Virus record (IMG/VR): IMGVR_UViG_3300024252_000004
Span: 124,001-188,000 of that record
Direction: 5' to 3' (one strand)
Length of the DNA stretch: 64,000 nt
Shown: in pieces, positions 1 through 64,000 of the stretch
How positions within the stretch are numbered: the first letter of the stretch is position 1
Layout: each line of letters starts with the position of its first letter
Program-made: the position numbers and the translations under genes
The notes under the pieces: model-generated
Seen by the model: only the letters and a program-made list of their open reading frames with translations
Database searches by the model: none
What the model was told of the DNA's origin: nothing

Positions 1-16
1 GAGCACTACAAGCAGT

Positions 17-562
17 ATGACTCCAGTTACAGGAACTCAGGGAGCAATAGATGCTGGACGTGATGGCATATGGTTAGCAAAAGCTGTAGAAAGCGGAATA
101 ACCTGGGCAGATTATAATGGCATCTTGGTAAGGATGACAGCTACAGAGTGGAGAGCAGGAACCGGAGTAGATACTCATGTTCTGGTTGGCTATTCTGACA
201 CATTATTACAGTCAACAGGTGTAGGCTCTTTGGCTGGAATAAATTCATCTCCATCGGCTACCTCAATTAGAAGGGCAGCTACGATCTCGCCAGGAGGTTC
301 TTTGGCTACGAGCAGTGCTAACTTTTCAACAAGCTCCTCTGTAACTACCACAGTATGGATTCCGTTTGGAAGTTCGGGGCCACTTGGTGCTCAGCCAACA
401 GTTTATCTGGATAGCTCAACAACTGCGGCTGGAAGGAATAATACAAATCCGGTTTCGGTAAGCGATTTGAACTTAGTTATATCAATTGGTAATACAGGTT
501 CATGGGCCAGTGCAGTAGGCATTACTGGATTCACAGTTGAAACTGCGCTCATAAATAGTTAA
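17..562 (+). CDS. Probable virion/tail structural protein, C-terminal part (frame is open back to the window edge)
   Basis: S/T/G-rich, beta-strand-like ORF with no upstream stop in frame; followed by other virion-like genes. Confidence 0.45.
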   Translation: MTPVTGTQGAIDAGRDGIWLAKAVESGITWADYNGILVRMTATEWRAGTGVDTHVLVGYSDTLLQSTGVGSLAGINSSPSATSIRRAATISPGGSLATSSANFSTSSSVTTTVWIPFGSSGPLGAQPTVYLDSSTTAAGRNNTNPVSVSDLNLVISIGNTGSWASAVGITGFTVETALINS

Positions 563-568
563 AATGAT

Positions 569-1015
569 ATGTCTGATTGGAATAGTCTAAGAAATTATCT
601 TGTTAATTGGATTGAGAATAAAAAAGGTTATATAGTTCACTTCGCAACAGAAGGCGAACTAAATATCATTGACAGTGATTTTAATGAAATTGTCATTGAT
701 GAAAGACTTTCTTATGAACTTCAGACCTATGTATTGCTGCATGAGTGTGGACATATCCTTACATGGGAAAATGGAATGTTCTTAAGCCTTGAAAAGAAAG
801 CAAGCAGACATAAGGCCGCAACTTTTAAAGAAAGAACTTTTACGGTTATAGAGGAAATAGAAGCGTGGAAGAGAGGATTATCTCTTGCCAAGAGACTTAA
901 CATCCCAGTGGATGTGGTAAAATGGGAGGAGGAGATGGCATCCGCCATCGGGAAATATATAACATGGTCCATCAACCCGGAAGGGTACGAATCAATTGAT
1001 GGACCTAAGCCATAA
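569..1015 (+). CDS. HExxH zinc metallopeptidase-like protein (ImmA/IrrE-like)
   Basis: VLLHECGH motif followed by E..AW..G, typical of ImmA/IrrE-like domains. Confidence 0.6.
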   Translation: MSDWNSLRNYLVNWIENKKGYIVHFATEGELNIIDSDFNEIVIDERLSYELQTYVLLHECGHILTWENGMFLSLEKKASRHKAATFKERTFTVIEEIEAWKRGLSLAKRLNIPVDVVKWEEEMASAIGKYITWSINPEGYESIDGPKP

Positions 1016-1033
1016 AACTGAGGAGAGCCGAAT

Positions 1034-1642
1034 ATGGGAATGACTAAAATTAAATTACTTGATGACAGAGCAGAGGTGCCTACCCGCGCTCATGAGTCCG
1101 ACACCGGATATGATCTTCGCATGATTGATGTAAAAACAATCACTGGAGATACAATTTATTTCAGAACTGGCATTGCAGTCCAACCGCCAGAGGGTCACTA
1201 TTTTGAGATTGTGCCCAGGAGTTCGCTTTCTAAACTCCCGCTCGCTCTTGCAAATTCTGTAGGGATTGTTGATGAGCATTACCGTGGAGAGATTCTTGTT
1301 GCAATCAAAGTGTTGCACTCGGAGCTTGGAAAAAACCTTGGCCGACAGGCATTCCCTGGAGGCATAATTACCATTTTTGATAAGAAGCCTCGCTCGCTCT
1401 ATGACGTAGCTAACCTTATTCTTTCTCAGAAGCCTGTGCTGACTCAGCTTATTCTCAAAGAAAGATTAAGCACTGATTTTGAAGAAGTAGCTGAGCTTGA
1501 AAAAACAGAAAGAGGCGATGGCGGATTTGGCAGCACTGATGGCAAGCCTGTAGTTAAGTCTACGAGGGCAGCTAGACCAACTCAGACTGTTACCAAGGCG
1601 AGCACTCGCAAAGGATTAGTAAGAAGATCTTCTGACGCCTGA
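1034..1642 (+). CDS. dut: dUTPase (trimeric) with basic C-terminal extension
   Basis: Motifs DTGYDL, PRSS, GIVDEHYRGEI and RGDGGFGSTD; GGAG RBS. Confidence 0.93.
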   Translation: MGMTKIKLLDDRAEVPTRAHESDTGYDLRMIDVKTITGDTIYFRTGIAVQPPEGHYFEIVPRSSLSKLPLALANSVGIVDEHYRGEILVAIKVLHSELGKNLGRQAFPGGIITIFDKKPRSLYDVANLILSQKPVLTQLILKERLSTDFEEVAELEKTERGDGGFGSTDGKPVVKSTRAARPTQTVTKASTRKGLVRRSSDA

Positions 1643-1679
1643 AAAACTTACTTACTAATAAGCTGACCCTATTTAGAGG

Positions 1680-3977
1680 GTGATGATGTCAGACTACAGT
1701 ATATATCCAAGCGCGCTTGATGGTTACTTACAATTACCATTAGCAGTAGACGGAACAACCGAAGTTGATGCGGCAAGTGTCAACCGGTTGCGTTCCGCTA
1801 TTGTTAATATTGAAAGTGAGCTTGGCACTGCGCCGAGCGGGGACTATGGGACAGTCTCTTCTCGGCTTTCTACATTTGAAACTCTTATTTTAGATTATGA
1901 TTATCACCTGACAGATGAGAGCAATCCCCATGCAACATCTTTGGCGAATCTGGTTGGTGGCACAATAACAGAACTAAATGATTTATTATCAGATGGCACA
2001 GTTGAGACTGAAAAACAGAATGTTATAACTGTGGCTAAAACTGGTGGAAATTTTACATCAATAAAAGATGCTTTAGATTCTATAACTGATGCGTCAACAT
2101 CAAATAGGTATATTCTAATTATATACCCAGGTAGATACTCTGAACTAAATCCAGTAACTGTCCCTAATTATGTATCAATAAATGCAATTGGTAGACACGA
2201 GACAGTTCAGATGTATTGCTCTAATCCAAATGCTCACGGAATGATTATGGGGAGCGACAGTGATATTGTGGGACTTGATATTTCAAATGTTTCTGGTTCA
2301 GGATTTGCAGGTTTTTACATTTCTTCATCTATTCAAAATATAGATCTCCACGACATCGAGGTTTCAGATTGTGAGATTGGAATTATATCTGAAGCTACAG
2401 GACGAAATGAAGTTAGGGTTAGAGAGTGCATTCTTAATGGGACTATTGGCACTGGAATTTTAGCTCAAACTGGAGGCAAAGCATTACTTTCAGATATAGC
2501 TGTTGGAAATGGAACAACTGTAGAAACTTTCTGTTTCGCAACAGGAACGGGTTCTACAATCGGCATTAACAGTTCAGACTCTGAACCTTCAGTAGGAATC
2601 AATGGCTTGTTTGTAGATGATGGCGGAACGATCCGGGCAAATGGAATTCACTTAGCTGGCTCTGTAACTAATATGATAAGAGTCGGCCCAACAAATACGA
2701 GCACAATAAGTATTGTTGGCGTTGACATATCTGGAACATCAACTTTTGACCTCTTAGTCGAAAGTTCGGGCAGCACAATTCGGTCCTCCGGTTGTAGAAT
2801 TAGAAATGATAGAGTCTCTTTAGTTACAGGCGTTATATCTCAGGCGTCTTTCTTCTCAGATACAGGAGGCGACGAAGGCCACATCATTCTTGGCGAACTA
2901 CATGTTGGAAGATATGATAAAGGATCTGAATCTACATTTGGAGAAGGAGACAGTCATACGTTTGGAATGAAGGTATTCACAAACACAAATGGAACAGTTG
3001 GCACTTGGGTTGATGTAACAGACACTGCGATTAGTAATACATCATCTACCTTTACAATGCTTCCTGCACTTACAACTGATGCATCAATTTATATTGGAGG
3101 GAATACAGCTTTTAATGGCTTAAAAGCTTTAATAACTGGAGCTATTAACATAGGCTCAGGTGGTATCATCGCAGAATATTGGGATGGAAGTGCTTGGCAA
3201 ATCTTTGATGCAATGTCCACCTTATCATCTCCTCCATATACTCAGTATGGAGCAGACCATTTTGGAAATGCAGAAACTCAGCAGATAAGGTTTGGCGATA
3301 TGACATTATGGGCAAAATCTACATTAAACGGTTCAGAAAAATATTGGATCCGCATCAGAATTACTGGCACCATTACTACATCTCCCATCATTGAGCAATT
3401 CAAAATGCATACAAATAGAACTGAGATTAACGCAGATGGCTTTGTTGAATTTTTTGGGAATGCAAGACCTGTTCGCGATATAAATGTGCATTTTAAATTG
3501 GCAGAAGATTTATCCGGATCAAGTCCAGGAAATCAGGCATTAAATCTTGCCTCCAATATCACCATTACTCCGAAAGATAATAAATTCAATAATAACGCTT
3601 TAGATGGCAATGGGTTCCTCGTGTTAGTTCCGGAAGGTATAGATACCTCTTTCCCAATTACATTTGAGGTAGAATGGATTCCGCTCTCTACTGCCGTTGG
3701 AGACATTGAGATTGATTTTGAGTTCGCTGTGCTTAATCCCGATGATCTTCTTGATGGAGCAAAATCAGGCACAACATCTACTGTATTAACCTCAGTAAAC
3801 AATAATCAGTACAAACCATTTATATCTATTTTTACTTTAAACATTAACGGCTCTTTTCCGGGCGATAAAATTGCCTACAGATATAGTCGTGACGCAACCG
3901 GCTCAAACCCAGCAGACACCTTCTCTGCCAACATCGCAATTGTCAGAACAAGGATGACTGGAAAATTTTGGAGATAA
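1680..3977 (+). CDS. Large virion structural / tail-fibre-like protein with parallel beta-helix repeats
   Basis: 765 aa; N-terminal YP.ALD...AI..IE.ELG segment; VAKTGGNFTSIKDALDSI..IIYPGRY pectin-lyase-like entry motif; G/S/T-rich repeats. Confidence 0.6.
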   Translation: MMMSDYSIYPSALDGYLQLPLAVDGTTEVDAASVNRLRSAIVNIESELGTAPSGDYGTVSSRLSTFETLILDYDYHLTDESNPHATSLANLVGGTITELNDLLSDGTVETEKQNVITVAKTGGNFTSIKDALDSITDASTSNRYILIIYPGRYSELNPVTVPNYVSINAIGRHETVQMYCSNPNAHGMIMGSDSDIVGLDISNVSGSGFAGFYISSSIQNIDLHDIEVSDCEIGIISEATGRNEVRVRECILNGTIGTGILAQTGGKALLSDIAVGNGTTVETFCFATGTGSTIGINSSDSEPSVGINGLFVDDGGTIRANGIHLAGSVTNMIRVGPTNTSTISIVGVDISGTSTFDLLVESSGSTIRSSGCRIRNDRVSLVTGVISQASFFSDTGGDEGHIILGELHVGRYDKGSESTFGEGDSHTFGMKVFTNTNGTVGTWVDVTDTAISNTSSTFTMLPALTTDASIYIGGNTAFNGLKALITGAINIGSGGIIAEYWDGSAWQIFDAMSTLSSPPYTQYGADHFGNAETQQIRFGDMTLWAKSTLNGSEKYWIRIRITGTITTSPIIEQFKMHTNRTEINADGFVEFFGNARPVRDINVHFKLAEDLSGSSPGNQALNLASNITITPKDNKFNNNALDGNGFLVLVPEGIDTSFPITFEVEWIPLSTAVGDIEIDFEFAVLNPDDLLDGAKSGTTSTVLTSVNNNQYKPFISIFTLNINGSFPGDKIAYRYSRDATGSNPADTFSANIAIVRTRMTGKFWR

Positions 3978-4062
3978 TTTAATTGAGACAACTATATCGT
4001 TGTCGGTACGATATAGCAGAGGCTCCATCTGGGCTTCTGCTATTTTTATTGGAGGACGGCCC

Positions 4063-6294
4063 ATGGCCCTGATCATAGTTGAGAGTCCTAACAAGATTCC
4101 GAAAATTAAGAAATCGCTCGATTCTTCCTACGAAGTAATCGCTTCTGTAGGTCATATCATGGACCTCAGCAAAAAGAAGCTCGGCGTTGAGTTACCAGAT
4201 TTCACACCGGTGTATGTCACCAATCCTGACAAGAAGGATGTGGTCGCGAACATTAAAGCTGCTGCCAAGCGACACGATGACATCTACGTCGCAACAGACG
4301 CCGACCGTGAAGGTGAGGCGATTGCTTACAACATTCTGGATATTCTGCCGAAGCGTGGAAAGAACATTCATCGAGTAATCTTCAAGGAAATCAATAAGAA
4401 ATCCATCCTTGCAGGTATCAAGAATCCTCTTGGATTCAGAGAGACTACCTTTCATGCACAGCAGGCAAGGCGTATCACTGACCGCTTCGTTGGATTTAAA
4501 GTAAGCCCTGTCATGTGGGCAAAGGGCCTCAAAGGAACGAGCGCTGGACGAGTACAATCGGCCGCTCTTAAATTCGTTGTGGACAGAGAGAAGGATATCC
4601 GGGCATTCATCAAAGAAGAATACTGGAGCGTCACAGCCAACACTGACCACAAGTTCGATGCAGAGTTCGTCACTCTTAACGGCAAAAAATATGTCCCTAA
4701 AAGCAAGGCAGAAACAAAGGCGGCTCTCGATCAAATCGATGGACCACTTGTTGTCTCTGTATATGAAAAGAAAACAAGAACCAAAAGTCCTCCGCCACCA
4801 TTTGTAACTGCATCTATGCAGCAGACTGCTGGTGCAAAGTTCAAATGGACCGCCAAGAGAACAATGGATACTGCGCAGTCCCTATTCTCTCAGGGGCTCA
4901 TCACCTATCATAGAACTGATAGTACAAGATCTGATCCTGAGAAAGTCGAAGCGATTCGGAAGAAAATTATTGAGAAGCTTGGGGAGCAGTATCTCTCCGA
5001 GACTCCAAAGCTGTATGGTCCGAAGGAGGCAGCACAGGATGCTCACGAAGCTATCCGCCCAACCTTTGAAGCGACACCTGCGGCTATGACTCCTGATGGA
5101 GACAAACTATTATCTTTGATTAGGAATCGTTTCATGGCATCTCAGATGGCTCATGCCAAATTCGATGCCGCAAAGATTGAGCTTAAAAGCGGACCACTTG
5201 GATTTAAAGCTACAGGTTCCGTTATGCAGTTTGATGGTTTCCTTAAGGTATATGGCTCATCAAGTAACGATGTGTCAATCCCCGCGCTTAAGGTTGGACA
5301 GGAAGTTAAAGTAAAGAAGTACAAGCCAAAGCAGCATTTCACCAAGCCACCATCAAGATACACTGAAGCAGCGTTCGTTAAGAAGATGGAGTCGGAAGGT
5401 ATCGGAAGACCATCTACCTATGCGGCGCTTGTTGAAACTTTGCTCAACAGAGGCTACGTCACTCGTAAAAGCACAACCATGTTTGGCACAGAGATCGGTA
5501 TCTTAGCCTGCGACTATCTTGAAGAGCATTTCGAAAACCTTACTGACACTCAGATGACTGCCACGATGGAGGCACACCTTGATGAAATCGAAGCAGGCTC
5601 CAAGACTATCAAGGATATCTTAACTCCGTTCAATGCAGAGCTTGATAGGGATATCTTTAAGGCTAAGAAAAGCGAGTCACGTAAGGCATTCGAAACTGAT
5701 GAGAAATGTCCCAAATGTGATGACGGCTCCCAAATGGTCAGGAAGATTGCGAATAAGGAAGTATTCTTAGGTTGTCAGAACTGGCCGAAATGTGGGCACA
5801 CATTCAGTATCGGAGACGATGGAAAGTTCATTGCCAAAGAGGTTGAGACAGGTATTCCTTGTCCTGACTGTGGCAATGTGTTAATCAAGAGAAATGGAAA
5901 GTTCGGAGAATTTTGGTCATGTTCATCTTATCCTACATGCAATTGGAAAGGTAAGCTCAACGCAAAAGGCGAACCTGTTATGTCAGGTGGAGCACAAACA
6001 ACGGACCAAGAGTGCCCGGAATGTAAGACCAATATGCTTGTAAAGAGAAGCGGCAAATTCGGCGATTTCCTTGGATGCAAAGGCTATCCGACTTGTAACT
6101 TTACTGCACAGCTTGATGACGACGGTAAGATTGTCGTTAAGAAGAAGAAGCAGTGGGGCAAGAAGAAGGCAGTGAAAGACACTGGCGAGAAGTGCCCGAA
6201 ATGCAAAAAGAATAACCTTGTTGAGCGCGAAGGGCGTTACGGAGCATTCGTTGCGTGCAGTGGTTATCCACGTTGTAAGTTTATCAAGAAGTAA
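4063..6294 (+). CDS. topA: Type IA DNA topoisomerase I with four C-terminal zinc ribbons
   Basis: IVESPNK, ATDADREGEAI, SAGRVQS, ITYHRTDS (catalytic Tyr) and four CPxC..C..YPxC ribbons; start moved to ATG 4063 after GGAGG. Confidence 0.97.
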   Translation: MALIIVESPNKIPKIKKSLDSSYEVIASVGHIMDLSKKKLGVELPDFTPVYVTNPDKKDVVANIKAAAKRHDDIYVATDADREGEAIAYNILDILPKRGKNIHRVIFKEINKKSILAGIKNPLGFRETTFHAQQARRITDRFVGFKVSPVMWAKGLKGTSAGRVQSAALKFVVDREKDIRAFIKEEYWSVTANTDHKFDAEFVTLNGKKYVPKSKAETKAALDQIDGPLVVSVYEKKTRTKSPPPPFVTASMQQTAGAKFKWTAKRTMDTAQSLFSQGLITYHRTDSTRSDPEKVEAIRKKIIEKLGEQYLSETPKLYGPKEAAQDAHEAIRPTFEATPAAMTPDGDKLLSLIRNRFMASQMAHAKFDAAKIELKSGPLGFKATGSVMQFDGFLKVYGSSSNDVSIPALKVGQEVKVKKYKPKQHFTKPPSRYTEAAFVKKMESEGIGRPSTYAALVETLLNRGYVTRKSTTMFGTEIGILACDYLEEHFENLTDTQMTATMEAHLDEIEAGSKTIKDILTPFNAELDRDIFKAKKSESRKAFETDEKCPKCDDGSQMVRKIANKEVFLGCQNWPKCGHTFSIGDDGKFIAKEVETGIPCPDCGNVLIKRNGKFGEFWSCSSYPTCNWKGKLNAKGEPVMSGGAQTTDQECPECKTNMLVKRSGKFGDFLGCKGYPTCNFTAQLDDDGKIVVKKKKQWGKKKAVKDTGEKCPKCKKNNLVEREGRYGAFVACSGYPRCKFIKK

Positions 6295-6303
6295 GGAGAT
6301 AAT

Positions 6304-6684
6304 ATGTCTGAAGAGAAAAAGTTAACAGCAAAAGAGAAGGCCAAGATTAGAGAGAAGAAGCTTGATGCTCAGTGGGCTAAGCAGGTCACTGATCCCATTA
6401 AAGAATTCAAAGCCACCCTTAAACAGGTGGAGATTTATGGCTTGTCCGATGAGGACAGAGCAGCGGTAGCAGCCGATACTGGAAGTTGGCCTGGACAGGT
6501 GCAGTTGCTTGTCTCTGCCTATATCAAGCATCTCAGGTTTAAACAAACTGTGATGCACAAAAGTCTGGAGGTGCTTGCGTCTGGTATGATTAAGCCAGAA
6601 GATGCGGCCGAATTTGCTCAGGGAGCCCTTGAGCAGGTTTGCCTTCGCGATTTGAAAAACATACCCAATCAAGAAGCTGAATAA
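6304..6684 (+). CDS. Hypothetical protein
   Basis: AAGGAG RBS, 126-aa ORF, no recognised domain. Confidence 0.7.
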   Translation: MSEEKKLTAKEKAKIREKKLDAQWAKQVTDPIKEFKATLKQVEIYGLSDEDRAAVAADTGSWPGQVQLLVSAYIKHLRFKQTVMHKSLEVLASGMIKPEDAAEFAQGALEQVCLRDLKNIPNQEAE

Positions 6685-6711
6685 AAATTCCTAAAACCTT
6701 AGAGAGCGAAG

Positions 6712-7011
6712 ATGGACGATAAAGCAATTTACTGGGAATACAGAGAAACTAATAGTATAAACGATAGGCCGGATAGTCACGTTGATCAAAACAAAATTAC
6801 CAAAGCTTATAATGAGGCTTCAGGGTGTATCTATCTCGAAGGAGAGCTTGGTTGGCAGAGCGCAGATGAGTCATATACTAATCAGACCCAAAATCATTTT
6901 GATGGTCAATGGCGAATTAAGGGATTCTATTTTGGCACCGTCGTTTGGGAAAGATTATTGATAGGGCGATATGCTCCGGAAATATATTCGGGAACAGTTG
7001 ATTTTTTATAG
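6712..7011 (+). CDS. Hypothetical protein
   Basis: 99-aa ORF filling the gap between co-oriented genes. Confidence 0.6.
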   Translation: MDDKAIYWEYRETNSINDRPDSHVDQNKITKAYNEASGCIYLEGELGWQSADESYTNQTQNHFDGQWRIKGFYFGTVVWERLLIGRYAPEIYSGTVDFL

Positions 7012-7021
7012 AAGGAAAAAG

Positions 7022-7288
7022 ATGAGTCAAATAATTTCAATAGATAAGCTGCAAGAGCTTATCGAAGAAGATATCAATCCCGCATTGGCGATGCACAGCG
7101 GATTCTGTGTTCTTGATGCTGTTGAAGATGAAAAAGACGGAGAGCCGCCAAAGGTTTTTCTTTCTTTCTTTGGCGGCTGTGATGGTTGTCCAAGTGCCTT
7201 TACGAGCACACTTGCTCAGATTCAGAATCTATTGAGGGCAGAATTAGAAATTGAAACCTTAGAGGTTATCAACACGGAGACCACATGA
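7022..7288 (+). CDS. NifU C-terminal (Nfu-type) Fe-S scaffold/carrier
   Basis: I...INPALAMHSG...V.LSFFGGCDGCPSA..TL..IQ..L, the Nfu CxxC signature; ATG 7022 after AAGGA. Confidence 0.85.
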   Translation: MSQIISIDKLQELIEEDINPALAMHSGFCVLDAVEDEKDGEPPKVFLSFFGGCDGCPSAFTSTLAQIQNLLRAELEIETLEVINTETT

Positions 7289-8169
7289 ACTTCAAAGGGA
7301 CAGTATACATATTTGATCTTGACGACACACTCTACTGGACATCTGACTGGTATGAAACTGCAAGGTTAAATAGAGATGGATACATCTATCAGCCTGGAGA
7401 AAGTGGAAATCTAAAAAACGCATTGGAACTATTTACTCAGCTCAATGCCAGAGAGGATATTCCTGAGAGGTTAATGACTCTTCAGCTTAAGACACAGAAG
7501 AAACATCAGCTTGATGGTAGAGATATTTACTTTGAGGTAACTGACAAAGCGGGGGCGCCTGTGCCTCTTGAGGAGCTACAGGCTCACATAACACCTGAGC
7601 AGCTTAGTGCGGCAGGGATTAGGGTTAATAGAAACTTCTCTCCATTTGCTATCATCACCAATGATGATCAATATTATCTCAATCCAAATACAATCGGAAG
7701 GCATGGCCCAAACTCCGAAATGCTTGAGCTTTATGAAGCCAATCATCAAAACGCCATCATCCTTACTGCAAGGAAGAGTGGGCCTGGAATGCAAGAAAGA
7801 ATTGCTGAAATTCTAAGCGATCATCCTCCGATGGAGATTGTAACTCAGCCTTTGGATAGTCCTAACTCAGGAAGATATAAGGGCAACTACATTCTCAGTG
7901 TAGCGATGCAACCTGAGGTAACTCAGGTATACTTCTACGATGATAACTCAAAATATATTAAAAGAGTTGATGAAGTTCTGAGTGCTTATGACGAAGAGCA
8001 CGGTACAAATCTAAGAGCGAAGGTAGACATTAATGTTGTCTCAACAGAGGGTAAGCCTATGAACAAGTTAAAGCTTGCTCATGCCTACAGTTCCATCTTG
8101 GGTCGTGATCATTATTTGAGAAAGAATGGCTTCGCAGATAAATATATTAACGAGCTATATGATGAGTAA
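7285..8169 (+). CDS. HAD-superfamily hydrolase-like protein
   Basis: IFDLDDTL motif I, ILTAR motif II, FYDDN motif IV. Confidence 0.7.
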   Translation: MNFKGTVYIFDLDDTLYWTSDWYETARLNRDGYIYQPGESGNLKNALELFTQLNAREDIPERLMTLQLKTQKKHQLDGRDIYFEVTDKAGAPVPLEELQAHITPEQLSAAGIRVNRNFSPFAIITNDDQYYLNPNTIGRHGPNSEMLELYEANHQNAIILTARKSGPGMQERIAEILSDHPPMEIVTQPLDSPNSGRYKGNYILSVAMQPEVTQVYFYDDNSKYIKRVDEVLSAYDEEHGTNLRAKVDINVVSTEGKPMNKLKLAHAYSSILGRDHYLRKNGFADKYINELYDE

Positions 8170-8728
8170 ATTACAAACCTGTACGGTCAATGAACTAAAG
8201 AAATATTTTGATGCAGAACTAAATGAAGTGATTCGGGTCTACAAATTCAAAGTCCCGCAGCCCGTTGTTCTGCACTTATCATCCCTGATGATGAGGACAG
8301 TTACTCGTCCTCCATCTTGGGATCCTACATTGACCGAGCTATATGGTAAAAGCCTTGAAACCGATAAGGCAGAGCAACTTGTTCTGCTTAAAGAAATCGG
8401 GGACAAGGCTTTAATTTTTTCTGGGTACTTTCCCGAATCTGTCGAGAAGAGATCGAGCATTGACTTCTATGTCCAGATGGGACAGAAGGGGTATACTCAA
8501 GCCTATTATATTCTTGACAATCCTGTATATTTGGAAATGGCCAAGACCTACCGCGACCTTGTAAATATTCTTAACGAGGTGGCGGACGCCGGGAGGCACT
8601 ACAGCGACGACGAAATGCTCGGCCTCTATGCGGAGTGGCTCTCTACTAAAAGCGTAGCTTTAGAGAGGAAGCTTGCAAGGCGTGGCTTCTTGACAAAAGG
8701 AGTCAATGAGGATGAAGTTATTTTCTGA
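8162..8728 (+). CDS. Conserved hypothetical protein
   Basis: LKEIGDKALIFSGYFPES...DFYVQMGQKGY resembles an uncharacterised proteobacterial family as I recall it (unverified). Confidence 0.6.
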   Translation: MSKLQTCTVNELKKYFDAELNEVIRVYKFKVPQPVVLHLSSLMMRTVTRPPSWDPTLTELYGKSLETDKAEQLVLLKEIGDKALIFSGYFPESVEKRSSIDFYVQMGQKGYTQAYYILDNPVYLEMAKTYRDLVNILNEVADAGRHYSDDEMLGLYAEWLSTKSVALERKLARRGFLTKGVNEDEVIF

Positions 8729-8957
8729 ACATCCAAATAGTATAGGGGAGACGTATGCCGAGCATTTGGCATATGCCTGCGGAAAATCTTGGTGCGTGTT
8801 TAAGATCGCGTTAATTCTATTTGTTCATGGGGTCTTTCCCTTCTGGTATAAATATGAAGGATCGGAGCGAATTGAATCGCTTTGCAGTGAATTAGAAAAA
8901 AGAAAAGCCGGAGCGAGCCATGAAGAAGATTGTAGTTGCGACAGTTGTTCTAAATAA
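8706..8957 (+). CDS. DUF6356-like small protein
   Basis: FSEHPNSIGETYAEHL...LFVHGVFPF pattern. Confidence 0.65.
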   Translation: MRMKLFSEHPNSIGETYAEHLAYACGKSWCVFKIALILFVHGVFPFWYKYEGSERIESLCSELEKRKAGASHEEDCSCDSCSK

Positions 8958-9327
8958 GAACGACGAGATACTATTGCTCCAAAGGGCCTCAGGAAAATCA
9001 TGGGGAGGACGTTGGAATTTCCCTGGTGGAAAGTACGACTCTACCGATAAGGATTTGATGAGCGCAGCCAAGAGAGAGACTCAGGAAGAAGCGGGGATAA
9101 CCGTTTCTGATTTAGAGTTTATGGGCAAAGTAAGATATAAAAGTTTCGATATGTACATCTACTCCACAAGAACCTATGAAGGTGAGGTGAAGATTAACGA
9201 TGAAAGCGATGACTTCAAGTGGGTCAAAGCCAACGAATTATCGGAATACGAATTCCCTATGAATGGGATAATTAATTGGCACATCTATGATGCCATTGTG
9301 AACTTAGCTGGAGATAACAATGAGTGA
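8920..9327 (+). CDS. NUDIX hydrolase
   Basis: Nudix box GGKYD..D..LMSAAKRETQEEAGI. Confidence 0.92.
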   Translation: MKKIVVATVVLNKNDEILLLQRASGKSWGGRWNFPGGKYDSTDKDLMSAAKRETQEEAGITVSDLEFMGKVRYKSFDMYIYSTRTYEGEVKINDESDDFKWVKANELSEYEFPMNGIINWHIYDAIVNLAGDNNE

Positions 9328-9682
9328 AAGAATGAAAGAGATATTGGACTTTGAAAACAAAGTAACTGAGATTTTTGAAAAGGTTGAGTACATAGAAGAT
9401 CCATTTGCATTAGCCAATGTTCAGCATATGATAGCGGAAGAATGCAATGCGATAAGAGACCTTCTGATAATGAAGAACAAAGAGTATGGAAACTCTGCAT
9501 TGCAACCAAAGAGAATCTTTTCAAACTCGAATCCAATTGAGCAAATCAAGGTCAGGATTGACGACAAGCTTTCGCGCTTATCGACACGAGGGGAAAAAGA
9601 GATTCACGAGGATACATGTAGTGACCTTATGGGATATCTTATTCTATTGAAAGTAGCTCAGAGACTTTACGGAGAGGAATAG
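9320..9682 (+). CDS. DUF1599 / nucleotide-modification-associated domain protein
   Basis: KNKEYGNS...IKVRIDDKLSRL...DTCSDLMGY pattern. Confidence 0.7.
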   Translation: MSERMKEILDFENKVTEIFEKVEYIEDPFALANVQHMIAEECNAIRDLLIMKNKEYGNSALQPKRIFSNSNPIEQIKVRIDDKLSRLSTRGEKEIHEDTCSDLMGYLILLKVAQRLYGEE

Positions 9683-10002
9683 TGATAACAGTAACCGAGG
9701 CAGCCAAAGAAAAGATTCGCAAGATATCCAAGCAACTCCAGATTGAGGAGGGGGCTATGAGGATAGGTGTGCGAAGCGGAGGTTGCTCCGGTTTAATGTT
9801 TGTGACCGAGATGGTTGAGACACCTGACGCCACCGATAGGCTTTTTACATTTGATGATATCGTTATCGCCATCGATAAAAAGTCATACCTATTTTTAGTT
9901 GGATTGGAAATAGATTATGAAGATACGCTGATGAGATCAGGGTTTAAATACAACATGTCGGACAAAAGAAAATGTGGCTGCGGAGAAAGTTTCACTGCAT
10001 AA
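9682..10002 (+). CDS. iscA: HesB/IscA-family A-type Fe-S cluster assembly protein
   Basis: ITVTEAA, GVRSGGCSG, IDYEDTL...GF and CGCGESF. Confidence 0.92.
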   Translation: MITVTEAAKEKIRKISKQLQIEEGAMRIGVRSGGCSGLMFVTEMVETPDATDRLFTFDDIVIAIDKKSYLFLVGLEIDYEDTLMRSGFKYNMSDKRKCGCGESFTA

Positions 10003-10079
10003 CAGACAAAAGGGTCTATTATTAAATTCCAGTATAGCAGGAGCTAACCATAAGCTCCGTAACAAACATTGGAGTATAA

Positions 10080-11036
10080 ATGACTATTACAGACAGAATT
10101 GACCGAATTACTCATATGACTGAAGAGTATAGTGCGAAATTCCTTCCTGCTCCTAAATCCGTTAAGATTGAGCTAACGGGAAGATGCAACTTTAATTGCT
10201 TCTTCTGTGCTCGCTCTATGCGGCTTAGAGAGCAGCAGGACATGGATTTCGACATGTTCAAACGCCTTGCAATGGAGATGAAAGAAGCCGGAGTTGAAGA
10301 ACTCGGGCTATTTTACCTTGGGGAGTCGATGCTTCTCAAGTGGCTTCCGGATGCAATTAGATACGCAAAAGAAGAATGCGGATATGATTACGTGTTCCTG
10401 ACAACCAACGCAAGCTTGGCGACTAAGAAGAAAGTCAGAGCATGTTTAGAGGCAGGACTTGACAGTCTTAAGTTTTCTTTGAATTATGCTGATGAAGATC
10501 AGTTTGTGGAGATTGCTCAGGTAAAAAAGACAATCTACAAAAAGATGATCCAGAACATGAAAAACTCACAGGACATCAGAGATGATGTTGAAGAGGCAAC
10601 AGGACATCGTTGCGGACTTTACGCAAGCTACATTCAGTATGATGGTAGCCAAGGCGAGAAGATGAAGACGGTGGTAGATGATTTGACGCCTTTCCTTGAT
10701 GAGATTTATGCGTTACCCCTTTACAGTCAGGCCGACTTTGTTGGTAAAGCTGAAGAAGAGAAAGGCTGGACGGTAACCGCAGGAAACAGAGGGCGGCTTG
10801 ATAACCTCACCGTACCTGTCCCTTGCTGGGCAGCATTCACTGAAGGACACATTACATGGGACGGTCACCTGTCCGCATGTTGTTTCGATCATGATGGCAA
10901 GTTCCACATGGGCGATCTGAAAGAAGTATCATTCATGGACGCATGGAATAGCCAGAAGTTCCAAGACTTAAGGGCGGCTCATTTGAAGAAGGATCTTTGC
11001 GGAACGGTATGTGAGAAGTGCGTAGTTTACAACTGA
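10080..11036 (+). CDS. Radical SAM protein with SPASM/twitch domain
   Basis: CNFNCFFC (CxxxCxxC), GES, LTTNA and C-terminal PC...ITWDG..SACCFD...C..C. Confidence 0.92.
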   Translation: MTITDRIDRITHMTEEYSAKFLPAPKSVKIELTGRCNFNCFFCARSMRLREQQDMDFDMFKRLAMEMKEAGVEELGLFYLGESMLLKWLPDAIRYAKEECGYDYVFLTTNASLATKKKVRACLEAGLDSLKFSLNYADEDQFVEIAQVKKTIYKKMIQNMKNSQDIRDDVEEATGHRCGLYASYIQYDGSQGEKMKTVVDDLTPFLDEIYALPLYSQADFVGKAEEEKGWTVTAGNRGRLDNLTVPVPCWAAFTEGHITWDGHLSACCFDHDGKFHMGDLKEVSFMDAWNSQKFQDLRAAHLKKDLCGTVCEKCVVYN

Positions 11037-11110
11037 TATTACACAAATAGAAAAAGGCCAGAGGATTTCTCCCCTGGCCTTTCGTGTGTCTACTGTACGC
11101 TAATTATTGA

Positions 11111-11629
11111 TTAAGATTTTGCAACCCTATCTGCAACTGCTGAAGCTGCCCACGCATCAGGCTTCACGGCACATTCATATCCCTGTGACTGAACAAGGTA
11201 CTGCAATTCTTTTTGAGCAATTGCAGACTTGCTAACTTTAGAGTCTGAGCCAACATCAAGATGGACATTTAGCTTGCCTTTGATATAAGGCTCGACTTCC
11301 ATAGCAGCTTCAATGCTTCGATATGCTTCGAGCAACATTCTTAATCTTAATGCTGAATTATCTCTTGTCTTTTCAATGATAAATTCAGGCATGCTCATAT
11401 TCTTAAGATCTGTCTTGCTAATCTTTTGTTTCACATAGAATACTCTGTTCTCACCCGGAAGGATTGCACAAACACAAGTAACTATGGATATTTTCTTTTT
11501 GATTACCTGAGAATCTGTTCCGATGAAGAATTCTGCGTCAAGCTTATCAAGTCTTTTGATTTCTTGTATTAATTCATCGTAAGAGTATTCTCTTTGGGAT
11601 AAGCCCCTTATTTGATTATCTTTTAACAT
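11111..11629 (-). CDS. RNase H-like protein (YkuK/DUF458 family)
   Basis: FFIGTDSQ, RMLLEAYRSI, VHLDVG and KPDAWAASAVAD motifs. Confidence 0.8.
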   Translation of the reverse strand: MLKDNQIRGLSQREYSYDELIQEIKRLDKLDAEFFIGTDSQVIKKKISIVTCVCAILPGENRVFYVKQKISKTDLKNMSMPEFIIEKTRDNSALRLRMLLEAYRSIEAAMEVEPYIKGKLNVHLDVGSDSKVSKSAIAQKELQYLVQSQGYECAVKPDAWAASAVADRVAKS

Positions 11630-11771
11630 CTTTGAGTCCTTTTTTCTACTTGCGTATCGTAGACACAACTATTATTCAAGTATTAAATGAAAGCCCACCT
11701 GGGCGGGCCTCCTACTACTTCGTACCGTGCCCCTATCTGCTTTAACAAATTTTTTATCATCAAGGTGTAAT

Positions 11772-13241
11772 ATGGCTTATAAAATTTTAAATCGAATCAA
11801 AGCTCTTAAAAAGTTCGCGGAAGAACTTGATGCTCTATTTGGAAACCCCGAAGGTCAGCTTGACCGAACCTTTAAAATTTTGGAAGATTCCTTTTCTAAA
11901 ATAGAAAGCATCACTGATTTTAAGCACGCGAAAAGCGAAGAGATACTTGAAATAGTAGAGCAGAACCCAGAACTATTTTTGCAATACCCTATCAAGGAAT
12001 ATCTTGGTTCAGGCTCTTACGGAGTCGCATTCGTAACTGATGATGACAAAGTTCTGAAGTTATCTGAAGACCCAGGAGATCTTTATTTTTATGAAAGACT
12101 CTTTAATGAAGATATGATAGATAGTGATTATGCAAAGTATAATGCTAAAGTATATGACTTCGGAATATTAAAACTTCCTTACTCAGTCTCTCGCAAAAGA
12201 AGAGGAGCTTGGGTTATACAAGAACGATTAAACAAAAAAGAACATAACTCAGAAGAAGATGCAAGATTGTTCGAGAGATTATTCAAGAGCATTAGACAGA
12301 CAGATATAAACCAATATCTTGAAGCTCCAATTACAATTTCCGATAATGGAAATGATATAAAGACAACTTTAAAAGAGATTGCTCACTTAGTTCTCTCTGG
12401 AAAACACACCGATACCGTTGATAATATCGCAAACCATATTGTAGAAAAAGAAATCGGAAGAGGTAGTTTCGCTTATGAGGTCATAATGAGCGAAGCAATA
12501 TCAAGAGAAGACTTTCATAAAATGATAAGATCAATAATTTATTCTTTCTTAAGAAAAGAAAATGACACTCATTATGACAATCTCGGATATAGAGATAATG
12601 AGCAGCCAATCTTTTTTGACCCATATAGGAATCATAATTACAAGGAAGAAGAACATGTTCGTAACAGATTCTTGCAACCATCTTTTGATGAAGAATATAA
12701 GTATGATCCAATTGATGCAGATAAACTAAAAGAAGAATTAAGCAGTAAGGCTCAAATGAAACAGAGCAATGATTATCAAAGCAATTTTCTCGATAAGTTT
12801 CGTAAGAAATTAAAGAAAAGAAAGAAAAGAAAAGACTCCAAGCAAGCTTTTGATGATTTACTGAGTGGTAAGAAAGAGAAAAAAGCTTCGAATGTCCATA
12901 GGGAGTTAGAGTTGGAGTATAGTCTCCCTGTTCAGGGGGATACTCCGCTTTCGACCCCTGAGCCTTCGGAGCCCATCTTCCATAATGATGATGGCATTGG
13001 CGAATTGGCAGCTAAGGCTGGCGTACCTGCTTTATTCCTTAAGGCAGTGCTTAGTGTCTCGGAGTTGGAGGCTGATTTTTATCTTCCATTCTCTTTTAAA
13101 CAAAACCCTAAAGCTGTAGATGCTGCTAATGAGCTTAACTTCGAACTCTTTGTGGAACATTACTTTGGAGAACATTATATCGATAAAGGACTCGCAAGAG
13201 AATTGAGAGAATCTTACGAGAAGTTAAGCTCCAAGAATTAA
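11772..13241 (+). CDS. Protein kinase-like fold protein with long charged C-terminal region
   Basis: YLGSGSYGVAF..KVLKL (glycine-rich loop, beta3 Lys), DTHYDNLG catalytic loop, IFFDP. Confidence 0.7.
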   Translation: MAYKILNRIKALKKFAEELDALFGNPEGQLDRTFKILEDSFSKIESITDFKHAKSEEILEIVEQNPELFLQYPIKEYLGSGSYGVAFVTDDDKVLKLSEDPGDLYFYERLFNEDMIDSDYAKYNAKVYDFGILKLPYSVSRKRRGAWVIQERLNKKEHNSEEDARLFERLFKSIRQTDINQYLEAPITISDNGNDIKTTLKEIAHLVLSGKHTDTVDNIANHIVEKEIGRGSFAYEVIMSEAISREDFHKMIRSIIYSFLRKENDTHYDNLGYRDNEQPIFFDPYRNHNYKEEEHVRNRFLQPSFDEEYKYDPIDADKLKEELSSKAQMKQSNDYQSNFLDKFRKKLKKRKKRKDSKQAFDDLLSGKKEKKASNVHRELELEYSLPVQGDTPLSTPEPSEPIFHNDDGIGELAAKAGVPALFLKAVLSVSELEADFYLPFSFKQNPKAVDAANELNFELFVEHYFGEHYIDKGLARELRESYEKLSSKN

Positions 13242-13330
13242 CAAATACTACTAAAGAATGCATATATCTCTGAACATGAAAGAACATCTGAGATTATGGA
13301 TGATTTAAAAATTCAGAAATGAGGAATCAA

Positions 13331-14029
13331 ATGAGCAAAAAGCTTGAAGAACTTGTTAAATTCGCAGATGAAGCAGACCGTAAAGGCTGGAATAAACTTG
13401 GAGATTTTCTTGATAAGGAAATTACAAAAGAAGCCAAGAAAGGTTATCATAAGTGCGGACTAAAAGAAGAAACAGTACAGCAGCATACAGAGCTGTATGA
13501 CGCATACAAAAAGGCTAACTCTTCTTTCTCCAAAAAACACAAGAGATTATTCAACGGTACAGACAACAAGGACTCGCCCAACATGGGTGAGCTTAGAGAG
13601 ATCGCAAAAGGTCTCTCTCATAACGGTAATGCTGAGTTCCTTCACGAACTTTACTTTACCGATGCCTACGAGTCTAAGCCATATGCTACAACTAAAAATG
13701 CCAACATAGATAAGCTATTCAAAGCTGCTTATGATGGCAAATGGAAAGATCTTGATGGCGATCTGAAAAGAATGGCTAACGTATCCAGAAATGGTTGGGT
13801 TGTTCTCTCTTATTGCTTTAAAGAAAAGAAACTATACCTTGATGCATTCGATCTCCATGAGATTGGAGCATCTATTCATAGTGTACCAGTCCTTGCCTTA
13901 GATATGTGGGAACACGCATACTACACGGATTTTGGATTGGATAAAGAAGCCTACGTTGATTGGTTTCTTGGAAGAGTCGATTGGCGTAAGGTAGCCAAGA
14001 GGCTTAAGAATTATCAGAGGGTTAATTAA
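13331..14029 (+). CDS. Fe/Mn superoxide dismutase with an extra N-terminal helical leader
   Basis: QH..LY, FLHELYF and LALDMWEHAYY metal-ligand motifs. Confidence 0.88.
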   Translation: MSKKLEELVKFADEADRKGWNKLGDFLDKEITKEAKKGYHKCGLKEETVQQHTELYDAYKKANSSFSKKHKRLFNGTDNKDSPNMGELREIAKGLSHNGNAEFLHELYFTDAYESKPYATTKNANIDKLFKAAYDGKWKDLDGDLKRMANVSRNGWVVLSYCFKEKKLYLDAFDLHEIGASIHSVPVLALDMWEHAYYTDFGLDKEAYVDWFLGRVDWRKVAKRLKNYQRVN

Positions 14030-14152
14030 CCCGTAGGGGCCTTTATATAATTTGCGGACATTAAAACATGTCCTGACCTACCGAATATAAAGAAAGGCAC
14101 ACAATAGCCCTCAGGGGCGCTACACAAACACATCATTCGCAAGGAGAATAGA

Positions 14153-14572
14153 ATGAGCTTAAAGAAGTTAGCAGACCTCGCAACCAAAATGGATGCAGAG
14201 GGCAAAACAAAAGCCGCATCGGCAATCGATGCAGCTTTGGTAAGATTGGCAGAAGAAGGGGAACTAATTAATTTCCCATCATTCGATGAAGGAATGTCGC
14301 AGGAAGATTCTGGTCTAAGCGATCTCTCTCCTCCCCTGTCAGATGACATTAGAGAGTTCGGCGAGGAAGGGAAACTTGAAGCTCTTTCTGGTTTTGTAGA
14401 AGCCCTACTCGGTGGAGCATTCGAAACCTTGGAGGAAGCACAGGATGCTGCAAAGCATTTCTCAGATGAGTACGGTGCCCTTACTGGTGGCGATGAGCCA
14501 ATGACTGACGATGTCGGTCTTCCAGAAGGACCCGAGTTAGAAGGAAACGTCTTAGAGTTCCCCGAACTCTGA
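14153..14572 (+). CDS. Acidic hypothetical protein (possible internal virion protein)
   Basis: AAGGAG RBS; N-terminal LADLATKMDAEG..AASAID motif shared with the SOD gene; D/E-rich body. Confidence 0.65.
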   Translation: MSLKKLADLATKMDAEGKTKAASAIDAALVRLAEEGELINFPSFDEGMSQEDSGLSDLSPPLSDDIREFGEEGKLEALSGFVEALLGGAFETLEEAQDAAKHFSDEYGALTGGDEPMTDDVGLPEGPELEGNVLEFPEL

Positions 14573-14601
14573 TTTAACAATGTTTTTCATTGTTAAATGA
14601 A

Positions 14602-15501
14602 CTACGACAGTTTGTTCAGAGCATAACAAATGATAAAGTCACCCTCAAGTAGGGTGGCTTTTCCTAATTCAATTACACCCAAATTACTATTGTCATAAAG
14701 ATATGAGTTCTGAATAGACCTAATCTGATTAAGGGGAAGGAGTACGCCCCGCCTTGCGAACTTATTATAATCTTGCATGAAAGAACCTAAAGCAACTACG
14801 TCAAATAGTTCGATGTAGTTCTCGCCAGCATCATCGTCATAGGTGATATCATACTGCCCTTTAAGATCCGATAATGATGGGCAGAAAATCTCATTATGAA
14901 GCTCCCATACGAAACGGTAGAGCTTCATAATGGCTTGATACTCATCGTTGAACGATTCCTCCATGCGATGCGTCCCATCCAATAAGATATGAACAGTCTT
15001 CGATTCAGAATCGACACCAAAAGATGTGATATCCATATCAATACGAGCAATCATATCGAAAATGGATTTAATAACATACTCATGGTCGCATGGGATGCTT
15101 AAGGTAGCCGCAGTTCTCCCTGGAGTCCCTCGGACATACCAGTGTATAGGCTTAGTCACCATGGACTCCATTACATAAGCAGGATGAGTATAGAAATCTG
15201 CCTCAATACACTTATGAATCTTATGAGGTTTTCTATCAAATAGATCATGATCAAGAACCCAAGAATAGAATGCGCTATTTGTGCTGGTGTTGTCAAGATC
15301 ATATCTCGCCCAATAAGGGAGGGATAAAAATTCTTCGATAAGAGAAAGGTTAGGCACACCATGCCTCTCCCTAAGCCTACGCTGAGCCTCCCTCTCTTCT
15401 AAGACACGATCCTTGAGGCGCTCCTTATCAGTCTTTATTCTCACAACTCTACCATGATTCTTTCTACTACCCATGTTCAACCATCCTAATCGCGGGGACA
15501 T
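14602..15501 (-). CDS. Hypothetical protein
   Basis: 299-aa ORF; start may be the Met at 15474. Confidence 0.7.
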   Translation of the reverse strand: MSPRLGWLNMGSRKNHGRVVRIKTDKERLKDRVLEEREAQRRLRERHGVPNLSLIEEFLSLPYWARYDLDNTSTNSAFYSWVLDHDLFDRKPHKIHKCIEADFYTHPAYVMESMVTKPIHWYVRGTPGRTAATLSIPCDHEYVIKSIFDMIARIDMDITSFGVDSESKTVHILLDGTHRMEESFNDEYQAIMKLYRFVWELHNEIFCPSLSDLKGQYDITYDDDAGENYIELFDVVALGSFMQDYNKFARRGVLLPLNQIRSIQNSYLYDNSNLGVIELGKATLLEGDFIICYALNKLS

Positions 15502-15742
15502 ATAAATGAGCTAAACCCTCAAACAACGTGAGAACTCCTATATACACAATGGTATCTCCACAATACTCACGAAACCCATGACGGGATTCAAAGTGTTCGT
15601 TCAGGATATCATTCTCGCATATTTTTGATTTCATCCCTGACTCACAGAATAGAATGGAAAGAGATGAATCATTATTCTCCCATACATCCTTGATATCCTT
15701 AAGGTCAGCCAGCACAGCCGGCAATACTTGCTCGTTTAACAT
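15467..15742 (-). CDS. Hypothetical protein
   Basis: 91-aa ORF filling the gap in a minus-strand block; overlaps both neighbours. Confidence 0.4.
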   Translation of the reverse strand: MLNEQVLPAVLADLKDIKDVWENNDSSLSILFCESGMKSKICENDILNEHFESRHGFREYCGDTIVYIGVLTLFEGLAHLYVPAIRMVEHG

Positions 15743-16055
15743 CCTCTATTCTCCTAATAACCTTTTGAGCATCAACATATAATTCAGAATCCTCAGGATC
15801 CCTAATAGCTTTCAGATAAAAAATAACAATCTCTCCCTCAAACCCTTCAAAGGAAAACATGGGGGCGATGTATTTGTCGCGCTCCATATCCAGAATCGTG
15901 TGACACAATTCGTTAGGTAGATAAGTTACCTCCGTACTATCCCGACAAAAATGCATTGAACCAATGGCATCAGGATAATGATAGTAAAGAACTCCCCAAT
16001 AGGTGTCACCCTCCCATACGTCATGAGGCGGCGGCAAATCTAAAATCGAAATCAC
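15705..16055 (-). CDS. Hypothetical protein
   Basis: 116-aa ORF with a 4-bp stop/start overlap with the upstream gene. Confidence 0.65.
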   Translation of the reverse strand: MISILDLPPPHDVWEGDTYWGVLYYHYPDAIGSMHFCRDSTEVTYLPNELCHTILDMERDKYIAPMFSFEGFEGEIVIFYLKAIRDPEDSELYVDAQKVIRRIEDVKRASIAGCAG

Positions 16056-17074
16056 TCTACATCCTTTTTACCGGATTCTTTATTGTCACATATAGAACAT
16101 GAAGGCTCCGCAACTACCGACCCCATACTCAAAGTGCGAATCGGACTGTCAATAAGATCCATCAAAGAAGTCCCAACAGCACCGCTCGAAGATAAATAAG
16201 GATCATAACCCACAGAACCAACATACAAATCCCCACCGCTGCCGATGATATGGCTCTCATAACTTACCTCAACAGGAACAGAATTCCCAATTTCAGATAA
16301 CTTAATTGAATAGGCACTATCAGGAAAAGTCATGGTCGGAGGAGAATCATTTACCTCCACCCAATTAAAATAAAGCTGGTAAATACCCTCACGCAACTCA
16401 ACCTCACCAATATGGTTCAATCCCTCAGACATGCTATGACCCCAATAAGAACCCTTGTGAATCATGGTATAGGCAGAAGAATTAAGGAATGGAAGCCAAT
16501 CATTCTCGCGAAACTGATAAACGCTCTCAACACCAATGCTCGCACGATCCTCAGAATCAATGAAACAATCCGAACCTGCATCCCCCAAAGATAAGTCCTG
16601 AAGCCCAGGCATAAACTCCAACTTCCACTCAGCTATAACCTCAAATGCCCAATTCAAAGTGGCAACCATCTTCGAAGAACCACGACCAATAAAGTCCAAT
16701 GAAGAATCACGCATAGGATCAACATCAATGTTCTTAAATAGATACTCACCATCAACCTCAAAACAACGGAACTCATAAGCACCATCCAAACCACCACCCA
16801 AACCACCATGCTTCATAGAAAACAATGGAGATAAATACTTCTCAAATACCATAGAGTAAACCGATACATAAGAGGAAGGATATAACTCAACATCAGGACC
16901 AAAAGAAGCAACCGACTCAGGACCCAATGCCAAAGCATAAGGCTCATCAATAATCCCCGTACTAAACCACACAGGATATACTCCATTAAAAAGATCCCGA
17001 AAACATAAATCCACTCCCAACCACAAATCCAATTCCTCCAATAACATCATCAGCCCCTTATAAGTTTTTATCAA
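16052..17074 (-). CDS. Hypothetical acidic protein
   Basis: 340-aa ORF with strong G/T coding-strand bias. Confidence 0.7.
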   Translation of the reverse strand: MIKTYKGLMMLLEELDLWLGVDLCFRDLFNGVYPVWFSTGIIDEPYALALGPESVASFGPDVELYPSSYVSVYSMVFEKYLSPLFSMKHGGLGGGLDGAYEFRCFEVDGEYLFKNIDVDPMRDSSLDFIGRGSSKMVATLNWAFEVIAEWKLEFMPGLQDLSLGDAGSDCFIDSEDRASIGVESVYQFRENDWLPFLNSSAYTMIHKGSYWGHSMSEGLNHIGEVELREGIYQLYFNWVEVNDSPPTMTFPDSAYSIKLSEIGNSVPVEVSYESHIIGSGGDLYVGSVGYDPYLSSSGAVGTSLMDLIDSPIRTLSMGSVVAEPSCSICDNKESGKKDVE

Positions 17075-17079
17075 TTTCT

Positions 17080-17600
17080 GCCTCTCTTATCTCTCTCCAA
17101 TTTATTGTACCAATTCCCTTTGAACATCAATTTAATGTTAATTAAAATCCCCTAAAATACTTAATGCCACAATTTGAACTCTTTTCAAACCAAAGACTAC
17201 CTGATTATCATAACCATTTTAATCCACATTACCACAGCAAACTTATAAATCCAAATATCCAAATCAAATCGGGCGGAATATTATAACTTGAAAAGGAAAC
17301 GTCGAAGAGAACAAGCTCTATCCGAATGCGTACTAGTCCTAGACAAGATAAGAACCCAAGAGCAAATAACATAGGCGAATAAGAAACATAAATCCCCTAA
17401 GGAATATGTAGATCCCATAGGGAACATAAGAACCACATGAACATAAACCCATAAGGAATAACTTATACGTAAGAACATAAGAGGTAAAGGAATAGCTTAA
17501 AGATGGAATGGCTTAGGGAACGGCTTAAACATAAAAAACAGTTTAGGGAATCGCTTAAACATAAAACATGGCTTAGATTTGTTTAAAATGGAAACCACGG
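17080..17600. repeat. AT-rich non-coding zone with short direct repeats (candidate origin or genome terminus)
   Basis: No credible ORF; AACATAA occurs at least 6 times; 26-nt repeat at 17511-17536 and 17541-17566 (23/26 identical); C-rich to G-rich shift near 17270; lies between divergent gene blocks. Confidence 0.45.
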
Positions 17601-17611
17601 TGCGGCATATC

Positions 17612-17850
17612 TGCAAGAACCGTGCCAACTCGGCCCCAGCAAGAATCGTGCCATATAAGTTGTAAAGACTTTGTCAAGACATGAAACGATCTTTACTTGT
17701 TAAGTTTATGTCAACACTTTATTAAAAGTAAAAGTGTTGGTACGGTTATTGCAAAGAAAGAAAAGGTGGCACAGGTTTTGCATACACTGCACGAACCATG
17801 CCAACGTGGCGCGAGCAGCGGCAGCCCAGAAACCTGGCATGGATCTTGCA
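17612..17850. promoter_or_regulatory. Cluster of six sigma54 (RpoN) -24/-12 consensus sites
   Basis: Minus strand: TGGCACGGTTCTTGCA 17612-17627, TGGCACGATTCTTGCT 17638-17653, TGGCATGGTTCGTGCA 17788-17803. Plus strand: TGGTACGGTTATTGCA 17738-17753, TGGCACAGGTTTTGCA 17767-17782, TGGCATGGATCTTGCA 17835-17850. Confidence 0.8.
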
Positions 17851-17931
17851 TGGGGTGCAAAACCTTTCTAAGTAACTGACAAGGTGTTATAGATGGGTGG
17901 AGCGAAAAACTACACACAACGGGCGGACAGC

Positions 17932-18708
17932 ATGGGTAAGGGTTCACGGGTCGAACTGACCAATATGGTGATCGACGCGGCACTCGCCGCGACTGGACAG
18001 AATGTCAGTTACTCGCGGGACGTGCCCAATGGGTTCGTCTCCGCTACTTTCCCCGACCGTATGGGTCGGGACGGGAACCTGAACCCGGTGGACGGCGGCG
18101 GTAAGCTGTTGATTACTCCGGCGAAAGAGTCGAAGGCCGGGCGCGGTCAGGTGTTCTTTGACGTTCACGGGATTTTCGATGGGCTGGAGATCGGGATTAG
18201 TCTGAAGGTGTCAGACTACATCGGCGACGATCACGCCCCGAGAAACTCCATCATCTCAGGTTCCAAGGCTGAGCACTACTTCGGGATGCATCTTGCGGCG
18301 CAGCGGGGGACGTTGCTCCCGGTGATCCAGTTCTGGCAGGACGCCAGCGGGCAGTGGTGGCGCTGCGCTTTTGACGCAGGCCGCATTCTGCGGGAGCGCC
18401 GCCCGAACCTGACGGTGGGGTGGGATAAGCTGCTCCACTCCGAGATCCCGAACATGGCCGCGTGCGGTCAGCTTGATCGCCTGGAGGCGATCACGGGCGA
18501 GCGTCCGCCCATCGTGGCGCTCGGCGAGGGCGGAGCGATCGCGATCTCGCCGCTCGTGCGGGGGCGCGGGAAATACTGCTACCTGTCGGCGAAGATCAGC
18601 CACGCCCGAACGGGTCACGGGTGGACGCCCGTGGACGCCCCTCGCCTGCCGGAGAGCTACGGCGAACTGTTGGAATGGACCGGAGAGCAGGGTGAGATGA
18701 TCGGCTGA
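17932..18708 (+). CDS. Putative PD-(D/E)xK restriction-endonuclease-like protein
   Basis: FFDVHG...GISLK resembles a D...SxK nuclease active site; the ATG at 17893 overlaps the -10, so ATG 17932 is preferred. Confidence 0.45.
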   Translation: MGKGSRVELTNMVIDAALAATGQNVSYSRDVPNGFVSATFPDRMGRDGNLNPVDGGGKLLITPAKESKAGRGQVFFDVHGIFDGLEIGISLKVSDYIGDDHAPRNSIISGSKAEHYFGMHLAAQRGTLLPVIQFWQDASGQWWRCAFDAGRILRERRPNLTVGWDKLLHSEIPNMAACGQLDRLEAITGERPPIVALGEGGAIAISPLVRGRGKYCYLSAKISHARTGHGWTPVDAPRLPESYGELLEWTGEQGEMIG

Positions 18709-18789
18709 GACAAAGGGGGCTCCGGCCCCCGAACCCCGCCCCGTACCGCTTCGGCGGACGGGGCATTAGGGGCAGGAAAGGAGACGCGC

Positions 18790-19212
18790 ATGGAGCCGCA
18801 CGAGATTGAGGATCTGATTGATATTCCGGCCGCAAAGGCTGAGATCATCCGGCGGCTGGACTGGCGGGGATGGCGACGGCGGCTCTTGATCAAGCGGATG
18901 AACGCTTGCACGACCGCCGATCAGCTTTCGCGGTTCAATTGGAACCGGCTGAACCCTAACCCGGATGATGAGGATCTGATTGGGTGGGTGCTTGATGCGG
19001 CCTTTGATGAGATCAAGCGTGCGAACACGCCTCCCGAGGATCTCACGCGCCGCGTGATTTGGTTCGCGGAAGATGGCAGGACGGTGGAGCGGGTTCGGGA
19101 CATCGATCCGGCTTCACTGTTCACCAAGTCGGGCCAGCCGAACGCACAGGCACGCGATCTGCTTCACGAGATTTTCGGAGCGAGGATCGTCAAGCTCCAG
19201 AGGATGGGTTGA
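18790..19212 (+). CDS. Hypothetical protein
   Basis: GGAG RBS, GC3-rich codons. Confidence 0.75.
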   Translation: MEPHEIEDLIDIPAAKAEIIRRLDWRGWRRRLLIKRMNACTTADQLSRFNWNRLNPNPDDEDLIGWVLDAAFDEIKRANTPPEDLTRRVIWFAEDGRTVERVRDIDPASLFTKSGQPNAQARDLLHEIFGARIVKLQRMG

Positions 19213-19442
19213 TGCGGCATGAAGGATGGATCCCCGTGGGGCAGTTGGTCATTGACCGGATGCCCCTGAACCCGGCTACGCTCTCGTGTGCGAACGCGAT
19301 TCTTGAAGGGGTCGAAATGCCTCCGATCAAGGTCCAGGCGTTGCCCGATGGCCGGTGGAAGGTTCGGGACGGTCGGCACCGTGCGGTCGCGCATAAGCTT
19401 ACGGGCAAGGCGCGAATCCTGGCTAAGTGGGGCACGCGATAG
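19212..19442 (+). CDS. Stand-alone ParB/Sulfiredoxin-like N-terminal domain protein
   Basis: MPPIKV....GRWKVRDGRHRAVAH motif; TGATG coupling to the upstream gene. Confidence 0.7.
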   Translation: MRHEGWIPVGQLVIDRMPLNPATLSCANAILEGVEMPPIKVQALPDGRWKVRDGRHRAVAHKLTGKARILAKWGTR

Positions 19443-19501
19443 TTTTCTCCCCGGCAGGTTGCCAGCCTGCCGGGGAGCGGGGAGAAAAACATTTCAAATG
19501 C

Positions 19502-19538
19502 TGGCACGGGTTTTGCAGAGAATGCAACAACTGTGCCA
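19502..19538. promoter_or_regulatory. Convergent twin sigma54 site palindrome
   Basis: TGGCACGGGTTTTGCA-gagaa-TGCAACAACTGTGCCA. Confidence 0.85.
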
Positions 19539-19639
19539 ACGTGTGAGCGTGTGCCTTTTTTCTCCCTGGGGCTGGGGTGAAAAAGAAAACAACTAAGTAA
19601 CTCACAGGATGTTATATCAAGACACCGGAGGTTCTTCCA

Positions 19640-19936
19640 ATGTTTCTGATCCAGATGCCCAGCGCCGCGCTTCCCGGGCGCATGTGCTACTACGATGGCC
19701 CGGCCGAGAACCCGCAGGTCGCGCCGGTGGAGCCCATGAGACGGGCAACCATGCGGGGGACGGGGTTCGATGATGTTTGGCTCGCGTTGGAGGTCCTTGA
19801 GGACTTTCAGTTCGACGCGAAGCACGCGCCGGCCACGCTGAACATGCTCGGAGGGTACGACTACACCGAGCGGCTCATGAAGGGCTGCATCGTGCTGGCC
19901 TCCGAGGTCGAAGGAGTCGAGGTGACCCAGGGCTGA
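19640..19936 (+). CDS. Hypothetical protein
   Basis: GGAGG RBS directly after a promoter copy. Confidence 0.8.
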   Translation: MFLIQMPSAALPGRMCYYDGPAENPQVAPVEPMRRATMRGTGFDDVWLALEVLEDFQFDAKHAPATLNMLGGYDYTERLMKGCIVLASEVEGVEVTQG

Positions 19937-19942
19937 GCCGGG

Positions 19943-20037
19943 CCCTTTCGGGCCCTCAAGAAAACACCGCTGACCGCCGCCTGTGTCGGCATTCGTTCCT
20001 CCAAGGTCAGCGGTGTTTTCTTGAGGGCCCGAAAGGG
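19943..20037. repeat. Perfect 33-bp inverted repeat with a 29-nt loop
   Basis: CCCTTTCGGGCCCTCAAGAAAACACCGCTGACC (19943-19975) is the exact reverse complement of 20005-20037. Confidence 0.95.
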
Positions 20038-20067
20038 GAGAAAAGATTTTCATTCTTGATAAGGAAC

Positions 20068-20104
20068 TGGCACGGACTTTGCAGTGTATGCAAGGGGCAT
20101 GCCA
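20068..20104. promoter_or_regulatory. Convergent twin sigma54 site palindrome
   Basis: TGGCACGGACTTTGCA-gtgta-TGCAAGGGGCATGCCA, enclosed by the 13-bp IR GGGAGAAAAGATT (20036-20048 / 20107-20119). Confidence 0.85.
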
Positions 20105-20172
20105 TCAATCTTTTCTCCCTGTTGTGAGGGGGTGAAAAGAAAGACACCTAAGTAACTCGTAAGATGTTATAG

Positions 20173-20550
20173 AGGGGTGCCGCGACGGCACTGAGCATGA
20201 CAGCGAGTCGGCGCCGACGACTTCGGCGAACCGACAACGACGAAACTAATAGCGAGAGGCTGAAGTTGACTCACAGACGTGTTCATCGCTGCCCACCGTC
20301 CGGGGCATAAACGGACGGCGGCGAGTAGTCGCTTGCGTGGATACCTTGGGGCCGGCAGTCCTGGGGCAAACTAAACGTAACGATGAAGCACCGGGTGTGA
20401 GGGAACGTGAAGACAGGACTCTGCCGGGTCTGGTCATGACACCTAAAACCCTCCTTTGTGACTCTGAGCATTAACCGGGCGACGGCTCGGTTCTGAGAAA
20501 GCAAAGAACGATTCCCCGTTGGGCAGCAAATGCTGTTGCCCAGCGGGACC
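20173..20550 (+). ncRNA. Putative ~380-nt structured non-coding RNA
   Basis: Follows the promoter copy at 20165; no plus-strand ORF; multiple stems (CCGTCCG/CGGACGG, CCGGCAGTCCTG/CAGGACTCTGCCGG, AACCGGGC/GCTCGGTT) and a 3' hairpin. Confidence 0.6.
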
Positions 20551-20584
20551 TCCGGGGAGAAAAACATTTCAAGCCTCGAAAGGT

Positions 20585-20621
20585 TGGCACGGTTATTGCA
20601 TACACTGCAAATGCCATGCCA
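20585..20621. promoter_or_regulatory. Convergent twin sigma54 site palindrome
   Basis: TGGCACGGTTATTGCA-tacac-TGCAAATGCCATGCCA. Confidence 0.85.
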
Positions 20622-20739
20622 GTTTATATGTTCTTTTTCTCCCCTGGCTGAGAATCTGGGGTGAAAAAGAAAACAACTAAGTAACTCACAGGGTGTTATA
20701 GAAGGACGTGAGAGAAACACCCAAACGGAGCATCCCACC

Positions 20740-21192
20740 ATGTCCGACAAGTTCACCCCCCTCTTCGCCGATGCCGCGCCCAAGCGGCAGACCTTCACCG
20801 AGAAGGTGATGAGCAAGGCGCCCGTGTCCTTCGGCACGGACGACCTCGGGAACCCGGTCGTCGGGGTCGGGATCCCCGGCTACGGTGGCTGCGGGGCGGG
20901 GGGGGCCATGCTGCTGCGGCCGGAGAACATGCAGAACTTCTGCACGGCCATCCGCAACGCCGTCGATGGTGTGGGTCCCGACCCGCTCCAGGTCGCCGTG
21001 GAGACTATGACTCGCACGGGAGAGGGGGAGATCAGCTTCAAGCTGAGCCACATGCCCCGGTCCCAGACGATCACGATGTCGTCCGCCGAGGCCATCGAGT
21101 TCGCAACGCTCGTGGAGCGGATGATCACCGCCTGCGAGAAGAAGGCGCAGGGTCCCGAGACGGACGGCGAGGAGGCGACCGACGGGGAGTGA
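20740..21192 (+). CDS. Hypothetical protein, possible PUR/PC4-like nucleic-acid-binding fold with acidic tail
   Basis: Two beta-rich+helix units and an E/D tail; architecture parallels 32276-32863. Confidence 0.6.
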   Translation: MSDKFTPLFADAAPKRQTFTEKVMSKAPVSFGTDDLGNPVVGVGIPGYGGCGAGGAMLLRPENMQNFCTAIRNAVDGVGPDPLQVAVETMTRTGEGEISFKLSHMPRSQTITMSSAEAIEFATLVERMITACEKKAQGPETDGEEATDGE

Positions 21193-21264
21193 TCTCCGCC
21201 CCGCCCCGGGAGGCTTCGGCCCCCGGGTTCCGGGGAGAAAAGATTTTCATTTTTGATAAGGAAC

Positions 21265-21300
21265 TGGCACAGATATTGCATGTATGCAAGAGTCATTCCA
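21265..21300. promoter_or_regulatory. Convergent twin sigma54 site palindrome (right half degenerate)
   Basis: TGGCACAGATATTGCA-tgta-TGCAAGAGTCATTCCA inside the 14-bp IR GGGGAGAAAAGATT (21232-21245 / 21303-21316). Confidence 0.75.
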
Positions 21301-21417
21301 TCAATCTTTTCTCCCCTGTGTGTGTATGGGGGTGAAAAAGAAAACAACTAAGTAACTTATAAGATGTTATAGAGAGGTGCCCGACAGACCGTGGCACCCA
21401 AACTCTGGAGAAATCGC

Positions 21418-21954
21418 ATGTCCTTCACGCCTCCGCACTCGCACTCCCGCTCCGTCGCTGGCCTCGGACGGCTTCTCGTCGCCGTCATGATCTCCGGCGA
21501 CAAGGCGCTCATCGCCCTCAAGTCGGCGGAGCAGGCTGTGGATGGGGCGCGGACGCGCCTGACCGTGTGGTTCCCCAACGATGAGCAGTGGCCGACCGAC
21601 GCCGAGGACAATCGCGAGGTGATCAGCGCCTTGTCCGTCGCCAACGGGGAGGTGAAGCACGCCCGGCTGATGCTGGACGGCGTCAAGGTCTCGCGGGCCG
21701 CCGGCCTCGACTTCCTGACGAGCCTGCACGAGGAGGTCGCGGCCTGCTCTGACCGCCTGTTCGTCAACCCCTACACCGGGAAGGGCGGAAAGACCTACAT
21801 GGCGTTCTTCGGCGAGGGCGACGACATCGAGCACCGGGGCCAGACCCACCGCGAGTTGCGGGACACCCTCCGCGCGAAGATCAAGAAGGCGGGCCTGGAT
21901 CCGGTGAAGGTCCAGGCGGACCACGGCTACGGCCGAGGGCGTGGCCGGCGCTGA
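21418..21954 (+). CDS. Hypothetical protein
   Basis: GGAG RBS before ATG 21418; strong GC3 codon bias. Confidence 0.8.
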   Translation: MSFTPPHSHSRSVAGLGRLLVAVMISGDKALIALKSAEQAVDGARTRLTVWFPNDEQWPTDAEDNREVISALSVANGEVKHARLMLDGVKVSRAAGLDFLTSLHEEVAACSDRLFVNPYTGKGGKTYMAFFGEGDDIEHRGQTHRELRDTLRAKIKKAGLDPVKVQADHGYGRGRGRR

Positions 21955-22127
21955 GCCGCACCCTGACGGGAGCTTCGGCTCCCCGAAGGGGGAGAAAAAC
22001 ATTGCAGAAGCATATGTGTATGCTTTTTCTCCCCTGTGCGTGTGTGTCGGGGTGAAAAGAAAAACAACTAAGTAACTCATAGGATGTTATTACAAGGTGT
22101 AAGGAACCCAAAAGCGGAGCATTGAAC

Positions 22128-22310
22128 ATGGACACGCCGACCATCATCATCGTGGATCTCTACGGGAAGGACGGGCGACCCGTCCGCACGGGAATCACGT
22201 TCCACAGCAACGACGAGGCGACCGCGAAGGAACAGGCTTCCGAGTTCGCGACACACCACAAGTCGCGGGGGAAGACCGTAAAGGCCCGGCGTCCGAAGAA
22301 GAAGCGTTGA
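22128..22310 (+). CDS. Small basic hypothetical protein
   Basis: GGAG RBS, KKKR C-terminus. Confidence 0.75.
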   Translation: MDTPTIIIVDLYGKDGRPVRTGITFHSNDEATAKEQASEFATHHKSRGKTVKARRPKKKR

Positions 22311-22315
22311 CGCAT

Positions 22316-22406
22316 GTGGGGCCGGGCAGGCGGACGCGGGTTCGATTCCCGCATCAGCCGGTCGCAAGCGATAGCTTGCCGGAGGGTTCGATTCCCTCCC
22401 CCCCAC
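22316..22406 (+). ncRNA. tRNA-like element with two T-arms
   Basis: GCGGG-TTCGATT-CCCGC (22336-22352) and GAGGG-TTCGATT-CCCTC (22382-22398); closing GTGGGG/CCCCAC; internal helix 22322-22331 / 22374-22382; no anticodon arm. Confidence 0.65.
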
Positions 22407-22531
22407 GGGGAGAAAAACATAACACCTTATCAAGATATGAGACTTTTCTCCCCTGCGTGTGCGTGTCGGGGTGAAAAACAATTCAACTAAGTAACTCATA
22501 GGATGTTATTCTAAAGTGTAGGAGGTTCCCG

Positions 22532-22834
22532 ATGCGAGTGCAGAACGACGACGGCATGTTCGAGTTTCAGACGGATTGCCGTCGCTGGCTGTGTATCCAG
22601 ACGACCCGGAAGGGACGGCGGGAGTTTGCTCCCCGTGTCCTCGTGCCGTATGCGTACGCCGGGAGTCTCTCTGCTCAGGCTCGCGCCGAGGGTGCGACCA
22701 GCGCGGACTTCGGAATCGTGGAGCCCAAGGTCAAGAAGCCGCGTGCGCCCAAGGCTCCGCGCAAGCCTCGTCAGCCTCGCAAGGTGAAGGCTCGGATGCC
22801 GGAGGGTTTCGTGCCCCTGGATCTGGGGCTCTGA
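22532..22834 (+). CDS. Hypothetical protein with Lys/Pro/Arg-rich (histone H1-like) tail
   Basis: GGAGG RBS; KVKKPRAPKAPRKPRQPRKVK. Confidence 0.75.
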   Translation: MRVQNDDGMFEFQTDCRRWLCIQTTRKGRREFAPRVLVPYAYAGSLSAQARAEGATSADFGIVEPKVKKPRAPKAPRKPRQPRKVKARMPEGFVPLDLGL

Positions 22835-22906
22835 ACGGCAAAAGGTCCCGATCACCAAGTGATCGGGACCTCCGGGGAGAAAACTTTTGCGTTTATCTTG
22901 ATGAGG

Positions 22907-22943
22907 TGGTATGAATCTTGCAGAGAATGCAAGGGTTGTGCCA
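22907..22943. promoter_or_regulatory. Convergent twin sigma54 site palindrome
   Basis: TGGTATGAATCTTGCA-gagaa-TGCAAGGGTTGTGCCA. Confidence 0.8.
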
Positions 22944-23020
22944 CCCAGGGGAGAAAAGATTCATATGTATATGCTGGGGTGAAAACCTTAGCACACAGGA
23001 AACTGGTAGGGTGTTATAGA

Positions 23021-23710
23021 AGGGTGCCGGAAAGACCCGGCAAACAGATGGATAAGGAGAATCGATAGAGTCTGCGAGAAGTGCGTGTCTCTCTTCTAAA
23101 CGCAACGCTTTGTAGCTCGTAATACCTCAGTCACCACGCAGGCGAATGCGTACCGGTGGTGACAGTTTGCCAGTCCGACGTGAAGAACAGCAGTGGTGGA
23201 TACCGGGAAGGGAAGCGGCAGCACCGTGAATAGCCGACCCGGAAACGCGAAATCGATAGTACAGACTCCCAGTAACGTGATACGCGCCCTTCGGGGAAAG
23301 CTTAACCAGTCTGTCTCGTAAGTGCATGATACCAAAGTGCAGTCCTTTAAGGGATGTAGCAGGCAACCGGAGCCGAGAACACCGAAAGGCAAATCCGGGA
23401 CTGAGGAAATGAGGTCGAAAAAGGATCGAAAGTCTGCGATCACCACCGCCATGGCGGGGTCAATCCAGGCGACGGAATCTAAGCTACTCGGTTAAGCAAC
23501 CTGAGACTAAAGACTTCCGGCGGGACTCTGCCGACATAGATAACTATAGAGGATGGACACGGAAAAGATGGGCTGCCCGGTGCAGACCAAGATGTCCATA
23601 ACATTTGCGCGAAGAGGTAGCTCCTACGAAGGCAAATCCTGTAAAGTTACCGCCCCCCACTCACGCGCCTTTGGCCGGTCATGAGTGGGGGGCGGCTCCT
23701 TTTGTTTTCC
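23021..23710 (+). ncRNA. Putative ~690-nt large structured non-coding RNA
   Basis: Runs from the promoter copy (23012) to a terminator (23650-23710); no credible ORF; long-range helices CCTCAGTC 23125 / GACTGAGG 23399 and GTAGCT 23112 / AGCTAC 23482; UUCG/GAAA tetraloops. Confidence 0.7.
23650..23710 (+). terminator. Intrinsic terminator
   Basis: 14-bp stem CCGCCCCCCACTCA / TGAGTGGGGGGCGG followed by CTCCTTTTGTTTT. Confidence 0.75.
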
Positions 23711-23822
23711 CCGTATGTCAAGCTTTTCTCCCCTGCGTGTGCGTGTCGGGGTGAAAAACAATTCAACTAAGTAACTCATAGGGTGTTATATCAAAGTATA
23801 ACAAAACCAAAGAGCAATCAAG

Positions 23823-24452
23823 ATGACTATCGCCGGTGATAGCCGCGACACGCGGAACCCTCAGAAGTCCTGGGTCGCTTGGACGGCGTCTCTCTGGGCT
23901 CAGAAGATCCTGCGGGCCGAAGTAAATCGTCCCGAGGTAGTGTCTCTCACGGGGGACTATGTCCAGGCGCACATGGAGGAGCTTTTGCCCTTCCATCGTC
24001 GGCATTTCTTCGAGATGGATCCTGTCCAGCTTCGCAAGATGCGGCGGAAGTTCAAGCGGCTCCCTCGCACGTTCACACGGGACGAGATCAGCGACACGAC
24101 CATCCATCAGGGGAACATCTTCAAGACCGACGTAGTTTCGGATGCCGATGGGGCGTATTACGACTGGGACATCACCGGCTCGATTCGTGAGGCCATCAAG
24201 TATGGTCTTGAAGATGCTGTGTGGGACGCTTTTGAGTCTCCGGGGACTCGGTGCATGGCTCTGACGGTTTCCCGTCGGATGCCGGGTGGCAAAGCGAAAA
24301 CGTCGGAGCTTTGGCGGGAGATCGTCAATGGGATCGGCGGAGTGTTCGGAGACTCTCGTGTGTGGGAGTTCGAAGAGCCGATCCACTACGGCCGGGCACG
24401 CCTTGGCTGCGGCAACATGATGCTCATCCGTGCGGTCATCCGCGAGCGGTGA
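23823..24452 (+). CDS. Hypothetical protein (possible class I methyltransferase-like fold)
   Basis: VVSLTG..., FFEMD, IHQGNIF and YYDWD fall at strand ends as in a Rossmann fold; weak call. Confidence 0.55.
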   Translation: MTIAGDSRDTRNPQKSWVAWTASLWAQKILRAEVNRPEVVSLTGDYVQAHMEELLPFHRRHFFEMDPVQLRKMRRKFKRLPRTFTRDEISDTTIHQGNIFKTDVVSDADGAYYDWDITGSIREAIKYGLEDAVWDAFESPGTRCMALTVSRRMPGGKAKTSELWREIVNGIGGVFGDSRVWEFEEPIHYGRARLGCGNMMLIRAVIRER

Positions 24453-24482
24453 AAAGAGCAATAGAAGATGTAAGGGGGCAAA

Positions 24483-24608
24483 GTGGAAATCGTCATCGTC
24501 TGGTACTCTGCGAACGAACGCGAAGACACTCCCGTGGAGGGGTTCTACCGATGGGATGATTCCCATTGTGGCGACAGCCTTTCCTTCGTCGGGACGGAGC
24601 TTCCATGA
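24483..24608 (+). CDS. Small hypothetical protein (41 aa, not in ORF track)
   Basis: AAGGGGG RBS, GTG start, ATGA overlap with the next gene. Confidence 0.55.
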   Translation: MEIVIVWYSANEREDTPVEGFYRWDDSHCGDSLSFVGTELP

Positions 24609-24919
24609 AAAGTCACGAAAAGTCTGATAGCAAACGCTGGGTGATTCAGCGCTGCGTTCGCTGCGGGCATTGGTGGGACCCGCATGGAATCTGGACAACC
24701 GACTGTCCGGCTCCGACCGAAGCTGCGCAGAGTCTGATGGCAGATCTGCGTGTGCTTGGCATCCGAAGCTCCGCCAAGCAGAATGTGGTGTTCGCATGGC
24801 GTACGAGGCGGGTGAATCCGTGGAATCGTAGGGAGTTCGATGCTCGGCACCAAACGGCCGAGGAAATCGAGAAAGAACTGCGAACCCATCCCACACGTCA
24901 GTCCCTTTACCGGGGCTGA
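24605..24919 (+). CDS. Hypothetical protein with CxxC
   Basis: RCVRCGH motif; translationally coupled start. Confidence 0.65.
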   Translation: MKSHEKSDSKRWVIQRCVRCGHWWDPHGIWTTDCPAPTEAAQSLMADLRVLGIRSSAKQNVVFAWRTRRVNPWNRREFDARHQTAEEIEKELRTHPTRQSLYRG

Positions 24920-25047
24920 GGTCGGGGAGAAAAGATTGTTATTCTTGTGAAGGTATTCTCCCCGATGCCTAAGCCGGGGTGAAAAACAATTCAACTAAGT
25001 AACTCACAAGATGTTATATCAAAGCGTAACAAAGGGATGAAGAAAGA

Positions 25048-25389
25048 ATGGGAACGGACCTGAACAAACTCCTTTCGGAGTGTGACGTTGAAACCTACGC
25101 TGCTTCGCGCGGTTCGGGTGGACAGAACGTCAACAAACGGGATACGGCGGTGCGTCTGACGCATCGTCCCACCGGAATCAAAGCCGGTTCCCGTTCCCAT
25201 TCCACGCAGGGACGGAATAAGAGCGAAGCGCTCAAACGTCTGGCAAAGAAGATCGCTCAGGCAAACGAGGTCAAGGCGGAGCGGTTGCCCACGGGAATCC
25301 CGCAGTCCGTCAAGGAAAAACGATTGTCTGATAAGCGTCGGACTTCTGCACGAAAGACCGGACGGAAGCCCGTCCGATCGGAGGACTGA
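25048..25389 (+). CDS. ArfB/PrfH-like GGQ peptidyl-tRNA hydrolase (stalled-ribosome rescue)
   Basis: SRGSGGQNVNKRDTAVRLTH.PTGI...Q.RNK..AL..L plus basic tail KRL.DKRR.S.RK..R. Confidence 0.88.
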   Translation: MGTDLNKLLSECDVETYAASRGSGGQNVNKRDTAVRLTHRPTGIKAGSRSHSTQGRNKSEALKRLAKKIAQANEVKAERLPTGIPQSVKEKRLSDKRRTSARKTGRKPVRSED

Positions 25390-25391
25390 TC

Positions 25392-25601
25392 ATGGGCAAG
25401 AAAGAACCCCTGATTGAGACGGCGGAATGCTGGTGCGGTAAAACTGTAACGTGTTCGTCAGAGGATTTCGGAAAGCCTGACGTGGTAGTCCCCGGATGGG
25501 TTTCTTGGAAGCCTATCAAGAAAGAATGTTCGTGCGGAGAGTCTCTGATCTTCGGAATGGACTTCGACAAGTTTCTGAACCTCTTTGAGGTGGAGTACTG
25601 A
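25392..25601 (+). CDS. Small Cys-rich (zinc-finger-like) protein
   Basis: ECWCG...ECSCG; GAGGA RBS. Confidence 0.7.
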   Translation: MGKKEPLIETAECWCGKTVTCSSEDFGKPDVVVPGWVSWKPIKKECSCGESLIFGMDFDKFLNLFEVEY

Positions 25602-25787
25602 ATGGTGTTCTACTACCTGATGTCTCGCGGCATCTTCGCTGGCCTGATGGCCTATGGCTACGCCCACTACGAGAGCGAGATCTGGATCTGGGCAGGACTC
25701 GTCGCGCTGGTGCCTTTCTTGGGCGAAATCGTGATGATCGGGTTCCTCGTTTTCACGATGTTCTTTCTGTTGGGGTCTTTCGCATGA
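25602..25787 (+). CDS. Small membrane protein
   Basis: Two hydrophobic segments; GGAG RBS. Confidence 0.7.
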   Translation: MVFYYLMSRGIFAGLMAYGYAHYESEIWIWAGLVALVPFLGEIVMIGFLVFTMFFLLGSFA

Positions 25788-26170
25788 AGTACGGACTTTC
25801 TCTCTCTTTCTGTGTGCGTGCGATCATTGATCGCGAGATCACTCTCTTCGAGATCGCTGGCATCATCTCTGCGACAAAGATGGAGTCGCCGGAGGAAGCG
25901 TACGAGCAGTACGGAAAGAGCTACTGGTCTGAGGCGTCAGAAGATGATGTGATGGTGGTCCTTCGGGAACTCTGGCCCCGAGTGATTCAGCCACGCATGT
26001 ACGGTCTTCCGCACCACAATATCTCCAAGGGAATCTGGTTGGAGGTTGCGCATGACCGGCTCCCGGTGCTCATCGAGGCGCGGCACTGTGCCTACTGGAT
26101 GGAGGGAACTGGTAACGAGCCCGCCATCGGTATGATTCGAAACGGTGGACTCTGGAAGTTTCTGGCCTGA
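25784..26170 (+). CDS. Hypothetical protein
   Basis: ATGA coupling, 128 aa. Confidence 0.75.
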   Translation: MKYGLSLSFCVRAIIDREITLFEIAGIISATKMESPEEAYEQYGKSYWSEASEDDVMVVLRELWPRVIQPRMYGLPHHNISKGIWLEVAHDRLPVLIEARHCAYWMEGTGNEPAIGMIRNGGLWKFLA

Positions 26171-26327
26171 GCCTACGCCGAGCCTCCAATCAAGGAGGCT
26201 CGGTCGGGGAGAAAAGATAATCATTCTTGTGAAGGTATTCTCCCCGAAGCACAGATAGGGGGTGAAAAACAATTCAACTAAGTAACTCATAAGATGTTAT
26301 AGAGAGGCACAGAATCGGGAGCAGAGA

Positions 26328-26843
26328 ATGGATATTCTTTCGAAAGTCGGCATGGTGGTTGGGGTGACTGCGCTTTGCGCTTCGCTCTACTCTGCTTACT
26401 CTCACTTCTACGATGGGAAAACCGTCCCCGAGAAGCTCCCGATGGTGGGGCAGGCTTGGTGGGTGGAAGGAAAGGGGACCGTTCTGGTCGCAGAAGTCTA
26501 CCCTGCGGAAGATCGGATCGTCTACAAGACCAAGAACCACAAGGGTGGATGGTCGGACGATCTGACTACTGAGTCTACTCTCGGGCAGTTCATGAACTAC
26601 TCTCGGGTCAACAAGAAGATGACGACTCACGAGTCCGCTCCTGAGAAGAAGGATCGGCGTCCGATGGTGGGTCAGATCTGGGAAGTCGCCGGCTTCGGTG
26701 ATGTGCGAGTCCTTTACTGCGACGGCTACTCCGTTAGCTACAGCTACAAACTGGATCCGTGGAGAAATGAGTCGAGTGAGACTACGGATCTCGAACTGTT
26801 CTACCACTACGGAAACGTCAAGAAAGAGAAGGAGGCCAAGTGA
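26328..26843 (+). CDS. Membrane-anchored protein with two internal repeats
   Basis: N-terminal hydrophobic helix; PMVGQAWWVEGKGTV / PMVGQIWEVAGFGDV repeat. Confidence 0.8.
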   Translation: MDILSKVGMVVGVTALCASLYSAYSHFYDGKTVPEKLPMVGQAWWVEGKGTVLVAEVYPAEDRIVYKTKNHKGGWSDDLTTESTLGQFMNYSRVNKKMTTHESAPEKKDRRPMVGQIWEVAGFGDVRVLYCDGYSVSYSYKLDPWRNESSETTDLELFYHYGNVKKEKEAK

Positions 26844-27169
26844 GTCTACCGAAGCTTCGCATTGGCAACATCGTCCACTGGAATGGCAATCCTTGGGGCG
26901 GAAAGGTTATCTCGAATGGATACGATCTGAATGGAGGGCTCGGGTTCTACTGTATCATCAAGGCTCCCCTTCAGCCCGTGCGCAGGGGTGGGCGTCCGCT
27001 CTGGCTGATCTTCGAAGACGGAACGGTGAGCCCTTCGCTGGGGGATTCCGAGCCTCTCATGTCCCTGCGTGTGAACGGTATCCCTTACCCTCTCGTCATC
27101 GAGGGAGAACTGGAGACGTACACGTTCGAAGGCGAGGGTGAACTCAAGTTCCTTCTGGAAACCCTGTAA
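26840..27169 (+). CDS. Hypothetical protein
   Basis: GGAGG RBS, GTGA coupling. Confidence 0.75.
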   Translation: MSLPKLRIGNIVHWNGNPWGGKVISNGYDLNGGLGFYCIIKAPLQPVRRGGRPLWLIFEDGTVSPSLGDSEPLMSLRVNGIPYPLVIEGELETYTFEGEGELKFLLETL

Positions 27170-27193
27170 ACTTCTCAAACCCGCGAGTAACTG

Positions 27194-27370
27194 ATGCTTA
27201 GGCTTCTTTGGGCCCTTGTCAAATGGGGCATCTTCAGTTGGATGATCGATGTCAGAGCTTTCGGCTGGCACATTTTCCCCAGGGAATGGTGTGCTTGGGC
27301 TGAATGCACTTCGAAAGAGTGTTTGGCTCTGGATGACTTCGATGCAGCTATCTTTCGGCTCAAGGGCTGA
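27194..27370 (+). CDS. Small hypothetical protein (58 aa, not in ORF track)
   Basis: MLRLLWALVKWG...RLKG, ends at the cassette boundary. Confidence 0.5.
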   Translation: MLRLLWALVKWGIFSWMIDVRAFGWHIFPREWCAWAECTSKECLALDDFDAAIFRLKG

Positions 27371-27459
27371 AGGACGGGGAGAAAAGATTGGAGGGTGAAA
27401 AAGAAAACACACAGGAAACTTATAAGATGTTATATGAGGTTGTATTCTCCGGAGACAAT

Positions 27460-27771
27460 GTGATTCCCAACAGCAACATCCCGTCCTACGCAATCCCCTT
27501 CCACATCGGCGTCTGCGGTCTGATCATCGCCTGGGCCCTCGGCGTTGAGGCTGCCAAGTTCATCACGGAGGCCGTGATCACGCTGATCGGTGCGCCGATC
27601 CACTTCGCCCTGTGGACTTTCGATGCTGCGATCGACGCGGTCTACCTGAACGGCTACGAGTACGACCATCCGGTCGATGTCAATGAGCGTGCTGCGTTCG
27701 CTGTCGCGTCCGGTCACAGTGGGTTCGCCCACCGGCCGAGTTCTCATATCAGCGGATGGCGAGGCTACTGA
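27460..27771 (+). CDS. Membrane protein
   Basis: GTG after GGAG, downstream of a promoter copy; hydrophobic helices. Confidence 0.7.
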   Translation: MIPNSNIPSYAIPFHIGVCGLIIAWALGVEAAKFITEAVITLIGAPIHFALWTFDAAIDAVYLNGYEYDHPVDVNERAAFAVASGHSGFAHRPSSHISGWRGY

Positions 27772-27902
27772 GCCTCTCCCGCTCCGGCTGCGGCCGGAGA
27801 TTGGGGAGAAAAGATAAGCATCCTTGTCAAGGAGTGAAAACCTTAACCCCCAAGAAACTCATAAGATGTTATAGAATGACACCAAAAGATATCGAGGAAA
27901 CC

Positions 27903-28346
27903 ATGAAGTCTCTGCTCAACAGTCTGAACAAGTCTCTCCCTTCGATCATGGGATCGAAGAACCAGACGATGATCGATGCTGCTGTGCTGCTCAAGGCATC
28001 GATCACCGATCAGATCAACGGCGGTGGCCCGAAGGGCTGGGTCTGGCAGGAGACCGTGAGCGACAGCTTCGTCGCCCTCGATCTTCACCATCCTCAGCGC
28101 GGAAAGATCCGGGTCTTCTCGGCTTCGGAAGCGTGCTGGGACTGGCGACAGTATCTCGGTCGCGGCTACAACATGGGCACCGTTAAGCTGCCAAATGGCG
28201 GGAACGAGCCTGTCGGACAGTACCGGAATTTCAAGACGGGATTTCGGAACATCGTTCAGATCGCGAAGATCCGGTGGGGATCCATCACGGTCGCGGACGA
28301 GAAGCGGAAGGTCAACGACCTCAAGGGGAAATTCCATTGGGGCTGA
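27903..28346 (+). CDS. Hypothetical protein
   Basis: GAGG RBS before ATG 27903 (alternative ATG 27876). Confidence 0.75.
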   Translation: MKSLLNSLNKSLPSIMGSKNQTMIDAAVLLKASITDQINGGGPKGWVWQETVSDSFVALDLHHPQRGKIRVFSASEACWDWRQYLGRGYNMGTVKLPNGGNEPVGQYRNFKTGFRNIVQIAKIRWGSITVADEKRKVNDLKGKFHWG

Positions 28347-28561
28347 ACGAACCGAAGTTCAAGACCTACGACGAGCGGAACCGTGCAGGCTGCTGTGCGC
28401 GGGGAAGCTGCGAAGAAAAGCTGTGTCCTGATGACACATGGATCAACAGCCTGAACAACAACAAGTACTGCGGTCCCTGCAAGGACTTCTTTTACTTTAG
28501 GCATGACCGATTCGCGACCGGAAAGATCCAGAGAAAGTGGACCCTCATGCCTTCGGGCTGA
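28337..28561 (+). CDS. Small Cys-rich hypothetical protein
   Basis: CC..C...C...C..C pattern; start uncertain (TTG). Confidence 0.5.
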   Translation: MGLNEPKFKTYDERNRAGCCARGSCEEKLCPDDTWINSLNNNKYCGPCKDFFYFRHDRFATGKIQRKWTLMPSG

Positions 28562-28609
28562 GGGGATTCACCCTGTCGGGGAGAAAAGATATACATTCTT
28601 GATAAGGAT

Positions 28610-28646
28610 TGGTACGGTTCTTGCACACACTGCAAGACCTATGCCA
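28610..28646. promoter_or_regulatory. Convergent twin sigma54 site palindrome
   Basis: TGGTACGGTTCTTGCA-cacac-TGCAAGACCTATGCCA. Confidence 0.8.
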
Positions 28647-28749
28647 TATAGCCTTTTGCCTATGCCCACCGGGGAGAAAAACTATTCATGTAAGTAACTC
28701 ATAGGGTGTTATATCAGGCCGTGAGAGCAACCTACCCGGAGAGTGCAGC

Positions 28750-29073
28750 ATGGCCCGACCGACCTACTTCCTGATCGATGACGATTCGCTGGAGACCTAC
28801 ACGACCCTGGACGCGGAGGATCTCGACAACTGGGCTGTTCTGGTGAACGGTGCCATCGTCTCCATCGAGGCGGACGAGGAGGACTGTGAGATCCGCATCG
28901 CTGAGATCAATCGGGAGGGTGACAACCTGACCAACGATCTGGGCTTCGGTGCCGAAACGCAGTGCGACGACGGCGACGACGCCGACGACGACCAGGGCGG
29001 AGTCTGGGGCGACTTCGACAACACGGTCGGTGCGGGCGAGTGGGCCGACAAGGCCGTCCAGAAGTCCTGGTGA
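28750..29073 (+). CDS. Very acidic hypothetical protein (possible DNA mimic)
   Basis: D/E-dominated 107 aa; GGAG RBS. Confidence 0.75.
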   Translation: MARPTYFLIDDDSLETYTTLDAEDLDNWAVLVNGAIVSIEADEEDCEIRIAEINREGDNLTNDLGFGAETQCDDGDDADDDQGGVWGDFDNTVGAGEWADKAVQKSW

Positions 29074-29363
29074 GTCGCCGTCTCGCAATCGTCCTCGATC
29101 CCGACAATAGCGATCCGGCCTGGGGTGCGGCTGAGGAGGCCGCCTTCCGGCGGTTCACCGACGAAAGCCACTACCCGGAGTCAGCCGAGGGCAATCCTGT
29201 TCCGGTTCTGGAAGGGGAGAGGATCCCGATCTACGATCTGATCGAGGCCGCCCGAGCCCTGGTGGACTGTGCCGATCACACCGGCTGTACCCCTGACCTC
29301 GCAGTTGTGGATTCCGATCCACTTTTCAAGCTCAAGCGTGTCCTCGACAGCATCGGAGAATGA
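29070..29363 (+). CDS. Hypothetical protein
   Basis: GTGA coupling; GC3-rich frame. Confidence 0.7.
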   Translation: MSRRLAIVLDPDNSDPAWGAAEEAAFRRFTDESHYPESAEGNPVPVLEGERIPIYDLIEAARALVDCADHTGCTPDLAVVDSDPLFKLKRVLDSIGE

Positions 29364-29890
29364 CAGTGATCCCCTTCGTCTCGCATCCATCGGGGAATGA
29401 CATGAGCGCCCCAGAAATCGATTGGGACAACCAAGACCTGATCTCGAAGTTCATGCTTGACATGGATTCCGGAAATGTCCTGATTTCTTTCGCCGCGAAC
29501 CTGAGCATGGCAACTGCCCATATCGCTCCGGAAAACTTCTCTGCGTTCGTGGACGCATACGAGAAGCTTGCGGCGATGGATCCCAGTGAGCTTCAGGGGA
29601 ATGAGGTTGCCGTATGGCAGGACGGGAAGGTCGTTCAGGTGGTGGGATTCCCTGACCTGAAGCCCACGGACTGGTACATCGAAGCGATGCTGGCAACGGC
29701 GTACATCAAGTTTCGCGACGGAAAGGGGATGTTCGAAGATCGTACCCGCCTCATGTGGCATGGTCCGATTGGCACCCGTGGAACCTTCCTTGTCGAAACC
29801 TGCAACATCCAGAAGGTGGCCAAGATGCTCCGAGCAGCGATCCCGCTCGTGGCGGCGGCTGTGAAAACCATGAAGGAAGGTACCGAATGA
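29360..29890 (+). CDS. Hypothetical protein
   Basis: ATGA coupling, GGAG RBS. Confidence 0.75.
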   Translation: MTVIPFVSHPSGNDMSAPEIDWDNQDLISKFMLDMDSGNVLISFAANLSMATAHIAPENFSAFVDAYEKLAAMDPSELQGNEVAVWQDGKVVQVVGFPDLKPTDWYIEAMLATAYIKFRDGKGMFEDRTRLMWHGPIGTRGTFLVETCNIQKVAKMLRAAIPLVAAAVKTMKEGTE

Positions 29891-30145
29891 AGCCCCTGAA
29901 AGAAGAGGATGCCCAAGCCATTCTCGCTGCGGCTTACAAGGCTGCGGCGGAAAAAAAAGAACACATGGCCCGTTATCCTCGATGTCTGCAAGGAGCGGGA
30001 AATCGAGTTCGGTTGGGCTTCCATGTTCTCCCTGATGACCGATTTCTTCTACGAAGATGTGCGTGAATGGAGTGAAGGAAACTACGGAAAGGACGCCATC
30101 TATTTCTACGCTCTGATTCCAGAAGACGAAAGCCATTCGGGGTAA
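29887..30145 (+). pseudogene. Frameshifted hypothetical gene (+1 shift at an A8 run)
   Basis: MKPLKEEDAQAILAAAYKAAAEK joins KNTWPVILDVCKEREIEFGW... if one A of 29951-29958 is removed. Confidence 0.65.
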
Positions 30146-30304
30146 GGTCTACGAGGTGGGGGAATAGTCCCCTCCCTCCGGGGAGAAAACTATTACAAAT
30201 TAAGCAATGTTTTTCTCCCCGAGCCAGGAGCGGGGTGAAAAGAAATACACACAAGTAACTCATAGGATGTTATAGAGAGGCGCCTCCAATCATAGAGAGT
30301 CTCA

Positions 30305-30596
30305 ATGAATCGCCTCTTTCGCGTCTTCGTCTTCCTGGCCGCCACCGCCGCCCTTTTCGTCGTTCTTCCGGGGTTCAACCCTTCGACCCTGAACGAGATC
30401 ACGACCAGCGGCCTCGGCACGGTCGCGAAGGGGTTCCCTCGTGCCGGAGGTCTTCAAGCACCCCGGTGCATGTACCTTCGAACCGGCATACACGGATTCG
30501 ATGACGTACAGGGTCAGCTACATCGTGGGAGGACTCGTCTTCGCCTACGTCTTGGGGAAGCTGATCCAGAAGAAGAAGAAGAAGAAGAAGAAGTAG
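30305..30596 (+). pseudogene. Frameshifted membrane protein with poly-Lys tail (+1 shift at TTCCCTC)
   Basis: Removing one C at 30436-30438 gives ...KGFLVPEVFKH...IVGGLVFAYVLGKLIQKKKKKKKK*, with the GC3 bias of neighbouring genes. Confidence 0.65.
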
Positions 30597-30714
30597 GGAG
30601 TCAGGGCTTCGGCCCTCCCTCAGGGGAGAAAAAGATTGCATTATCGATAAGGGGTGAAAACCTTAACACACAGGAAACTCATAAGACGTTATAGAGTGAC
30701 ACATGGAGAGGGTA

Positions 30715-30873
30715 ATGTGGTCATACAGTGAAGCTTCAATCCTCGCATCGCTTCCGCTTTTCGCGGTTGCAATGCTGATTGACTTCGAAGTCTTCGCTGT
30801 CCCAAGAACGACCATCTATCTCCTTCCGCTTATTCCGTTCGTGACGTTTCTGTTCTCCCGAGGTAAATACTGA
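30715..30873 (+). CDS. Small membrane protein (52 aa, not in ORF track)
   Basis: GGAGAGGG RBS, two hydrophobic segments, TGATG coupling. Confidence 0.65.
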   Translation: MWSYSEASILASLPLFAVAMLIDFEVFAVPRTTIYLLPLIPFVTFLFSRGKY

Positions 30874-31637
30874 TGGACATCGAACGATTCAAGAAGCTGG
30901 CAAGTCAGGCGCGTAGCTTCCGAGGTCTCATTGACTTCGCGGACCCCTACTGGGAGTCCTCCGTTTTCTTCGAGATTCCCTCGGCCAATGAGAAGGACGA
31001 GTACGCTTGTCCGCTCGCATCGTCGGACAATCTGGATTTCCTGGCAGGGATGTTCGGTGCGGGTAGCGACCTTCACGTCTGGAACTGCGTGTTCGTGTCT
31101 GAGCCTTCCGAAGAGGTTCGGGAGAGCTACAGTACCCACGGCAACAAGATGGCGCGGTACGTCCTGTGGACGGACAACCCAAGGTATCGCTCCGTCGATT
31201 TGATGAAGAACTTCATCCGTGACTTCACGCTCGGTTGGCGGCTGGCTCTCGCGCCCATCCGTGCGGCAGAGAAGGCCGCCGCAAAGGAAGCGGAAGAAGC
31301 CTTCCAGTCTCGCTGCGATGATTGGGTGAAGGTTTTCGGAGATGCCATCCAAAACTACAAGGTCGATTCGCGTGGGAACGAGTTCGCCGGGATTACCTTC
31401 AAGAAGGACCCCGACTTCAGAGCCTTCTACAGCCGCGTGACCTCGAAGGTCATGACGGCAGAGCAGTTCAGTGTGTACCGCCCCGGGACGCAGGAACTCT
31501 ATGGCAGGGGCAAAACTGTGAACGGGTCATTCGATCTGTACACGTTCGGTGCTCACCTGGAGATGTGGACCAACTGCTACCCGGATGATCCCGCGAACAA
31601 GGCTTACCGAAAGATCCGGCATCTTTGCCGGGTCTGA
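30873..31637 (+). CDS. Hypothetical protein
   Basis: 254 aa, coupled start, GC3-rich. Confidence 0.8.
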   Translation: MDIERFKKLASQARSFRGLIDFADPYWESSVFFEIPSANEKDEYACPLASSDNLDFLAGMFGAGSDLHVWNCVFVSEPSEEVRESYSTHGNKMARYVLWTDNPRYRSVDLMKNFIRDFTLGWRLALAPIRAAEKAAAKEAEEAFQSRCDDWVKVFGDAIQNYKVDSRGNEFAGITFKKDPDFRAFYSRVTSKVMTAEQFSVYRPGTQELYGRGKTVNGSFDLYTFGAHLEMWTNCYPDDPANKAYRKIRHLCRV

Positions 31638-31683
31638 CCACGGGGCTTCGGCCCACCATCTATTCTGCTGAGAGGAGAGAATC

Positions 31684-31869
31684 ATGAGTATCCCAGGTTC
31701 CGATGGTGTCCGACAGACTTACATCAGTTTGGCACGCACGATCGCAAACGGGCACAATGCTTCGCCCGAAGAGATCAGTTGGGCCATCAGCATGCTCGAA
31801 AGCTTCAAGCGCCCTTCTCCGAAGAGTGTTTGGTACCTGAATAAGCTCAAGGCAAAGGTGGGAGGCTGA
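31684..31869 (+). CDS. Small hypothetical protein
   Basis: GAGGAG RBS. Confidence 0.7.
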   Translation: MSIPGSDGVRQTYISLARTIANGHNASPEEISWAISMLESFKRPSPKSVWYLNKLKAKVGG

Positions 31870-31941
31870 CGCCCTCCCTCCGGGGAGAAAAAGATTGCAT
31901 TGCCAAAGCGGGGAGAAAAGATTTATTCTTGTCAGGAATGT

Positions 31942-31978
31942 TGGCACGATCCTTGCATACACTGCAAGAGCTATGCCG
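31942..31978. promoter_or_regulatory. Convergent twin sigma54 site palindrome
   Basis: TGGCACGATCCTTGCA-tacac-TGCAAGAGCTATGCCG. Confidence 0.8.
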
Positions 31979-32085
31979 GAAGTTTTTCACCCCGGGGAGA
32001 AAAGATTGTCATGGGGTGAAAAAGATGACAATGCCCCACCGGGGAGAAAAGATTAGTACACAGGAAACTCATAGGGTGTTATAGA

Positions 32086-32162
32086 GTGTCGTCAGAGAGG
32101 CCGAGAGGATGGCCCACGCTACGGCAACGCATACTGAGTCGGTCATTCAGAGGAATAGACCA
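32086..32162 (+). ncRNA. Possible small structured RNA between two promoter copies
   Basis: Hairpins GGCC-GAGAGGAT-GGCC and GGTC-ATTC-AGAG-GAAT-A-GACC; no credible ORF. Confidence 0.35.
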
Positions 32163-32275
32163 AAGTTTTCTAAACAACTCATGATGTGTTATCATAGAGC
32201 GTCTGAAACGACCCAACCCGAGAGCTTGACTCTCAACACCCCGAGAGCTTGTCTCTCAAAGCCAAGGAAATCCCC

Positions 32276-32863
32276 ATGTCCAACACCGACTTCGAAGCCC
32301 TCGACGGTCTTGACCTCTCCGACAACAAGACGCTCAGCAGCATCGACATTCTCGGCGCGAACTTCACCGCCGGTCGCAAGGATGGGCAGCTCTGCGTCGT
32401 CTTCAAGACCAACGGCGGCAAGGGCTCCGGTCCCCAGACCGTTCGCGCGACCGAGCTCATCGAGTTCCGCGACACCCTGCACGAGTGTGTCGCCCGAGGG
32501 GAGGGGAGCACGGTCGAGGCCGGTTACATCCCCGCGCCGATCCTGCTCGGACGCAGCTTCGCGCTCGTCGCGAATCCCGGTCCCGGTCGCAACAAGAAGA
32601 ACGAGGTGACGCCCGCGCCCTTCGGCGGACGCGACTACTACGAGTGGAACAGCAACACGGGGCAGGGCACCGCGTCCAAGGGCTCCAAGCCCGCCAAGGT
32701 TCCGGTGGACGAGATTGATGGTTTCCTGGCCCTCTTCGACAAGAACGTGGACCAGACGGTCAGCCGGTTGATCTCCCTGGGGCTCATGGCGGACGAGGAC
32801 GCGGACGAGGACGAGGACGAGGGCGACGAGGTCGATCTCGACGGCATCGGTGACGAGGACTGA
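32276..32863 (+). CDS. Putative single-stranded nucleic-acid-binding protein (PUR/PC4-like repeats, long acidic tail)
   Basis: Two beta-sheet+helix units ending ELIEFRDTL / EIDGFLALF; tail DEDADEDEDEGDEVDLDGIGDED; AAGGA RBS. Confidence 0.55.
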   Translation: MSNTDFEALDGLDLSDNKTLSSIDILGANFTAGRKDGQLCVVFKTNGGKGSGPQTVRATELIEFRDTLHECVARGEGSTVEAGYIPAPILLGRSFALVANPGPGRNKKNEVTPAPFGGRDYYEWNSNTGQGTASKGSKPAKVPVDEIDGFLALFDKNVDQTVSRLISLGLMADEDADEDEDEGDEVDLDGIGDED

Positions 32864-33169
32864 ACGGTCACAGGTTGAGGGGCTTAACCGCCCCGAAACC
32901 AAGGCTCAACCAGCCGGTTAATCCCGGCTGGTTCGAGCTTCATTGTGTTTGTAAAGTTTTTCACCCCAGATGCGGGTGAGCACATGCAAAAGTTTTCACC
33001 CCCCGCTCGTAAGATTTTTCACCCCATACCTGCAAGCACACGCAAAAGTTTTCTCCCCGGCGGCCGGGTTGGGGTGAAAACCTTAGCACACAGGAAACTC
33101 ATAGGGTGTTATAGAGTGACGCCGGTAGAACTAACCGGTTAGCTTCCAAACCATGACCCCGAGGTCCAC

Positions 33170-33616
33170 ATGTCCCAGATGTCCAGTGCTCTCCTGCTTC
33201 TCGCCGCCAGCACGCTCCCCTCCGACACCGATGCCGCTTCCCTCCGGCTGATGCCCGCCGCCCTCCGCGATGCCGTCGAGGCCAAGCAGGCCGACGCCAA
33301 GGGGCAGGCCCTGGACGACGCGGCCGAGTCGGTGATGGCCCTGATCTCGAAGATGACCGACTACAAGCGCGGCACCCTCGTCGAGATCCGCCAGTACCGC
33401 CAGTACATCGCCCAGGAGAAGGGCCGGCTGGATGAGATCGATCGTGCCTTCGCGTACGGCAACGCGACCAGCAACTACATGCCCCTCATGATCGCGCTCG
33501 GAATGTCCACCGCGACCAGCGGCATGATGACCAGCGCGGACCGGGAGCGGCTGTCGGTCATCCCCGATGGTTGGACCCCGCCCGCCGATGTCCCGGCCGC
33601 GCCGACTGCCGGCTGA
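33170..33616 (+). CDS. Helical/coiled-coil hypothetical protein
   Basis: GAGG RBS, GC3-rich. Confidence 0.8.
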   Translation: MSQMSSALLLLAASTLPSDTDAASLRLMPAALRDAVEAKQADAKGQALDDAAESVMALISKMTDYKRGTLVEIRQYRQYIAQEKGRLDEIDRAFAYGNATSNYMPLMIALGMSTATSGMMTSADRERLSVIPDGWTPPADVPAAPTAG

Positions 33617-33619
33617 GAA

Positions 33620-34040
33620 TCTGACGAATGGGGGCCGGGCCAGTCCCGGTCCCCTGAGTCACACACGTCCGAACATGAATGCTAGGGACAGTGCGCGTGA
33701 AGGCCGCGCCCAGCCGAAAGGTTGCTCCGCTTTAAATTATGTTCGGCAGATCTGAGCAGAAACGGTGAAAAGGCATACTTGTTGCCTAAATGGTTTCGAG
33801 GAAGCCGCATAAGTATCCGTGGACGCAAGGAAGAGCCAAAACCTCGCTTCGGTATAGACAGTACACTAAAGACACTCGAACACATAAAGCTTATTAATCT
33901 TGTTTCTAGATTATTTGAGCACGCTATCGAGTTAGCCTGCCGGGAAGGGGGCTGCGTCTAATCACTCTTCGGAGTGGTTCTCGAAAGAGTAAGTGGGACT
34001 GGTATCGGGGCAAACCCACCGGGTGTAAATCCGGTGGGCG
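33620..34040 (+). ncRNA. Putative ~420-nt structured non-coding RNA
   Basis: Dense hairpins (GGGGCCGGG/CCCGGTCCCC, CCGAACAT/ATGTTCGG, CACTC-TTCG-GAGTG, CTC-GAAA-GAG, CCCACCGG/CCGGTGGG); the only ORF is a TTG-start 79-codon frame lacking the local codon bias. Confidence 0.5.
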
Positions 34041-34145
34041 ATGGGGGAGAAAAGATATACATCCTTGTCAAGGAGTGAAAACTATAACATAGGTCTTTTC
34101 TAAACTTCTTGTAGGGTGTTATAGAATGTTGCCAAACAACGGGGA

Positions 34146-34688
34146 ATGCAGATGCCTTTGACTGCGAAACAGGAAGCGCGAGTGGACATGCTCCTCCCGT
34201 ATTTCGATGAGGAATCCTTGGCAGCTTTCGCTGAGGAAGAGAACAGCCGGAACAACCCCGAAGACATCGTGGAACGAATCCTCACGGAGGTCACGGTCTA
34301 CGAAAAGGCAGGCGTCCGCAATCAGTACACGGGAACATACCGTGGTCATCCATTCATCATCGGAGAGGAAAACCGATACGTTGATGATGGGTTCACCCTT
34401 CGTGAAATGTATATCCGAACGCAGTACGGTGCAGGACGTGCGAGCAAGAAGATGATGGTCTTCATGATCTCCGGAAAGGTCGGAGGATATCCGACCGATG
34501 GACTGCGGTTCACAGACGAATTCAAGGGTCCGCTTGCGGACGTTCTCCAGTGTCTCTTCGAAGCTGCAAAGACGCGGTACAGAGATGCTGAGATTGAGCG
34601 TCTGATGAAGGCAGACACGAACACACCCACCCCAAAGGATGATGGAGATTTCGGACTCGATTCTCTCATCGTCACTCCACCCAACTGA
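34146..34688 (+). CDS. Hypothetical protein
   Basis: GGGG RBS after a promoter copy, 180 aa. Confidence 0.8.
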   Translation: MQMPLTAKQEARVDMLLPYFDEESLAAFAEEENSRNNPEDIVERILTEVTVYEKAGVRNQYTGTYRGHPFIIGEENRYVDDGFTLREMYIRTQYGAGRASKKMMVFMISGKVGGYPTDGLRFTDEFKGPLADVLQCLFEAAKTRYRDAEIERLMKADTNTPTPKDDGDFGLDSLIVTPPN

Positions 34689-34715
34689 GGCGAAAGCCTG
34701 CGAAGTGAGGTCAGC

Positions 34716-34922
34716 ATGAACACAACTCTCGAAACCCCGTATCTCGGTCGCTCCGATGGTGGCAAGTTCGGATGGCGGAAGCCCAGCCGTCGCACCGAGG
34801 CTGCCGAGCGACAGACCGCACGCGATGCCCGAAGCACCGCCGAGCAGATCGCCGAACTCGATGCCCGTCTGGGTGTCGGCATCGGAGCGACGAAGGAGCG
34901 CGCACGTCTCTCCGCAGAGTAG
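34716..34922 (+). CDS. Small hypothetical protein
   Basis: GAGG RBS. Confidence 0.7.
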   Translation: MNTTLETPYLGRSDGGKFGWRKPSRRTEAAERQTARDARSTAEQIAELDARLGVGIGATKERARLSAE

Positions 34923-35040
34923 AGAAACCCTGTGTCCCCTGGTTTTCCAGGGGACACTCGGGGAGAAAAGATTTGCAGCCCCCAAGGGGAGAAAACTATA
35001 ACATTAGTCTTTTCTAAACTTCTTGTAGGGTGTTATATTA

Positions 35041-35300
35041 AAGTGTCCCCAGAGAGCAGGATACAACGGAAGTTACGCAAGCAAACACTGCGATGATTGC
35101 AAGCATACCAAATAATGTAAGCCGTCTGAGCAGGCAGGAACCTGCAAGGTAAGCATTAGGCAATGAGCGGGATATACCATTGAGACATGGAAGCTGATTG
35201 AGCGGGAAGGAACCTGCGAAGCGAGTGTCATAGGGAGCGCTGATTAGGCGCTGTGTTGACGGCGAGGGTTAAGCCACTTAGGGGCCAGTCAACTTTAAAC
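35041..35300 (+). ncRNA. Putative structured RNA / long pre-tRNA leader
   Basis: Follows the promoter copy at 35031; no ORF; internal repeat GAGC(A/G)GG(C/A)AGGAACCTGC; stems GTGTCC/GGATAC, AGCGC/GCGCT, GTTGAC/GTCAAC. Confidence 0.5.
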
Positions 35301-35305
35301 GTAGA

Positions 35306-35382
35306 GCCGCCTTAGCTCAGTTGGATAGAGCGTCGGCTTTCTAAGCCGGGGGTCGCTGGTTCGAGTCCAGCAGGCGGTACCA
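35306..35382 (+). tRNA. trnR: tRNA-Arg (anticodon UCU) with encoded CCA
   Basis: Acceptor GCCGCCT/AGGCGGT, D-arm GCTC-AGTTGGATA-GAGC, anticodon loop TTTCTAA, T-arm GCTGG-TTCGAGT-CCAGC, ACCA end; 77 nt. Confidence 0.97.
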
Positions 35383-35384
35383 CT

Positions 35385-36170
35385 TCACACACTCTCGGAG
35401 GCGGCAATACGCAGGGCTCAACCAACACACGTTTCGGCGTGGTATATACGGCCCGGGTTTACGAATAAGACTGTTGGGAATAGTAGACCAGATGCAGGGG
35501 AAGATCCTGTCCGAGACACACATCCACGGACAAGCTCAGCCGTGGACGAAAAGATGGGCGATTAGAGCATATGATTCTTAAGAGGGGCTGGTGCCCATGT
35601 CGAAAGACGAAACCAGTGCAACCCTCCATGCCCCGGATTTGCTGCGGGGTAGGATGTAGCAGGGGAGGATAGACGGTAAGACAGCATTACCTTCACGTCC
35701 CTGACATCCGCCAAGACAACCCAATCCTTGCGTAAGACACGCGCGCTTAGATAGCCAATAGGTTCAGACATGTTTTGATTAGTGGGCGACTAGCCCGCCA
35801 CTCAGTTAACGAGTGGGAATCTTAAGTGACTAACGATTGAGTTAAGTTGACAGAGTTGAGTTGAATAAAAATTGCGTTCATTGTGTCTTGATTGTAGCAC
35901 ATGCAGTTGAGACTGTCCGAAACGATAACCATAAAGGTGGACATAGACGAGGGCCCGTCGAGCCCTATGTGTAACGACATGGCGACCAGCATTAGATGCG
36001 GTCGTAACGTTTGGGTCGGATTACTTCTTGGTAAGGTGTTGGTCTAAGCGCAACGTAAATGCTTTCGAAGGGCACGCACACCCGTTCTTTGATTGCATAA
36101 GGCGTAAGGATAGTAATGGTAGCCGCCGCACACCCAAACATAACACCATCCACAGTACCAAAAATGGGGG
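35385..36170 (+). ncRNA. Putative large (~790 nt, possibly two) structured RNA downstream of the tRNA
   Basis: No credible plus-strand ORF before ATG 36175; many hairpins (CACGT-TTCG-GCGTG, CCACGG/CCGTGG, GTC-GAAA-GAC, CCACTC/GAGTGG, ACATAG/CTATGT, GTTTGGGT/ACCCAAAC). Confidence 0.6.
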
Positions 36171-36174
36171 AGTC

Positions 36175-36420
36175 ATGAGAAGTAGAGATGTCGTGAAAGC
36201 CTGGGATAATGGAGTCCCAGCAGAAACAAAGAACCTGCGTACTGACGGTTTCGATCTGTGGTCTTACGAAGTGCTGATTGGTACTCGCCCAAACGCAAGC
36301 GCACAAATCGTCTTCGACTACACAGCTCCGGCTGGACATTTCGAATCACACACAACTTCGGTTCATGTGGGACTCGCGAAAAGAATCACGAACGCAAACG
36401 TGATTGAGCCTCCGGAATAA
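36175..36420 (+). CDS. Hypothetical phage protein
   Basis: GGGGGAG RBS; VVKAW...NLRTDG..LWSY..LIG pattern recalled from phage proteins (unverified). Confidence 0.75.
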   Translation: MRSRDVVKAWDNGVPAETKNLRTDGFDLWSYEVLIGTRPNASAQIVFDYTAPAGHFESHTTSVHVGLAKRITNANVIEPPE

Positions 36421-36422
36421 AG

Positions 36423-36530
36423 AGTAACCCCGAACACTCACAAGAATACTGGACATGCATCATGTTCAGCCTTCTTCTCTCTACAGGGTGTTTTATCCCG
36501 TGTTCTTTTGAGTGCTCGGGGTGTACTCCA
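36423..36530 (+). other. Long imperfect hairpin / structured leader
   Basis: GAGTAACCCCGAACACTCACAAGAATAC pairs with GTGTTCTTTTGAGTGCTCGGGGTGTACTC (about 28 bp) around an inner TGGACATG/CATGTTCA hairpin. Confidence 0.6.
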
Positions 36531-36664
36531 CATATACGCGTCCGCTACAAAGCGGAGTAACTCACCAATACCATTCGGGAGAGTATCAGGTTGTAGGACG
36601 ATCTGATTCATCTTGGCGCGTAGTGATAGTCCTTTCATATACACGAAACGGTAGGGAGCAGGCA

Positions 36665-37294
36665 ATGGCGACGAAGGAAAATTTCCAGAATCTCAAGCCT
36701 GACGTGATCGCAAAGACTCGCCTGTACTCTGACAACTCCCAGAGCTTCACAGTGCTCCATGGTGTCACCATGGAAGCGGCGCGTTATCACCTGAGTGTCA
36801 ATGAGAAGCTTGGTGGTAAGCCAGCACGGTCAATGCTCTTCAGGAAAATCTGCGACTTCACCTGTTTCGATGACAACCTCGGACGTGCGTACATGCCGCA
36901 ACCGTGGGCAAAGGGAATCCTTCCCATCTTCCCAAAGAAGTGGATGGTGAGCTTCGCCAATGGTTCGAAAATCGATCTGAGCTACACGGTTAGGCCGGGA
37001 AGCAAAAGGCAGATCGTTGGATATTCCTACGCTCTCGTACGACAAATAACCACTGGTGGGATCGGCATCTCCAAATTGACCAAGATTCTTTTGGAGGTTG
37101 GTTACTCGGGCCTCACCGTAGGTGACGTGATGGCAGCCGTAAAGTCCAGACCAGATCTGTTCGCGCCGCATAAGGGGCTTTCACAGTGGACCGTCAAGAG
37201 GGCTTATGACGCTGAGCCTATCTTGGAGGGTGATGCGGTGGCACAAACCAACAAGACGCTTCTGAAGGTCTTCAGACTCCTGCGTGACAAGTGA
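36665..37294 (+). CDS. Hypothetical protein
   Basis: GGGAG RBS before ATG 36665. Confidence 0.75.
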   Translation: MATKENFQNLKPDVIAKTRLYSDNSQSFTVLHGVTMEAARYHLSVNEKLGGKPARSMLFRKICDFTCFDDNLGRAYMPQPWAKGILPIFPKKWMVSFANGSKIDLSYTVRPGSKRQIVGYSYALVRQITTGGIGISKLTKILLEVGYSGLTVGDVMAAVKSRPDLFAPHKGLSQWTVKRAYDAEPILEGDAVAQTNKTLLKVFRLLRDK

Positions 37295-37536
37295 GTCCTC
37301 CGGTCTGGATCAATCTGCTTCCGCACGGATTCTATAAGCTCACAAGCTACAAGGGAATTGGATGGATGGGATTCCATTACCATGACTGTGGTGTGGAGTT
37401 TATCGAACGGTTCCAGGTGAAGTCATATTCGTTCTACTTTTGGGGAATGACTGACTGGCCCACCACGATGATTGGTCTGCTTGGAAGCGGGGAACTGATC
37501 AAGGTTGAACGCCACGAGATAAGGGGAGAGGTTTAG
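37291..37536 (+). CDS. Hypothetical protein
   Basis: GTGA coupling. Confidence 0.65.
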   Translation: MSPPVWINLLPHGFYKLTSYKGIGWMGFHYHDCGVEFIERFQVKSYSFYFWGMTDWPTTMIGLLGSGELIKVERHEIRGEV

Positions 37537-37826
37537 CCTCGTCCCCTCCGGGGAGAAAAGATTTACATCCTTATCAAACGAACATAGACCACCCTTCCCG
37601 GCATGGCTGTTCGAATATGTACACGCCGCATTCAGTTTCAGAAGATGCCAATTGAATGACTTGGTTTGGCCCGGATAATTTACCCAGTAAACGATAGTTT
37701 TTTCTTTGTAATTAACTACCGCACTTATCTACCTCTTCTATTCTCGACGGTGTGTTGAAGGTTCTCCCGAAGGTCTACCTAACAGTTAGTAAGTGAAAAA
37801 GTCCCTTACAGGGCTCTTCCATAACC

Positions 37827-37851
37827 CTATAACCCCCTACCAGTTATTTAG
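37827..37851 (-). promoter_or_regulatory. Reverse-oriented copy of the cassette promoter
   Basis: Minus strand reads CTAAATAACTGGTAGGGGGTTATAG; compare AACTGGTAGGGTGTTATAG at 23001. Confidence 0.6.
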
Positions 37852-38181
37852 AAAAGAACAATGTATCACCACAACACACCATCATCTAACCCTGCCCCCA
37901 CCGGGGAGAAAAGTTTTGCACGGCACCACCCACCACCGGGGTGAAAACTTTAACATCAGGTTTAACATGTCTATCTATCATCATTCAAGACTCAAACATA
38001 CCAGCACATACCACTCAACTCCTTAGGGTACATACTATGGCATTCAATCCAGAGAGCAAATCGAACTATCCTTTACTGATAAGAATGTGATAAGCATCGC
38101 TCTATTCTAATTTTCTCATAGGACGTTATCAGTAGTTGAACTGTACCGGATCAATCAGACCCAACTGTCAGGAGTTTAACA

Positions 38182-38385
38182 ATGGCGTTTCACCGATACG
38201 ATGATAGAACCAAGGATCGCGAGAAGGATAGCAATGATGTCGCTGCATTCCTTGAGAGTGGTGGGGAGATCACTCGCGTTCCCAACGGACAAAAGATGAA
38301 GAAGCTTCGCCGGAGCAGAGCATCATCTGATCGGAAGTCAAAGGACAACGGACTCGAAGTCCTGTTCGATCTGAATCAGTTCTGA
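38182..38385 (+). CDS. Small protein resembling the SutA RNA-polymerase-binding domain
   Basis: DVAAFLESGGEITRVP motif; AGGAG RBS. Confidence 0.5.
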   Translation: MAFHRYDDRTKDREKDSNDVAAFLESGGEITRVPNGQKMKKLRRSRASSDRKSKDNGLEVLFDLNQF

Positions 38386-38678
38386 TTCCTATATGATGTC
38401 ATAGATAGCGTAGGTAATACAGTTACTTGCGCTGTCTGTGGTTCAGAGTTCGACTTAATCCGGTACACACTTACTCTTTTTCTCAGAGAGATCGACTTTT
38501 CCTGTAGAAACGGAACCTCTTTTTCTGAGAAAAAACACTTTTTCCTGTGGAAACGCGATATAGAGAATCGCATACATCTTGAAGTTTTCTACGGTGACGG
38601 GTTTAAGTACCGCACACTGTGTTACTTCGCACACAGGTAATTTTTTACAACTTTTTGTATAAGCTACATAGAGGGTCC

Positions 38679-39041
38679 ATGCTTCTCTACATCATTCGCG
38701 ACGACTGTGTCTTCCCAAACGCCAGTCACAATCAGGTAATGATTGACGACTTCGGCCTCACACTTTCACCCAGGAGTGTGCGTGATCGTCTGTGTGAGTA
38801 CCGTCAAATCGAAGACCTTCATGAAACGGAAGACGAGACATTCGAGTTCGTCCTTGTGACTCGCAGCATTCCTGCGATGAACTGGTTTGCTCGTGAGCTT
38901 GGCTATGAGAGTGTGATGGTCTGGTGTCCGGCCACTGATTCTTGGATCTCGATTACTGACGAGCTTACTTACGATTTCCTGGCGCACTTTGCGCTTGGGG
39001 ATCTGTACCTGAATGGTCATCTCGATATTGAGGCTGACTGA
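38679..39041 (+). CDS. Hypothetical protein
   Basis: GAGGG RBS before ATG 38679. Confidence 0.7.
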   Translation: MLLYIIRDDCVFPNASHNQVMIDDFGLTLSPRSVRDRLCEYRQIEDLHETEDETFEFVLVTRSIPAMNWFARELGYESVMVWCPATDSWISITDELTYDFLAHFALGDLYLNGHLDIEAD

Positions 39042-39079
39042 CATACATACGGACACACACAAGTGCCTTGAGGTTTGCG

Positions 39080-39298
39080 ATGAATTACTTTCTTTGTCTG
39101 GGTGACGTAGAGATTGGCGGGACTCCTTTGGGGACTGACGGCAAGCTGATCATTCGTGATCTTAAGACTCTTCGGGGTGTTATCAATAGAGGTAAGAGAG
39201 CGTGGCCGGGAAAGACATTCACCGTCTGGTCATTCCGTAACTTCTACAGAGAAGACACGTTCCGAAAGGTTCATACAAACATTGGAGATATGGCATGA
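39080..39298 (+). CDS. Hypothetical protein
   Basis: GAGG RBS. Confidence 0.7.
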   Translation: MNYFLCLGDVEIGGTPLGTDGKLIIRDLKTLRGVINRGKRAWPGKTFTVWSFRNFYREDTFRKVHTNIGDMA

Positions 39299-39489
39299 CA
39301 ATCACTGACTGGCGAAACCTTTTGATCTCTTTGCTTGACGACGATCATGGCATCACGAGGGATGCTTATTTCAAGCTTGAAAAAATGATTTGGGAGCAAT
39401 GTTCGGACTCTGGAGAGCTTACGGGCATTCTGAATGCTACAAAGTGTTCTGATGATCGAGTGTATCTCCCAGAGAATTGGGACGAGTAA
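39295..39489 (+). CDS. Hypothetical protein
   Basis: ATGA coupling. Confidence 0.7.
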   Translation: MTITDWRNLLISLLDDDHGITRDAYFKLEKMIWEQCSDSGELTGILNATKCSDDRVYLPENWDE

Positions 39490-39551
39490 CCCTAACTCGA
39501 AATTTTTTACTCAGAATTTTTTTCTGAGGTTTACATATAAGGCAAAGCAAA

Positions 39552-39869
39552 GTGTATACAGACTGTTGTGGCACGGGTCTCGGAGAGATTGAGAGAATTC
39601 CCGTGTGTTCCAATTGCTACAAAGAGCGTCCGCCAACTGGTCGTCTTCTCTCTAATGCTGACATCAAAACTTTGTATCGCAGAGCTGTCCATTTCAATCT
39701 GACCTCACGGGAGCCTGTGTGTTTGAATGAGATTGTGTGGGAATGGGTCGAAGATTTGTGTGGAGAGAAGGGAGACTTTCCAGACTCCGTGCCACATTCT
39801 ATTGTGAATCTTTGGCATGAAGACGTGATGTCTCTGATCAATGAATTGGCGGCAACCTTCGATACTTGA
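39552..39869 (+). CDS. Hypothetical protein with N-terminal Cys cluster
   Basis: CC....CSNC. Confidence 0.65.
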   Translation: MYTDCCGTGLGEIERIPVCSNCYKERPPTGRLLSNADIKTLYRRAVHFNLTSREPVCLNEIVWEWVEDLCGEKGDFPDSVPHSIVNLWHEDVMSLINELAATFDT

Positions 39870-39895
39870 GGGTAGGGCCTCAAAGGGGTAAACTG

Positions 39896-40108
39896 ATGGC
39901 GACTGTTTTGGATCGAGAGAAACCTCCGTGGAGTCAGACCATTCGGTGTTTCAGTTGGAGTTGCGGCGTTACCTTCCAGATCACAAGGTCGGATGTTTAC
40001 AAGCGCCTTTACTCTTACAAAGCTGAGTGTCCAGAGTGTGGCAAGGAACACGGAGTCTATGGCTACACCAGTATTCCGAACTTCCGCAACCTTCCTGAGA
40101 GGAATTGA
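39896..40108 (+). CDS. Zinc-ribbon protein
   Basis: CFSWSCG...CPECG. Confidence 0.7.
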   Translation: MATVLDREKPPWSQTIRCFSWSCGVTFQITRSDVYKRLYSYKAECPECGKEHGVYGYTSIPNFRNLPERN

Positions 40109-40109
40109 T

Positions 40110-40421
40110 ATGAGAAACCTTCTGCGTTGGATTCTTAGTCTCTTTGGCTTTGACGACACTGTCCAGCCCAAGAGAGAGAAGCGTCCTGTTTCTGGTTACG
40201 ACAAGTATGCTGAGGGCACAATTGAGAGGGATGCCTTTCATTGTGGTTTCACTTACGGATTGAATCTCGCTTGTTCTGGGTGGCCGGAGAAAACTGTTTA
40301 CATGAAAGAGCGGTGGAGTCGCGGAGAAGAGGGTCAGCGTCTGTATAAAATTCATGAAGAGGGAGTGAAGGAGGCGTTTCGTTCTAGCTCCAACATCATT
40401 GGAGGAACAAGTGTCCACTGA
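40110..40421 (+). CDS. Hypothetical protein
   Basis: GAGGA RBS. Confidence 0.7.
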   Translation: MRNLLRWILSLFGFDDTVQPKREKRPVSGYDKYAEGTIERDAFHCGFTYGLNLACSGWPEKTVYMKERWSRGEEGQRLYKIHEEGVKEAFRSSSNIIGGTSVH

Positions 40422-40473
40422 TAACAGGGAAATTCCGCATCGAAGCTGCAAACGAGAATCATAAGGAAGTGTA

Positions 40474-41169
40474 GTGATGTCTATCGGCGAAAGGGCTCGA
40501 CAGATTGTAAGCCTCGAACACTTTGCCGGTGCGAATGAGGCAGAAGAGGTTGGCCCTTACCATCTTGAGTGTCCTTTCGATGATCAGTACATTCTTCGGA
40601 TGCTGGTTAAGGTAGGAAACGCTGACTTCCGAATCCCTTCTGAGCTTGAGTGGCTTCGTGATATGATCGAAGAGGCTTATCGGTATCAGAGAGAGGAAGT
40701 AGGAGTGACTCACAGCTTCTGCTATGTCACTGTGAGACATGGAGAGGTTCGTAGTGTCACTGACGATGAGTGGCATGTTGACGGCTTCTCTACCTTCATC
40801 ACACACATTCCTGAGTCGAACTACGTTGCTGTGAACCATACTCCGACAGAGTATCTGGTTCAGCCCATTGAATTCCCTGATGACTTTGATCCTTTGGTTC
40901 ATAACGTTCAGTGGTACATTCAGAACAGGGCGAGCTTGGATGTGAGAAGGCTTAAGCCTCACACACTCTATTGCTTTGACCCTTACTTCATTCATCGCAG
41001 GCCCTCCATTGAGCCTGGAACTCACCGCACCTTTGTCCGAGTGTCTTTTACTCCGATTGAGATTGCGGATGACGCGAACACTCCCAACCCTCTTCTTCCG
41101 ATGAGAGTATACGAGCGAGACGGTGTCACGATTCGGAATGCTCTTTCTGACTATGACTTGGATTCGTAA
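40474..41169 (+). CDS. 2OG-Fe(II) dioxygenase-like protein
   Basis: WHVDG (HxD), distal IHRRP His and RTFVRVSF (RxxxR strand). Confidence 0.7.
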   Translation: MMSIGERARQIVSLEHFAGANEAEEVGPYHLECPFDDQYILRMLVKVGNADFRIPSELEWLRDMIEEAYRYQREEVGVTHSFCYVTVRHGEVRSVTDDEWHVDGFSTFITHIPESNYVAVNHTPTEYLVQPIEFPDDFDPLVHNVQWYIQNRASLDVRRLKPHTLYCFDPYFIHRRPSIEPGTHRTFVRVSFTPIEIADDANTPNPLLPMRVYERDGVTIRNALSDYDLDS

Positions 41170-41330
41170 TGCCCTTTAATGAGTTTGTCAGCTATACCAT
41201 CTTTTTCATGGCGTGCTTTGGTTTCGTGGTTGTCAACGTTGTGATGACCGTGGCGCAATTGAATAAGAATAAGGCGAAGAAGATGCGTAACTGCACTCGT
41301 TGCATTCGTTGCTCTGAGTGTAACAAGTGA
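41169..41330 (+). CDS. Small membrane protein with Cys-rich tail (53 aa, not in ORF track)
   Basis: TAATG coupling; one TM segment, then CTRC.RC.EC. Confidence 0.6.
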   Translation: MPFNEFVSYTIFFMACFGFVVVNVVMTVAQLNKNKAKKMRNCTRCIRCSECNK

Positions 41331-41397
41331 GTACCACTCCTACTGTTTGTCCTATTGCGTGTGCTACCCGATTCACCATGAGTCTCTGAAAGCGATA

Positions 41398-42165
41398 ATG
41401 ATTTCCCTGATTCTTTCTTTGCTGTTCAATCCTGCATATGCAAGCGGTGCTGATCGTTGTGCTGTCAAGGATTGTATTTGCGAAGTGCGAGAGAATCGGG
41501 TGAAGCAAAAGAAGCCGGGCGAAACCTACGTCACATTTGCTGAAGACTCTTCTGAGCTTTCAGATTTTGCGAAGAGGAAGCTTGACGCTTACCTTCAGAG
41601 AGTATCTGGCAACTTTCATATCTCTGGCTACGCTGACTCATGCGGCAATTCCAGTCACAACCTAAGTCTCTCACAACGTCGGGCAAATGCTGTTCGAAAG
41701 TATGTTGGGAGCAAGAGCAAGCGTAGCTCAATAGCTTTCTATGGTGAGACGAACTCTCACAATCATACCGAGGCTGATAGAAAGGCTGTCATTTCAACCC
41801 GAAAGGATTGGATGACTCGGAACATGGATGCGGTAAAGGCTGATGTCTATTTGATTGACGCTTCTGGATCTATCTCTTCCCATTGGTCTCAGATAACGGA
41901 GTATGATTTCCCCTATGGTTCAAAGGTGATCCTGTCGAAGATGACTAACTGTCGTGATGGACAGTACGTCAACACAGTGACACCTGCTGGCGGCACAGAG
42001 ATTTGGTATTCATACTGGACGGTGCTGAAAGAAATGAATCATGGAGAAACGATTCTTATCATTTCAGATTTCCGAAGCAACTATCCTTTGTCTGCAAATG
42101 AGCATAAGAAGATTGAGGCTCTGGCAAAGAGTAAGGGTATCAAGGTCTACACAATTAAGTGGTAG
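41398..42165 (+). CDS. Exported OmpA-C-like peptidoglycan-binding domain fused to a vWA-like domain
   Basis: Signal peptide; F..DSSEL, ISGYAD..G....NLSLSQRRANAV; then LIDASGSI (DxSxS). Confidence 0.8.
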   Translation: MISLILSLLFNPAYASGADRCAVKDCICEVRENRVKQKKPGETYVTFAEDSSELSDFAKRKLDAYLQRVSGNFHISGYADSCGNSSHNLSLSQRRANAVRKYVGSKSKRSSIAFYGETNSHNHTEADRKAVISTRKDWMTRNMDAVKADVYLIDASGSISSHWSQITEYDFPYGSKVILSKMTNCRDGQYVNTVTPAGGTEIWYSYWTVLKEMNHGETILIISDFRSNYPLSANEHKKIEALAKSKGIKVYTIKW

Positions 42166-42198
42166 TTGCAGAATCAATTTAAAAAAAAGGTACATGTA

Positions 42199-42483
42199 AT
42201 GAAGAGTCCTGAATCTATTTGTGGATGCTGTTTTTTCGAGTGTGATCTTGACGAACTGTGTTCTTCCTGTGAAGCGTGCGAGACTTGCTGTAGCTGCAAG
42301 ACTCTGGTTCAGCTATTCCCTGGGTGTGATTCTGACGAAGAGCAGCAGGCGTTTAAGGAGGCTGGAGAGGTTATCGCTAACAAGTATCGTTGGCTGGCTT
42401 ACCTTCTCTGTGGGGTCATCATGGTCCTTCCCATTATCTCTGGTGCCTTCATGTATCTTTGGGTGCAGGGGATGGGACAGTGA
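42199..42483 (+). CDS. Cys-rich membrane protein
   Basis: Cys cluster followed by one TM helix. Confidence 0.65.
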   Translation: MKSPESICGCCFFECDLDELCSSCEACETCCSCKTLVQLFPGCDSDEEQQAFKEAGEVIANKYRWLAYLLCGVIMVLPIISGAFMYLWVQGMGQ

Positions 42484-42680
42484 AGCTCTCTCTTCAAACC
42501 AAGGTCATTCTTTTTGAGGCGGCTTACTGTCTGTTCTGCGGGTTTGCTTCGTCTATCGTCTCTGTGATTAATTATCATACTGCGGCCAGTCTGATCTCAA
42601 TGCACATTGGGATTTGGTCTTCACTGATTTTCGTAGTAATTGCTGGAGCTTCTTTTTCCTCCAAGAACTCGGCTTACTAG
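42480..42680 (+). CDS. Small membrane protein
   Basis: GTGA coupling; two TM helices. Confidence 0.6.
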   Translation: MKLSLQTKVILFEAAYCLFCGFASSIVSVINYHTAASLISMHIGIWSSLIFVVIAGASFSSKNSAY

Positions 42681-42681
42681 A

Positions 42682-42939
42682 ATGATCCATCTTATCCCTT
42701 ATGATCGGAAGCTTACCAAGGAAACCTACGACACTGAGGTTATTGAAGAGAAGCTTACAAAGAAGCTTCGCCTTGATCGCATTGATCCTGATTTGCTTCC
42801 GCTTCTGAAGAGGGGAGGGGAACTGTTCGTCTATGTCTGCGGCTATCATGACGAAATCTGCAATGAAAGGGTTTTGTTTGGTGGCTTGGATAAGAGTGAG
42901 CAGTCTGACCATTACTACAACATGCTTGAAGAAATCTAA
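42682..42939 (+). CDS. Hypothetical protein
   Basis: Start immediately after the upstream stop. Confidence 0.65.
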   Translation: MIHLIPYDRKLTKETYDTEVIEEKLTKKLRLDRIDPDLLPLLKRGGELFVYVCGYHDEICNERVLFGGLDKSEQSDHYYNMLEEI

Positions 42940-43009
42940 AGTGAAGGTTCTCATCATTGATGATGATCCTATTTAATTATAGGTTGTCTTTGGCTCTAAA
43001 GGAGTAAGC

Positions 43010-43336
43010 ATGTCTACTTCGGATGAAGAGGTTAGCCCTCTTCTTAGCAATGATCACATCAGGGAGTTCTTCTTCACTGGTCTGTTCATTTGGATGAACA
43101 AGCTTGGCTTCTGTGGTTTCACTCTCAATGGGGAACGTGAAGTCACTCTTTACAAGGACAGAGGTACATACTACGAGCCCTTTGGAATCGTAGAATTCTC
43201 TGAAGGTACAGAGACGGAGGCTCTCTTTATCTCTATCGATTCCTTGCTCGCAGGTTTCAAAGTGAAGCAGCAGCTATGTATCGGTACTAATGGATTTGAT
43301 CTTAACAACCTTAACAGTAGGTGCGGAAATGTTTGA
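43010..43336 (+). CDS. Hypothetical protein
   Basis: AAGGAG RBS. Confidence 0.7.
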   Translation: MSTSDEEVSPLLSNDHIREFFFTGLFIWMNKLGFCGFTLNGEREVTLYKDRGTYYEPFGIVEFSEGTETEALFISIDSLLAGFKVKQQLCIGTNGFDLNNLNSRCGNV

Positions 43337-43589
43337 CCCACAGTTGTTCTTTATGATTACGGGGCTCTCTTGGGCCCTCCTTATTCTCATGGGCCTTTTC
43401 AAAAAGCGGAGCAGCATTATCGGAGGTATTCTTCTCGACTTTATGCTTTGGACGTTTTTCGGCATCATCGCAGGATTCTTTGCATGGGTTTTCGGTAAGG
43501 ACCCGCAGCTCACTGTTCTTGTGACAATGACTGTGATCTCTGGAATCCTCTCTGCTCTCAGATTTATCTCTCTATTCTCAAAGGAGTAA
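43329..43589 (+). CDS. Membrane protein (3 TM)
   Basis: Hydrophobic throughout. Confidence 0.7.
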   Translation: MFDPQLFFMITGLSWALLILMGLFKKRSSIIGGILLDFMLWTFFGIIAGFFAWVFGKDPQLTVLVTMTVISGILSALRFISLFSKE

Positions 43590-43591
43590 TC

Positions 43592-43882
43592 ATGGATCAT
43601 TCTATCACTCACGACCCGAAGACCATTCTTGGTATCGGATTCAGTGAGGCAGATGACATCCTGTTTCATCCGCGCTTCTTGTCAAAGGAGTGGGTTGACT
43701 ATCCTGGGGACTATGTCAAAACGTTCTATGACGTTGAGCTAAAGGATGGAACCATTCTGAGTACGGTGTATCCCAACTCTGAAGATTGGGATGGTCATGA
43801 TCCATCTGAGATCAAGAGAGTTCGCTTCTCTACCACTTCTCCTTTCATTGCTTACGAAGATGAGCAGACGGATGAAATGTAA
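43592..43882 (+). CDS. Hypothetical protein
   Basis: AAGGAG RBS. Confidence 0.7.
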   Translation: MDHSITHDPKTILGIGFSEADDILFHPRFLSKEWVDYPGDYVKTFYDVELKDGTILSTVYPNSEDWDGHDPSEIKRVRFSTTSPFIAYEDEQTDEM

Positions 43883-44067
43883 TGGGTCTCTATGAGGTCA
43901 CCGTTGGAAGCTTCGTTATTGGCTCCATGGTAATGGTTATCGGACTGACGTTCTTTCCTGACGCGTTTTCTCCTAAGGTGACACAGGCTACTCCTACAAT
44001 CTACACAGAGAATAAGGCCAAAAGTTGCGATGCTTATTCTTGTTCTAACTTTAGTATTGGAAAGTAA
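43882..44067 (+). CDS. Small membrane-anchored protein
   Basis: TAATG coupling; one TM. Confidence 0.65.
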   Translation: MGLYEVTVGSFVIGSMVMVIGLTFFPDAFSPKVTQATPTIYTENKAKSCDAYSCSNFSIGK

Positions 44068-44068
44068 A

Positions 44069-44665
44069 ATGCCGATTAGACATGCTTGGTATTCTAAAAA
44101 GTCCAACACCCGCAGATATCTAACGCCCGTTTGGTACGGAACGCCCGATGGAAAGTGCGTTAAGATTTGCTTTATCACAGATAGCTCCGAAAATTCTGGT
44201 ACGAATTGGGATGATGTTGAGTATGTTGGAAAAGTAGATACTGACGTTTACTACGGTATCAACAGACCGGACCATGTCCCGATTAGATCCAGACGGAATA
44301 AGTTGGTCAAGGAATCTACTCCTCCTAAGATCCTCAAGATGGATCATAAGACCGTCCGTTACCCCAGAGAGCTTTATACTAACGTTATGGATCTCTCGAA
44401 CGAACTGATGTCTGAGAAATGCACAGCAGAAACGGAGCCGTCGAAGTATGACCTGGGTTCTCATGTGGTCAAGGAGACATTTGAGTCTCTTGGTGACCTG
44501 TTCTTCTTTATCGAAAACGAGGAAGGCATTCGTAAGTGGGTAAGGGAGAAGGACATTCTCAATCAGGTACAGTCTGTTGGTCGCAGTGATGCAATGTCTG
44601 CGGCGTTTGCTAAGGCTAAGCAGTATTTCCTTCCTGCTTACTACGAGCGGAGCAATAGCCTTTAG
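44069..44665 (+). CDS. Hypothetical protein
   Basis: 198-aa ORF directly after the upstream stop. Confidence 0.7.
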   Translation: MPIRHAWYSKKSNTRRYLTPVWYGTPDGKCVKICFITDSSENSGTNWDDVEYVGKVDTDVYYGINRPDHVPIRSRRNKLVKESTPPKILKMDHKTVRYPRELYTNVMDLSNELMSEKCTAETEPSKYDLGSHVVKETFESLGDLFFFIENEEGIRKWVREKDILNQVQSVGRSDAMSAAFAKAKQYFLPAYYERSNSL

Positions 44666-44912
44666 GCTACAGATTATAAGAAGAGGTATGCTAAGGCTCG
44701 AAAGGCATCCCCTGTCCTCTCTGTGAGGCGGTATCTTCTGAGCAGTCCCGAAGGGCTGCTCCGAGTATGACTCACAGATTGTCGCAGATAGGAAGACTGA
44801 CTGGTCTAATTATCTTGATAAGAAAATTGCCTCGCGCCCTGTGTGTTGTCAGTACCATGGTAAGCATACCTCAATAGGAGAACAAGTGATCTATTCCAAT
44901 GGAAGCTACCTG

Positions 44913-45620
44913 ATGAATCGGCTCCTATACATGATTCTGTGTCTAGTCATCACAACGACTTGGCTAATGAACTATTATGTTTTCGACGGGAGTATGGTGT
45001 TAGGTGTAGTGTCTGGTTCTGAACCTTGGTTTGCTTTTATGGGATCGGTCTTTGCCGTAGTTAGTCATGCTTCGTGGGGTCATTACCTTTCGAACATGTT
45101 CATGCTTGCTATGTGCTATGTATTCCTCACAAGATATCTATCCGTCGCGCAATATGTGATGCTAACACTATCTGGCATCTTTGGTACTGGATTCATTGCG
45201 TGGCAACTTGACGTTAGGGAGTTTGGAGAAGCGATTCACATTGGTTCAAGCGGATTGATTTGGGCTTACATGGTGGTAGCTTTGCTCTTTACGTTCCGAT
45301 ACCTAAAGAGCAAGCTGCTCTCTAAGATTGAAACAGGTTTGTACTACTGCCTATTCCTTACAACATTGCTCGGAGTGGGGGGGCTTTTTCCTGCCGATGA
45401 TATGATCTCTTGGCAGATGCACCTTGGCGGTTTGATCATTGGTCTATTCTTCACAGTATATCTGATTCACAATAGAGAAAGTGCAACTCTTTCTCTGCCA
45501 TTGTTTTCGAAAAGGAAGATCGTTAATGCTTCAAGTGCTAGAGTCAATTACATCGTCGGTGCAAAAGTTTATAACAGGTGCTCCGGCCGAAGAAGAAAAT
45601 CCATTGAGAAAGCCAGATAG
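44913..45620 (+). CDS. Rhomboid-family intramembrane serine protease
   Basis: SHASWGHYLSNM (H...H...N), IGSSG (catalytic Ser), MHLGG (catalytic His); 6 TM. Confidence 0.85.
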   Translation: MNRLLYMILCLVITTTWLMNYYVFDGSMVLGVVSGSEPWFAFMGSVFAVVSHASWGHYLSNMFMLAMCYVFLTRYLSVAQYVMLTLSGIFGTGFIAWQLDVREFGEAIHIGSSGLIWAYMVVALLFTFRYLKSKLLSKIETGLYYCLFLTTLLGVGGLFPADDMISWQMHLGGLIIGLFFTVYLIHNRESATLSLPLFSKRKIVNASSARVNYIVGAKVYNRCSGRRRKSIEKAR

Positions 45621-46152
45621 GGTCCGAGTCCTAGGCTCATATTCTCATCATTCCGCATTCGCATTGGATTCAGGTCTATTGAATTATGCAGCTCAAAAAG
45701 CTGTTGCGGAAATCAATGAGGCTCTTGTCTCAAAGGGTAGGAAAGTCTCTATTGTTTTTCGAGGTCTCTCTGGTTCAACCATTGCAGGAGCAATACTTGC
45801 TGAGGCTTCAAGAAAGGGAGTAGAGATTGGTGCATTCTATGTAAGGAAGGAGTTTGAGGATAGTCATGGGACGAAGGTAGAGTATGGTACGCCGTGGCCT
45901 GCTTCTCAAACCGAGGTGTTTGTAATCGTTGATGACTTCGTTGATAGTGGAAATACTATCAAAGAAATGTATGAAGTAATTGCTGCGGAATACCCTGCAA
46001 TATATGAGGCCGAGATTGGACATAAAAATGGAGCTGAGGCTCCGGATGTAGAGTGGGGAATCTGTTTGATTGAAGATTCCAAAATACATAATGTATTTGC
46101 CAATGGGTTTAACATCTCCTTCATGAAGCATCGGTTCGGGTGTTACTTCTAA
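45526..46152 (+). CDS. Type I phosphoribosyltransferase-like protein
   Basis: PRPP-binding loop VIVDDFVDSGNT; YVRK.....HG as in orotate PRT. Confidence 0.8.
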   Translation: MLQVLESITSSVQKFITGAPAEEENPLRKPDRVRVLGSYSHHSAFALDSGLLNYAAQKAVAEINEALVSKGRKVSIVFRGLSGSTIAGAILAEASRKGVEIGAFYVRKEFEDSHGTKVEYGTPWPASQTEVFVIVDDFVDSGNTIKEMYEVIAAEYPAIYEAEIGHKNGAEAPDVEWGICLIEDSKIHNVFANGFNISFMKHRFGCYF

Positions 46153-46181
46153 TAGTAATCCTGTTTGGTAGCATTCTTTTA

Positions 46182-46205
46182 TAGAAAACTCCCAGGACGT
46201 TATAG
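46182..46205 (+). promoter_or_regulatory. Isolated copy of the cassette promoter motif
   Basis: TAGAAAACTCCCAGGACGTTATAG upstream of the SprT/helicase genes. Confidence 0.6.
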
Positions 46206-46267
46206 GGTAGTAGAGGACGAGCTTGTAAAGGGCTCGACTGCCACCCCTATATCTAAAGGCTGATACC

Positions 46268-46885
46268 ATGGAAATCTTGATCGATCTTTCGGTAAAGCCT
46301 GAGCCAACAGCGAAGCCTGTTACTGGTCCTGCGACTCCCGATATCCGAGCGATGTTTAACCGCATCAATACTGAGAAGTTCGGCGGCTATCTTCCTGACA
46401 CTTTCGATGTCAAGTGGTGCAACAGTCTTCGTGTTACTGCCGGGACTTGCAGGTGGATTCGGCGAGGTAGCACTTACACTATCGAATTCATTCGGCTGAG
46501 CATTAAGCTGTTCCGAGAGAATGGCTGGAATCTCGCCGAGATTGAGAATACTCTCACTCATGAAATGGCTCATGCCTATCTCGTTCTGCGACACGGTATC
46601 AGTGGTCATGGCCCTGAGTTTCAGAATCTGATGCATCGTCTGGTTGGTTGGCGTAAGAACCACACCTATCACGCATACGATGTCAGCAACCTTAGGAACA
46701 TTCGCCGCAATAAGGTTGAGATCTATTGCACTAGCTGCGAGTGTGTCATTGGCAGCAGGAAGCGTAAGCCGAGCGCGAAGAAGATTCATCTTTACACTCA
46801 CGTATCTTGTGGTGGTAAGGTGACTTTCCGCACTGTCCCAATCAAGAGTGACCCAAACACTCTCTTCTCTCTCTCCCGCAGCTAG
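46268..46885 (+). CDS. SprT-like metalloprotease with C-terminal zinc motif
   Basis: RVTAG.C, TLTHEMAH, GHGPEF, CxxC...H..C. Confidence 0.88.
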   Translation: MEILIDLSVKPEPTAKPVTGPATPDIRAMFNRINTEKFGGYLPDTFDVKWCNSLRVTAGTCRWIRRGSTYTIEFIRLSIKLFRENGWNLAEIENTLTHEMAHAYLVLRHGISGHGPEFQNLMHRLVGWRKNHTYHAYDVSNLRNIRRNKVEIYCTSCECVIGSRKRKPSAKKIHLYTHVSCGGKVTFRTVPIKSDPNTLFSLSRS

Positions 46886-46893
46886 GCAGCACA

Positions 46894-48552
46894 ATGGAAG
46901 AACTTTTCAGTCTCGGAACGCCGCCCGCTAAGAAGCCGAGAAAGAGGGCTGTTAGTAAGCGTAGCACTGGTCGCAAGCCTCGTGCTCGTCGCACTCCTAC
47001 GTTTGCATCTTCTGGCAGCTCCATTGTCAAGGAGACTCTGAGTTGCTCTTACACCCCGTCTGTCTACCAGATGGGAGTGTATAACTTCTTGAAGGAAGAG
47101 ACTGGTTCTTGCATTGTTGATGCAAAGGCTGGTGCTGGCAAGACTTCTACTGTTGAAATGATTGGAAAGAATCTCAATCAGAGTGTTTCCGGTCAGCGTC
47201 AGTTCGTTCTGATGCTTGCTTTCAACAAGGGTATTGCTGCCGAGCTTGGTAGCAGAATGCCTGACTGGATCAAGTGTGGTACTTTCCACTCGATTGGAAT
47301 GCTCACTTGGGGGCGTCATGTCAAGTCTCGTCTCGAAGTGAAGGCAGGAAAGGTTCGCGGTATCCTTAAGGATCTCTTGGAAGAGAAGGAGTATCGTTCC
47401 TTCAGTGGAGTTGCTTGTAAGCTGATCGGACTGGCGAAGAATGCTGGTATCGGTACTTGGCTTCGTGAGGACACTGAGGATGCTTGGTCATATCTGTTGT
47501 CCCATCACTGCGTTAATATTGGTTCGGATTCTGATGGTGGTACTGACCGGAAGTCTCGACTGATCAGCATCTGTCGGCAGGCGCTTGAGCAAAACAACAA
47601 GATGCGTACTGTCATTGATTTCGATGACATGTTGTATCTCCCCGTTCTGGAAGGCTGTTACTTCTTTCGAAATCATCTTGTGTTTGTCGATGAGGCACAG
47701 GACACAAACCTGATTCAGCTTGCAATGTTGAAGCGTCTTCTTCGCAAGAATGGCCGTCTGATTGCAGTTGGTGATCCCAATCAGGCAATCTACGGTTTCC
47801 GTGGTGCAGACAGTCAGGCTATTGACAAGCTGATTCGCTGGTTCAAGTGCAAGGTTCTCCCTCTCTCCATCTGTTACCGTTGTGACAGAGCGATTGTAGA
47901 AAAGGCTCAGGAGATTGTTCCCGAGATTGAATACTACGAAGGCAATGGAGAGGGTAAGGTTGAGAGTCTGCCTGACTATGACGCAGAAACCTTCAAGACT
48001 GGTGATGCGATCCTGTGTCGTAACACTGCACCTCTCATTCGGTTCGCATACGGTCTGATTGGTCGTCGTGTCCCTGCAAAGGTGATGGGTCGAGAGATTG
48101 GTGCTGGTCTGGTCAAGCTGATCAAGGATCTTAAGTCTGAGTCCATCAATACTCTTGGTGGTGACTTGCAGGACTGGTCTGACAAGCAGACTGCTCGACT
48201 GGCACAGGAAGAGGGCAGTGAGACTGCGATTGGAATGATCAATGACAAGGTCGAATGTATCAAGATTTTCTTGGACAATCTCGATCGTTCCGACTTCACT
48301 ATCAGTGGTCTCTGCAAGAGCATTCACTCTCTGTTCTCTGATGATGACAATGTCGGTGTCCAGTTGGGCACTGTTCATCGCTCCAAGGGGCATGAGTGGG
48401 ATAGGGTCTTCATCCTTGATTCTCACTTGATGCCTTCGCGTTACGCTCGGCTGGAATGGCAGCGTCAGCAGGAGATTAACCTCCAGTATGTTGCTTTCAC
48501 TCGCGCCAAGCATTACCTTGCGTTCATGTCTTCTGAGTGTTGGAAGGACTAA
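46894..48552 (+). CDS. UvrD/Rep-family SF1 helicase with basic N-terminal tail
   Basis: AKAGAGKTS, VDEAQD, VGDPNQAIYGFRGA, TVHRSKGHEW, YVAFTRAK. Confidence 0.93.
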   Translation: MEELFSLGTPPAKKPRKRAVSKRSTGRKPRARRTPTFASSGSSIVKETLSCSYTPSVYQMGVYNFLKEETGSCIVDAKAGAGKTSTVEMIGKNLNQSVSGQRQFVLMLAFNKGIAAELGSRMPDWIKCGTFHSIGMLTWGRHVKSRLEVKAGKVRGILKDLLEEKEYRSFSGVACKLIGLAKNAGIGTWLREDTEDAWSYLLSHHCVNIGSDSDGGTDRKSRLISICRQALEQNNKMRTVIDFDDMLYLPVLEGCYFFRNHLVFVDEAQDTNLIQLAMLKRLLRKNGRLIAVGDPNQAIYGFRGADSQAIDKLIRWFKCKVLPLSICYRCDRAIVEKAQEIVPEIEYYEGNGEGKVESLPDYDAETFKTGDAILCRNTAPLIRFAYGLIGRRVPAKVMGREIGAGLVKLIKDLKSESINTLGGDLQDWSDKQTARLAQEEGSETAIGMINDKVECIKIFLDNLDRSDFTISGLCKSIHSLFSDDDNVGVQLGTVHRSKGHEWDRVFILDSHLMPSRYARLEWQRQQEINLQYVAFTRAKHYLAFMSSECWKD

Positions 48553-48896
48553 TGAGTAGTCCTCTCAATAGAATCTCTCCGCCGTCTGATTGGACTCTAG
48601 TTGTTCCAGACCGTGATCCTTCGGATGATGGAGTCTGGGAGTTCAGATATGATAAGGAACTCTTCGAAAGAGAGTATGCCGATAAGCATAACTCAATCGA
48701 ACGATTCGCAAGAGCAACTTGGTGCCTAAACTCCGTTTTCTACGGTGAGGTATACACTTGCAAAGAAGATGGCAAGAACTACTGTGGCGTTTATCTCGAC
48801 ACCACCATTCCCAAAAGGCACTTCAAGCTCTTTGATACTGTTAGAGAGGCAAGGGAGTTTGTCAATGACTGGATCGCTCTAAAGGATATTCAATGA
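48552..48896 (+). CDS. Hypothetical protein
   Basis: TAATG coupling. Confidence 0.7.
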   Translation: MSSPLNRISPPSDWTLVVPDRDPSDDGVWEFRYDKELFEREYADKHNSIERFARATWCLNSVFYGEVYTCKEDGKNYCGVYLDTTIPKRHFKLFDTVREAREFVNDWIALKDIQ

Positions 48897-49156
48897 GCGC
48901 AACTTTGTGGATTAAGGCAGCCCATTGTCGCCATTGTGGTGACGGTTTCAAACAGAGATGGGAAAATTTCCGCACTCTTCCTAGGGAACCGGAACTCGTC
49001 TGCACAAACTGTGGTTCTGTTGGCAAGTGGAGTAAAGGTATTGGAAGGAAGAAGCGAAAGTTTATTCCTTGGACAAATGCAGAATGGGAATGGACTACCG
49101 AGACGATGATTCATTCATTGGCCGGAAGTAATAATCATTTCGAGGGGGACAGGTGA
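48893..49156 (+). CDS. Zinc-ribbon protein
   Basis: CRHCG...CTNCG. Confidence 0.7.
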   Translation: MSATLWIKAAHCRHCGDGFKQRWENFRTLPREPELVCTNCGSVGKWSKGIGRKKRKFIPWTNAEWEWTTETMIHSLAGSNNHFEGDR

Positions 49157-50025
49157 ATAGGTTCGATTACCACGCTGACACTTCTGATGAGGCTACTCAG
49201 TATCTGAAGTACAGAGTCAAAGAGTTTCTTCGTTTTGGCGCGAGACTCATTCATCATCACACTTTCGAGAGTGGTGACGTTGCGGTGGTAGTTGAACTCA
49301 ATGGAGAGAATTTCCTCATCATCTATGTCCTGAGCAGTAATCGCGGACAAGGAGCTTACCCGGTGCTTTACGCTGAGGCGCAGAAGGAGCTATCAAGCTT
49401 TTCTCCCCGCCGGGTTCTGACTGTGTGGGCTTGTAATGTTGATGACTATCTCGATGACAAGGGGATTTCCTATCTGATGCTTGATCCTCACAGAATGAGT
49501 GGAGATCCTGAGCAGCAAGGTAAGATGGCGATCTTCTCAGAGTACACTCTGATCGATCTCTACTGGGCAAACAAAGTTGCAAAGAGGACAGGTGTACCCT
49601 ACATGCTTCATGTTGATGAAGGACTAGGAGTCTTGGAAGAAATCGGAGCGTCAGAGAGGGCTATGAGGATCTATGCCCTTCATGGTCTGTTGCAGGAAGT
49701 TTACCGTGACAAAACGTATGACTTCCCTGGCCTTAGCCACGTCTCTCCCGATGTCCTCATTGGAGCTATGGAATACAGAGCGGTAGCTAACGCTCACCTT
49801 TCTTCTCACGATCCTTGCACTCCGAAACTGAGTGAAGATCCTGATGTGAATGAAGCATTGATTGCTGACAAGGTACAGAACAGGAAAGACTTCGAGCTTT
49901 ACCATAGAGATACCCATGACCGGAGCGATGCACTTGATGCGTACTTCCGTCGATGGCTGAAGGCTCTAGGAATCACAGAGACTCGTTACGCCGAACTCGC
50001 GGCCATCATTTCAAACGGAGATTAA
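49153..50025 (+). CDS. Hypothetical protein (GNAT-like N-terminus, helical HD-like C-terminus)
   Basis: IYV..SNRGQG.Y acetyl-CoA-binding-like motif; H.DEG..., LH and ADKVQN segments. Confidence 0.55.
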   Translation: MNRFDYHADTSDEATQYLKYRVKEFLRFGARLIHHHTFESGDVAVVVELNGENFLIIYVLSSNRGQGAYPVLYAEAQKELSSFSPRRVLTVWACNVDDYLDDKGISYLMLDPHRMSGDPEQQGKMAIFSEYTLIDLYWANKVAKRTGVPYMLHVDEGLGVLEEIGASERAMRIYALHGLLQEVYRDKTYDFPGLSHVSPDVLIGAMEYRAVANAHLSSHDPCTPKLSEDPDVNEALIADKVQNRKDFELYHRDTHDRSDALDAYFRRWLKALGITETRYAELAAIISNGD

Positions 50026-50027
50026 AA

Positions 50028-50381
50028 ATGTCAGATACTCGTTCGCTTGGAGTATACCGAAAGCCATGTGACAATCAGCCAAATGTAATTCCTGGGCTTG
50101 AACTCATTGAGCCATTTTACTATGTTGATTGGGGTAGCTGTAGGGTCTATACCACGAAGTCTCTTATGCGTAGCAGGCAAACTAGTGCAAATCATCCAAG
50201 TTGTTTTATCGTTGGAATTCCGGGAGAACGAGTACAGTATAGACATCCTGCATTTACCGATATCTGTCTCGGAGAGTTTTTCGGACTCATGAACGAAGAG
50301 GAAAAAGAACAGTTCTTGGAAAATTATGAGCAACTGTCTAAGTTGCTTAAGTTCCCCAAAGACCTACAGCTTGGAGATTGA
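50028..50381 (+). CDS. Hypothetical protein
   Basis: GGAG RBS. Confidence 0.65.
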   Translation: MSDTRSLGVYRKPCDNQPNVIPGLELIEPFYYVDWGSCRVYTTKSLMRSRQTSANHPSCFIVGIPGERVQYRHPAFTDICLGEFFGLMNEEEKEQFLENYEQLSKLLKFPKDLQLGD

Positions 50382-50449
50382 AATGTCTGGAAAAAAGATT
50401 ACCCCAAAGACCTACAGCTTGGAGATTGAAATGTCTGGAAAAAAGATTA
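50354..50449 (+). repeat. Exact 48-bp tandem duplication across a gene junction
   Basis: CCCCAAAGACCTACAGCTTGGAGATTGAAATGTCTGGAAAAAAGATTA twice (50354-50401, 50402-50449), followed by CCCCAA. Confidence 0.95.
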
Positions 50450-51102
50450 CCCCAACGATGATCTATAAGGCTCTCAGAGATATGTTCCCTGGAGAGTATG
50501 TGCCTCTGCGGAAGGTTCCGACAGAGTGTCCGCATCCTGGCAATGAACCAAGAAAGTCTCCGTCTTATCAGAGCAAGACGATTTACTCCAAGACTATCAT
50601 CAAAGCAGATATGTCTGTGCAGCAGATGATGGATCTTCTTTCCGAGGTTCCCACTCGTTCGTTCACTGTTTCACCCAAGCGTGTTCAGATCGGTACAGAG
50701 AAGAAGTCTTACCAAGAATATCAATGGGATGGGGAAGACGATGTCGAAGTAACTGTCAATACAGAGGTCCCAGTCTATTCTGACGAGGTTGAGTTCGTTG
50801 AGTTTTATACCAGCTACGAGGATCCAGAGTGGGGCTCTTTGGTGTCCCAGGCGAAGAAGGACAATGATCTCTGGCATGATAGAATGCGGAACTATTCTAG
50901 AAAAAGAAAGGATAGGGATGCCGCGATGAAGCACAACCGCTCTTTGATCAGTGCTGCTCGGCATCATGATTCAGAGAAGTGGGCTGGTGTTGGCAGACTC
51001 CTGAAGGGCAAGGCTGATCCGAATTTCATTGCGAAGCAGAGAGACAGACTGTTGACTCAGGTTGACAGGCTTAATGCGTTGATTGCCGAAGAGGAAGATT
51101 GA
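50383..51102 (+). CDS. Hypothetical protein (second possible start at 50431)
   Basis: GGAG RBS before both duplicated ATGs. Confidence 0.75.
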   Translation: MSGKKITPKTYSLEIEMSGKKITPTMIYKALRDMFPGEYVPLRKVPTECPHPGNEPRKSPSYQSKTIYSKTIIKADMSVQQMMDLLSEVPTRSFTVSPKRVQIGTEKKSYQEYQWDGEDDVEVTVNTEVPVYSDEVEFVEFYTSYEDPEWGSLVSQAKKDNDLWHDRMRNYSRKRKDRDAAMKHNRSLISAARHHDSEKWAGVGRLLKGKADPNFIAKQRDRLLTQVDRLNALIAEEED

Positions 51103-51103
51103 A

Positions 51104-51463
51104 ATGAATCGTCATACTGATTGCTACAGACTTGCTCCACTGTATGAGCAGCTAGTACAGCAGGGGATGAGAGAAGGAGTTCTTGATGAAGAGTCTGAGA
51201 CTCATAACATTGAGGCATACTTCGACACGCTAAGGGCAGAAGGCAGACTAGAAGGATCTGTCAATAAACTCATTGGCAATGACCTAGAGGATGAGGTACT
51301 CGATTCTCTTTGGGAGCATTTCGCCGGAGAAGGATGCAATGGCTGGTGGGATGATAAGCCTCACCAGATTGGATATCGTCTTCTGCTGAGACTTACTCGC
51401 GCAGAGGCTAAGCTTGCTTCGCTTAAGAAGGAGATTAGGGGGTTCGATGAACAAAGACGCTGA
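51104..51463 (+). CDS. Hypothetical protein
   Basis: GAGGA RBS. Confidence 0.7.
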   Translation: MNRHTDCYRLAPLYEQLVQQGMREGVLDEESETHNIEAYFDTLRAEGRLEGSVNKLIGNDLEDEVLDSLWEHFAGEGCNGWWDDKPHQIGYRLLLRLTRAEAKLASLKKEIRGFDEQRR

Positions 51464-51677
51464 CGGAAAGTTCATCGATCTTTATTCAAACTCAGTAGAA
51501 GATGCTGCCGAGTTTGAACGTTACTTCAACTGTGACGATGACGAAGAACCAATTGATTACTACGAGATGCAAGACGGAGAAGAGGAAGAAGACTCTTCTG
51601 ATTCCGATAGTGTCGATGACTATGATTTTTGCAGGTGCTGCTTCGCAGTCTGCGTCTGCCCCAAACCTAAGCGGTAG
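51447..51677 (+). CDS. Acidic protein with Cys-rich C-terminus
   Basis: D/E tract, then CRCCFAVCVC. Confidence 0.65.
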   Translation: MNKDADGKFIDLYSNSVEDAAEFERYFNCDDDEEPIDYYEMQDGEEEEDSSDSDSVDDYDFCRCCFAVCVCPKPKR

Positions 51678-51687
51678 GCTTCCCCTA

Positions 51688-52143
51688 ATGACTCCGTATA
51701 ATCCTGCGTCCTACCTTGATAGGCGTGCTCTTGCAAGTGCTCTTGTATTTAAGCTGACCGAATGTGGCTTTGTTCAGGACACACAGGCAAGTGGCGAGAA
51801 GACTTTTTACCGTATGGTTCCTGGCACTGACCGAAAGGTAGTTGTCTATACGACCATCGACTGTGATCAGGTTCGTTCTGTTGGTAGGGATGCGATTAGG
51901 ATTTGCGGAGTGCATAAGAACTCTAAGGGTAATTGGCTGGGCCTCGTTAAGAATACAAGAGTCAACAGGACCGGCAAGATTGACGCTATCGTCCAGAGAA
52001 TGTATGATAGAATGCGTGATACTTATGGTAGGATCATGAACCCTACTGCTAAGTGTCACTGTGGTGCGTTGAAGTTCCTTACCAAGAGCGGCAACGAAGT
52101 CTGTTCTGAATTCTGTTGGACTAAGCGATGGACAGAGCGATGA
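51688..52143 (+). CDS. Hypothetical protein with C-terminal zinc finger
   Basis: CHCGA...CSEFCW. Confidence 0.75.
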   Translation: MTPYNPASYLDRRALASALVFKLTECGFVQDTQASGEKTFYRMVPGTDRKVVVYTTIDCDQVRSVGRDAIRICGVHKNSKGNWLGLVKNTRVNRTGKIDAIVQRMYDRMRDTYGRIMNPTAKCHCGALKFLTKSGNEVCSEFCWTKRWTER

Positions 52144-52382
52144 GTGGATCTTATTGCATTGTCCTGATCACTTACGAGAGCGGTAAGTCTCCAGTTAAGA
52201 GCTACTACTCTGATATTCCTGGTCCTGTTCCGAGGAAAGGGGAGACTGTAAATCTCCATGCACATAGTGACAGGGTCATTCTCCGTGACGCTACAGTTGT
52301 TGATGTCTTTCATACGATCGATGTTGGCGATGATGCTAACGTTGCTACAACGTTTGTAGTCATTGAAAGACTTAGGACCTGA
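52140..52382 (+). CDS. Hypothetical protein
   Basis: ATGA coupling. Confidence 0.7.
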   Translation: MSGSYCIVLITYESGKSPVKSYYSDIPGPVPRKGETVNLHAHSDRVILRDATVVDVFHTIDVGDDANVATTFVVIERLRT

Positions 52383-52384
52383 CA

Positions 52385-52621
52385 GTGCCTAAGCTAAAGA
52401 TTGGTAAACCTGCAACATGGCATACCGAAGACACAGATGTTCCTGTTGTGATCGACAGCATTGCTGGTTCTCACAATGGGGTTGTCTATTATTATGTCAG
52501 AGGAACTGCCGATACAATGGCTGGTAAGACTGGCATTCCCGAAAATGAATTGAGTCAAAAGAATGAGAAGTTTTCTCTCGATGACTCTGTAAAGCAGTTG
52601 CTAAAACTGTTCGGATTTTAG
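52385..52621 (+). CDS. Hypothetical protein
   Basis: AGGA RBS, GTG start. Confidence 0.65.
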   Translation: MPKLKIGKPATWHTEDTDVPVVIDSIAGSHNGVVYYYVRGTADTMAGKTGIPENELSQKNEKFSLDDSVKQLLKLFGF

Positions 52622-52661
52622 ACCCATTCGTCTTCGGGTAATGTAACTAAAGGATACAATA

Positions 52662-53228
52662 ATGAATCTCAAGGAAATCATTGAACTCGTAAAGCCAAAG
52701 CGTGAGAAGTCTTGGTCTGCCGGAGAACTCTATGAGGATCTCACTGGCAGCCATGAATGGATCGATGCGGATCATGCTGTCCGTTTGACTGAGGCTAACT
52801 ACACCAAATGGTTGTGTACCGACACTGCTGTCGGTAAAGTGATCTATTTCCTTGGTGACGAAGCAGTTGCTGTCTCTACTCAGGAAGGTAGAAAGTGCCG
52901 AAAGAAGTTCACCTGGATCTCTCGACGCACAGCAGAAATGACGAGAGACTATCTGCTCACTCTCATTCCAGTAGAGGAAGAACTCTTTGATGTTTTTACT
53001 CCAGAGGATCTTGAAGAGGATATAGGCAAGGGTTACTTTGTTAGTTTCGGCTCTCATTATCTGACGAATGATGTATGTACTTTTGATGATGATGTGCCCG
53101 TCACTATCGTCAAGGTATATGTCGAATACGAAGATATTGATTTCTGGAATTATGTCGTCGTAAAATTTTCGGATGGTTCCAAGAAGATCATGGAGATAAT
53201 GGATCTTTACATTCCATACGGAAAGTGA
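52662..53228 (+). CDS. Hypothetical protein
   Basis: AAGGA RBS, 188 aa. Confidence 0.75.
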   Translation: MNLKEIIELVKPKREKSWSAGELYEDLTGSHEWIDADHAVRLTEANYTKWLCTDTAVGKVIYFLGDEAVAVSTQEGRKCRKKFTWISRRTAEMTRDYLLTLIPVEEELFDVFTPEDLEEDIGKGYFVSFGSHYLTNDVCTFDDDVPVTIVKVYVEYEDIDFWNYVVVKFSDGSKKIMEIMDLYIPYGK

Positions 53229-53229
53229 T

Positions 53230-53820
53230 ATGAGACCGCTTGTTGTTGAAGGACATAAAGGAGCAGGCAAGACTCCTTTGATCGCTGCTATGCGCAAGTC
53301 TCTTGAAGACGGAGGCATTAAGCATCACATTGCTGAGCCTTGGCAGGCAGCGATCAAAGAGTTTGGCACAGATCCTTTCTACCTTTTCACTGACAATGAT
53401 CGGGCTAGAGAAATTGTAGAATTCTTGTCAGGATATGTCCGGCGCACACTGGCAGAGACTGATGATGATACCCTTCTGGTGTTCGATAGACAATGGCTGA
53501 CGTTCCTAACGTCTATCACGTTGATCGACACAGAGGGAGCCGGATTCTCTCAGGCACAGTACAGACAATACTTCAAATCGTTTATGAAGTGTGAGCCATG
53601 GACATTCTTCATTGCAAGCACTCCATACGTTCTGAAGAATCGTGCAAGCAGGAAGGGGCCACCTCCCTGGAATGAAGATGTAGACTATTGGACAAGGCTA
53701 AGACTGTTTAGCAAATACAGGAATTTGTTCGGCGGTATCTATTGGGTTAGAAAATCCCGAATAGATATGGACGAACTTGCGAATAGCATCCTAACTCAAT
53801 ACTATCGCGAGACCAACTAG
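53230..53820 (+). CDS. P-loop nucleoside monophosphate kinase (dTMP/dNMP kinase-like)
   Basis: VVEGHKGAGKT Walker A, EPW and VFDR motifs. Confidence 0.75.
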   Translation: MRPLVVEGHKGAGKTPLIAAMRKSLEDGGIKHHIAEPWQAAIKEFGTDPFYLFTDNDRAREIVEFLSGYVRRTLAETDDDTLLVFDRQWLTFLTSITLIDTEGAGFSQAQYRQYFKSFMKCEPWTFFIASTPYVLKNRASRKGPPPWNEDVDYWTRLRLFSKYRNLFGGIYWVRKSRIDMDELANSILTQYYRETN

Positions 53821-53845
53821 GTTCTCACAGGACACAGGTGTTAAT

Positions 53846-54250
53846 GTGGCAGAGGGTAAGTTTAGGTACGAGGTTCATACCGAGAGACCGAACTCTATCA
53901 GAGCAGCGAAGCTTGGACTGAAGAATAGGCTCTATGTTTCTGGCTGGCAGCTATCATATGAGCTACGCGGACTGATCCTAAGGCCGGGCGGCAAGATGAT
54001 CGTCCTAGCTTATAAGGAAGACCTACCCATTGGTATTCTGTTCGGAAAAAGAAGCGGGTTGGTCATGGTGTTCGTAAGAAAAGCCGAACGCCGACAAGGT
54101 ATTGGTACGCAGCTTTATTGTGAGGCTGCTAAGATCCTAAAAACAAAGATTTGGAACGACGAAGGAATCGAAGATAGCGATGTATTCTTTGCTAATGCAA
54201 AGGAGAAAGCTTTCGGTCCTCACTGGAGAAAGGAACTGAGGAGGCTCTGA
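53846..54250 (+). CDS. GNAT-family acetyltransferase
   Basis: VFVRKAERRQGIGTQL motif A. Confidence 0.8.
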   Translation: MAEGKFRYEVHTERPNSIRAAKLGLKNRLYVSGWQLSYELRGLILRPGGKMIVLAYKEDLPIGILFGKRSGLVMVFVRKAERRQGIGTQLYCEAAKILKTKIWNDEGIEDSDVFFANAKEKAFGPHWRKELRRL

Positions 54251-54251
54251 C

Positions 54252-55253
54252 ATGACTTCCGATCTGTACTACATTCACTTGGGTTTTACACAGACGGCAC
54301 CGGAGGTGTTGTTTGATAATCCCAAGACGAAGGACGACGTAGCAAAGACGTTTAAGAAGCTTGCCATTAAATTTCATCCTGACAAACACGCAGGGGATCG
54401 TGAGGATACTAAGTGGGCGAACAACATCTTCACGCTTCTCTGTGAGTACAGGGATGCCCTAGATAACCTTATCGAGAAAGGTATTACCCCTGGTAAGGTA
54501 GAATTTGAGATTGCCATTGGCAAGAGGAAGATCAAATTCACTGACGTAATCCATGAAGGAGATCTAGGTCTAGTAGTACGCAACGGATCAGATGTCCTTA
54601 AGATCCTTCGAGACCCTTCTGACTCTGACCTCTATAGAAACGCAGAGAAACATCTGAGAAAACTTCGAGGCCATGAACACTTTGATCAGTATCTAATCGG
54701 AAAGATTACTCCCGTCAGCGTTAACATGGGCGGAGTGATCCATCCTGGCCAGCACTATCAATACGTTGAAGGCTATACGTTGGAGCAGGTGAAGGAGAAA
54801 TACCCTATAACTTCTGCTCCGCATAGCACTTGGATGCTTAATAGGATCCTAGAGGTTCTCTGTCACGCACATTCAAATGGCATTGCAAACCTTGGAGTTC
54901 TTCCTAGACACATTCTTATCATACCGGAAACTCACGGTGGCGTACTATTGGATTGGACTTGCTCCACGACTGGCAAGCCTATTGCGGTTGCGGACACAGA
55001 GTCATTCGGTAAGTACCCTGATTTCGTATTTGATAAGCCAGATGATGCAAGGTACGCAGACGTTGTCATGGCGTTTGATATCTACAAGTGGTTGGCAGGG
55101 GAAGACAACATCCCTTCCGAGATTAAGAATTTCTACCGAAACATCTATAGCGGATACTATAGAGGAAGGAATACTATCGAGATCTATAAGAGATTTCAGA
55201 AGGTAGTTGACAGCGTATGGAAGAGAACTTTCATGCCATTTACAATGGATTAA
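54252..55253 (+). CDS. J-domain (DnaJ) fused to a protein-kinase-like domain
   Basis: FKKLAIKFHPDK; then HEGDL..V, VLKI, catalytic loop HSNGIANLGVLPRHILI and LLDW. Confidence 0.8.
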   Translation: MTSDLYYIHLGFTQTAPEVLFDNPKTKDDVAKTFKKLAIKFHPDKHAGDREDTKWANNIFTLLCEYRDALDNLIEKGITPGKVEFEIAIGKRKIKFTDVIHEGDLGLVVRNGSDVLKILRDPSDSDLYRNAEKHLRKLRGHEHFDQYLIGKITPVSVNMGGVIHPGQHYQYVEGYTLEQVKEKYPITSAPHSTWMLNRILEVLCHAHSNGIANLGVLPRHILIIPETHGGVLLDWTCSTTGKPIAVADTESFGKYPDFVFDKPDDARYADVVMAFDIYKWLAGEDNIPSEIKNFYRNIYSGYYRGRNTIEIYKRFQKVVDSVWKRTFMPFTMD

Positions 55254-55624
55254 AAGTGTTCGAGTTTGTACCCGGAAGACAAGGCACAGGATATGAGAAG
55301 CTAAAGCTATTCAGCGCCCTCTTCTTTGACTCTTATGTGCTGAGGTTTGACGAAGGTTCATACATTCCCGAGCATGTAGATATAGTAGATGGGTTCAATC
55401 ATTTTCGATTGAACGTTATCTTAAGAAACGCCGATGAAGGCGGAGAGTTTCGATGCGATAATGTATTGTCTATATTCGGCAGAGTTCATCTGTTCCGTCC
55501 AGACATTGAGAAGCATTTGGTCACCGAGATTCATTCAGGAAGGAGAATCGTTTTATCTTTTGGTATGGCGATTCCCAAGGTATACAACCCACTTGCTGCC
55601 AAAGAGTGCAGCATGAAAAGTTAA
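55217..55624 (+). CDS. 2OG-Fe(II) oxygenase
   Basis: PEHVD (HxD), LNVIL...EGGEF, KHLVT and RIVLSFG. Confidence 0.8.
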   Translation: MEENFHAIYNGLKVFEFVPGRQGTGYEKLKLFSALFFDSYVLRFDEGSYIPEHVDIVDGFNHFRLNVILRNADEGGEFRCDNVLSIFGRVHLFRPDIEKHLVTEIHSGRRIVLSFGMAIPKVYNPLAAKECSMKS

Positions 55625-55633
55625 GGAGAAAAT

Positions 55634-56584
55634 ATGGGTGGTGGAAGTTGGTCTGGTGCGACATATGATTCGTTTTCCAGCAGTATTAGTTCGGCTCCAA
55701 GAGCCACAGTTTTCAAGTCTCGTTCCTGCAAGGATGAGTTTGACCCAAAGAACATTGAGCGGCGGCAGTCTTTGATTACTGACGAGCATCCGAATCCTAC
55801 ACCGATTGTTGTAGCGTTTGACGTTACCGGATCGATGCATGGCATTCCTGACAAGTTCGTTAGAGAGCTTCTTGGTGACCTTATGGACACTCTGAATGAC
55901 TCTGGCGTTGTCACCGACCCACAGGTTTGCGTCTGTGCAGTTGGCGATGCGTACTCTGATCGTTCCCCTCTTCAGATTACTCACTTCGAGTCTGATAACA
56001 GGGTGTCTGATCACCTGTCTGACCTTTGGCTTGAAGGTGGTGGTGGCGGAGGTGGTCGTGAGAGTTATGAGCTTACTTGGTATTGGTTTGCTCAGGCTGA
56101 GAACCTAGAGTTGGATTGCCTAACTCAGGGTCGTAAGGGAATCTTTTTCACTATCGGTGATGAGATGCCTTACCAGCAGATTCCGGCAAGCATTGTGCGA
56201 AAGCATACAGGGTGCAACCCTCAGTCCGATACTTCTTTTAGTTCTGTAGTTGAACAGATTGGAGATCAGTTTGAGGCATTCCACATCATGATTAGTCAGG
56301 GAGGAAACTTCTCTACGAAGACCGCTGAGGTCTGGAGAGCTTTGATTGGTGAGCGTGCCGTGATGGTTGATGACTATACGACAATCTGTGATGTGATTAA
56401 GGGTATCTGCCTTATGGTCAATGGAGCATCTTTGGATGATGCAGTTAGTGTTGCCACTAACAAGGAGAGTACTGAGACTGCACTGGCTCCTTTGGAGAAC
56501 AGCGGTGCTGTTTTGGTTAGAGCTTCTGGCACTGGTACTGCGGCTGCTATGACAAAGAGTTCTAAGGGCTCGCGTAGACTTTAA
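55634..56584 (+). CDS. vWA-domain protein
   Basis: VAFDVTGSM MIDAS, GDAYSD, EGGGGGGG.ESY and FTIGDE. Confidence 0.85.
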   Translation: MGGGSWSGATYDSFSSSISSAPRATVFKSRSCKDEFDPKNIERRQSLITDEHPNPTPIVVAFDVTGSMHGIPDKFVRELLGDLMDTLNDSGVVTDPQVCVCAVGDAYSDRSPLQITHFESDNRVSDHLSDLWLEGGGGGGGRESYELTWYWFAQAENLELDCLTQGRKGIFFTIGDEMPYQQIPASIVRKHTGCNPQSDTSFSSVVEQIGDQFEAFHIMISQGGNFSTKTAEVWRALIGERAVMVDDYTTICDVIKGICLMVNGASLDDAVSVATNKESTETALAPLENSGAVLVRASGTGTAAAMTKSSKGSRRL

Positions 56585-56605
56585 AACCTGATAGGGGTTG
56601 ATACA

Positions 56606-56842
56606 ATGAGCATAATTAAAATGACTGAGTTTCTTGAGAAGTATAGAGTAGTCGTGGTCACTACGATTACCATTGCAATTCTTTTTCTTGCGATGTGCTC
56701 TATTGTGGACGACATGAATGAAGCCAACTCTGCTACTCAGGCAGTTAGAAAAGAGTGTGCTGAAAGCTGTTTCCCAGAGAGATCCAATTATAACTCTTAT
56801 CTTGAAATGTGTTATTGTGTCAGCCCTTGTGAAGGGAAGTAA
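56606..56842 (+). CDS. Small membrane-anchored Cys-rich protein
   Basis: One TM; C...C...CYC. Confidence 0.65.
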   Translation: MSIIKMTEFLEKYRVVVVTTITIAILFLAMCSIVDDMNEANSATQAVRKECAESCFPERSNYNSYLEMCYCVSPCEGK

Positions 56843-57231
56843 TGTCTATGATCAATAAGATGAATAGGTGGTGTGCTCTTTTCGAAGAGGCAACGCAGAT
56901 TATAGAGTCAGATGCCAGTTGGCTGACAAAATACAATCTTTTGTTTTCATACGAAATTGTATATGGAATGCATGACCTGTTTTGTATTCGAGTTCCTCTG
57001 CGTGTCTCGCCAGAAGTAGATTGCAATGCTTGGTATGCAAAGGCGAAAATTATGTATGACGAGTATCAGAAGATCCTTGGAAAAAAGGAATCTATCGCGA
57101 ATTACTACGTCAGATGCATTTGTGGGTGGGGAGGGAATCTTTATGATCTTGATCAGCACACAAGAGATGCTCTTTGTCCGAAGTGTAGCAGAGTTTTGCT
57201 TGGCTCTTCCAGTCCTCAGCTTGGTGGATGA
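56842..57231 (+). CDS. Hypothetical protein with zinc ribbon
   Basis: CICG...CPKC; TAATG coupling. Confidence 0.7.
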   Translation: MSMINKMNRWCALFEEATQIIESDASWLTKYNLLFSYEIVYGMHDLFCIRVPLRVSPEVDCNAWYAKAKIMYDEYQKILGKKESIANYYVRCICGWGGNLYDLDQHTRDALCPKCSRVLLGSSSPQLGG

Positions 57232-57276
57232 CGTTGTCTTCTTCCGTGTTGTCAATAAAGTATAAGAGGTAAAGAA

Positions 57277-57516
57277 ATGGAATCCCTATGGCTTGGTCTG
57301 CTAATCTACTATCTGATTACAAGATTTGTTCCCGTCATTTTGTTCGCTCGTTACGCTAAAAAGTTCTTTGGTAACGATGAGGGAATAGTATTGGGCGGAG
57401 CTTTTATAATTATCTTCTGCTTTACTCCTGTAGTTGGAGAATTTATCTATCTCTGTTTGGCAATTACCGCTGCGATTGTTGCATTGGCCCGCTCTGCTCT
57501 TAAGAGAAGACGATGA
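57277..57516 (+). CDS. Membrane protein
   Basis: GAGG RBS; hydrophobic. Confidence 0.7.
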   Translation: MESLWLGLLIYYLITRFVPVILFARYAKKFFGNDEGIVLGGAFIIIFCFTPVVGEFIYLCLAITAAIVALARSALKRRR

Positions 57517-58802
57517 CTACATTTGTTGTGACAGGTCTTGGATACGGAGACGAAGGTAAGGGTACCGCAGTAGACTATCTCGCAAGAGGACTTGAGAGTC
57601 CTGTTGTTATTAGAGCTACAAGCGGCCCACAAGCTGCGCATAACGTAGTGCTTCCCGATGGAACGTCACACACTTTTGCACAGTTTGGTTCCGGCTTCTT
57701 TGCGGGAGCAGATACTCTGTACGCTGGTGTCGTCTGCGATCCTCTTGCTTTCGTAAAGGAAGGTAAGGCTCTGGAGAGCTTTGATAGTAAGGCATTCGGC
57801 AGAGTGATTGTCTCTGCTGATTCTATTGTGACGACTCCTTATCATCAGGCTGGCAACAGACTGAAGGAGATCCTAAGGGGGAGCGAGCGTCATGGTTCAT
57901 GTGGCTATGGAGTCAATGAGGCTGTCACTCTTGCTTCGCAGCAGATCGGACTATGCGTTGGGGATCTAACCGATGATAATTTGGAGAAGAGACTTGAGAA
58001 TGTCAGAGCACATTACGAGTCTTTCATTCTAAACATCATGGAGCATTACGATCTTGCTGGCAATCCAGAGATTGAAAGCATGATCGAGTTCATTGGTTCG
58101 GAAGAGTCTGTGGGTTATACTGCCGATCTTTACAAGGAGTTCTCCGCCCGTGTCCAAGTCAGAAGCGGGAGAGATATCTTTGACAGGATTAAGTCAGCGA
58201 AGAATAGGATCTTTGAGTCAGCGCAGGGTGTCTTGCTTGACCCAACGTATGGAATGTTCTTCCCTCATGTAACACGCCTGTCTCCATTCGATGTCTTGCG
58301 CTACCTTGAGGATAAGGACTATCGGCATGTCCTTTGTGCCAGAACATATATGAGTCGCCATGGTGCAGGCCCATTGTTTACTGAGCACATTGACGTTGAG
58401 GGGTACGATCCTCACAACGTAAAGAACAAGTGGCAAGCAGCTATGCGGTACGGATGTCTCGACCTTCCTTCTTTGCGCTATGCAGTAAGGGTTGTGAAGG
58501 CTCACAATATGTTTGTAAATCCCAAGCTTTTTGTTACTCACGAGGACATTGTATCTGACGGCAAGTATGTCGATGACTATGATGGGAAGAAGGATATCTC
58601 CGACGTGATGGAGGAAGCTCTCAGGTGCAGAGACTTCTCCAATCCTCATCTTGGACTGAAGATTTGTGATGAGCTATCAGATCTATTTGATCCTGAGTTT
58701 AAAGAGACTCATGATATTGTAAAGACAATGGAAGAAGGTCTTGGAGTTAAGGTTGGCTGGGTTAGTTCTGGCATGACATACCAAGATAAGACAGAGCTCT
58801 AG
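57513..58802 (+). CDS. Adenylosuccinate-synthetase-like (divergent PurA family) protein
   Basis: GLGYGDEGKG, QAAHNV, HGSCGYG, FESAQGVLLD, PHVT, TYMSRHGAGP and RYG.LD. Confidence 0.88.
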   Translation: MTTFVVTGLGYGDEGKGTAVDYLARGLESPVVIRATSGPQAAHNVVLPDGTSHTFAQFGSGFFAGADTLYAGVVCDPLAFVKEGKALESFDSKAFGRVIVSADSIVTTPYHQAGNRLKEILRGSERHGSCGYGVNEAVTLASQQIGLCVGDLTDDNLEKRLENVRAHYESFILNIMEHYDLAGNPEIESMIEFIGSEESVGYTADLYKEFSARVQVRSGRDIFDRIKSAKNRIFESAQGVLLDPTYGMFFPHVTRLSPFDVLRYLEDKDYRHVLCARTYMSRHGAGPLFTEHIDVEGYDPHNVKNKWQAAMRYGCLDLPSLRYAVRVVKAHNMFVNPKLFVTHEDIVSDGKYVDDYDGKKDISDVMEEALRCRDFSNPHLGLKICDELSDLFDPEFKETHDIVKTMEEGLGVKVGWVSSGMTYQDKTEL

Positions 58803-58811
58803 GGATTTTTG

Positions 58812-58835
58812 TAAAAAACTCATGGGATGTTATAA
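58812..58835 (+). promoter_or_regulatory. Isolated copy of the cassette promoter motif
   Basis: TAAAAAACTCATGGGATGTTATAA. Confidence 0.65.
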
Positions 58836-58873
58836 GGGCCTGACTGTTCCACCTTTGTCCTGTCGGAAGAATC

Positions 58874-59410
58874 ATGCCTGAGATCCTCGCACTTACCGCC
58901 GCCAACAAGCGGCTTAGAGCCTTTGATAACAAGCCGGGTAACAATCTTGAAGAGGCCGAACGTTTGAGGTATGAAGCGGAAATCCTGATGCGAAAGGCAG
59001 ATGTGATTTTTCAGGCAGAAGAGAAACTTAGGAGTCCTTACGTTGCAGCGGTAGATGCTGCGATGGTGGAGCAGCGTCGTGCTTTGACTGGCTGGCTCCA
59101 CAGAGGAGAGTCTTTGGCTCTCTATCACAATAGGTACAGGCTTCCAGTTCTTGGCGGTATGAATACAGAGCCGCACAACAACGTAGCATGGCTTCGATTC
59201 ATGACTATCAGAACCGATTATAATCTTATTGGTCGGACGCGATTGACTCTTGATGTCCGCAGCAATGGCTGTCAAATTCCCGATGTCAGATACGGTCGGA
59301 AGATTTGGGAGGACATGGGTAAGGAGTCTGACCTATCAGAATGTTTTCGACTTGCAGACCAAGAGCTTGTTGATCGAGGGTTTATTCTTACCGATTGGCT
59401 GGAGGAGTAG
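58874..59410 (+). CDS. Hypothetical protein
   Basis: 178 aa, directly after a promoter copy. Confidence 0.75.
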   Translation: MPEILALTAANKRLRAFDNKPGNNLEEAERLRYEAEILMRKADVIFQAEEKLRSPYVAAVDAAMVEQRRALTGWLHRGESLALYHNRYRLPVLGGMNTEPHNNVAWLRFMTIRTDYNLIGRTRLTLDVRSNGCQIPDVRYGRKIWEDMGKESDLSECFRLADQELVDRGFILTDWLEE

Positions 59411-59432
59411 TAATGTGGAGTGGGATTATTGA

Positions 59433-60251
59433 CTACCTCGCAGGTGATGGCCTGAAAGAAATGTTCTCCGAAGAAAACCATCGGTAAATGGTCTGGAATG
59501 GTACCTCAAGCTCTTCTGATATTTCCGTGACGGCTACGCCATCGGAACGCATTAGGAAAGCTTGAGACTTTAACACTGCATACCTTCGATACGGTGGGTC
59601 ATAGTTGTCCATCCAGTCTTGATAGATGTCGAACTTGTAACTCTGGAAACTGGATTCATTCCACAACCATTTGCAAAAGTTCTCAGCATACTGCCCATTG
59701 AGACTAACCTGATAAAGGTTTTTGCATCGTTTAATGTGGGACACACTGAACTTCTTAACAGGGATATGCTTGATTGATTCTTTTATGAACTCTTCTGTTC
59801 CTACATATGATGCAGCAAGATATGTCCCAGCTCCTCGTTTGTAGATGCCAACAGAGCCGTCCCCATCAAAGTATCCTCTAAGAAAGTGACTGTAGAGCTT
59901 AGGGTTAAGCTCCGGCCACTTAAGTGTCAACGTTTTGTTAGGGGTAACTCCAAGCTCAATAAGTTTCGCAGTGATCTGAACTGAAGTTATCTGAAAGGAA
60001 TAGGAATTCACTTTCGGGTCAGCGTAAACCTTACAATTGGAATCTATCAGAGTTGTTATGTACTTGATAGTCTTTAGCCCATTTTCCCCAGACTGACTTA
60101 GCCTAAAGTATCTAAACTGATTAGTTTTTGCTTTTGCAGATTTAGATATAGAGCCGTCGGCAGCCATTAGGCCGACGAAATAAGCTTGTTCTGGCCCTAC
60201 CGCTTCTAAGAATGTATCGTCAACACTGTACTTTCTGTAACCTTTCATCAT
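59433..60251 (-). mobile_element. Free-standing double-motif LAGLIDADG homing endonuclease with C-terminal HTH
   Basis: YFVGLMAADGSI and FLRGYFDGDGSV; C-terminal EISEELEVPFQTIYRW HTH; AGGAG RBS on the minus strand. Confidence 0.9.
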
Positions 60252-60269
60252 TTCTCCTATGGATTTACT

Positions 60270-61559
60270 ATGCACATTAACCTTGGCGAAATTAATAGAG
60301 ACAGGTTCAATGTTGAGGATAGATTTATCGAAGGTTATGGTCCTGTTGTGCTTGTCTGCTCAAACAAGACGACCCATGATTGGCAATACGACGAGCTACA
60401 CTTGAGATCCCTTTTGTGTGACCCTGACGGGGAGATCATAAGCAGCGGCTTCAAAAAGTTCTTTAACTATGGTGAACGCGAAGACTTGGACGCTATCACT
60501 GCCGATCTCATTGAGAATGGCACGGTGTACTATCCTAACAAGATGGATGGTTCTCTCATTGTAAGAGACGTTCTTCATCCGAAGGATGGCTCTGATCCTT
60601 TCGTTCACTTTCGGACTCGCGGCAGTCATCACCTTGGAGACTTTCACACTCCTGTGATGAGTATGATGAAAGAGAGGTATCCTCGTGTTTTCGATACCAT
60701 GTATGATCAGAGCATCTCTGCTCTGTTCGAATACACTTCGCCGAACAACAGAATCATTCTGAAGTATGAGGAAGCCGAGCTTACTTTACTTGGAGGAATG
60801 AAGCGTTCAAGGAATGTGCCTTACTTTGTTTGGGCTACCCCGGATTTGAACTTGGAGATTGCAGGAGAACTCGGAGTCAATGCTCTTGTGTTTCACGATC
60901 TGCCTTCTGATCCGAAAGAGCTTGTGAAGATTGTAAAGGCTTGGCCAGATGCCGAGGGCATTGTTGCGTGGTGTGAAACTGGTGACATGATTGGCTATGA
61001 TGGCGTAGAGCATGTCATTCACATGGCAAAGATTAAGGCTTGGGATTACATCCGACTTCACTCGTTGAAGTATGCATTCTCTGGCAAGAAGCTTCGCAAG
61101 ATGTGCTATGCTGCTGGCATCGAAGACATTGAGGCTTTGAGAGCCGCACTGTTTGCTTTCGGTGTTGATTGGGAGACTCTGACTCTGTTCCGTCCTGATT
61201 TCGAAGAGTACATCAATGAGCGTAATGCTCGAAAGGAGCACATCCTTAAGTTCATTGAGGCATATAGTCTCACTGGCCTGAAGGGTGCTTGTAGTCGGAA
61301 GGACATCGCCCTTCAGTCTAAGCAATACTGCAAGGATCAGGGTGAGCCAAAGATGTTCTCGGTTTGTATGGCTTTTGCCTTTGACAACACCGACAAGATG
61401 AATCGAATGATCGACGCATACAGTCTCGGCATCACTGCGACTGGTCTTTCAATCTACCGTGAGCAGGGTCAGTCTCTCTTTGATGGACTGAAGCCTTTCA
61501 TGGAGGTTTTCGAGGAGAGAATGGAAATGATGACGGAGGGTTCTGATGCCGACGATTGA
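60270..61559 (+). CDS. RNA ligase 1 (T4 Rnl1-like)
   Basis: GFKKFFNYGE, NKMDGSL (motif I Lys), FRTRGS, LFEYTSPNNRII, EGIV and KIK. Confidence 0.88.
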   Translation: MHINLGEINRDRFNVEDRFIEGYGPVVLVCSNKTTHDWQYDELHLRSLLCDPDGEIISSGFKKFFNYGEREDLDAITADLIENGTVYYPNKMDGSLIVRDVLHPKDGSDPFVHFRTRGSHHLGDFHTPVMSMMKERYPRVFDTMYDQSISALFEYTSPNNRIILKYEEAELTLLGGMKRSRNVPYFVWATPDLNLEIAGELGVNALVFHDLPSDPKELVKIVKAWPDAEGIVAWCETGDMIGYDGVEHVIHMAKIKAWDYIRLHSLKYAFSGKKLRKMCYAAGIEDIEALRAALFAFGVDWETLTLFRPDFEEYINERNARKEHILKFIEAYSLTGLKGACSRKDIALQSKQYCKDQGEPKMFSVCMAFAFDNTDKMNRMIDAYSLGITATGLSIYREQGQSLFDGLKPFMEVFEERMEMMTEGSDADD

Positions 61560-61833
61560 GATCAACGAGTGGTTGCAAGACGACATCGAAAATTACATTA
61601 AGGAAAGGCTCCTTAGAGAATGGCTCATTGAGAATGACATTCCCGAAGATAAGGGCAGAGACTACTACCTGTCAGATCCTATTGGCGGGTATGGTTGCGA
61701 CGCTCCTTCCAATCCTTCATATGGGTCTTTCGCTTGGTCTGTTGGGACCTACAAGCAGAGGGATAAGTGGCATGGAGAAATTGAGATCTCAATCAGGGAT
61801 GCACTGAAGCTGTATCTTTCTGACGAGGAGTAA
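61546..61833 (+). CDS. Hypothetical protein
   Basis: GGAGG RBS. Confidence 0.7.
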   Translation: MPTIEINEWLQDDIENYIKERLLREWLIENDIPEDKGRDYYLSDPIGGYGCDAPSNPSYGSFAWSVGTYKQRDKWHGEIEISIRDALKLYLSDEE

Positions 61834-61834
61834 C

Positions 61835-62209
61835 ATGGGTTTCCGATTTTCAAGAATGGATCCTGTTAAAGTCATTGTCTCTTTGATTCCAGAAGAGGAT
61901 GGCGGTCTGTCTTTCGTAGGAACATGGACCGCAAAGGGAAAGATTCTATTTGTCAAGACTACCTTTGGCAGTTATGAGAAGGTAGAGTCTCAGTCTCCTG
62001 CCCACCTGATGAGGCCATGGCAGTCTGTCAGGAGTCTTGGGATTGAAATGGAGACGCCTCTTGGGGCAGTGTATATTTGTCCCCTGGATGACAAGAAGCA
62101 TGTAAGGGTAAGAGACACAGAAGGTGTTGAGCATGATTGGCCCTTTGACTATGCTGTTGGCAACGCATTTGTAGCAACATTTTCAGAAAATGATGCCGCC
62201 CCATCCTGA
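61835..62209 (+). CDS. Hypothetical protein
   Basis: GAGGAG RBS. Confidence 0.7.
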   Translation: MGFRFSRMDPVKVIVSLIPEEDGGLSFVGTWTAKGKILFVKTTFGSYEKVESQSPAHLMRPWQSVRSLGIEMETPLGAVYICPLDDKKHVRVRDTEGVEHDWPFDYAVGNAFVATFSENDAAPS

Positions 62210-62220
62210 AGGGAAGTTTT

Positions 62221-62245
62221 CTAAATTTCTCACAGGATGTTATAG
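62221..62245 (+). promoter_or_regulatory. Isolated copy of the cassette promoter motif
   Basis: CTAAATTTCTCACAGGATGTTATAG. Confidence 0.6.
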
Positions 62246-62319
62246 GGTTATGTAAGCCCGCACAATGTCAGGAATAGGTCGCCGCCATTCCTTGGCAATA
62301 CTTTGTCCCCGAGAATAAA

Positions 62320-62868
62320 ATGCCTCCGTCTATCGTTTGGTATTACCACAATGATGAATGGGTCAAGCTTTACAAGGAGAGTAGCTCTTACTACTTTGTA
62401 GATGTATTGACTTATGGTCGAGGAATGTGTTTCGGAGCAGCGCCTTCGAATACATATTCGGATAAGCCAAAGTATATTCCTGGGAAGATCCCTCTCGATC
62501 GGGTTAGGGTCTTTACCGAACGGAAAATCTCCATTGATTACGTCGAGGAAGCAGAAAAGGTTCTCTTCAGAGATACTTGCTTCAGCTTCAGTCAAGACAT
62601 GGAGGCTATTGAGTGGGGCGGAGAGAGCACGAAGATCACCGTTACTGAGACGGTTACGAAGATCGAAGGCTGGAACAACACTCACGTCTGCTCCTATTGC
62701 GAAGAGAGTTCTGTGACTCCAAACGATAGCATTGACCTCTCTGCTGTCACTTGTAACTGCGGAAGCACGGGACGCTTTGTCACAATGGAGCATTGGCTGA
62801 GTAGCAGCGGGATCAATGAGATTCCATACGTTGGTCAGACGGTCACCGTTACCAGAGAGGGTAGATAG
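62320..62868 (+). CDS. Hypothetical protein with C-terminal zinc ribbon
   Basis: CSYC...CNCG. Confidence 0.7.
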   Translation: MPPSIVWYYHNDEWVKLYKESSSYYFVDVLTYGRGMCFGAAPSNTYSDKPKYIPGKIPLDRVRVFTERKISIDYVEEAEKVLFRDTCFSFSQDMEAIEWGGESTKITVTETVTKIEGWNNTHVCSYCEESSVTPNDSIDLSAVTCNCGSTGRFVTMEHWLSSSGINEIPYVGQTVTVTREGR

Positions 62869-62869
62869 C

Positions 62870-63088
62870 ATGTCTGCGGAGACTATCTCACTTCAGGAAT
62901 TCATGATCGAAGTTCGCAGAATCCTCCGCAAGAACAACTGGTCTGCTGCTTACTTCCTTTGGCACACAATCCACTTTGTATATTCAGAATGTGATCCCGC
63001 AGACTTCCTGTGGTTCTTGCTCGAAGTAAATAAAAGAAAGGCCGGCACGGCCTGCGAAACGTACACACAGACTAAGGAACCAGTATAG
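62870..63088 (+). CDS. Hypothetical protein
   Basis: GAGGG RBS. Confidence 0.6.
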   Translation: MSAETISLQEFMIEVRRILRKNNWSAAYFLWHTIHFVYSECDPADFLWFLLEVNKRKAGTACETYTQTKEPV

Positions 63089-63104
63089 GTTCTGAGGAAA
63101 TCTG

Positions 63105-63614
63105 ATGACTGATGGCGAAGGTTTTGATCCCAACAATGTTTTCTCTCTGAATGCAAAGCGAAACTACGGTAGGTCTTTCGAGATTGGCCGGAAGTATGCT
63201 GAGTGCATCATTGATGGTGTTGAAATCAAGCACAATTTCAAGGTTGCAGATCGGGTGGCGTTCACTATGGATTGTTTTAAGGAGGTGATTGACGAGAGTT
63301 ACTCTCTTGAGTTTTCCAGATTCATGATGATTTGTGTTCGTCACAAGATTGATCCCATTCATTCTGCTCTACTCTCTCAGAGTCTTTCCGGCAATGTCTT
63401 TGGTTTCTATACCGTGAAGATTGAGGATGGTAAGGCGCCGGTTCGAGAGTATCCTCGCATTGGAACTTACATGAACGATGGTGTCATTATGGTTTCTGAA
63501 GAGGCTGGGCTTAAGGCCATGAAGTTCTCAAGAAATCTTGGATACCTTATGGTCTCCATTGCTATGGCACTCTCAGGGGGTTTTGTGGCGGTCCTCTTCT
63601 TCATCTTTGGCTGA
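63105..63614 (+). CDS. Hypothetical protein with C-terminal TM anchor
   Basis: GAGGA RBS. Confidence 0.7.
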   Translation: MTDGEGFDPNNVFSLNAKRNYGRSFEIGRKYAECIIDGVEIKHNFKVADRVAFTMDCFKEVIDESYSLEFSRFMMICVRHKIDPIHSALLSQSLSGNVFGFYTVKIEDGKAPVREYPRIGTYMNDGVIMVSEEAGLKAMKFSRNLGYLMVSIAMALSGGFVAVLFFIFG

Positions 63615-63630
63615 AATAAAAGGAGAAGTG

Positions 63631-64000
63631 ATGGCAACGAGTTTTACATTCAGAGATAGGGACGGAAAGACCCTGAGCATTAGCCATGATGGTCCTGTGG
63701 ATATCCTACTTACTCCGAAGGTTTGGAGAAGGGACAGAGAGAACTATCGGATGGTTACGGTTCAAACTGTAGTTGATTTTGCAGAAGACCCTGGCCCTGA
63801 AAATGAAGTGTGCTATAGTGAAATTGCTCATGTCACTGGATGGCATGGTAAGGGTTTCATGGTACGCGTCAAGTCAAGAGAAGATGAGTCTGAGCCTGTG
63901 TTTGCATTCCGTTCGTCCAGTAAGGTTTTCTACCTTCAGGACTACGATGATGACTCTACGGCATACTCTGATGCCATGACCTGGGCAACTGAAAAGATTG
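63631..64000 (+). CDS. Hypothetical protein (runs off the window)
   Basis: AAGGAG RBS; frame open to the window end. Confidence 0.7.
   Translation, partial: MATSFTFRDRDGKTLSISHDGPVDILLTPKVWRRDRENYRMVTVQTVVDFAEDPGPENEVCYSEIAHVTGWHGKGFMVRVKSREDESEPVFAFRSSSKVFYLQDYDDDSTAYSDAMTWATEKI

What the first reader, a model, noticed from the sequence alone, without database searches (positions are those of the whole stretch)
20173..20550. About 380-nt protein-free cassette with multi-stem structure
Seen: it starts immediately after a promoter copy preceded by a twin sigma54 element and ends in a long hairpin plus box, exactly like the protein cassettes. There is no plus-strand ORF. Stems include CCGGCAGTCCTG/CAGGACTCTGCCGG, CCGTCCG/CGGACGG and AACCGGGC/GCTCGGTT. 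Inference: a second independent ncRNA gene.
Basis: partly seen in the sequence, partly recalled or inferred. Interest (0 to 1): 0.62.

Follow-up and report, generated by a model that had tools for sequence, protein, structure and literature searches.

The report
Structured noncoding RNA gene in jumbo phage
A roughly 380-base, protein-free transcription unit in a 395-kb marine jumbo phage makes a folded RNA that matches no catalogued RNA family, keeps its stems through compensating mutations in a distant relative, and turns up in seawater RNA libraries where the neighbouring protein genes do not.

Summary
Window 20173-20550 lies between a phage promoter copy (20148-20172) and a 14-bp hairpin plus GGGGAGAAAA box (20514-20563). 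It belongs to a GC-rich array of about 20 promoter/terminator cassettes in a 395-kb marine phage.

- **Not coding:** no frame has a coding signature, and no peptide is conserved.
- **No family match:** Rfam and ARAGORN find nothing.
- **One diverged homologue:** a 406-kb ENA phage contig (L006; flanking proteins 41-67% identical) carries it at the same position in the array.
- **Covariation:** on gapless alignments, three hairpins keep 95% of pair cells paired, against 25-60% when partners are slid. Ten pairs changed on both sides.
two are conserved. Only 6 bp of the long stem are conserved, and these are the apical loops of two covarying hairpins, so it is probably a kissing contact.
- **Expression:** in two seawater metatranscriptomes, contigs over 5.9 kb fall only on this cassette and on a second ORF-less cassette (23019-23720).

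Fold energy alone is unremarkable. Only two lineages exist, and strand and ends are inferred. Function is unknown. My best guess is a stable protein-binding RNA. The conserved downstream protein models weakly as a PUR/Whirly-like nucleic-acid binder.

The parts
20068..20104 (.). Palindromic twin TGGCAC-N5-TTGCA element (sigma54-promoter-like on both strands), upstream of the unit
   Evidence: 16 matches in the window against 0.08 expected, all in the island. The element is also present upstream of the homologue in L006 and in L020. Its function was not tested.
20111..20138 (+). Inverted repeat TTTTCTCCC / GGGGGTGAAAA just upstream of the promoter (box pair)
   Evidence: this recurs in front of most cassette promoters.
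20148..20172 (+). Copy of the array promoter motif (CTAAGTAACTCGTAAGATGTTATAG)
   Evidence: a looser form of the motif matches 24 times in the window, all on the + strand. In protein cassettes it sits roughly 20-60 nt before a Shine-Dalgarno sequence and start codon. Twelve copies lie on the array strand of L006. Promoter activity is inferred.
20173..20270 (+). Variable 5' domain of the RNA (local hairpins, poorly conserved in L006)
   Evidence: A 3-nt deletion at 20215 in DNA run X20 shortens a hairpin loop and leaves the stem intact (plus direct reading of the sequence).
20271..20510 (+). Conserved core of the RNA (about 240 nt)
   Evidence: conserved blocks alternate with covarying stems when compared with L006 6455-6801 (minus strand).
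20284..20385 (+). H0, tentative long-range helix (20284-20288 with 20381-20385) that encloses H1 and H5
   Evidence: 5 pairs, 4 changed on both sides and still paired. I chose the register of the 3' strand after seeing the data, so this helix is tentative.
20290..20323 (+).
   Evidence: 11 pairs, 100% paired in both lineages, 2 changed on both sides and 3 on one side.
20343..20367 (+). H5 hairpin with invariant CGGCAG in a 7-nt loop (20352-20358)
   Evidence: 9 positions, 3 changed on both sides, 89% paired. Pair probability in each sequence's own ensemble is 0.74-0.99.
20399..20403 (+). Invariant GAGGG (inside GUGAGGGAA), a possible pseudoknot partner of CCCUC
   Evidence: invariant and complementary in both lineages. 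There is no covariation, and this is not significant on its own.
20412..20435 (+). H2' hairpin, 10 positions, with invariant UGCC loop (20422-20425)
   Evidence: the block is only 44% identical, yet 95% of cells are paired and 5 pairs changed on both sides. Slid controls give 25-60% paired.
20352..20427 (+). Its conserved part is CGGCAG (20353-20358) pairing with CUGCCG (20421-20426), which joins the H5 loop to the H2' loop
   Evidence: these 6 bp are invariant in both lineages. By direct reading, only 2 of the 5 inner UCCUG/CAGGA pairs can form in L006.
20449..20453 (+). Invariant CCCUC (inside AACCCUCC, which resembles an anti-Shine-Dalgarno sequence)
20454..20506 (+).
   Evidence: H4 is invariant. 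H3 forms 8 bp here and 7 bp in L006, with one single-side change. The spacers differ in length on both sides.
20514..20547 (+). Terminal hairpin (14-nt arms), not followed by a U-run
   Evidence: L006 has a different hairpin at the same place. A role in termination or processing is inferred.
20554..20563 (+). GGGGAGAAAA box that closes each cassette
   Evidence: The box is also present in L006, L018 and L020.
20195..20478 (.). Stretch covered by a 284-nt contig of metatranscriptome run X23
   Evidence: 99+% identical, depth 6.9. No RNA-run contig lies on any protein cassette between 18000 and 23900.
20740..21192 (+). Downstream 150-aa protein, in conserved synteny; a possible PUR/Whirly-like nucleic-acid binder
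   Evidence: It is 44% identical to the protein downstream of the L006 homologue. The AF2 model has pLDDT 60.5. The top Foldseek and VIA matches are PUR-alpha (Z 6.0-6.7), Whirly and MRP1/2. This is a weak lead.

Best explanation
Window 20173-20550 is an independent gene for a stable, structured non-coding RNA of about 340-380 nt in a marine jumbo phage.

Shown:
- The cassette has no coding signal and no conserved peptide.
- A positional homologue exists in a distant relative.
- Three hairpins (H1, H5, H2') are maintained by compensatory changes.
- Loop and linker motifs are invariant.
- The sequence is present in RNA libraries in which the flanking protein cassettes are absent.

Inferred:
- Transcription starts just after the promoter copy at 20148-20172 and ends at the hairpin plus GGGGAGAAAA box.
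- The + strand is the RNA strand. This rests on the orientation of promoter and terminator, and on several G-U pairs that would be A-C on the other strand.
- The about 240-nt core folds into a junction (H0 enclosing H1 and H5), followed by H2' and H3/H4. It is compacted by a 6-bp loop-loop contact (CGGCAG with CUGCCG) and perhaps by a GAGGG/CCCUC pseudoknot.

Function is a guess, at about 0.3. I think the RNA acts in trans as a protein-binding scaffold or decoy during infection. The conserved downstream PUR/Whirly-like protein is one candidate partner. An action on translation is an alternative, suggested by the Shine-Dalgarno-like and anti-Shine-Dalgarno-like motifs and by the ArfB-like and tRNA cassettes nearby.
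For: - Architecture.
- Non-coding: one search shows flat GC1/2/3, with stops in every + frame. One search finds no conserved peptide in six-frame comparison with L006.
- Homologue and synteny.
- Covariation on gapless MAFFT blocks: one search covers H1 and H5 (20 pairs, 95% paired, 5 changed on both sides; slid controls 35-48% paired with 0-1 double change). One search covers H2' (10 pairs, 95% paired, 5 changed on both sides; slid controls 25-60%). One search covers all helices: 24 of 26 changed pairs are kept, with 14 double changes, against at most 9 of 16 when slid.
- Thermodynamics in this phage: the comparative model lies within 2.4 kcal/mol of the MFE, and its helices have pair probabilities of 0.63-0.99, apart from the outer 4 bp of H1 at 0.06.
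- Expression: all 5 contigs of two metatranscriptome runs that map within 18000-23900 fall inside the two ORF-less cassettes, which make up about 18% of that stretch.
- Single copy in the genome.
Against: - Only two diverged lineages exist, so the covariation statistics rest on one pairwise comparison. All other copies are 100% identical.
- The fold-energy z-score without the terminator (-2.0) is no better than that of neighbouring coding windows.
- In L006 the thermodynamic ensemble disfavours H1, H3 and H4. The comparative model lies 18 kcal/mol above the L006 MFE.
- The RNA evidence comes from assembled contigs. These give no strand, ends or quantity. Only one of the two RNA runs covers this cassette.
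- No family, ligand, target or partner has been demonstrated.
- The PUR-like assignment of the neighbouring protein rests on a model with pLDDT 60 and on Z scores below 8.
- The whole array is syntenic between the two lineages, so adjacency is weak evidence for a partnership.
Confidence: 0.78

Rival explanations
1. The cassette is a small-protein gene: one of the short + strand ORFs (37 aa at 20197-20310, 31 aa, 45 aa) or the 63-aa minus-strand ORF is the real product.
For: These short ORFs exist. The ATG at 20197 lies at a distance from the promoter similar to that in protein cassettes. The strain variant at 20215 is a 3-nt deletion, which is in frame.
Against: No Shine-Dalgarno sequence sits at a usable distance from the ATG. 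GC3 is not elevated in any frame, unlike in most neighbouring genes. No ORF or peptide is conserved in L006; the only matches are 12 residues or fewer, lie on the conserved RNA blocks, and fall in different frames. G-U pairs and compensatory changes mark RNA-level selection on the + strand.
Confidence: 0.04
2. The RNA is a cis-acting leader (riboswitch, attenuator or processing module) that controls read-through into the conserved downstream 150-aa gene. It is not a free-standing RNA.
For: The RNA and the 150-aa gene are adjacent in both lineages. The terminal hairpin lacks a U-run, so read-through is conceivable. Two mutually exclusive pairings exist in this phage, the long stem against H5 plus H2'.
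Against: In both lineages the downstream gene has its own full box, palindrome and promoter set after the hairpin. The RNA contig stops before the hairpin, and nothing covers the downstream gene. The whole array is syntenic, so adjacency is not specific to this pair. No riboswitch family matches.
Confidence: 0.08
3. The stretch is a decayed or empty cassette (a spacer or dead gene) that is transcribed only because it keeps a promoter. The stems are those expected by chance in 59% GC sequence.
For: The fold-energy z-score is ordinary for this island. Rfam finds nothing. No function is known.
Against: The cassette is retained at the same array position in a lineage whose flanking proteins are only 41-67% identical. 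It shows invariant loops and 10 or more compensatory double changes. It is over-represented in RNA libraries relative to its neighbours.
Confidence: 0.05
4. The functional product is read from the minus strand, for example as an antisense RNA or from the convergent sigma54-like site.
For: Contigs cannot give the strand. Sigma54-like sites face both ways, and the minus-facing site at 20606-20621 points into the cassette.
Against: The helices contain many G-U pairs, for example four in H5 here, which would be A-C mismatches on the minus strand. Folding is weaker on the minus strand, with z -2.1 against -3.9. All array promoters and genes are on the + strand.
Confidence: 0.03

Closest known systems
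GOLLD and ROOL large non-coding RNAs of phages and prophages (Rfam families; comparison from my own knowledge)
   Same: They are phage-borne, protein-free, highly structured RNAs of unknown function. They are expressed as their own units and often lie near tRNA genes. This array also carries a tRNA-Arg and tRNA-like hairpins.
   Different: No sequence or structure match appears even at E up to 10. This RNA is shorter (a core of about 240 nt against 500-800 nt) and shares no motif that I could recognise.
T4 stable RNAs species 1 and 2 (rnaC, rnaD), and phage-encoded tRNA or tmRNA genes (from my own knowledge)
   Same: They are abundant stable small RNAs encoded by a large lytic phage, next to translation-related genes. 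The function of the T4 species is still unclear.
   Different: ARAGORN finds no tRNA or tmRNA features here. This RNA is larger than the T4 species, has its own promoter and terminator, and shows no sign of being processed from a tRNA cluster.
Kissing-loop RNAs such as TAR/TAR* and ColE1 RNA I/II (from my own knowledge)
   Same: Two hairpin loops are perfectly complementary over 6 nt and are invariant, while their stems covary.
   Different: Here the contact would be within one molecule, and it is only inferred. In this phage the same strands can also form a 12-bp alternative helix.
6S RNA and other protein-sequestering RNAs (from my own knowledge)
   Same: They are abundant, stable, trans-acting structured RNAs. 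This is the functional class I favour.
   Different: There is no rod-like 6S architecture, no Rfam match, and no evidence of RNA polymerase binding.

Membership tests
Any Rfam 15 family (4227 models, including GOLLD, ROOL, 6S, RNase P, tmRNA, SRP, riboswitches and ribozymes) | A covariance-model score at or above the family's gathering threshold | tested here: not met
   One search scanned the whole window at gathering thresholds and found only tRNA at 35306. One search scanned 20100-20620 at E up to 10 and found only HDV_ribozyme on the minus strand over the terminator (17.6 bits against 50 needed). One search scanned the L006 homologue region and found nothing on it.
tRNA / tmRNA | A cloverleaf or tRNA-like domain with a tag reading frame | tested here: not met
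   ARAGORN finds only tRNA-Arg(UCU) at 35306-35382.
Protein-coding cassette of this array | A Shine-Dalgarno sequence and start codon roughly 20-60 nt after the promoter, GC3 well above GC2, and an ORF conserved in the relative | tested here: not met
Structured ncRNA (generic) | Helices maintained by compensatory substitutions across homologues | tested here: met
   there are 10 double changes on gapless blocks and 14 over all helices, and the slid controls collapse. The limitation is that only two lineages are compared.
Structured ncRNA (generic) | Folding energy beyond that of shuffled sequence and of the local background | tested here: inconclusive
   With the terminator, z is -3.9. Without it, z is -2.0, within the range of neighbouring coding windows.
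Expressed RNA gene | A discrete transcript with defined strand and ends | tested here: inconclusive
   an RNA-library contig covers 20195-20478 and nothing covers the neighbouring genes. Contigs give no strand, ends or level.
Sigma54-dependent promoter (the upstream twin element) | GG at -24 and GC at -12 in TGGCAC-N5-TTGCA, plus an enhancer-binding activator | tested here: inconclusive
   The consensus match is far above chance. No Sigma54_activat domain is encoded by the phage. The host is unknown. A palindromic operator or an RNA hairpin explains the element equally well.
PUR/Whirly-like single-stranded nucleic-acid binders (the downstream 150-aa protein) | Two beta-beta-beta(-beta)-alpha repeats forming the PUR/Whirly fold | tested here: inconclusive
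   The model has pLDDT 60.5 and a secondary-structure order that fits. The best Foldseek E-value is 1e-3 with TM about 0.4. VIA gives Z 6.0-6.7 to PUR-alpha over about 106 residues, and all top 15 matches are PUR, Whirly or MRP. No sequence-level match was found.

The most novel reading that the evidence does not exclude
This RNA may be one of a set of unrelated, abundant structured RNAs that these jumbo phages make from dedicated promoter/terminator cassettes. Other candidates are the 700-nt RNA at 23019-23720, the ORF-less kilobase around tRNA-Arg, and a different ORF-less cassette in a third lineage. Under this reading the RNAs act on the host translation apparatus. This RNA's invariant Shine-Dalgarno-like GAGGG and anti-Shine-Dalgarno-like CCCUCC segments would engage ribosomes or mRNAs. 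It would work alongside the ArfB-like release-factor protein and the tRNA-like elements of the same island, or as an RNP with the PUR/Whirly-like neighbour.
Probability: 0.12. Interest if true: 0.85.

Novelty: new member of a known kind. Interest (0 to 1): 0.56.

Why it matters
Large structured RNAs of phages are few, and their functions are mostly unsolved. This one matches no catalogued family. It comes with a defined promoter and end, a homologue that already reveals three covarying hairpins and a candidate kissing contact, and signs of high abundance in the ocean.

Together with the second RNA cassette, it suggests that the GC-rich cassette array of these uncultured 400-kb phages delivers RNAs as well as proteins. 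The array is probably an early or host-takeover region. The RNA is short enough to synthesise, probe and use in pull-down experiments. That makes its function testable even without a cultured host.

Tried and rejected
- **Rfam:** scans at gathering and at permissive thresholds on this phage and on the homologue found nothing real. The HDV-ribozyme match is a minus-strand match to the terminator, far below threshold.
- **ARAGORN:** no tRNA or tmRNA here.
- **Paralogy with the other ORF-less cassette:** the local alignment score is 28, against 27.4 +/- 3.7 for shuffles. The shared 9- to 11-mers are not conserved in L006.
- **Recoding or alternative genetic code:** rejected. Each + frame carries stops, and between them all three stop codons occur.
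- **INPHARED phages, distant blastn:** no match.
- **IMG/VR scans:** scans with the promoter, promoter plus box, two motifs from this RNA, one block from the second RNA, and two neighbouring proteins returned only a 100% identical 236-kb twin contig.
- **JGI metagenome scan:** only this phage.
- **GTDB genome scans:** 0 hits with one pattern. The other gave 2 hits, about the number expected by chance, with no further similarity.
- **Third-lineage fragments:** L018, L020 and L023 were reached through the conserved 271-aa protein. They have the same boxes but no homologue by covariance model or nhmmer.
- **Covariance-model search of the L006 and L009 source records:** those records are not held, so this could not be run.
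- **Search for a T7-like RNA polymerase (PF00940):** uninformative, because the control genomes did not respond either.
- **Structure of the 271-aa first-cassette protein:** only weak PD-(D/E)xK-nuclease-like matches.

Full report
**Setting.** The window is bases 124001-188000 of a single 395,127-bp IMG/VR virus record with 43.8% GC. DNA runs that hold it are seawater or marine metagenomes. Its genes include topoisomerase IA, a UvrD-like helicase, a radical-SAM enzyme, an adenylosuccinate-synthetase homologue and an RNA ligase. Window 17.9-35 kb is an island of 52-64% GC built from about 20 cassettes. Each cassette has:
- a hairpin followed by a GGGGAGAAAA box;
- in some cases, a palindromic pair of TGGCAC-N5-TTGCA elements;
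- an inverted repeat TTTTCTCCCC/GGGGTGAAAA;
- a promoter-like motif of about 25 nt, CTAAGTAACTCATAGGATGTTATAG;
- a payload, always on the + strand.

The stricter form of the promoter motif occurs 23 times in the genome, all on the + strand, 18 of them in the island. Nearly all payload proteins have no Pfam or PHROG match. The exception is an RF-1-domain (ArfB-like) protein.

**The observation.** Of the + strand ORFs of 30 codons or more, those inside the unit have 37, 31 and 45 codons. GC at the three codon positions is flat (0.54-0.64) in all six frames, while the neighbouring genes show GC3 of 0.57-0.93 against GC2 near 0.45. All three + frames carry stops, and between them all three stop codons occur. 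The first ATG has no Shine-Dalgarno sequence at a usable distance, unlike the protein cassettes. The three stems exist.

Energy alone does not make them special. With the terminator, z is -3.9 on the + strand and -2.1 on the minus strand. Without it, z is -2.0, inside the range of -2.6 to +0.85 for twelve coding windows of the island.

**Known families.** Rfam 15 gives nothing at gathering thresholds. At E up to 10 it gives only a sub-threshold HDV-ribozyme match, on the minus strand over the terminator. ARAGORN finds only tRNA-Arg at 35306. The sequence is single-copy in the genome. It is unrelated to the other ORF-less cassette at 23019-23720.

**Expression.** Twenty of the 24 listed runs hold at least half of the sampled words of window 18000-23900. 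Two are seawater metatranscriptomes. When these were laid on 18000-23900, they contributed five contigs, all at least 99% identical:
- 20195-20478 (run X23), inside this cassette;
- 23038-23270 and 23322-23594 (X23);
- 23056-23272 and 23310-23614 (X24).

Every one lies inside one of the two ORF-less cassettes, which make up about 18% of the stretch. None lies on a protein cassette. Contaminating DNA would cover the stretch evenly, so the pattern argues for transcripts much more abundant or more stable than the neighbouring mRNAs. Contigs give no strand, ends or level, and only one run covers this cassette.

**Homologues.** IMG/VR, the JGI metagenomes and other assemblies hold only copies that are 100% identical over the RNA. 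A profile-free search with the 340-aa protein that flanks the island (16052-17074, minus strand) found a 41%-identical relative. That relative lies on a 405,912-bp ENA contig, held here as L006. Its array is syntenic with this one: seven proteins are 42-67% identical, it uses the same promoter motif (12 copies), the same boxes and the same twin palindrome, and its GC is raised to 49-59% over a backbone of 39-43%.

At the position of the finding, L006 has an ORF-less unit of about 345 nt (about 6801-6455, minus strand) between a promoter copy and a hairpin plus box. It is followed by a protein 44% identical to the 150-aa protein at 20740-21192. Its 5' third differs, but the core aligns as invariant blocks separated by diverged stretches. 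No peptide is conserved in any frame.

A third group of lineages was reached through the 271-aa first-cassette protein (45-65% identical). These share the boxes but, in the fragments available, have no homologue by covariance model or nhmmer. One of them carries a different ORF-less cassette. Pattern scans of 185,579 prokaryote genomes gave only chance-level hits.

**Structure.** MAFFT aligns two blocks without gaps, anchored by invariant loops:
- window 20289-20367 with L006 6630-6708;
- window 20408-20439 with L006 6563-6594.

On the first block, H1 (11 bp, loop GGGCWUAAA) and H5 (9 positions, 7-nt loop ending CGGCAG) are 95% paired. Five pairs changed on both sides. Sliding the 3' partner by 1-3 columns gives 35-48% paired and 0-1 such pairs. 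On the second block, hairpin H2' (10 positions, loop UGCC) is 95% paired, with five double changes, although the block is only 44% identical. Slid controls give 25-60%. Over all proposed helices, 24 of 26 changed pairs stay paired, 14 of them through double changes. If a changed pair has a 0.4 chance of pairing, 18 or more kept out of 19 (my hand count for H1, H5 and H2') has probability about 8e-7. This figure is optimistic, because I chose the helices after seeing the data.

The stem AACCGGGC/GCTCGGTT (H3) is conserved with one single-side change, and sits inside an invariant CUUUG/CAAAG helix (H4).

These six bases are the apical loop of H5, and the loop plus closing pair of H2'. By direct reading, just 2 of the 5 inner pairs can form in L006. 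Two covarying hairpins whose invariant loops are perfectly complementary over 6 nt point to a loop-loop contact. In this phage, a competing 12-bp helix is the alternative.

Two further features are weaker:
- GAGGG (20399-20403) and CCCUC (20449-20453) are invariant and complementary. This may be a pseudoknot but is not significant by itself.
- H0 (20284-20288 with 20381-20385) shows four double changes, but I chose its register after seeing the data.

In this phage the comparative model lies 2.4 kcal/mol above the MFE, and its helices are probable in the ensemble apart from the outer 4 bp of H1 (0.06). In L006 it lies 18 kcal/mol above the MFE, and H1, H3 and H4 are not favoured. That is a real weakness of a two-sequence model. 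Several G-U pairs fix the + strand as the RNA strand. The only strain variant seen is a 3-nt deletion at 20215. It shortens a loop in the variable 5' domain and keeps its stem.

**Function.** Nothing demonstrates a function. The cassette has its own promoter and end, and so does the next gene, in both lineages. A trans-acting RNA is therefore more likely than a leader.

The downstream 150-aa protein is conserved next to the RNA. Its AF2 model is poor (pLDDT 60.5), but its order of strands and helices fits two PUR-type repeats. Its best structural matches all belong to one superfamily of single-stranded nucleic-acid binders: PUR-alpha repeats I-II (Foldseek E 1e-3; VIA Z 6.0-6.7 over about 106 residues), then Whirly proteins and the trypanosome guide-RNA-binding MRP1/2. 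Because the whole array is syntenic, this is a lead and not evidence of partnership.

The Shine-Dalgarno-like and anti-Shine-Dalgarno-like motifs, the ArfB-like cassette, tRNA-Arg and the tRNA-like hairpins suggest a translation theme. That remains speculation.

The phage encodes a sigma70-family factor and no sigma54 activator domain. Which polymerase reads the promoter motif, and what the twin palindrome does, both remain open.

**Verdict.** This is an independent gene for a structured non-coding RNA that matches no catalogued family. It is known from two lineages of uncultured marine jumbo phages. Its function is unknown.

Noticed in passing
window 23019-23720: This is a second ORF-less cassette of about 700 nt. 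Contigs from both metatranscriptome runs cover it. Its homologue in L006 (about 3265-3811, minus strand) shares long invariant blocks, and 19 of 123 RNAalifold pairs changed on both sides. No Rfam family matches. It is unrelated in sequence to the finding.
   Followed up: partly
window 35040-36000: tRNA-Arg(UCU) at 35306-35382 sits inside about 1 kb with no ORF of 90 codons or more, some 290 nt downstream of a promoter copy. This may be a longer non-coding transcript that carries the tRNA.
   Followed up: no
window 22320-22405: Two hairpins with tRNA T-arm sequence (GGTTCGATTCC), the second followed by a C-rich tail, lie after the 62-aa ORF of cassette 22074-22493. ARAGORN and Rfam do not call them tRNAs.
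   Followed up: no
window 17612-31957 (16 sites): TGGYAY-N5-TTGCA (the sigma54 -24/-12 consensus) occurs 16 times against 0.08 expected. Most sites are in face-to-face palindromic pairs between a box and a promoter. The element is conserved in L006 and L020. The phage encodes no sigma54-activator domain, so it could equally be an operator or an RNA hairpin.
   Followed up: partly
window 17900-35000; L006 1-9200: The cassette array is a GC-rich island (52-64% here, 49-59% in L006) in phages of 41-44% GC, with GC3 up to 0.93 in its genes. The cause is unknown.
   Followed up: partly
window 25048-25389: A 113-aa RF-1-domain (ArfB-like peptidyl-tRNA hydrolase) protein has its own cassette. It is 66% identical to its L006 counterpart.
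   Followed up: partly
window 17893-18708: The first-cassette 271-aa protein is the most conserved protein of the array: 9 clusters at 45-100% identity, all from metagenomes. Its AF2 model is good (pLDDT 84.5). The only matches are weak ones to PD-(D/E)xK nucleases such as DpnI, RecU and Hjc (E 0.04-0.3).
   Followed up: partly
L020 1680-1960: A third lineage (Logan contig; its 271-aa homologue is 65% identical) has the same boxes and twin palindrome. After a GATGTTAT-type promoter it carries a different ORF-less cassette of about 280 nt, closed by a long-range 15-bp stem.
   Followed up: no
window 57513-58802: An adenylosuccinate-synthetase homologue (Pfam E 6e-43) is encoded in the phage. 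In some phages, PurA homologues (PurZ) make 2-aminoadenine DNA. I did not examine this.
   Followed up: no
window 30305-30598: This is a small hydrophobic protein whose C-terminus is a run of about nine lysines, encoded by AAG repeats at 30569-30595.
   Followed up: no
window 20215: DNA run X20 carries a 3-nt deletion within the CGACGAC repeat of a 5'-domain hairpin loop. All other assemblies are identical over the RNA.
   Followed up: partly
G000 361386-361553 (outside the window): A sigma70-family factor (Sigma70_r2, 29.6 bits) lies in a 255-aa ORF. It is a candidate reader of the array promoter.
   Followed up: no

What the first reader, a model, noticed from the sequence alone, without database searches (positions are those of the whole stretch)
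22316..22406. 91-nt tRNA mimic with two T-arms and no anticodon
Seen: two canonical T-psi-C arms with identical TTCGATT loops (22336-22352, 22382-22398), a closing GTGGGG/CCCCAC helix and a connecting helix. A CCA falls at 22403-22405 and could form a 3' end on a 3-4-bp acceptor-like stem. The 5' GGGGCCG and GGACGCGGGTTCGATTCCCGC resemble tmRNA ends, but there is no tag ORF. Inference: a decoy for tRNA-elbow-recognising factors (anticodon nucleases, RNase P, tRNA-modifying or uncharged-tRNA sensors), or a processing/stability signal at the 3' end of the cassette mRNA.
Basis: partly seen in the sequence, partly recalled or inferred. Interest (0 to 1): 0.72.

Follow-up and report, generated by a model that had tools for sequence, protein, structure and literature searches.

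The report
Orphan double-T-arm tRNA-like 3'UTR element
A marine giant phage carries, just behind one small gene, a 91-base RNA element with two tRNA-type T-arms but no anticodon or CCA end. It sits where neighbouring gene cassettes have a plain hairpin, so it is a real curiosity with no relatives and no shown function.

Summary
The core observation holds. Window 22336-22352 and 22382-22398 are two perfect T-arm hairpins sharing the 13-mer GGGTTCGATTCCC, with a perfect 6-bp hairpin between them. ARAGORN and Rfam call no tRNA or tmRNA there. The closing and connecting helices appear in the minimum-energy fold, but they are not beyond chance once the three hairpins are held fixed.

The window comes from a 395-kb seawater jumbo phage with 44 tRNAs and a tmRNA. 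The element lies in a high-GC island of unknown-function (ORFan) genes built from repeated promoter-plus-hairpin cassettes, similar to T4 PeSLs. It starts 5 nt after the stop codon of a 60-aa ORFan gene. It sits directly before the GGGGAGAAAA spacer motif, where the other cassettes carry a simple GC hairpin.

T-arm 1 plus its 5' flank is a 25-mer found in bacterial genomes only at tmRNA 3' ends. G3·U70, ACCA, a tag ORF and a phage SmpB are all absent.

No diverged homologue exists. All copies are 100% identical and the population shows no sequence variation, so conservation cannot be tested. Metatranscriptome contigs do not cover the element.

Best reading (about 0.4): a cis-acting tRNA-like module at the mRNA 3' end, for processing or stability. 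Nearly as likely: an inert tRNA/tmRNA-derived remnant. The decoy idea is untested.

The parts
22070..22092 (+). Phage promoter-like motif AAGTAACTCATAGGATGTTAT-AG that heads the cassette
   Evidence: Exact consensus copy. There are 17 copies in the island and sparse copies elsewhere in the genome, all on the + strand. No sigma-70-like site was found.
22128..22310 (+). 60-aa ORFan gene (P0002) with a basic C-terminal tail; stop codon TGA at 22308-22310
   Evidence: GC3 is 0.85 and a GGAG Shine-Dalgarno sequence precedes it. There are no Pfam or PHROG hits. Among 5.8 billion proteins only identical copies exist. The only fold look-alikes are small hypothetical phage proteins.
22316..22406 (+). 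The 91-nt tRNA-like element as a whole (G1 = 22316)
   Evidence: MFE four-way junction, -50.5 kcal/mol, z = -3.84. Unique in its own genome. ARAGORN reports it only at 80% of its threshold, as a mis-threaded type-II cloverleaf at 22315-22406.
22316..22321 (+). 5' strand of the closing (acceptor-like) helix GUGGGG. It pairs with 22401-22406 (CCCCAC). U22315 lies at position -1.
   Evidence: The helix is not beyond chance. Together with the 6-bp T-stem 2 it gives a 12-bp stack, with C22400 bulged (read from the sequence).
22325..22363 (+). Long arm: 13 bp with three mismatches, tipped by T-arm 1
   Evidence: MFE and centroid structures agree. The lower helices are not beyond chance.
22336..22352 (+). 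T-arm 1, GCGGG-UUCGAUU-CCCGC. With its 5' flank (22327-22352) it matches a tmRNA 3' region.
22364..22379 (+). Perfect 6-bp hairpin GCAAGC-GAUA-GCUUGC, in the position of a type-II variable arm
22381..22399 (+). T-arm 2, GGAGGG-UUCGAUU-CCCUCC (5-bp core at 22382-22398), directly followed by the acceptor-like 3' strand
   Evidence: It matches the phage tmRNA T-arm at 17 of 18 positions, E = 0.1, which is not significant.
22407..22453 (+). Spacer hairpin GGGGAGAAAA...UUUUCUCCCC, common to the cassettes. G22407 would be the discriminator base.
   Evidence: It has no U-tail and is not scored as an intrinsic terminator.
22468..22511 (+). GGGGTGAAAAA box and the next cassette's promoter (22489-22511)

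Best explanation
The element is a tRNA-like (tRNA/tmRNA top-half-like) structured module in the 3' UTR of one ORFan expression cassette of a marine jumbo phage. It is transcribed from the cassette promoter together with the 60-aa gene. It occupies the slot that a plain GC-rich hairpin fills in the neighbouring cassettes.

Shown: its anatomy and its position.

Inferred:
- It acts in cis on the transcript's 3' end.
- Either it serves as an exonuclease-resistant cap, or it is a processing signal.
- As a processing signal, its T-arm 2 plus acceptor-like 12-bp stack, with U at -1 and G at +1, would be read by RNase P. The cut would fall between 22315 and 22316.
- That cut would separate the mRNA from a released RNA of about 91 nt. 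The released RNA could be modified at the T-loops and possibly CCA-tailed.
- Its sequence probably derives from tRNA/tmRNA gene fragments that arrived with the high-GC DNA of the island.
For: - Position. The element starts 5 nt after the stop codon and ends exactly at GGGGAGAAAA. At least 14 other GGGGAGAAAA sites in the island have a strong simple hairpin ending 0-6 nt upstream.
- Transcription. All 17 island promoters are on the + strand and none lies between the ORF and the element.
- Non-random hairpins. Two perfect T-arms and one perfect hairpin.
- Geometry read from the sequence. A 6-bp acceptor-like helix plus a 6-bp T-stem gives the canonical 12-bp stack, with U at -1, G at +1 and a G discriminator.
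- The phage invests heavily in tRNA biology: 44 tRNAs, a tmRNA, two PolyA_pol/CCA-type nucleotidyltransferases, two RF-1-domain proteins and an Rnl1-like ligase.
- The cassette architecture matches published promoter-stem-loop (PeSL) cassettes flanking ORFans in T4-type phages (PMC2839356, PMC4122927).
Against: - There is no transcript or end-mapping evidence. No RNA run holds the 381-nt cassette. Metatranscriptome contigs cover other parts of the island but not this one.
- There is no homologue and no population variation, so nothing shows selection on the structure.
- The closing and connecting helices are not beyond chance.
- There is no encoded CCA, although most of the phage's tRNA genes encode it.
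- The function of the plain hairpins in the other cassettes is itself unknown. They lack U-tails.
Confidence: 0.4

Rival explanations
1. The element is an inert remnant. It is a patchwork of tRNA/tmRNA gene fragments (an integration or recombination scar, or a decayed type-II tRNA or tmRNA gene) that came in with the foreign high-GC DNA. It has no function of its own beyond being a stable hairpin cluster.
For: - It is a singleton with no homologue anywhere searched.
- The 25-mer around T-arm 1 is otherwise found only in tmRNA 3' ends.
- Metagenome contigs show tmRNA 3' ends followed within 20-45 nt by a partial second T-arm, the typical look of integration scars (L148, L149, L153, L157, L163).
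- In viral contigs, 42 of 123 double-T-arm hits are a normal tRNA followed by an extra T-arm.
- The island ORFs keep a GC3 up to 0.93 in a 43% GC genome, which suggests recent import.
- Cloverleaf closure is not beyond chance. There is no CCA, no D-arm and no anticodon.
Against: - All three hairpins are perfect: there are no mismatches in 16-17 stem pairs.
- T-arm 1 lacks the acceptor strand and CCA that an att-site remnant would carry.
- There is no integrase and no remainder of a tmRNA nearby.
- The element sits precisely in the functional hairpin slot.
Confidence: 0.3
2. The element is a trans-acting decoy or sponge. Once released, the anticodon-less tRNA mimic would titrate host factors that recognise the T-arm or elbow. 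Candidates are tRNA-targeting defence nucleases, T-loop modification enzymes, RNase P and uncharged-tRNA sensors.
For: - It has two canonical T-loops and no anticodon.
- Other RNAs with two T-arms and an acceptor-like closing helix recur in viral contigs, including conserved families absent from Rfam 15.
- From my own knowledge: phage tRNAs that counter tRNA-cleaving defences are established, for example T5 tRNA against PARIS.
Against: - There is no evidence that the RNA accumulates.
- It is not a member of any of those viral families (best covariance-model score 28.8 bits).
- Known counter-defence tRNAs are functional tRNAs that replace cleaved ones. They are not anticodon-less decoys.
- Cloverleaf closure is statistically unsupported.
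Confidence: 0.15
3. The element is a tmRNA-related regulator. It would be a mini tRNA-like domain that binds host SmpB or otherwise modulates trans-translation, working with the phage's own tmRNA and the ArfB-like RF-1-domain protein in the island.
For: - The tmRNA-type T-arm with its GGAC flank.
- A G-rich 5' end.
- No D-stem, and a long helix in place of an anticodon arm.
- The phage encodes a tmRNA and an RF-1-domain ORF about 2.7 kb downstream at 25048-25389.
Against: - The Rfam tmRNA score is 22.2 bits against a 47-bit threshold, and it covers only the first T-arm and its 5' flank.
- There is G3-C instead of G3·U70, and no ACCA.
- The tmRNA-like T-arm is not the one adjacent to the acceptor helix.
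- The phage has no SmpB gene.
- ARAGORN's tmRNA mode finds nothing.
Confidence: 0.05
4. The element is a non-canonical, D-arm-less type-II tRNA that reads UCG. Arm 1 would be an anticodon arm with loop UU-CGA-UU, serving the UCG-rich island genes.
For: - It is 91 nt long, with a long variable-arm-like hairpin and a G discriminator.
- ARAGORN calls look-alikes in other contigs tRNA-Ser(cga) or tRNA-Leu(caa).
- UCG makes up 22% of Ser codons in the island against 8% in the rest of the genome, and ARAGORN called no phage tRNA-Ser(CGA).
Against: - There is no D-arm.
- The 'anticodon' arm is about 16 layers long, against about 10 in a tRNA.
- Position 37 is U.
- The loop and its adjacent stem pairs are identical to T-arm 2.
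- There is no CCA, although most of the phage's tRNAs encode it.
- It falls below the ARAGORN and Infernal thresholds.
Confidence: 0.03

Closest known systems
tmRNA tRNA-like domain (Rfam RF00023)
   Same: - The sequence CGGACGCGGGUUCGAUUCCCGC is the tmRNA consensus T-arm with its GGAC flank.
- The 25-mer occurs in bacterial genomes only at tmRNA 3' ends.
- It has a G-rich 5' end and no D-stem.
   Different: - It scores far below the gathering score (22.2 bits against 47).
- There is no G3·U70, no ACCA, no tag ORF and no pseudoknots.
- It has a second T-arm.
- The tmRNA-like arm is not next to the acceptor helix.
- The phage has no SmpB.
Type-II (long-variable-arm) tRNAs and phage pseudo-tRNAs
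   Same: - It is 91 nt long, with a T-arm directly followed by an acceptor 3' strand.
- It has a 12-bp acceptor/T stack.
- A hairpin sits in the variable-arm position, and the discriminator is G.
- ARAGORN fits a type-II cloverleaf at relaxed threshold.
   Different: - It has no D-arm and no credible anticodon loop.
- It has no CCA.
- It is not called at default thresholds.
PeSL promoter-stem-loop cassettes of T4-type phages (PMC2839356, PMC4122927)
   Same: This is a context match. The island has a repeated stem-loop plus promoter unit flanking small ORFan genes in a hyperplastic region.
   Different: - The promoter consensus is different (AAGTAACTCATAGGATGTTAT).
- The spacers are more elaborate (GGGGAGAAAA...UUUUCUCCCC with inner palindromes).
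- The phage is a 395-kb jumbo phage of unknown family.
- I know of no published PeSL that contains a tRNA-like element.
3'-end tRNA-like structures processed by RNase P (MALAT1 mascRNA) and 3' TLSs of plant RNA viruses
   Same: A tRNA-like fold sits at the 3' end of a longer transcript. The proposed logic is the same: RNase P or tRNA enzymes act on an mRNA end.
   Different: - Those systems are eukaryotic or belong to RNA viruses.
- Plant viral TLSs end in CCA and are aminoacylated.
- Nothing of this kind is shown here. The comparison is from my own knowledge and is an analogy only.
Other double-T-arm RNAs in viral contigs, including ones next to or inside GOLLD RNA (RF02032)
   Same: Two T-arms 25-45 nt apart, often closed by an acceptor-like helix and lacking CCA. 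Examples:
- L011, L060, L068, L122, L131: a hairpin plus T-arm, twice over.
- L127, L133, L134, L036, L069, L083, L100, L081 (L091 aligns in the core as well): compensatory changes in both T-stems.
- L039 and L074: at GOLLD.
   Different: - There is no sequence homology to this element. The best covariance-model score is 28.8 bits, driven by the T-arms.
- The inter-arm cores differ.
- Many of those elements lie in tRNA arrays, whereas this one is in an mRNA 3' UTR.

Membership tests
tRNA | Detected by ARAGORN or by Rfam RF00005 at default or gathering thresholds | tested here: not met
   The only tRNA called in the window is tRNA-Arg at 35306. The element is fitted only at 80% of the ARAGORN threshold, with mismatched arms.
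tRNA | D-arm and a 7-nt anticodon loop on a 5-bp stem | tested here: not met
   There is no D-stem. The only 7-nt loops are two identical UUCGAUU T-loops. Arm 1 sits on a helix of about 16 layers.
tRNA | T-arm with G53-C61 and a UUCRANN loop next to the acceptor 3' strand | tested here: met
   T-arm 2 at 22381-22399 is followed by CCCCAC, which pairs with GUGGGG.
tRNA | 3' CCA, encoded in most tRNA genes of this phage | tested here: not met
   The acceptor strand is followed by GGGG. Most phage tRNA genes and the tmRNA gene end in an encoded CCA.
tmRNA | Rfam RF00023 gathering score, or an ARAGORN tmRNA call | tested here: not met
   22.2 bits against a 47-bit threshold, as a partial match. 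ARAGORN -m finds nothing.
tmRNA | G3·U70 alanine identity pair and 3' ACCA | tested here: not met
   G3 pairs with C, and there is no ACCA. The phage's own tmRNA has both.
tmRNA | Tag reading frame and pseudoknots | tested here: not met
   The element is only 91 nt and has no such parts.
tmRNA | Conserved GGAC plus T-arm sequence | tested here: met
   CGGACGCGGGUUCGAUUCCCGC aligns to the tmRNA consensus. All genome matches of the 25-mer are tmRNA 3' ends.
Bacterial Y RNA (YrlA) | Rfam RF02553 score, and an Rsr/TROVE partner gene | tested here: not met
   12-13 bits against a 69-bit threshold. The phage genome has no TROVE domain.
Described T-loop-pair RNA families in Rfam 15 (T-large named from memory) | A match to any such family at E <= 10 | tested here: not met
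   The E-value scan of 22250-22470 lists only T-arm-sized fragments of tmRNA, Y RNA and permuted tmRNA. I did not verify that T-large is held in Rfam 15.
PeSL-like regulatory cassette array (context) | A repeated stem-loop plus promoter unit flanking small, mostly ORFan genes | tested here: met
   17 promoter copies lie within about 16 kb, each preceded by the spacer hairpin units. 9 of 10 island proteins have no Pfam or PHROG hit.
RNase P-processed 3' tRNA-like element (mascRNA-type) | RNase P cleavage at the 5' end of the tRNA-like fold, and a discrete small RNA product | not testable with these tools
   No RNA run was listed for the cassette. RNA contigs do not cover it.

The most novel reading that the evidence does not exclude
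The element is one instance of a widespread, undescribed class of phage RNAs. They are tRNA-shaped molecules in which a second T-loop replaces the anticodon, and they lack CCA. They would be made to engage host or phage factors that read the T-arm or elbow (defence nucleases, RNase P, modification enzymes) rather than to decode. Here the element has been co-opted into an mRNA 3' UTR, so that the message releases the mimic when it is processed.
Probability: 0.12. Interest if true: 0.75.

Novelty: new variant of a known kind. Interest (0 to 1): 0.4.

Why it matters
If it is functional, this would be a bacterial-virus example of tRNA-like punctuation of an mRNA 3' end. That device is known from eukaryotic long non-coding RNAs and from RNA viruses. 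I know of no report of it in phage early-gene cassettes.

It would also point to a broader set of phage RNAs with two T-loops that current tRNA finders and Rfam miss, or mislabel as tRNA-Ser(CGA) or tRNA-Leu(CAA).

If it is a remnant, it documents how tRNA/tmRNA fragments travel with imported DNA into the hyperplastic regions of giant phages.

As it stands it is a single orphan sequence with no expression or conservation evidence, so its weight is modest.

Tried and rejected
**Searches for relatives**
- BLAST of the cassette and of 3 kb around it against 50,697 phage records, in near and distant modes: no match.
- Homologues of the upstream 60-aa protein among 5.8 billion proteins: only itself. 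Pfam, PHROGs and the ESM Atlas give no function.
- Pattern scans of viral contigs and metagenome contigs for the two specific T-arms: only identical copies of the same phage.
- Seven independent contigs from JGI and ENA samples are 100% identical over 1-3 kb. There is no population variation to use.
- A promoter-motif scan for relatives of the phage in IMG/VR: only the same phage has multiple copies.
- Covariance model R1 searched against the first 100 of the fetched loci and against the phage's own genome: only weak, T-arm-driven matches (28.8 bits or less) and no paralogue.

**Expression**
- No RNA run was listed for the cassette.
- Three metatranscriptomes hold contigs for 23038-23614 and 20195-20478 but none for 22128-22453. 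Short structured RNAs are poorly captured by such libraries, so this is not evidence of absence.

**Ideas tested and set aside**
- Recent duplication of a phage tRNA or tmRNA: rejected. The best intragenomic match is 17 of 18 nt, E = 0.1.
- Y RNA: rejected. There is no Rsr gene and the score is 12 bits.
- Intrinsic terminator: the cassette hairpins, this one included, lack U-tails.
- Integron attC: considered and dropped. I saw no GTTRRRY core sites when reading the spacers.
- Statistical support for the cloverleaf closure: tested and not found.

Full report
**What is there**

Window 22316-22406 reads GUGGGGCCGGGCAGGCGGAC-GCGGGUUCGAUUCCCGC-AUCAGCCGGUC-GCAAGCGAUAGCUUGC-C-GGAGGGUUCGAUUCCCUCC-C-CCCCAC. 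It contains three perfect hairpins.
- T-arm 1 lies at 22336-22352.
- T-arm 2 lies at 22382-22398 (6 bp if 22381/22399 are included).
- A 6-bp GAUA-loop hairpin lies at 22364-22379.

The two T-arms share the 13-mer GGGTTCGATTCCC and have every sequence hallmark of a T-loop: a G53-C61 closing pair, and U at loop position 1 with A at position 5.

The 91-mer folds as a four-way junction at -50.5 kcal/mol. The MFE equals the centroid, and z = -3.84 against dinucleotide shuffles. The junction consists of:
- a 6-bp closing helix;
- a 13-bp, thrice-mismatched arm tipped by T-loop 1;
- the short hairpin;
- T-arm 2.

The closing helix (6 bp) plus T-stem 2 (6 bp), with C22400 bulged, gives the canonical 12-bp acceptor/T stack. 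U lies at -1, G at +1, and the discriminator is G.

ARAGORN and Rfam at gathering scores call nothing here. At 80% of its threshold ARAGORN fits a mis-threaded type-II cloverleaf over 22315-22406.

**How much is beyond chance**

The 395-kb genome has 55 T-arm hairpins of this definition. 44 lie in called tRNAs or the tmRNA, and most of the other orphans are uncalled tRNA-like genes with CCA. My own calculation expects about two by chance in the whole genome. Two orphans 46 nt apart is therefore not chance.

The rest of the fold is weaker.
- With the three hairpins fixed and the other 40 nt shuffled, 11-16% of shuffles fold at least as well.
- A 6-bp closing helix arises by chance in 7-13% of trials, because the 5' flank is G-rich and the 3' flank is C-rich.

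The cloverleaf is plausible but not demonstrated.

**Where it sits**

The window is G000:C1:124001-188000 of a single 395,127-bp IMG/VR virus record, rated 100% complete. The record comes from seawater metagenomes and is present in more than 20 runs. The genome has about 43% GC, 44 ARAGORN tRNAs and a tmRNA.

Window positions from about 18000 to 36000 form the genome's only high-GC island, at 54-62% GC. The island has these features:
- It holds 17 + strand copies of a 21-nt promoter-like motif, AAGTAACTCATAGGATGTTAT. The motif also occurs sparsely elsewhere in the genome.
- Each copy is preceded by a spacer built from GGGGAGAAAA...UUUUCUCCCC and GGGGUGAAAAA.
- The island genes have GC3 up to 0.93. 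Nine of ten tested have no Pfam or PHROG match.

This is the architecture published for PeSL promoter-stem-loop cassettes in the hyperplastic regions of T4-type phages (PMC2839356, PMC4122927).

At nearly every primary GGGGAGAAAA site, a strong simple GC hairpin ends 0-6 nt upstream. In this one cassette the 91-nt element fills that slot exactly. It begins 5 nt after the TGA of a 60-aa ORFan gene (22128-22310) and ends at G22407. No promoter separates the gene from the element, and no U-tailed terminator follows it.

**Relation to tmRNA and tRNA**

Evidence for a link to tmRNA:
- Rfam's tmRNA model matches GGGG-CCGGGCAGGCGGACGCGGGUUCGAUUCCCGC at 22.2 bits, against a gathering score of 47.
- The 25-mer AGGCGGACGCGGGTTCGATTCCCGC has 10 exact matches in 185,579 species genomes, and all are tmRNA 3' ends.

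T-arm 1 is therefore derived from tmRNA or mimics it.

Evidence against membership of the tmRNA family:
- The flanks differ from tmRNA genes on both sides of the 25-mer.
- G3 pairs with C rather than U, and there is no ACCA.
- There is no tag ORF and no pseudoknot.
- The tmRNA-like arm is not the one adjacent to the acceptor helix.
- The phage has no SmpB.

T-arm 2 resembles the phage's own tmRNA arm only at chance level.

Reading loop 1 as a CGA anticodon is formally possible. UCG is enriched in the island, at 22% of Ser codons against 8% elsewhere. That reading fails on the missing D-arm, the length of the arm, U at position 37 and the missing CCA.

**Comparative evidence**

There is none for this element.
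- The upstream protein has no relative.
- All DNA copies in viral and metagenome collections are the same phage.
- Seven independent contigs are 100% identical over 1-3 kb.
- The promoter motif identifies no related phage.
- The covariance model finds no paralogue and only look-alikes driven by the T-arms.

For expression, no RNA run was listed for the cassette. Contigs of three seawater metatranscriptomes cover other island segments but not this one. That is uninformative for a short structured RNA.

**Wider pattern**

The 123 matches are a mixture.
- 42 are a normal tRNA followed by an extra T-arm.
- 6 are called type-II tRNAs by ARAGORN, which reads UUCGAnU or UUCAAUU as a CGA or CAA anticodon.
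- 75 lie in no called tRNA.

Several elements recur as conserved families with compensatory stem changes, and Rfam 15 did not call two of them. Two elements lie at GOLLD RNAs. The window's element belongs to none of these by sequence, but it shares their design.

Metagenome hits also show tmRNA 3' ends followed by partial T-arm duplicates. That is a route by which tandem T-arms can arise as scars.

**Verdict**

The element is a real, non-random, orphan tRNA/tmRNA-like element.
- The best-supported reading, about 0.4, is a cis-acting module at the 3' end of a PeSL-like cassette transcript. It would act either as a protective cap or as an RNase P-type processing signal that releases a small tRNA-like RNA.
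- An inert remnant of imported tRNA/tmRNA fragments is nearly as likely, about 0.3.
- The decoy idea remains open and untested, about 0.15.
- The tmRNA/SmpB and D-arm-less tRNA-Ser readings are unlikely.

Interest is moderate. The anatomy is unusual, but the element is a singleton with no evidence of expression or conservation.

Noticed in passing
window 22997-23712: A stretch of about 690 nt without a convincing ORF. It follows a variant promoter, AGGAAACTGGTAGGGTGTTAT-AG, and ends in the island's only strong U-tailed terminator (23650-23712). Contigs from three seawater metatranscriptomes cover 23038-23272 and 23310-23614 at 100% identity. Its fold z-score is -2.9. There is no Rfam or phage-database match. 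It is a candidate large phage non-coding RNA.
   Followed up: partly
window 20150-20480: The promoter at 20150 is followed by a segment with only short, low-GC3 ORFs. One metatranscriptome contig covers it at 20195-20478. It is possibly a second non-coding transcript.
   Followed up: no
window 17870-36000: The only high-GC island (54-62%) of a 43% GC, 395-kb phage genome. It holds 17 copies of a 21-nt promoter-like motif and elaborate spacers. The spacers consist of GGGGAGAAAA...UUUUCUCCCC enclosing TGGCA-N6-TTGCA...TGCAA-N6-TGCCA palindromes and a TCTTGATAAGG motif in either orientation, followed by GGGGTGAAAAA. Nearly all genes are ORFans with GC3 up to 0.93. It looks like a PeSL-type hyperplastic region filled with foreign DNA.
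   Followed up: partly
window 25048-25389: An island ORF of 113 aa with a GGQ motif and an RF-1 domain (66 bits). It resembles ArfB or a peptidyl-tRNA hydrolase. A second RF-1-domain gene lies at G000 288520-288846.
   Followed up: partly
G000:C1 208650, 211988, 252305, 293894, 302868, 309967 (outside the window): Orphan T-arms followed by a 7-nt strand, a discriminator and CCA. These are probably tRNA or tRNA-like genes that ARAGORN misses. One looks like a tRNA-Ser(UGA) with an odd D-arm.
   Followed up: partly
G000:C1 302460-302537 and 325213-325615 (outside the window): The phage carries a tRNA with anticodon CTA (amber-suppressor type, labelled Pyl by ARAGORN). It also carries its own tmRNA, with tag DDYSFVYANAGRGFGAPVVAYA, but no SmpB gene.
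   Followed up: no
G000:C1 200710-201102 and 390054-390422 (outside the window): Two PolyA_pol-family (CCA-adding or poly(A) polymerase type) nucleotidyltransferase genes in the phage.
   Followed up: no
L127, L133, L134, L036, L069, L083, L091, L100, L081 (double-T-arm positions as listed): A conserved viral RNA family. It consists of T-arm 1, a small CUCG...CGAG hairpin, a spacer that often contains GAAGGGAG, and T-arm 2. Both T-stems show compensatory changes, and Rfam 15 does not call the family. L081 has a third T-arm upstream.
   Followed up: partly
L011, L060, L068, L122, L131; and L020, L027, L035, L073, L103, L114: Two further recurrent double-T-arm designs in viral contigs. The first is a hairpin plus T-arm, twice over, closed by an A/U-rich helix. 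The second is the 'AGTCAGG...CCTGACT' family of about 90 nt in tRNA arrays. Its first T-like loop (UUCGAnU or UUCAAUU) is read by ARAGORN or Rfam as a Ser(CGA) or Leu(CAA) anticodon, and it lacks CCA.
   Followed up: partly
L039 2171-2681; L074 1923-2362: Double-T-arm tRNA-like elements lie immediately after (L039) or inside (L074) GOLLD RNA matches of 254 and 203 bits.
   Followed up: no
L148, L149, L163, L153, L157 (metagenome contigs): tmRNA 3' ends followed within 20-45 nt by a second, partial tmRNA-type T-arm and acceptor. This looks like integration scars at ssrA.
   Followed up: no

What the first reader, a model, noticed from the sequence alone, without database searches (positions are those of the whole stretch)
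23021..23710. About 690-nt promoter-to-terminator cassette with no protein: candidate large ornate ncRNA
Seen: it has its own promoter copy and a twin sigma54 element upstream, and a strong terminator. No ORF shows the local GC3 bias. Nested helices include CCTCAGTC/GACTGAGG (274 nt apart), GTAGCT/AGCTAC (370 nt apart), GTCACCAC/GTGGTGAC, ACAGACT/AGTCTGT and ATGGACA/TGTCCAT, with UUCG and GAAA loops. Established: phages carry large structured RNAs such as GOLLD and ROOL. I found no group II intron domain V, no complete group I core and no RNase P signature. Inference: possibly a new RNA class expressed like an early gene.
Basis: partly seen in the sequence, partly recalled or inferred. Interest (0 to 1): 0.8.

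Follow-up and report, generated by a model that had tools for sequence, protein, structure and literature searches.

The report
Abundant orphan noncoding RNA, jumbo phage
A roughly 690-base gene in a 400-kb seawater phage makes an RNA that encodes no protein, is the only part of its neighbourhood found in four ocean RNA data sets, and matches no known RNA family; whether it folds into an elaborate shape is still unproven.

Summary
The cassette is real. It has one of 18 copies of a phage-specific promoter, a palindromic sigma54-like element upstream, a 14-bp intrinsic terminator, and no credible ORF on either strand.

New evidence: in four seawater metatranscriptomes, the only contigs that map to a 5.5-kb stretch lie inside the cassette (23038-23272 and 23310-23614, 100% identical). 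The flanking genes, driven by the same promoter type, are at zero depth. So it is a transcribed, accumulating noncoding RNA.

It matches no Rfam family, including GOLLD, ROOL, OLE, RNase P, tmRNA and group I/II introns. I found no homologue in any searched collection. A related phage contig carries a bona fide GOLLD RNA about 2 kb from the shared neighbouring gene, so large RNAs are part of this kind of gene array.

The "ornate" claim is not supported:
- Without the terminator, the RNA body folds no better than shuffled sequence (z = -0.73; the GOLLD control gives -2.71).
- The listed helices are close to chance expectation.
- Covariation cannot be tested without homologues.

All four left-hand RNA contigs end within 1 nt of 23271, at an encoded CCA, which hints at processing.

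Verdict: a genuine, abundant, orphan phage ncRNA. Its structure and function remain open.

The parts
22907..22943 (.). Palindromic twin sigma54-like (-24/-12 type) element upstream of the promoter
   Evidence: family D6 (8 copies); 16 single-arm matches vs 1.03 expected. Here the minus-strand arm 22928-22943 is perfect and the plus-strand arm has 2 mismatches.
22962..23018 (+). Copy of the phage-specific promoter (GGGGTGAAAA box ... AACT..TAGGGTGTTATA), ending directly at the probable start site
   Evidence: (D1, D8), 39 and 61: 18 aligned copies with 19 invariant columns. Gene 17893 has its ATG immediately after ...TGTTATAG, so transcription probably starts right after TATA. That places the start at about 23019 here (inferred).
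23019..23706 (+). Predicted primary transcript, about 690 nt, non-coding
   Evidence: The bounds are inferred from promoter and terminator. No ORF evidence. No Rfam family.
23025..23042 (+). 5' terminal hairpin (6-bp stem TGCCGG / CCGGCA)
   Evidence: I17. Present in every fold. Similar 5' hairpins follow other promoter copies.
23038..23272 (.). RNA contig 1, present in all four metatranscriptomes. Its right end is sharp at 23270-23272, an encoded CCA.
   Evidence: table 8: records 1, 3, 5, 6, with 0-1 differing letters and word depth 3.8-10.1.
23273..23309 (+). Stretch missing from all RNA contigs. It is the interior of the predicted hairpin ACAGACT (23261) / AGTCTGT (23308), which contains a cUUCGg loop.
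   Evidence: no contig, no joint, no loose end; I14.
23310..23614 (.). RNA contig 2, present in two of the four metatranscriptomes
   Evidence: table 8: records 2 and 4, no differing letters, word depth 5.4-14.7.
23643..23708 (+). Intrinsic terminator: 14-bp perfect G+C-rich stem, 18-nt loop region, U-rich tail
   Evidence: I1; fold; terminator scan at 23687-23701.

Best explanation
This is a stand-alone gene for a non-coding RNA of a ~400-kb marine phage.

It is transcribed from the same phage-specific promoter that drives about 17 neighbouring small-gene cassettes. Transcription probably starts at about 23019 and stops at the intrinsic terminator near 23706. The RNA is not translated. It accumulates far above the mRNAs of the flanking cassettes, so it is unusually stable, and it acts as RNA. 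The sharp end at 23271 suggests it may be processed into a ~250-nt 5' piece and a ~300-nt 3' piece.

Most likely role (inferred, about 0.25-0.3 on its own): it fills the same niche as the large phage RNAs GOLLD and ROOL. That is, an abundant folded RNA that binds or sequesters a host or phage component of the translation or RNA-metabolism machinery during infection. A related phage carries GOLLD in the equivalent gene array. The local array holds a ribosome-rescue-type RF-1 domain protein, a tRNA-like element, and a methyltransferase-fold protein directly downstream.

Shown: the cassette anatomy, the absence of coding signal, the presence of the RNA in RNA libraries with silent flanks, and the absence from known families.
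Inferred: the strand, the exact ends, stability as the cause of abundance, and the function.
For: Transcript evidence:
- on window 21000-26500, four metatranscriptome runs give contigs only at 23038-23272 and 23310-23614, all 99-100% identical. All 26 other depth bins are zero.
- those runs hold 22% of the sampled words of the 2-kb stretch but 66% of the words of the cassette. This means only the cassette is present.

Cassette anatomy:
- shared promoter.
- terminator oriented for the plus strand.

No coding signal:
- no frame is open, no local GC3 bias (most, not all, neighbouring genes show it), and no Shine-Dalgarno-preceded ORF.
- the 118-aa antisense ORF has no relatives among 5.8 billion proteins or 1.84 billion cluster representatives.

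Family and context:
- no Rfam family reaches threshold.
- a contig encoding a 50%-identical homologue of the downstream gene carries GOLLD (154.5 bits, gathering score 150) next to a tRNA.
- the neighbourhood has a translation/RNA theme.
Against: - No homologue was found, so there is no conservation or covariation evidence that the RNA is under selection.
- The RNA body is not more stable than shuffled sequence.
- Logan contigs carry no strand, so transcription of the plus strand is inferred.
- The RNA runs were selected because they hold this sequence. Absence of flanks therefore shows only that the RNA is several-fold more abundant than its neighbours in those runs.
- The depths are low (4-15).
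- The nearest tRNA is 11.6 kb away, unlike typical GOLLD/ROOL loci.
- The functional analogy to GOLLD/ROOL rests on context only.
Confidence: 0.6

Rival explanations
1. The cassette is a precursor, and the functional molecules are two or more shorter RNAs. One would be a 5' piece ending at the encoded CCA at 23269-23271. The other would be a 3' piece from about 23310. The hairpin interior between them would be removed by processing.
For:: the left contig ends at 23272, 23270, 23271 and 23271 in four independent runs, while its start varies by 78 nt. The right piece is seen in only two runs and its depth ratio to the left piece differs (9.8:5.4 vs 10.1:14.7). The gap matches the interior of the hairpin 23261-23267 / 23308-23314. 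In the fold of the 5' piece, its 3' end pairs back to 23056-23066 and leaves a short overhang.
Against: Contigs are not reads. A branch in the assembly graph (microdiversity) or a local coverage or reverse-transcription drop at the cUUCGg hairpin would also break contigs there. No joint and no loose end was reported. No T-arm precedes the CCA (read directly from the sequence).
Confidence: 0.2
2. It is a decayed protein-coding cassette (pseudogene) that is still transcribed from its intact promoter and has no function as RNA.
For: It sits in an array of protein-coding cassettes of similar length. Its body has no folding signal. GC differs weakly by position in one constant phase: 0.46 / 0.54 / 0.59.
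Against: Every plus-strand frame has 7-13 stops of mixed kinds. The position pattern does not match the local coding pattern, where GC2 is lowest and GC3 is 0.7-0.93 in most neighbouring genes (two are near 0.61). An untranslated pseudogene mRNA would be expected to be less abundant than its translated neighbours from the same promoter, not more. Promoter, 5' hairpin and terminator are all intact.
Confidence: 0.07
3. It is an mRNA, or a dual-function RNA, for one or more very small peptides.
For: Short plus-strand ORFs exist: 42, 57 and 43 aa.
Against: None has a Shine-Dalgarno core 4-11 nt upstream, whereas about half of the local genes do. None shows the GC3 bias. There is no start codon at the probable 5' end for leaderless translation.
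Confidence: 0.06
4. It is a highly divergent member of GOLLD or ROOL that the Rfam models miss.
For: A related contig has GOLLD in the same kind of array. The size range fits. A GUGGAUA word is shared with the GOLLD consensus.
Against: No GOLLD or ROOL hit appears even at E <= 10 on a 1-kb search with lax filters, whereas the control scores 154.5 bits. Local alignment to the GOLLD cassette of L052 is at chance (score 20 vs 22 +/- 2.7 for shuffles). The shared 7-mer is in the wrong order relative to the other GOLLD motifs.
Confidence: 0.04
5. The RNA signal is an artefact, arising from DNA carry-over or from another organism that shares this stretch.
For: The tool itself warns that DNA can be present in RNA libraries and that contigs show presence only.
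Against: DNA carry-over would cover the flanks equally. 4.9 kb of flank has zero depth in all four runs. The contigs are identical to the phage over 156-305 nt each, and no other source of this sequence was found.
Confidence: 0.03

Closest known systems
GOLLD RNA (Rfam RF02032)
   Same: Large RNA (hundreds of nt), phage-encoded, non-coding, and a free-standing transcription unit. GOLLD expression rises during phage lysis (10.1101/2024.12.08.627333). A contig related to this phage through the downstream 209-aa gene carries a GOLLD about 2 kb from that gene.
   Different: No match to the GOLLD model and no sequence similarity. There is no adjacent tRNA. No folding signal, whereas the GOLLD 3' domain gives z = -2.71. 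No family of homologues is known.
ROOL RNA (an Rfam family)
   Same: A roughly 600-nt non-coding RNA of phages and prophages, with no known protein partner and unknown function (10.1101/2024.12.08.627333).
   Different: No match to the model. ROOL is defined by extensive covariation and pseudoknots, which cannot be tested here. ROOL loci are often near tRNA islands.
OLE RNA
   Same: A large (~600 nt), very abundant bacterial non-coding RNA.
   Different: OLE is chromosomal in Firmicutes and has dedicated protein partners (from my own knowledge, not tested here). No model match.
Phage early-gene cassettes read by a phage-specific RNA polymerase (T7/SP6-type promoter logic)
   Same: A long, nearly invariant promoter ends at the start site (...TGTTATA|G resembles the ...CTATA|G end of SP6/T7 promoters, from my own knowledge). 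It is repeated before each small gene, and each gene has its own terminator.
   Different: The polymerase was not identified. This resemblance is a lead, not a test. The extra GGGGWGAAAA boxes and sigma54-like palindromes have no counterpart in T7-type promoters.

Membership tests
GOLLD (RF02032) | Score at or above the curated gathering threshold (150 bits) of the covariance model of the conserved 3' domain | tested here: not met
   No hit at gathering on the window or at E <= 10 on 22800-23850. The positive control L052:3867-4293 scores 154.5 bits.
GOLLD (RF02032) | Location in a phage or prophage next to tRNA genes | tested here: not met
   Phage origin is met. The only tRNA in the window is at 35306-35382, 11.6 kb away.
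GOLLD / ROOL | Extensive covariation-supported secondary structure with pseudoknots | not testable with these tools
   No homologue was found in any collection.
GOLLD / ROOL | Self-assembly into a multimeric RNA cage | not testable with these tools
   This needs in vitro transcription and cryo-EM or native gels. Two AUCGAU palindromes (23061, 23252) are only a hint.
ROOL | Match to the Rfam covariance model | tested here: not met
   No hit.
tmRNA / RNase P RNA / group I and II introns / 6S / OLE | Match to the Rfam covariance models; for tmRNA also ARAGORN | tested here: not met
   ARAGORN at default and 90% thresholds finds nothing in 23019-23710.
CsrB/RsmZ-type protein sponge RNA | Many GGA / ANGGA motifs, far above composition expectation | tested here: not met
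   GGA occurs 18 times vs 15.7 expected, and AGGA 4 times vs 4.5. The RsmY hit is only 12.3 bits against a gathering score of 57.
Stand-alone bacterial/phage ncRNA gene (generic) | Own promoter, own terminator, no translatable ORF, and a detectable transcript confined to the unit | tested here: met
   promoter; terminator; no ORF; transcript confined to 23038-23614.

The most novel reading that the evidence does not exclude
This RNA is the founding member of a new class of large phage RNAs that plays the GOLLD/ROOL role in marine jumbo phages. It would be a stable, possibly processed and self-associating RNA made from an early-type cassette, which remodels the host translation or RNA machinery.
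Probability: 0.3. Interest if true: 0.8.

Novelty: new variant of a known kind. Interest (0 to 1): 0.6.

Why it matters
Large phage RNAs such as GOLLD and ROOL are among the most striking RNAs with no known function, and only a handful of such classes exist. Here an uncultured 400-kb ocean phage devotes a full promoter-to-terminator unit to an RNA that outnumbers its neighbouring transcripts in natural samples and fits none of those classes. A relative uses GOLLD in the equivalent array.

If homologues can be gathered, this gives a second, independent RNA solution in the same genomic niche. Comparing the two could help show what these RNAs do. If no homologues exist, it shows that abundant lineage-specific phage ncRNAs escape covariation-based discovery and are found only through transcript data.

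Tried and rejected
Family searches
- Rfam at gathering and at E <= 10 gave only sub-threshold noise: Ms_IGR-5 at 24 bits over the terminator, miRNA models on the terminator hairpin, and RsmY at 12 bits.

Homologue searches (all returned only this phage or chance matches)
- blastn against 50,697 phage records and 72,556 plasmids.
- Exact-word scans of IMG/VR with four RNA words and with the promoter.
- One 20-mer scan of 185,579 genomes. The two hits lie inside a coding gene of Syntrophaceae MAGs and do not extend.
- nhmmer and blastn of the RNA against all 69 fetched loci.
- Searches through relatives of the downstream gene in IMG/VR and JGI metagenomes, which found only 3 non-self lineages, none with the RNA.
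- The upstream 100-aa protein is an orphan.
- Using the spurious 118-aa antisense ORF as bait found nothing.

Ideas tested and rejected
- Stop-codon recoding.
- A paralogue relationship with the second ORF-less cassette at 20177-20560: the alignment score is at chance.
- Internal duplication: at chance, apart from one repeated 11-mer.
- A CsrA-sponge role.
- Similarity to the GOLLD cassette of L052.
- RNase P and tmRNA readings of short motifs seen by eye. These are not supported by the models.

Literature
- Searches found no description of this phage or RNA.

Full report
**Where the window comes from**

The window belongs to an uncultured seawater phage. The identical stretch lies on IMG/VR contigs of 395 kb and 236 kb, and on a 414.6-kb contig in the protein collection. 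At least 15 seawater DNA runs hold it completely. Nothing similar exists among 50,697 deposited phage genomes. Pfam finds a type IA topoisomerase, a UvrD-type helicase, an adenylosuccinate-synthetase homologue and a T4 Rnl1-type RNA ligase elsewhere in the window.

The stretch from 17.9 to 35 kb stands out. Its G+C is 0.52-0.64, against 0.35-0.48 on either side. It is built of small units, all on the plus strand.

**The cassette**

Each unit begins with a copy of a ~60-nt element: a GGGGTGAAAA box, then AAGTAACTCATAGGRTGTTATA. There are 16-18 copies, and 19 alignment columns are invariant. The copy for the finding is at 22962-23018.

In the first unit of the array the start codon follows ...TGTTATAG directly. 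Transcription therefore most likely starts right after TATA, which puts the start here at about 23019. This is an inference.

Eight units, including this one, also carry an upstream palindrome made of two sigma54-type -24/-12 elements. The single-arm pattern TGGCAC-N5-TTGCA occurs 16 times in the window against 1.03 expected, all between 17.6 and 32 kb. In this copy the plus-strand arm has two mismatches.

The unit ends in a hairpin with 14 perfect pairs (23650-23663 / 23682-23695) and a U-rich tail.

**No protein**

All three plus-strand frames carry 7-13 stops of mixed kinds, so no single-codon reassignment opens a frame. Most neighbouring genes have GC3 of 0.7-0.93 with GC2 near 0.45; two are near 0.61. 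The longest ORFs inside the cassette have GC3 of 0.53-0.60. In 180-nt windows the spread of G+C over the three positions averages 0.11, against 0.34 in genes. No plus-strand ORF of 8 codons or more has a Shine-Dalgarno core at 4-11 nt, although about half of the local genes do.

The one sizeable ORF is 118 aa on the minus strand (23096-23452). It has no relative among 5.8 billion clustered proteins or among 1.84 billion cluster representatives read by HMMER. The only other hits are short stretches of long multi-stretch proteins, which I take as spurious.

**A transcript exists and is confined to the cassette**

Four seawater metatranscriptome runs hold 66%, 66%, 24% and 11% of the sampled words of the cassette. 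When the query was the 2-kb stretch including both flanking genes, the same runs held 22%, 22% and 8%. That is the same absolute number of words.

I laid the contigs of these runs on window 21000-26500. This gave six contigs, all inside the cassette:
- 23056-23272, 23038-23270, 23064-23271 and 23116-23271
- 23310-23614 and 23322-23594

They carry one differing letter in total. Every depth bin outside 23024-23759 is zero. The laid stretch includes five other cassettes with the same promoter, so neither DNA carry-over nor uniform transcription explains the pattern. The RNA accumulates well above its neighbours.

Three limits apply. Contigs carry no strand. Depths are low (4-15). The runs were chosen because they hold this sequence, so only the within-run contrast counts.

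**An unexplained detail**

The left contig ends at 23272, 23270, 23271 and 23271 in the four runs, although its start varies by 78 nt. These positions are the A, or its neighbours, of an encoded CCA (23269-23271). The gap up to 23310/23322 is the interior of a predicted hairpin (7-bp stem at 23261-23267 / 23308-23314) that contains a cUUCGg loop. No joint or loose end was reported.

A discrete 3' end from processing would explain this. So would a block to reverse transcription, or a branch in the assembly graph.

**Not a known RNA family**

cmscan of the whole window at gathering thresholds finds only tRNA-Arg at 35306-35379. At E <= 10 on 22800-23850 the best hit is 24 bits over the terminator, against a threshold of 45. 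GOLLD, ROOL, OLE, RNase P, tmRNA, 6S, intron and ribozyme models do not appear. ARAGORN finds nothing there, even at 90% thresholds. GGA motifs are not enriched, so it is not a CsrB-type sponge.

**Is it 'ornate'?**

However, complementary 7-mers (14 vs 8.8) and 8-mers (5 vs 2.0) are reached by about 9% of shuffles.

The z-score of -2.4 for the full cassette is identical on the two strands and is due to the terminator. The other folding results are:

| Stretch | z-score |
|---|---|
| Body without terminator (23024-23640) | -0.73 (6 of 20 shuffles fold as well) |
| 5' piece (23024-23271) | -0.75 |
| 3' piece (23308-23640) | -0.48 |
| 300-nt windows inside the body | +0.4 and -0.9 |
| Control: GOLLD 3' domain from a related contig | -2.71 (0 of 100 shuffles) |

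So there is no thermodynamic support for an unusually elaborate fold. This test is weak for large RNAs with tertiary structure and does not exclude one.

**Relatives and context**

The downstream gene (23823-24452, 209 aa) has four relatives at 42-59% identity. AlphaFold on their alignment gives a confident class I methyltransferase fold (pLDDT 81.6). The best PDB matches are the methyltransferase domain of bacterial Hen1, followed by NNMT, Erm and KsgA. This is a generic fold assignment and says nothing about the substrate.

The 53-kb contig FLOH01000877.1 shares this gene, a 271-aa protein and the RF-1 domain protein, but it has no sequence like the RNA within 10 kb.

The Tara contig L052 shares the gene at 50% identity. 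About 2.1 kb downstream it carries a GOLLD RNA (RF02032, 154.5 bits, threshold 150) followed by a tRNA. The candidate has no similarity to that GOLLD cassette.

All other attempts to find a homologue of the RNA returned only this phage or chance matches. Covariation therefore could not be tested.

**Interpretation**

The best-supported reading is a genuine, abundant, non-coding RNA gene of a marine jumbo phage, in a family not yet described. Its mechanism is inferred from context only. It shares a promoter with a block of small genes. It is far more abundant than they are, which suggests stability. A relative places GOLLD in the same kind of array. The local genes include an ArfB-like RF-1 domain protein, a tRNA-like element and a methyltransferase-fold protein. 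Relatives also encode L7/L12-like proteins.

I therefore favour a GOLLD/ROOL-like role as a stable RNA that engages the translation or RNA machinery. I put this at about 0.25-0.3, and a further 0.2 on the variant in which the active species are processed pieces.

The other readings are less likely, for the reasons given in the Rival explanations section: a transcribed pseudogene, a micropeptide mRNA, a divergent GOLLD/ROOL, and an artefact.

**Novelty and score**

Large phage RNAs of unknown function are a known kind. This one fits none of the known families and has direct transcript support from natural samples. It lacks homologues and any evidence of structure. I rate it a new variant of a known kind, with interest 0.6.

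Noticed in passing
window 17900-35000: A 17-kb block with G+C of 0.52-0.64 inside a genome of about 0.35-0.48, with GC3 up to 0.93 in its small genes. All genes are on the plus strand, and each has its own promoter copy and terminator. None of 10 of its proteins matches any PHROG.
   Followed up: partly
window 17612-31957 (16 sites; palindromic pairs at 17767, 17835, 19502, 20068, 20585, 22907, 28610, 31942): Sigma54-type -24/-12 elements (TGGCAC-N5-TTGCA), mostly arranged as head-to-head palindromes upstream of the phage promoter. There are 16 matches vs 1.03 expected. Whether they act as promoters, operators or sigma54 traps is unknown.
   Followed up: partly
window 20177-20560: A second ORF-less cassette with the same promoter, a twin sigma54-like element and a terminator. 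The longest plus-strand ORF is 45 aa (min_aa-45 scan) and lacks GC3 bias. The fold z-score is -3.63, measured with the terminator included. It has no Rfam match and no similarity to the candidate. It lies outside the stretch on which RNA contigs were laid.
   Followed up: partly
window 22309-22406: Directly after the 62-aa gene there are two hairpins with canonical tRNA T-arm sequence (GGGTTCGATTCCC type). The first equals the tmRNA consensus T arm (tmRNA model 22.6-28.8 bits, below the gathering score of 47). ARAGORN at 90% threshold calls a 92-nt tRNA-like element at 22315-22406. This may be a tRNA-like 3' end or a processing signal.
   Followed up: partly
window 25048-25389: A 113-aa protein with an RF-1 (peptidyl-tRNA hydrolase, ArfB-like) domain (Pfam E = 2.7e-18). 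It is conserved at 44% identity in the related contig FLOH01000877.1.
   Followed up: partly
window 23823-24452: The gene directly downstream of the RNA folds as a class I SAM-methyltransferase-like Rossmann domain (pLDDT 81.6). The best PDB match is the bacterial Hen1 RNA 3'-end methyltransferase domain (TM 0.57-0.62, 14% identity). It has no Pfam or PHROG hit.
   Followed up: partly
L052 3867-4293 (Tara Oceans contig NODE_11205, ERZ5402382): A bona fide GOLLD RNA (154.5 bits) inside a ~1.1-kb ORF-free stretch, followed by a tRNA at 4513-4585. A second tRNA lies at 1775-1845, right after the homologue of the 209-aa gene.
   Followed up: yes
window 23061-23066 and 23252-23257; 23385-23395 and 23629-23639: Inside the RNA, the 9-mer AATCGATAG (containing the palindrome ATCGAT) occurs twice, and the 11-mer AAGGCAAATCC occurs twice. 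AGTCTG occurs three times, and its complement CAGAC twice. This could reflect alternative or intermolecular pairing, or it could be chance.
   Followed up: no
window 57513-58802 and 60270-61559: An adenylosuccinate-synthetase homologue (PurA-like; I did not check whether it is the PurZ type used for modified adenine) and a T4 Rnl1-type RNA ligase.
   Followed up: no
L051 5985-6443 and the JGI contig of P0004: Relatives of this phage's early-type array encode proteins with Ribosomal_L12 (L7/L12) domain hits. This adds to the translation theme of these arrays.
   Followed up: no
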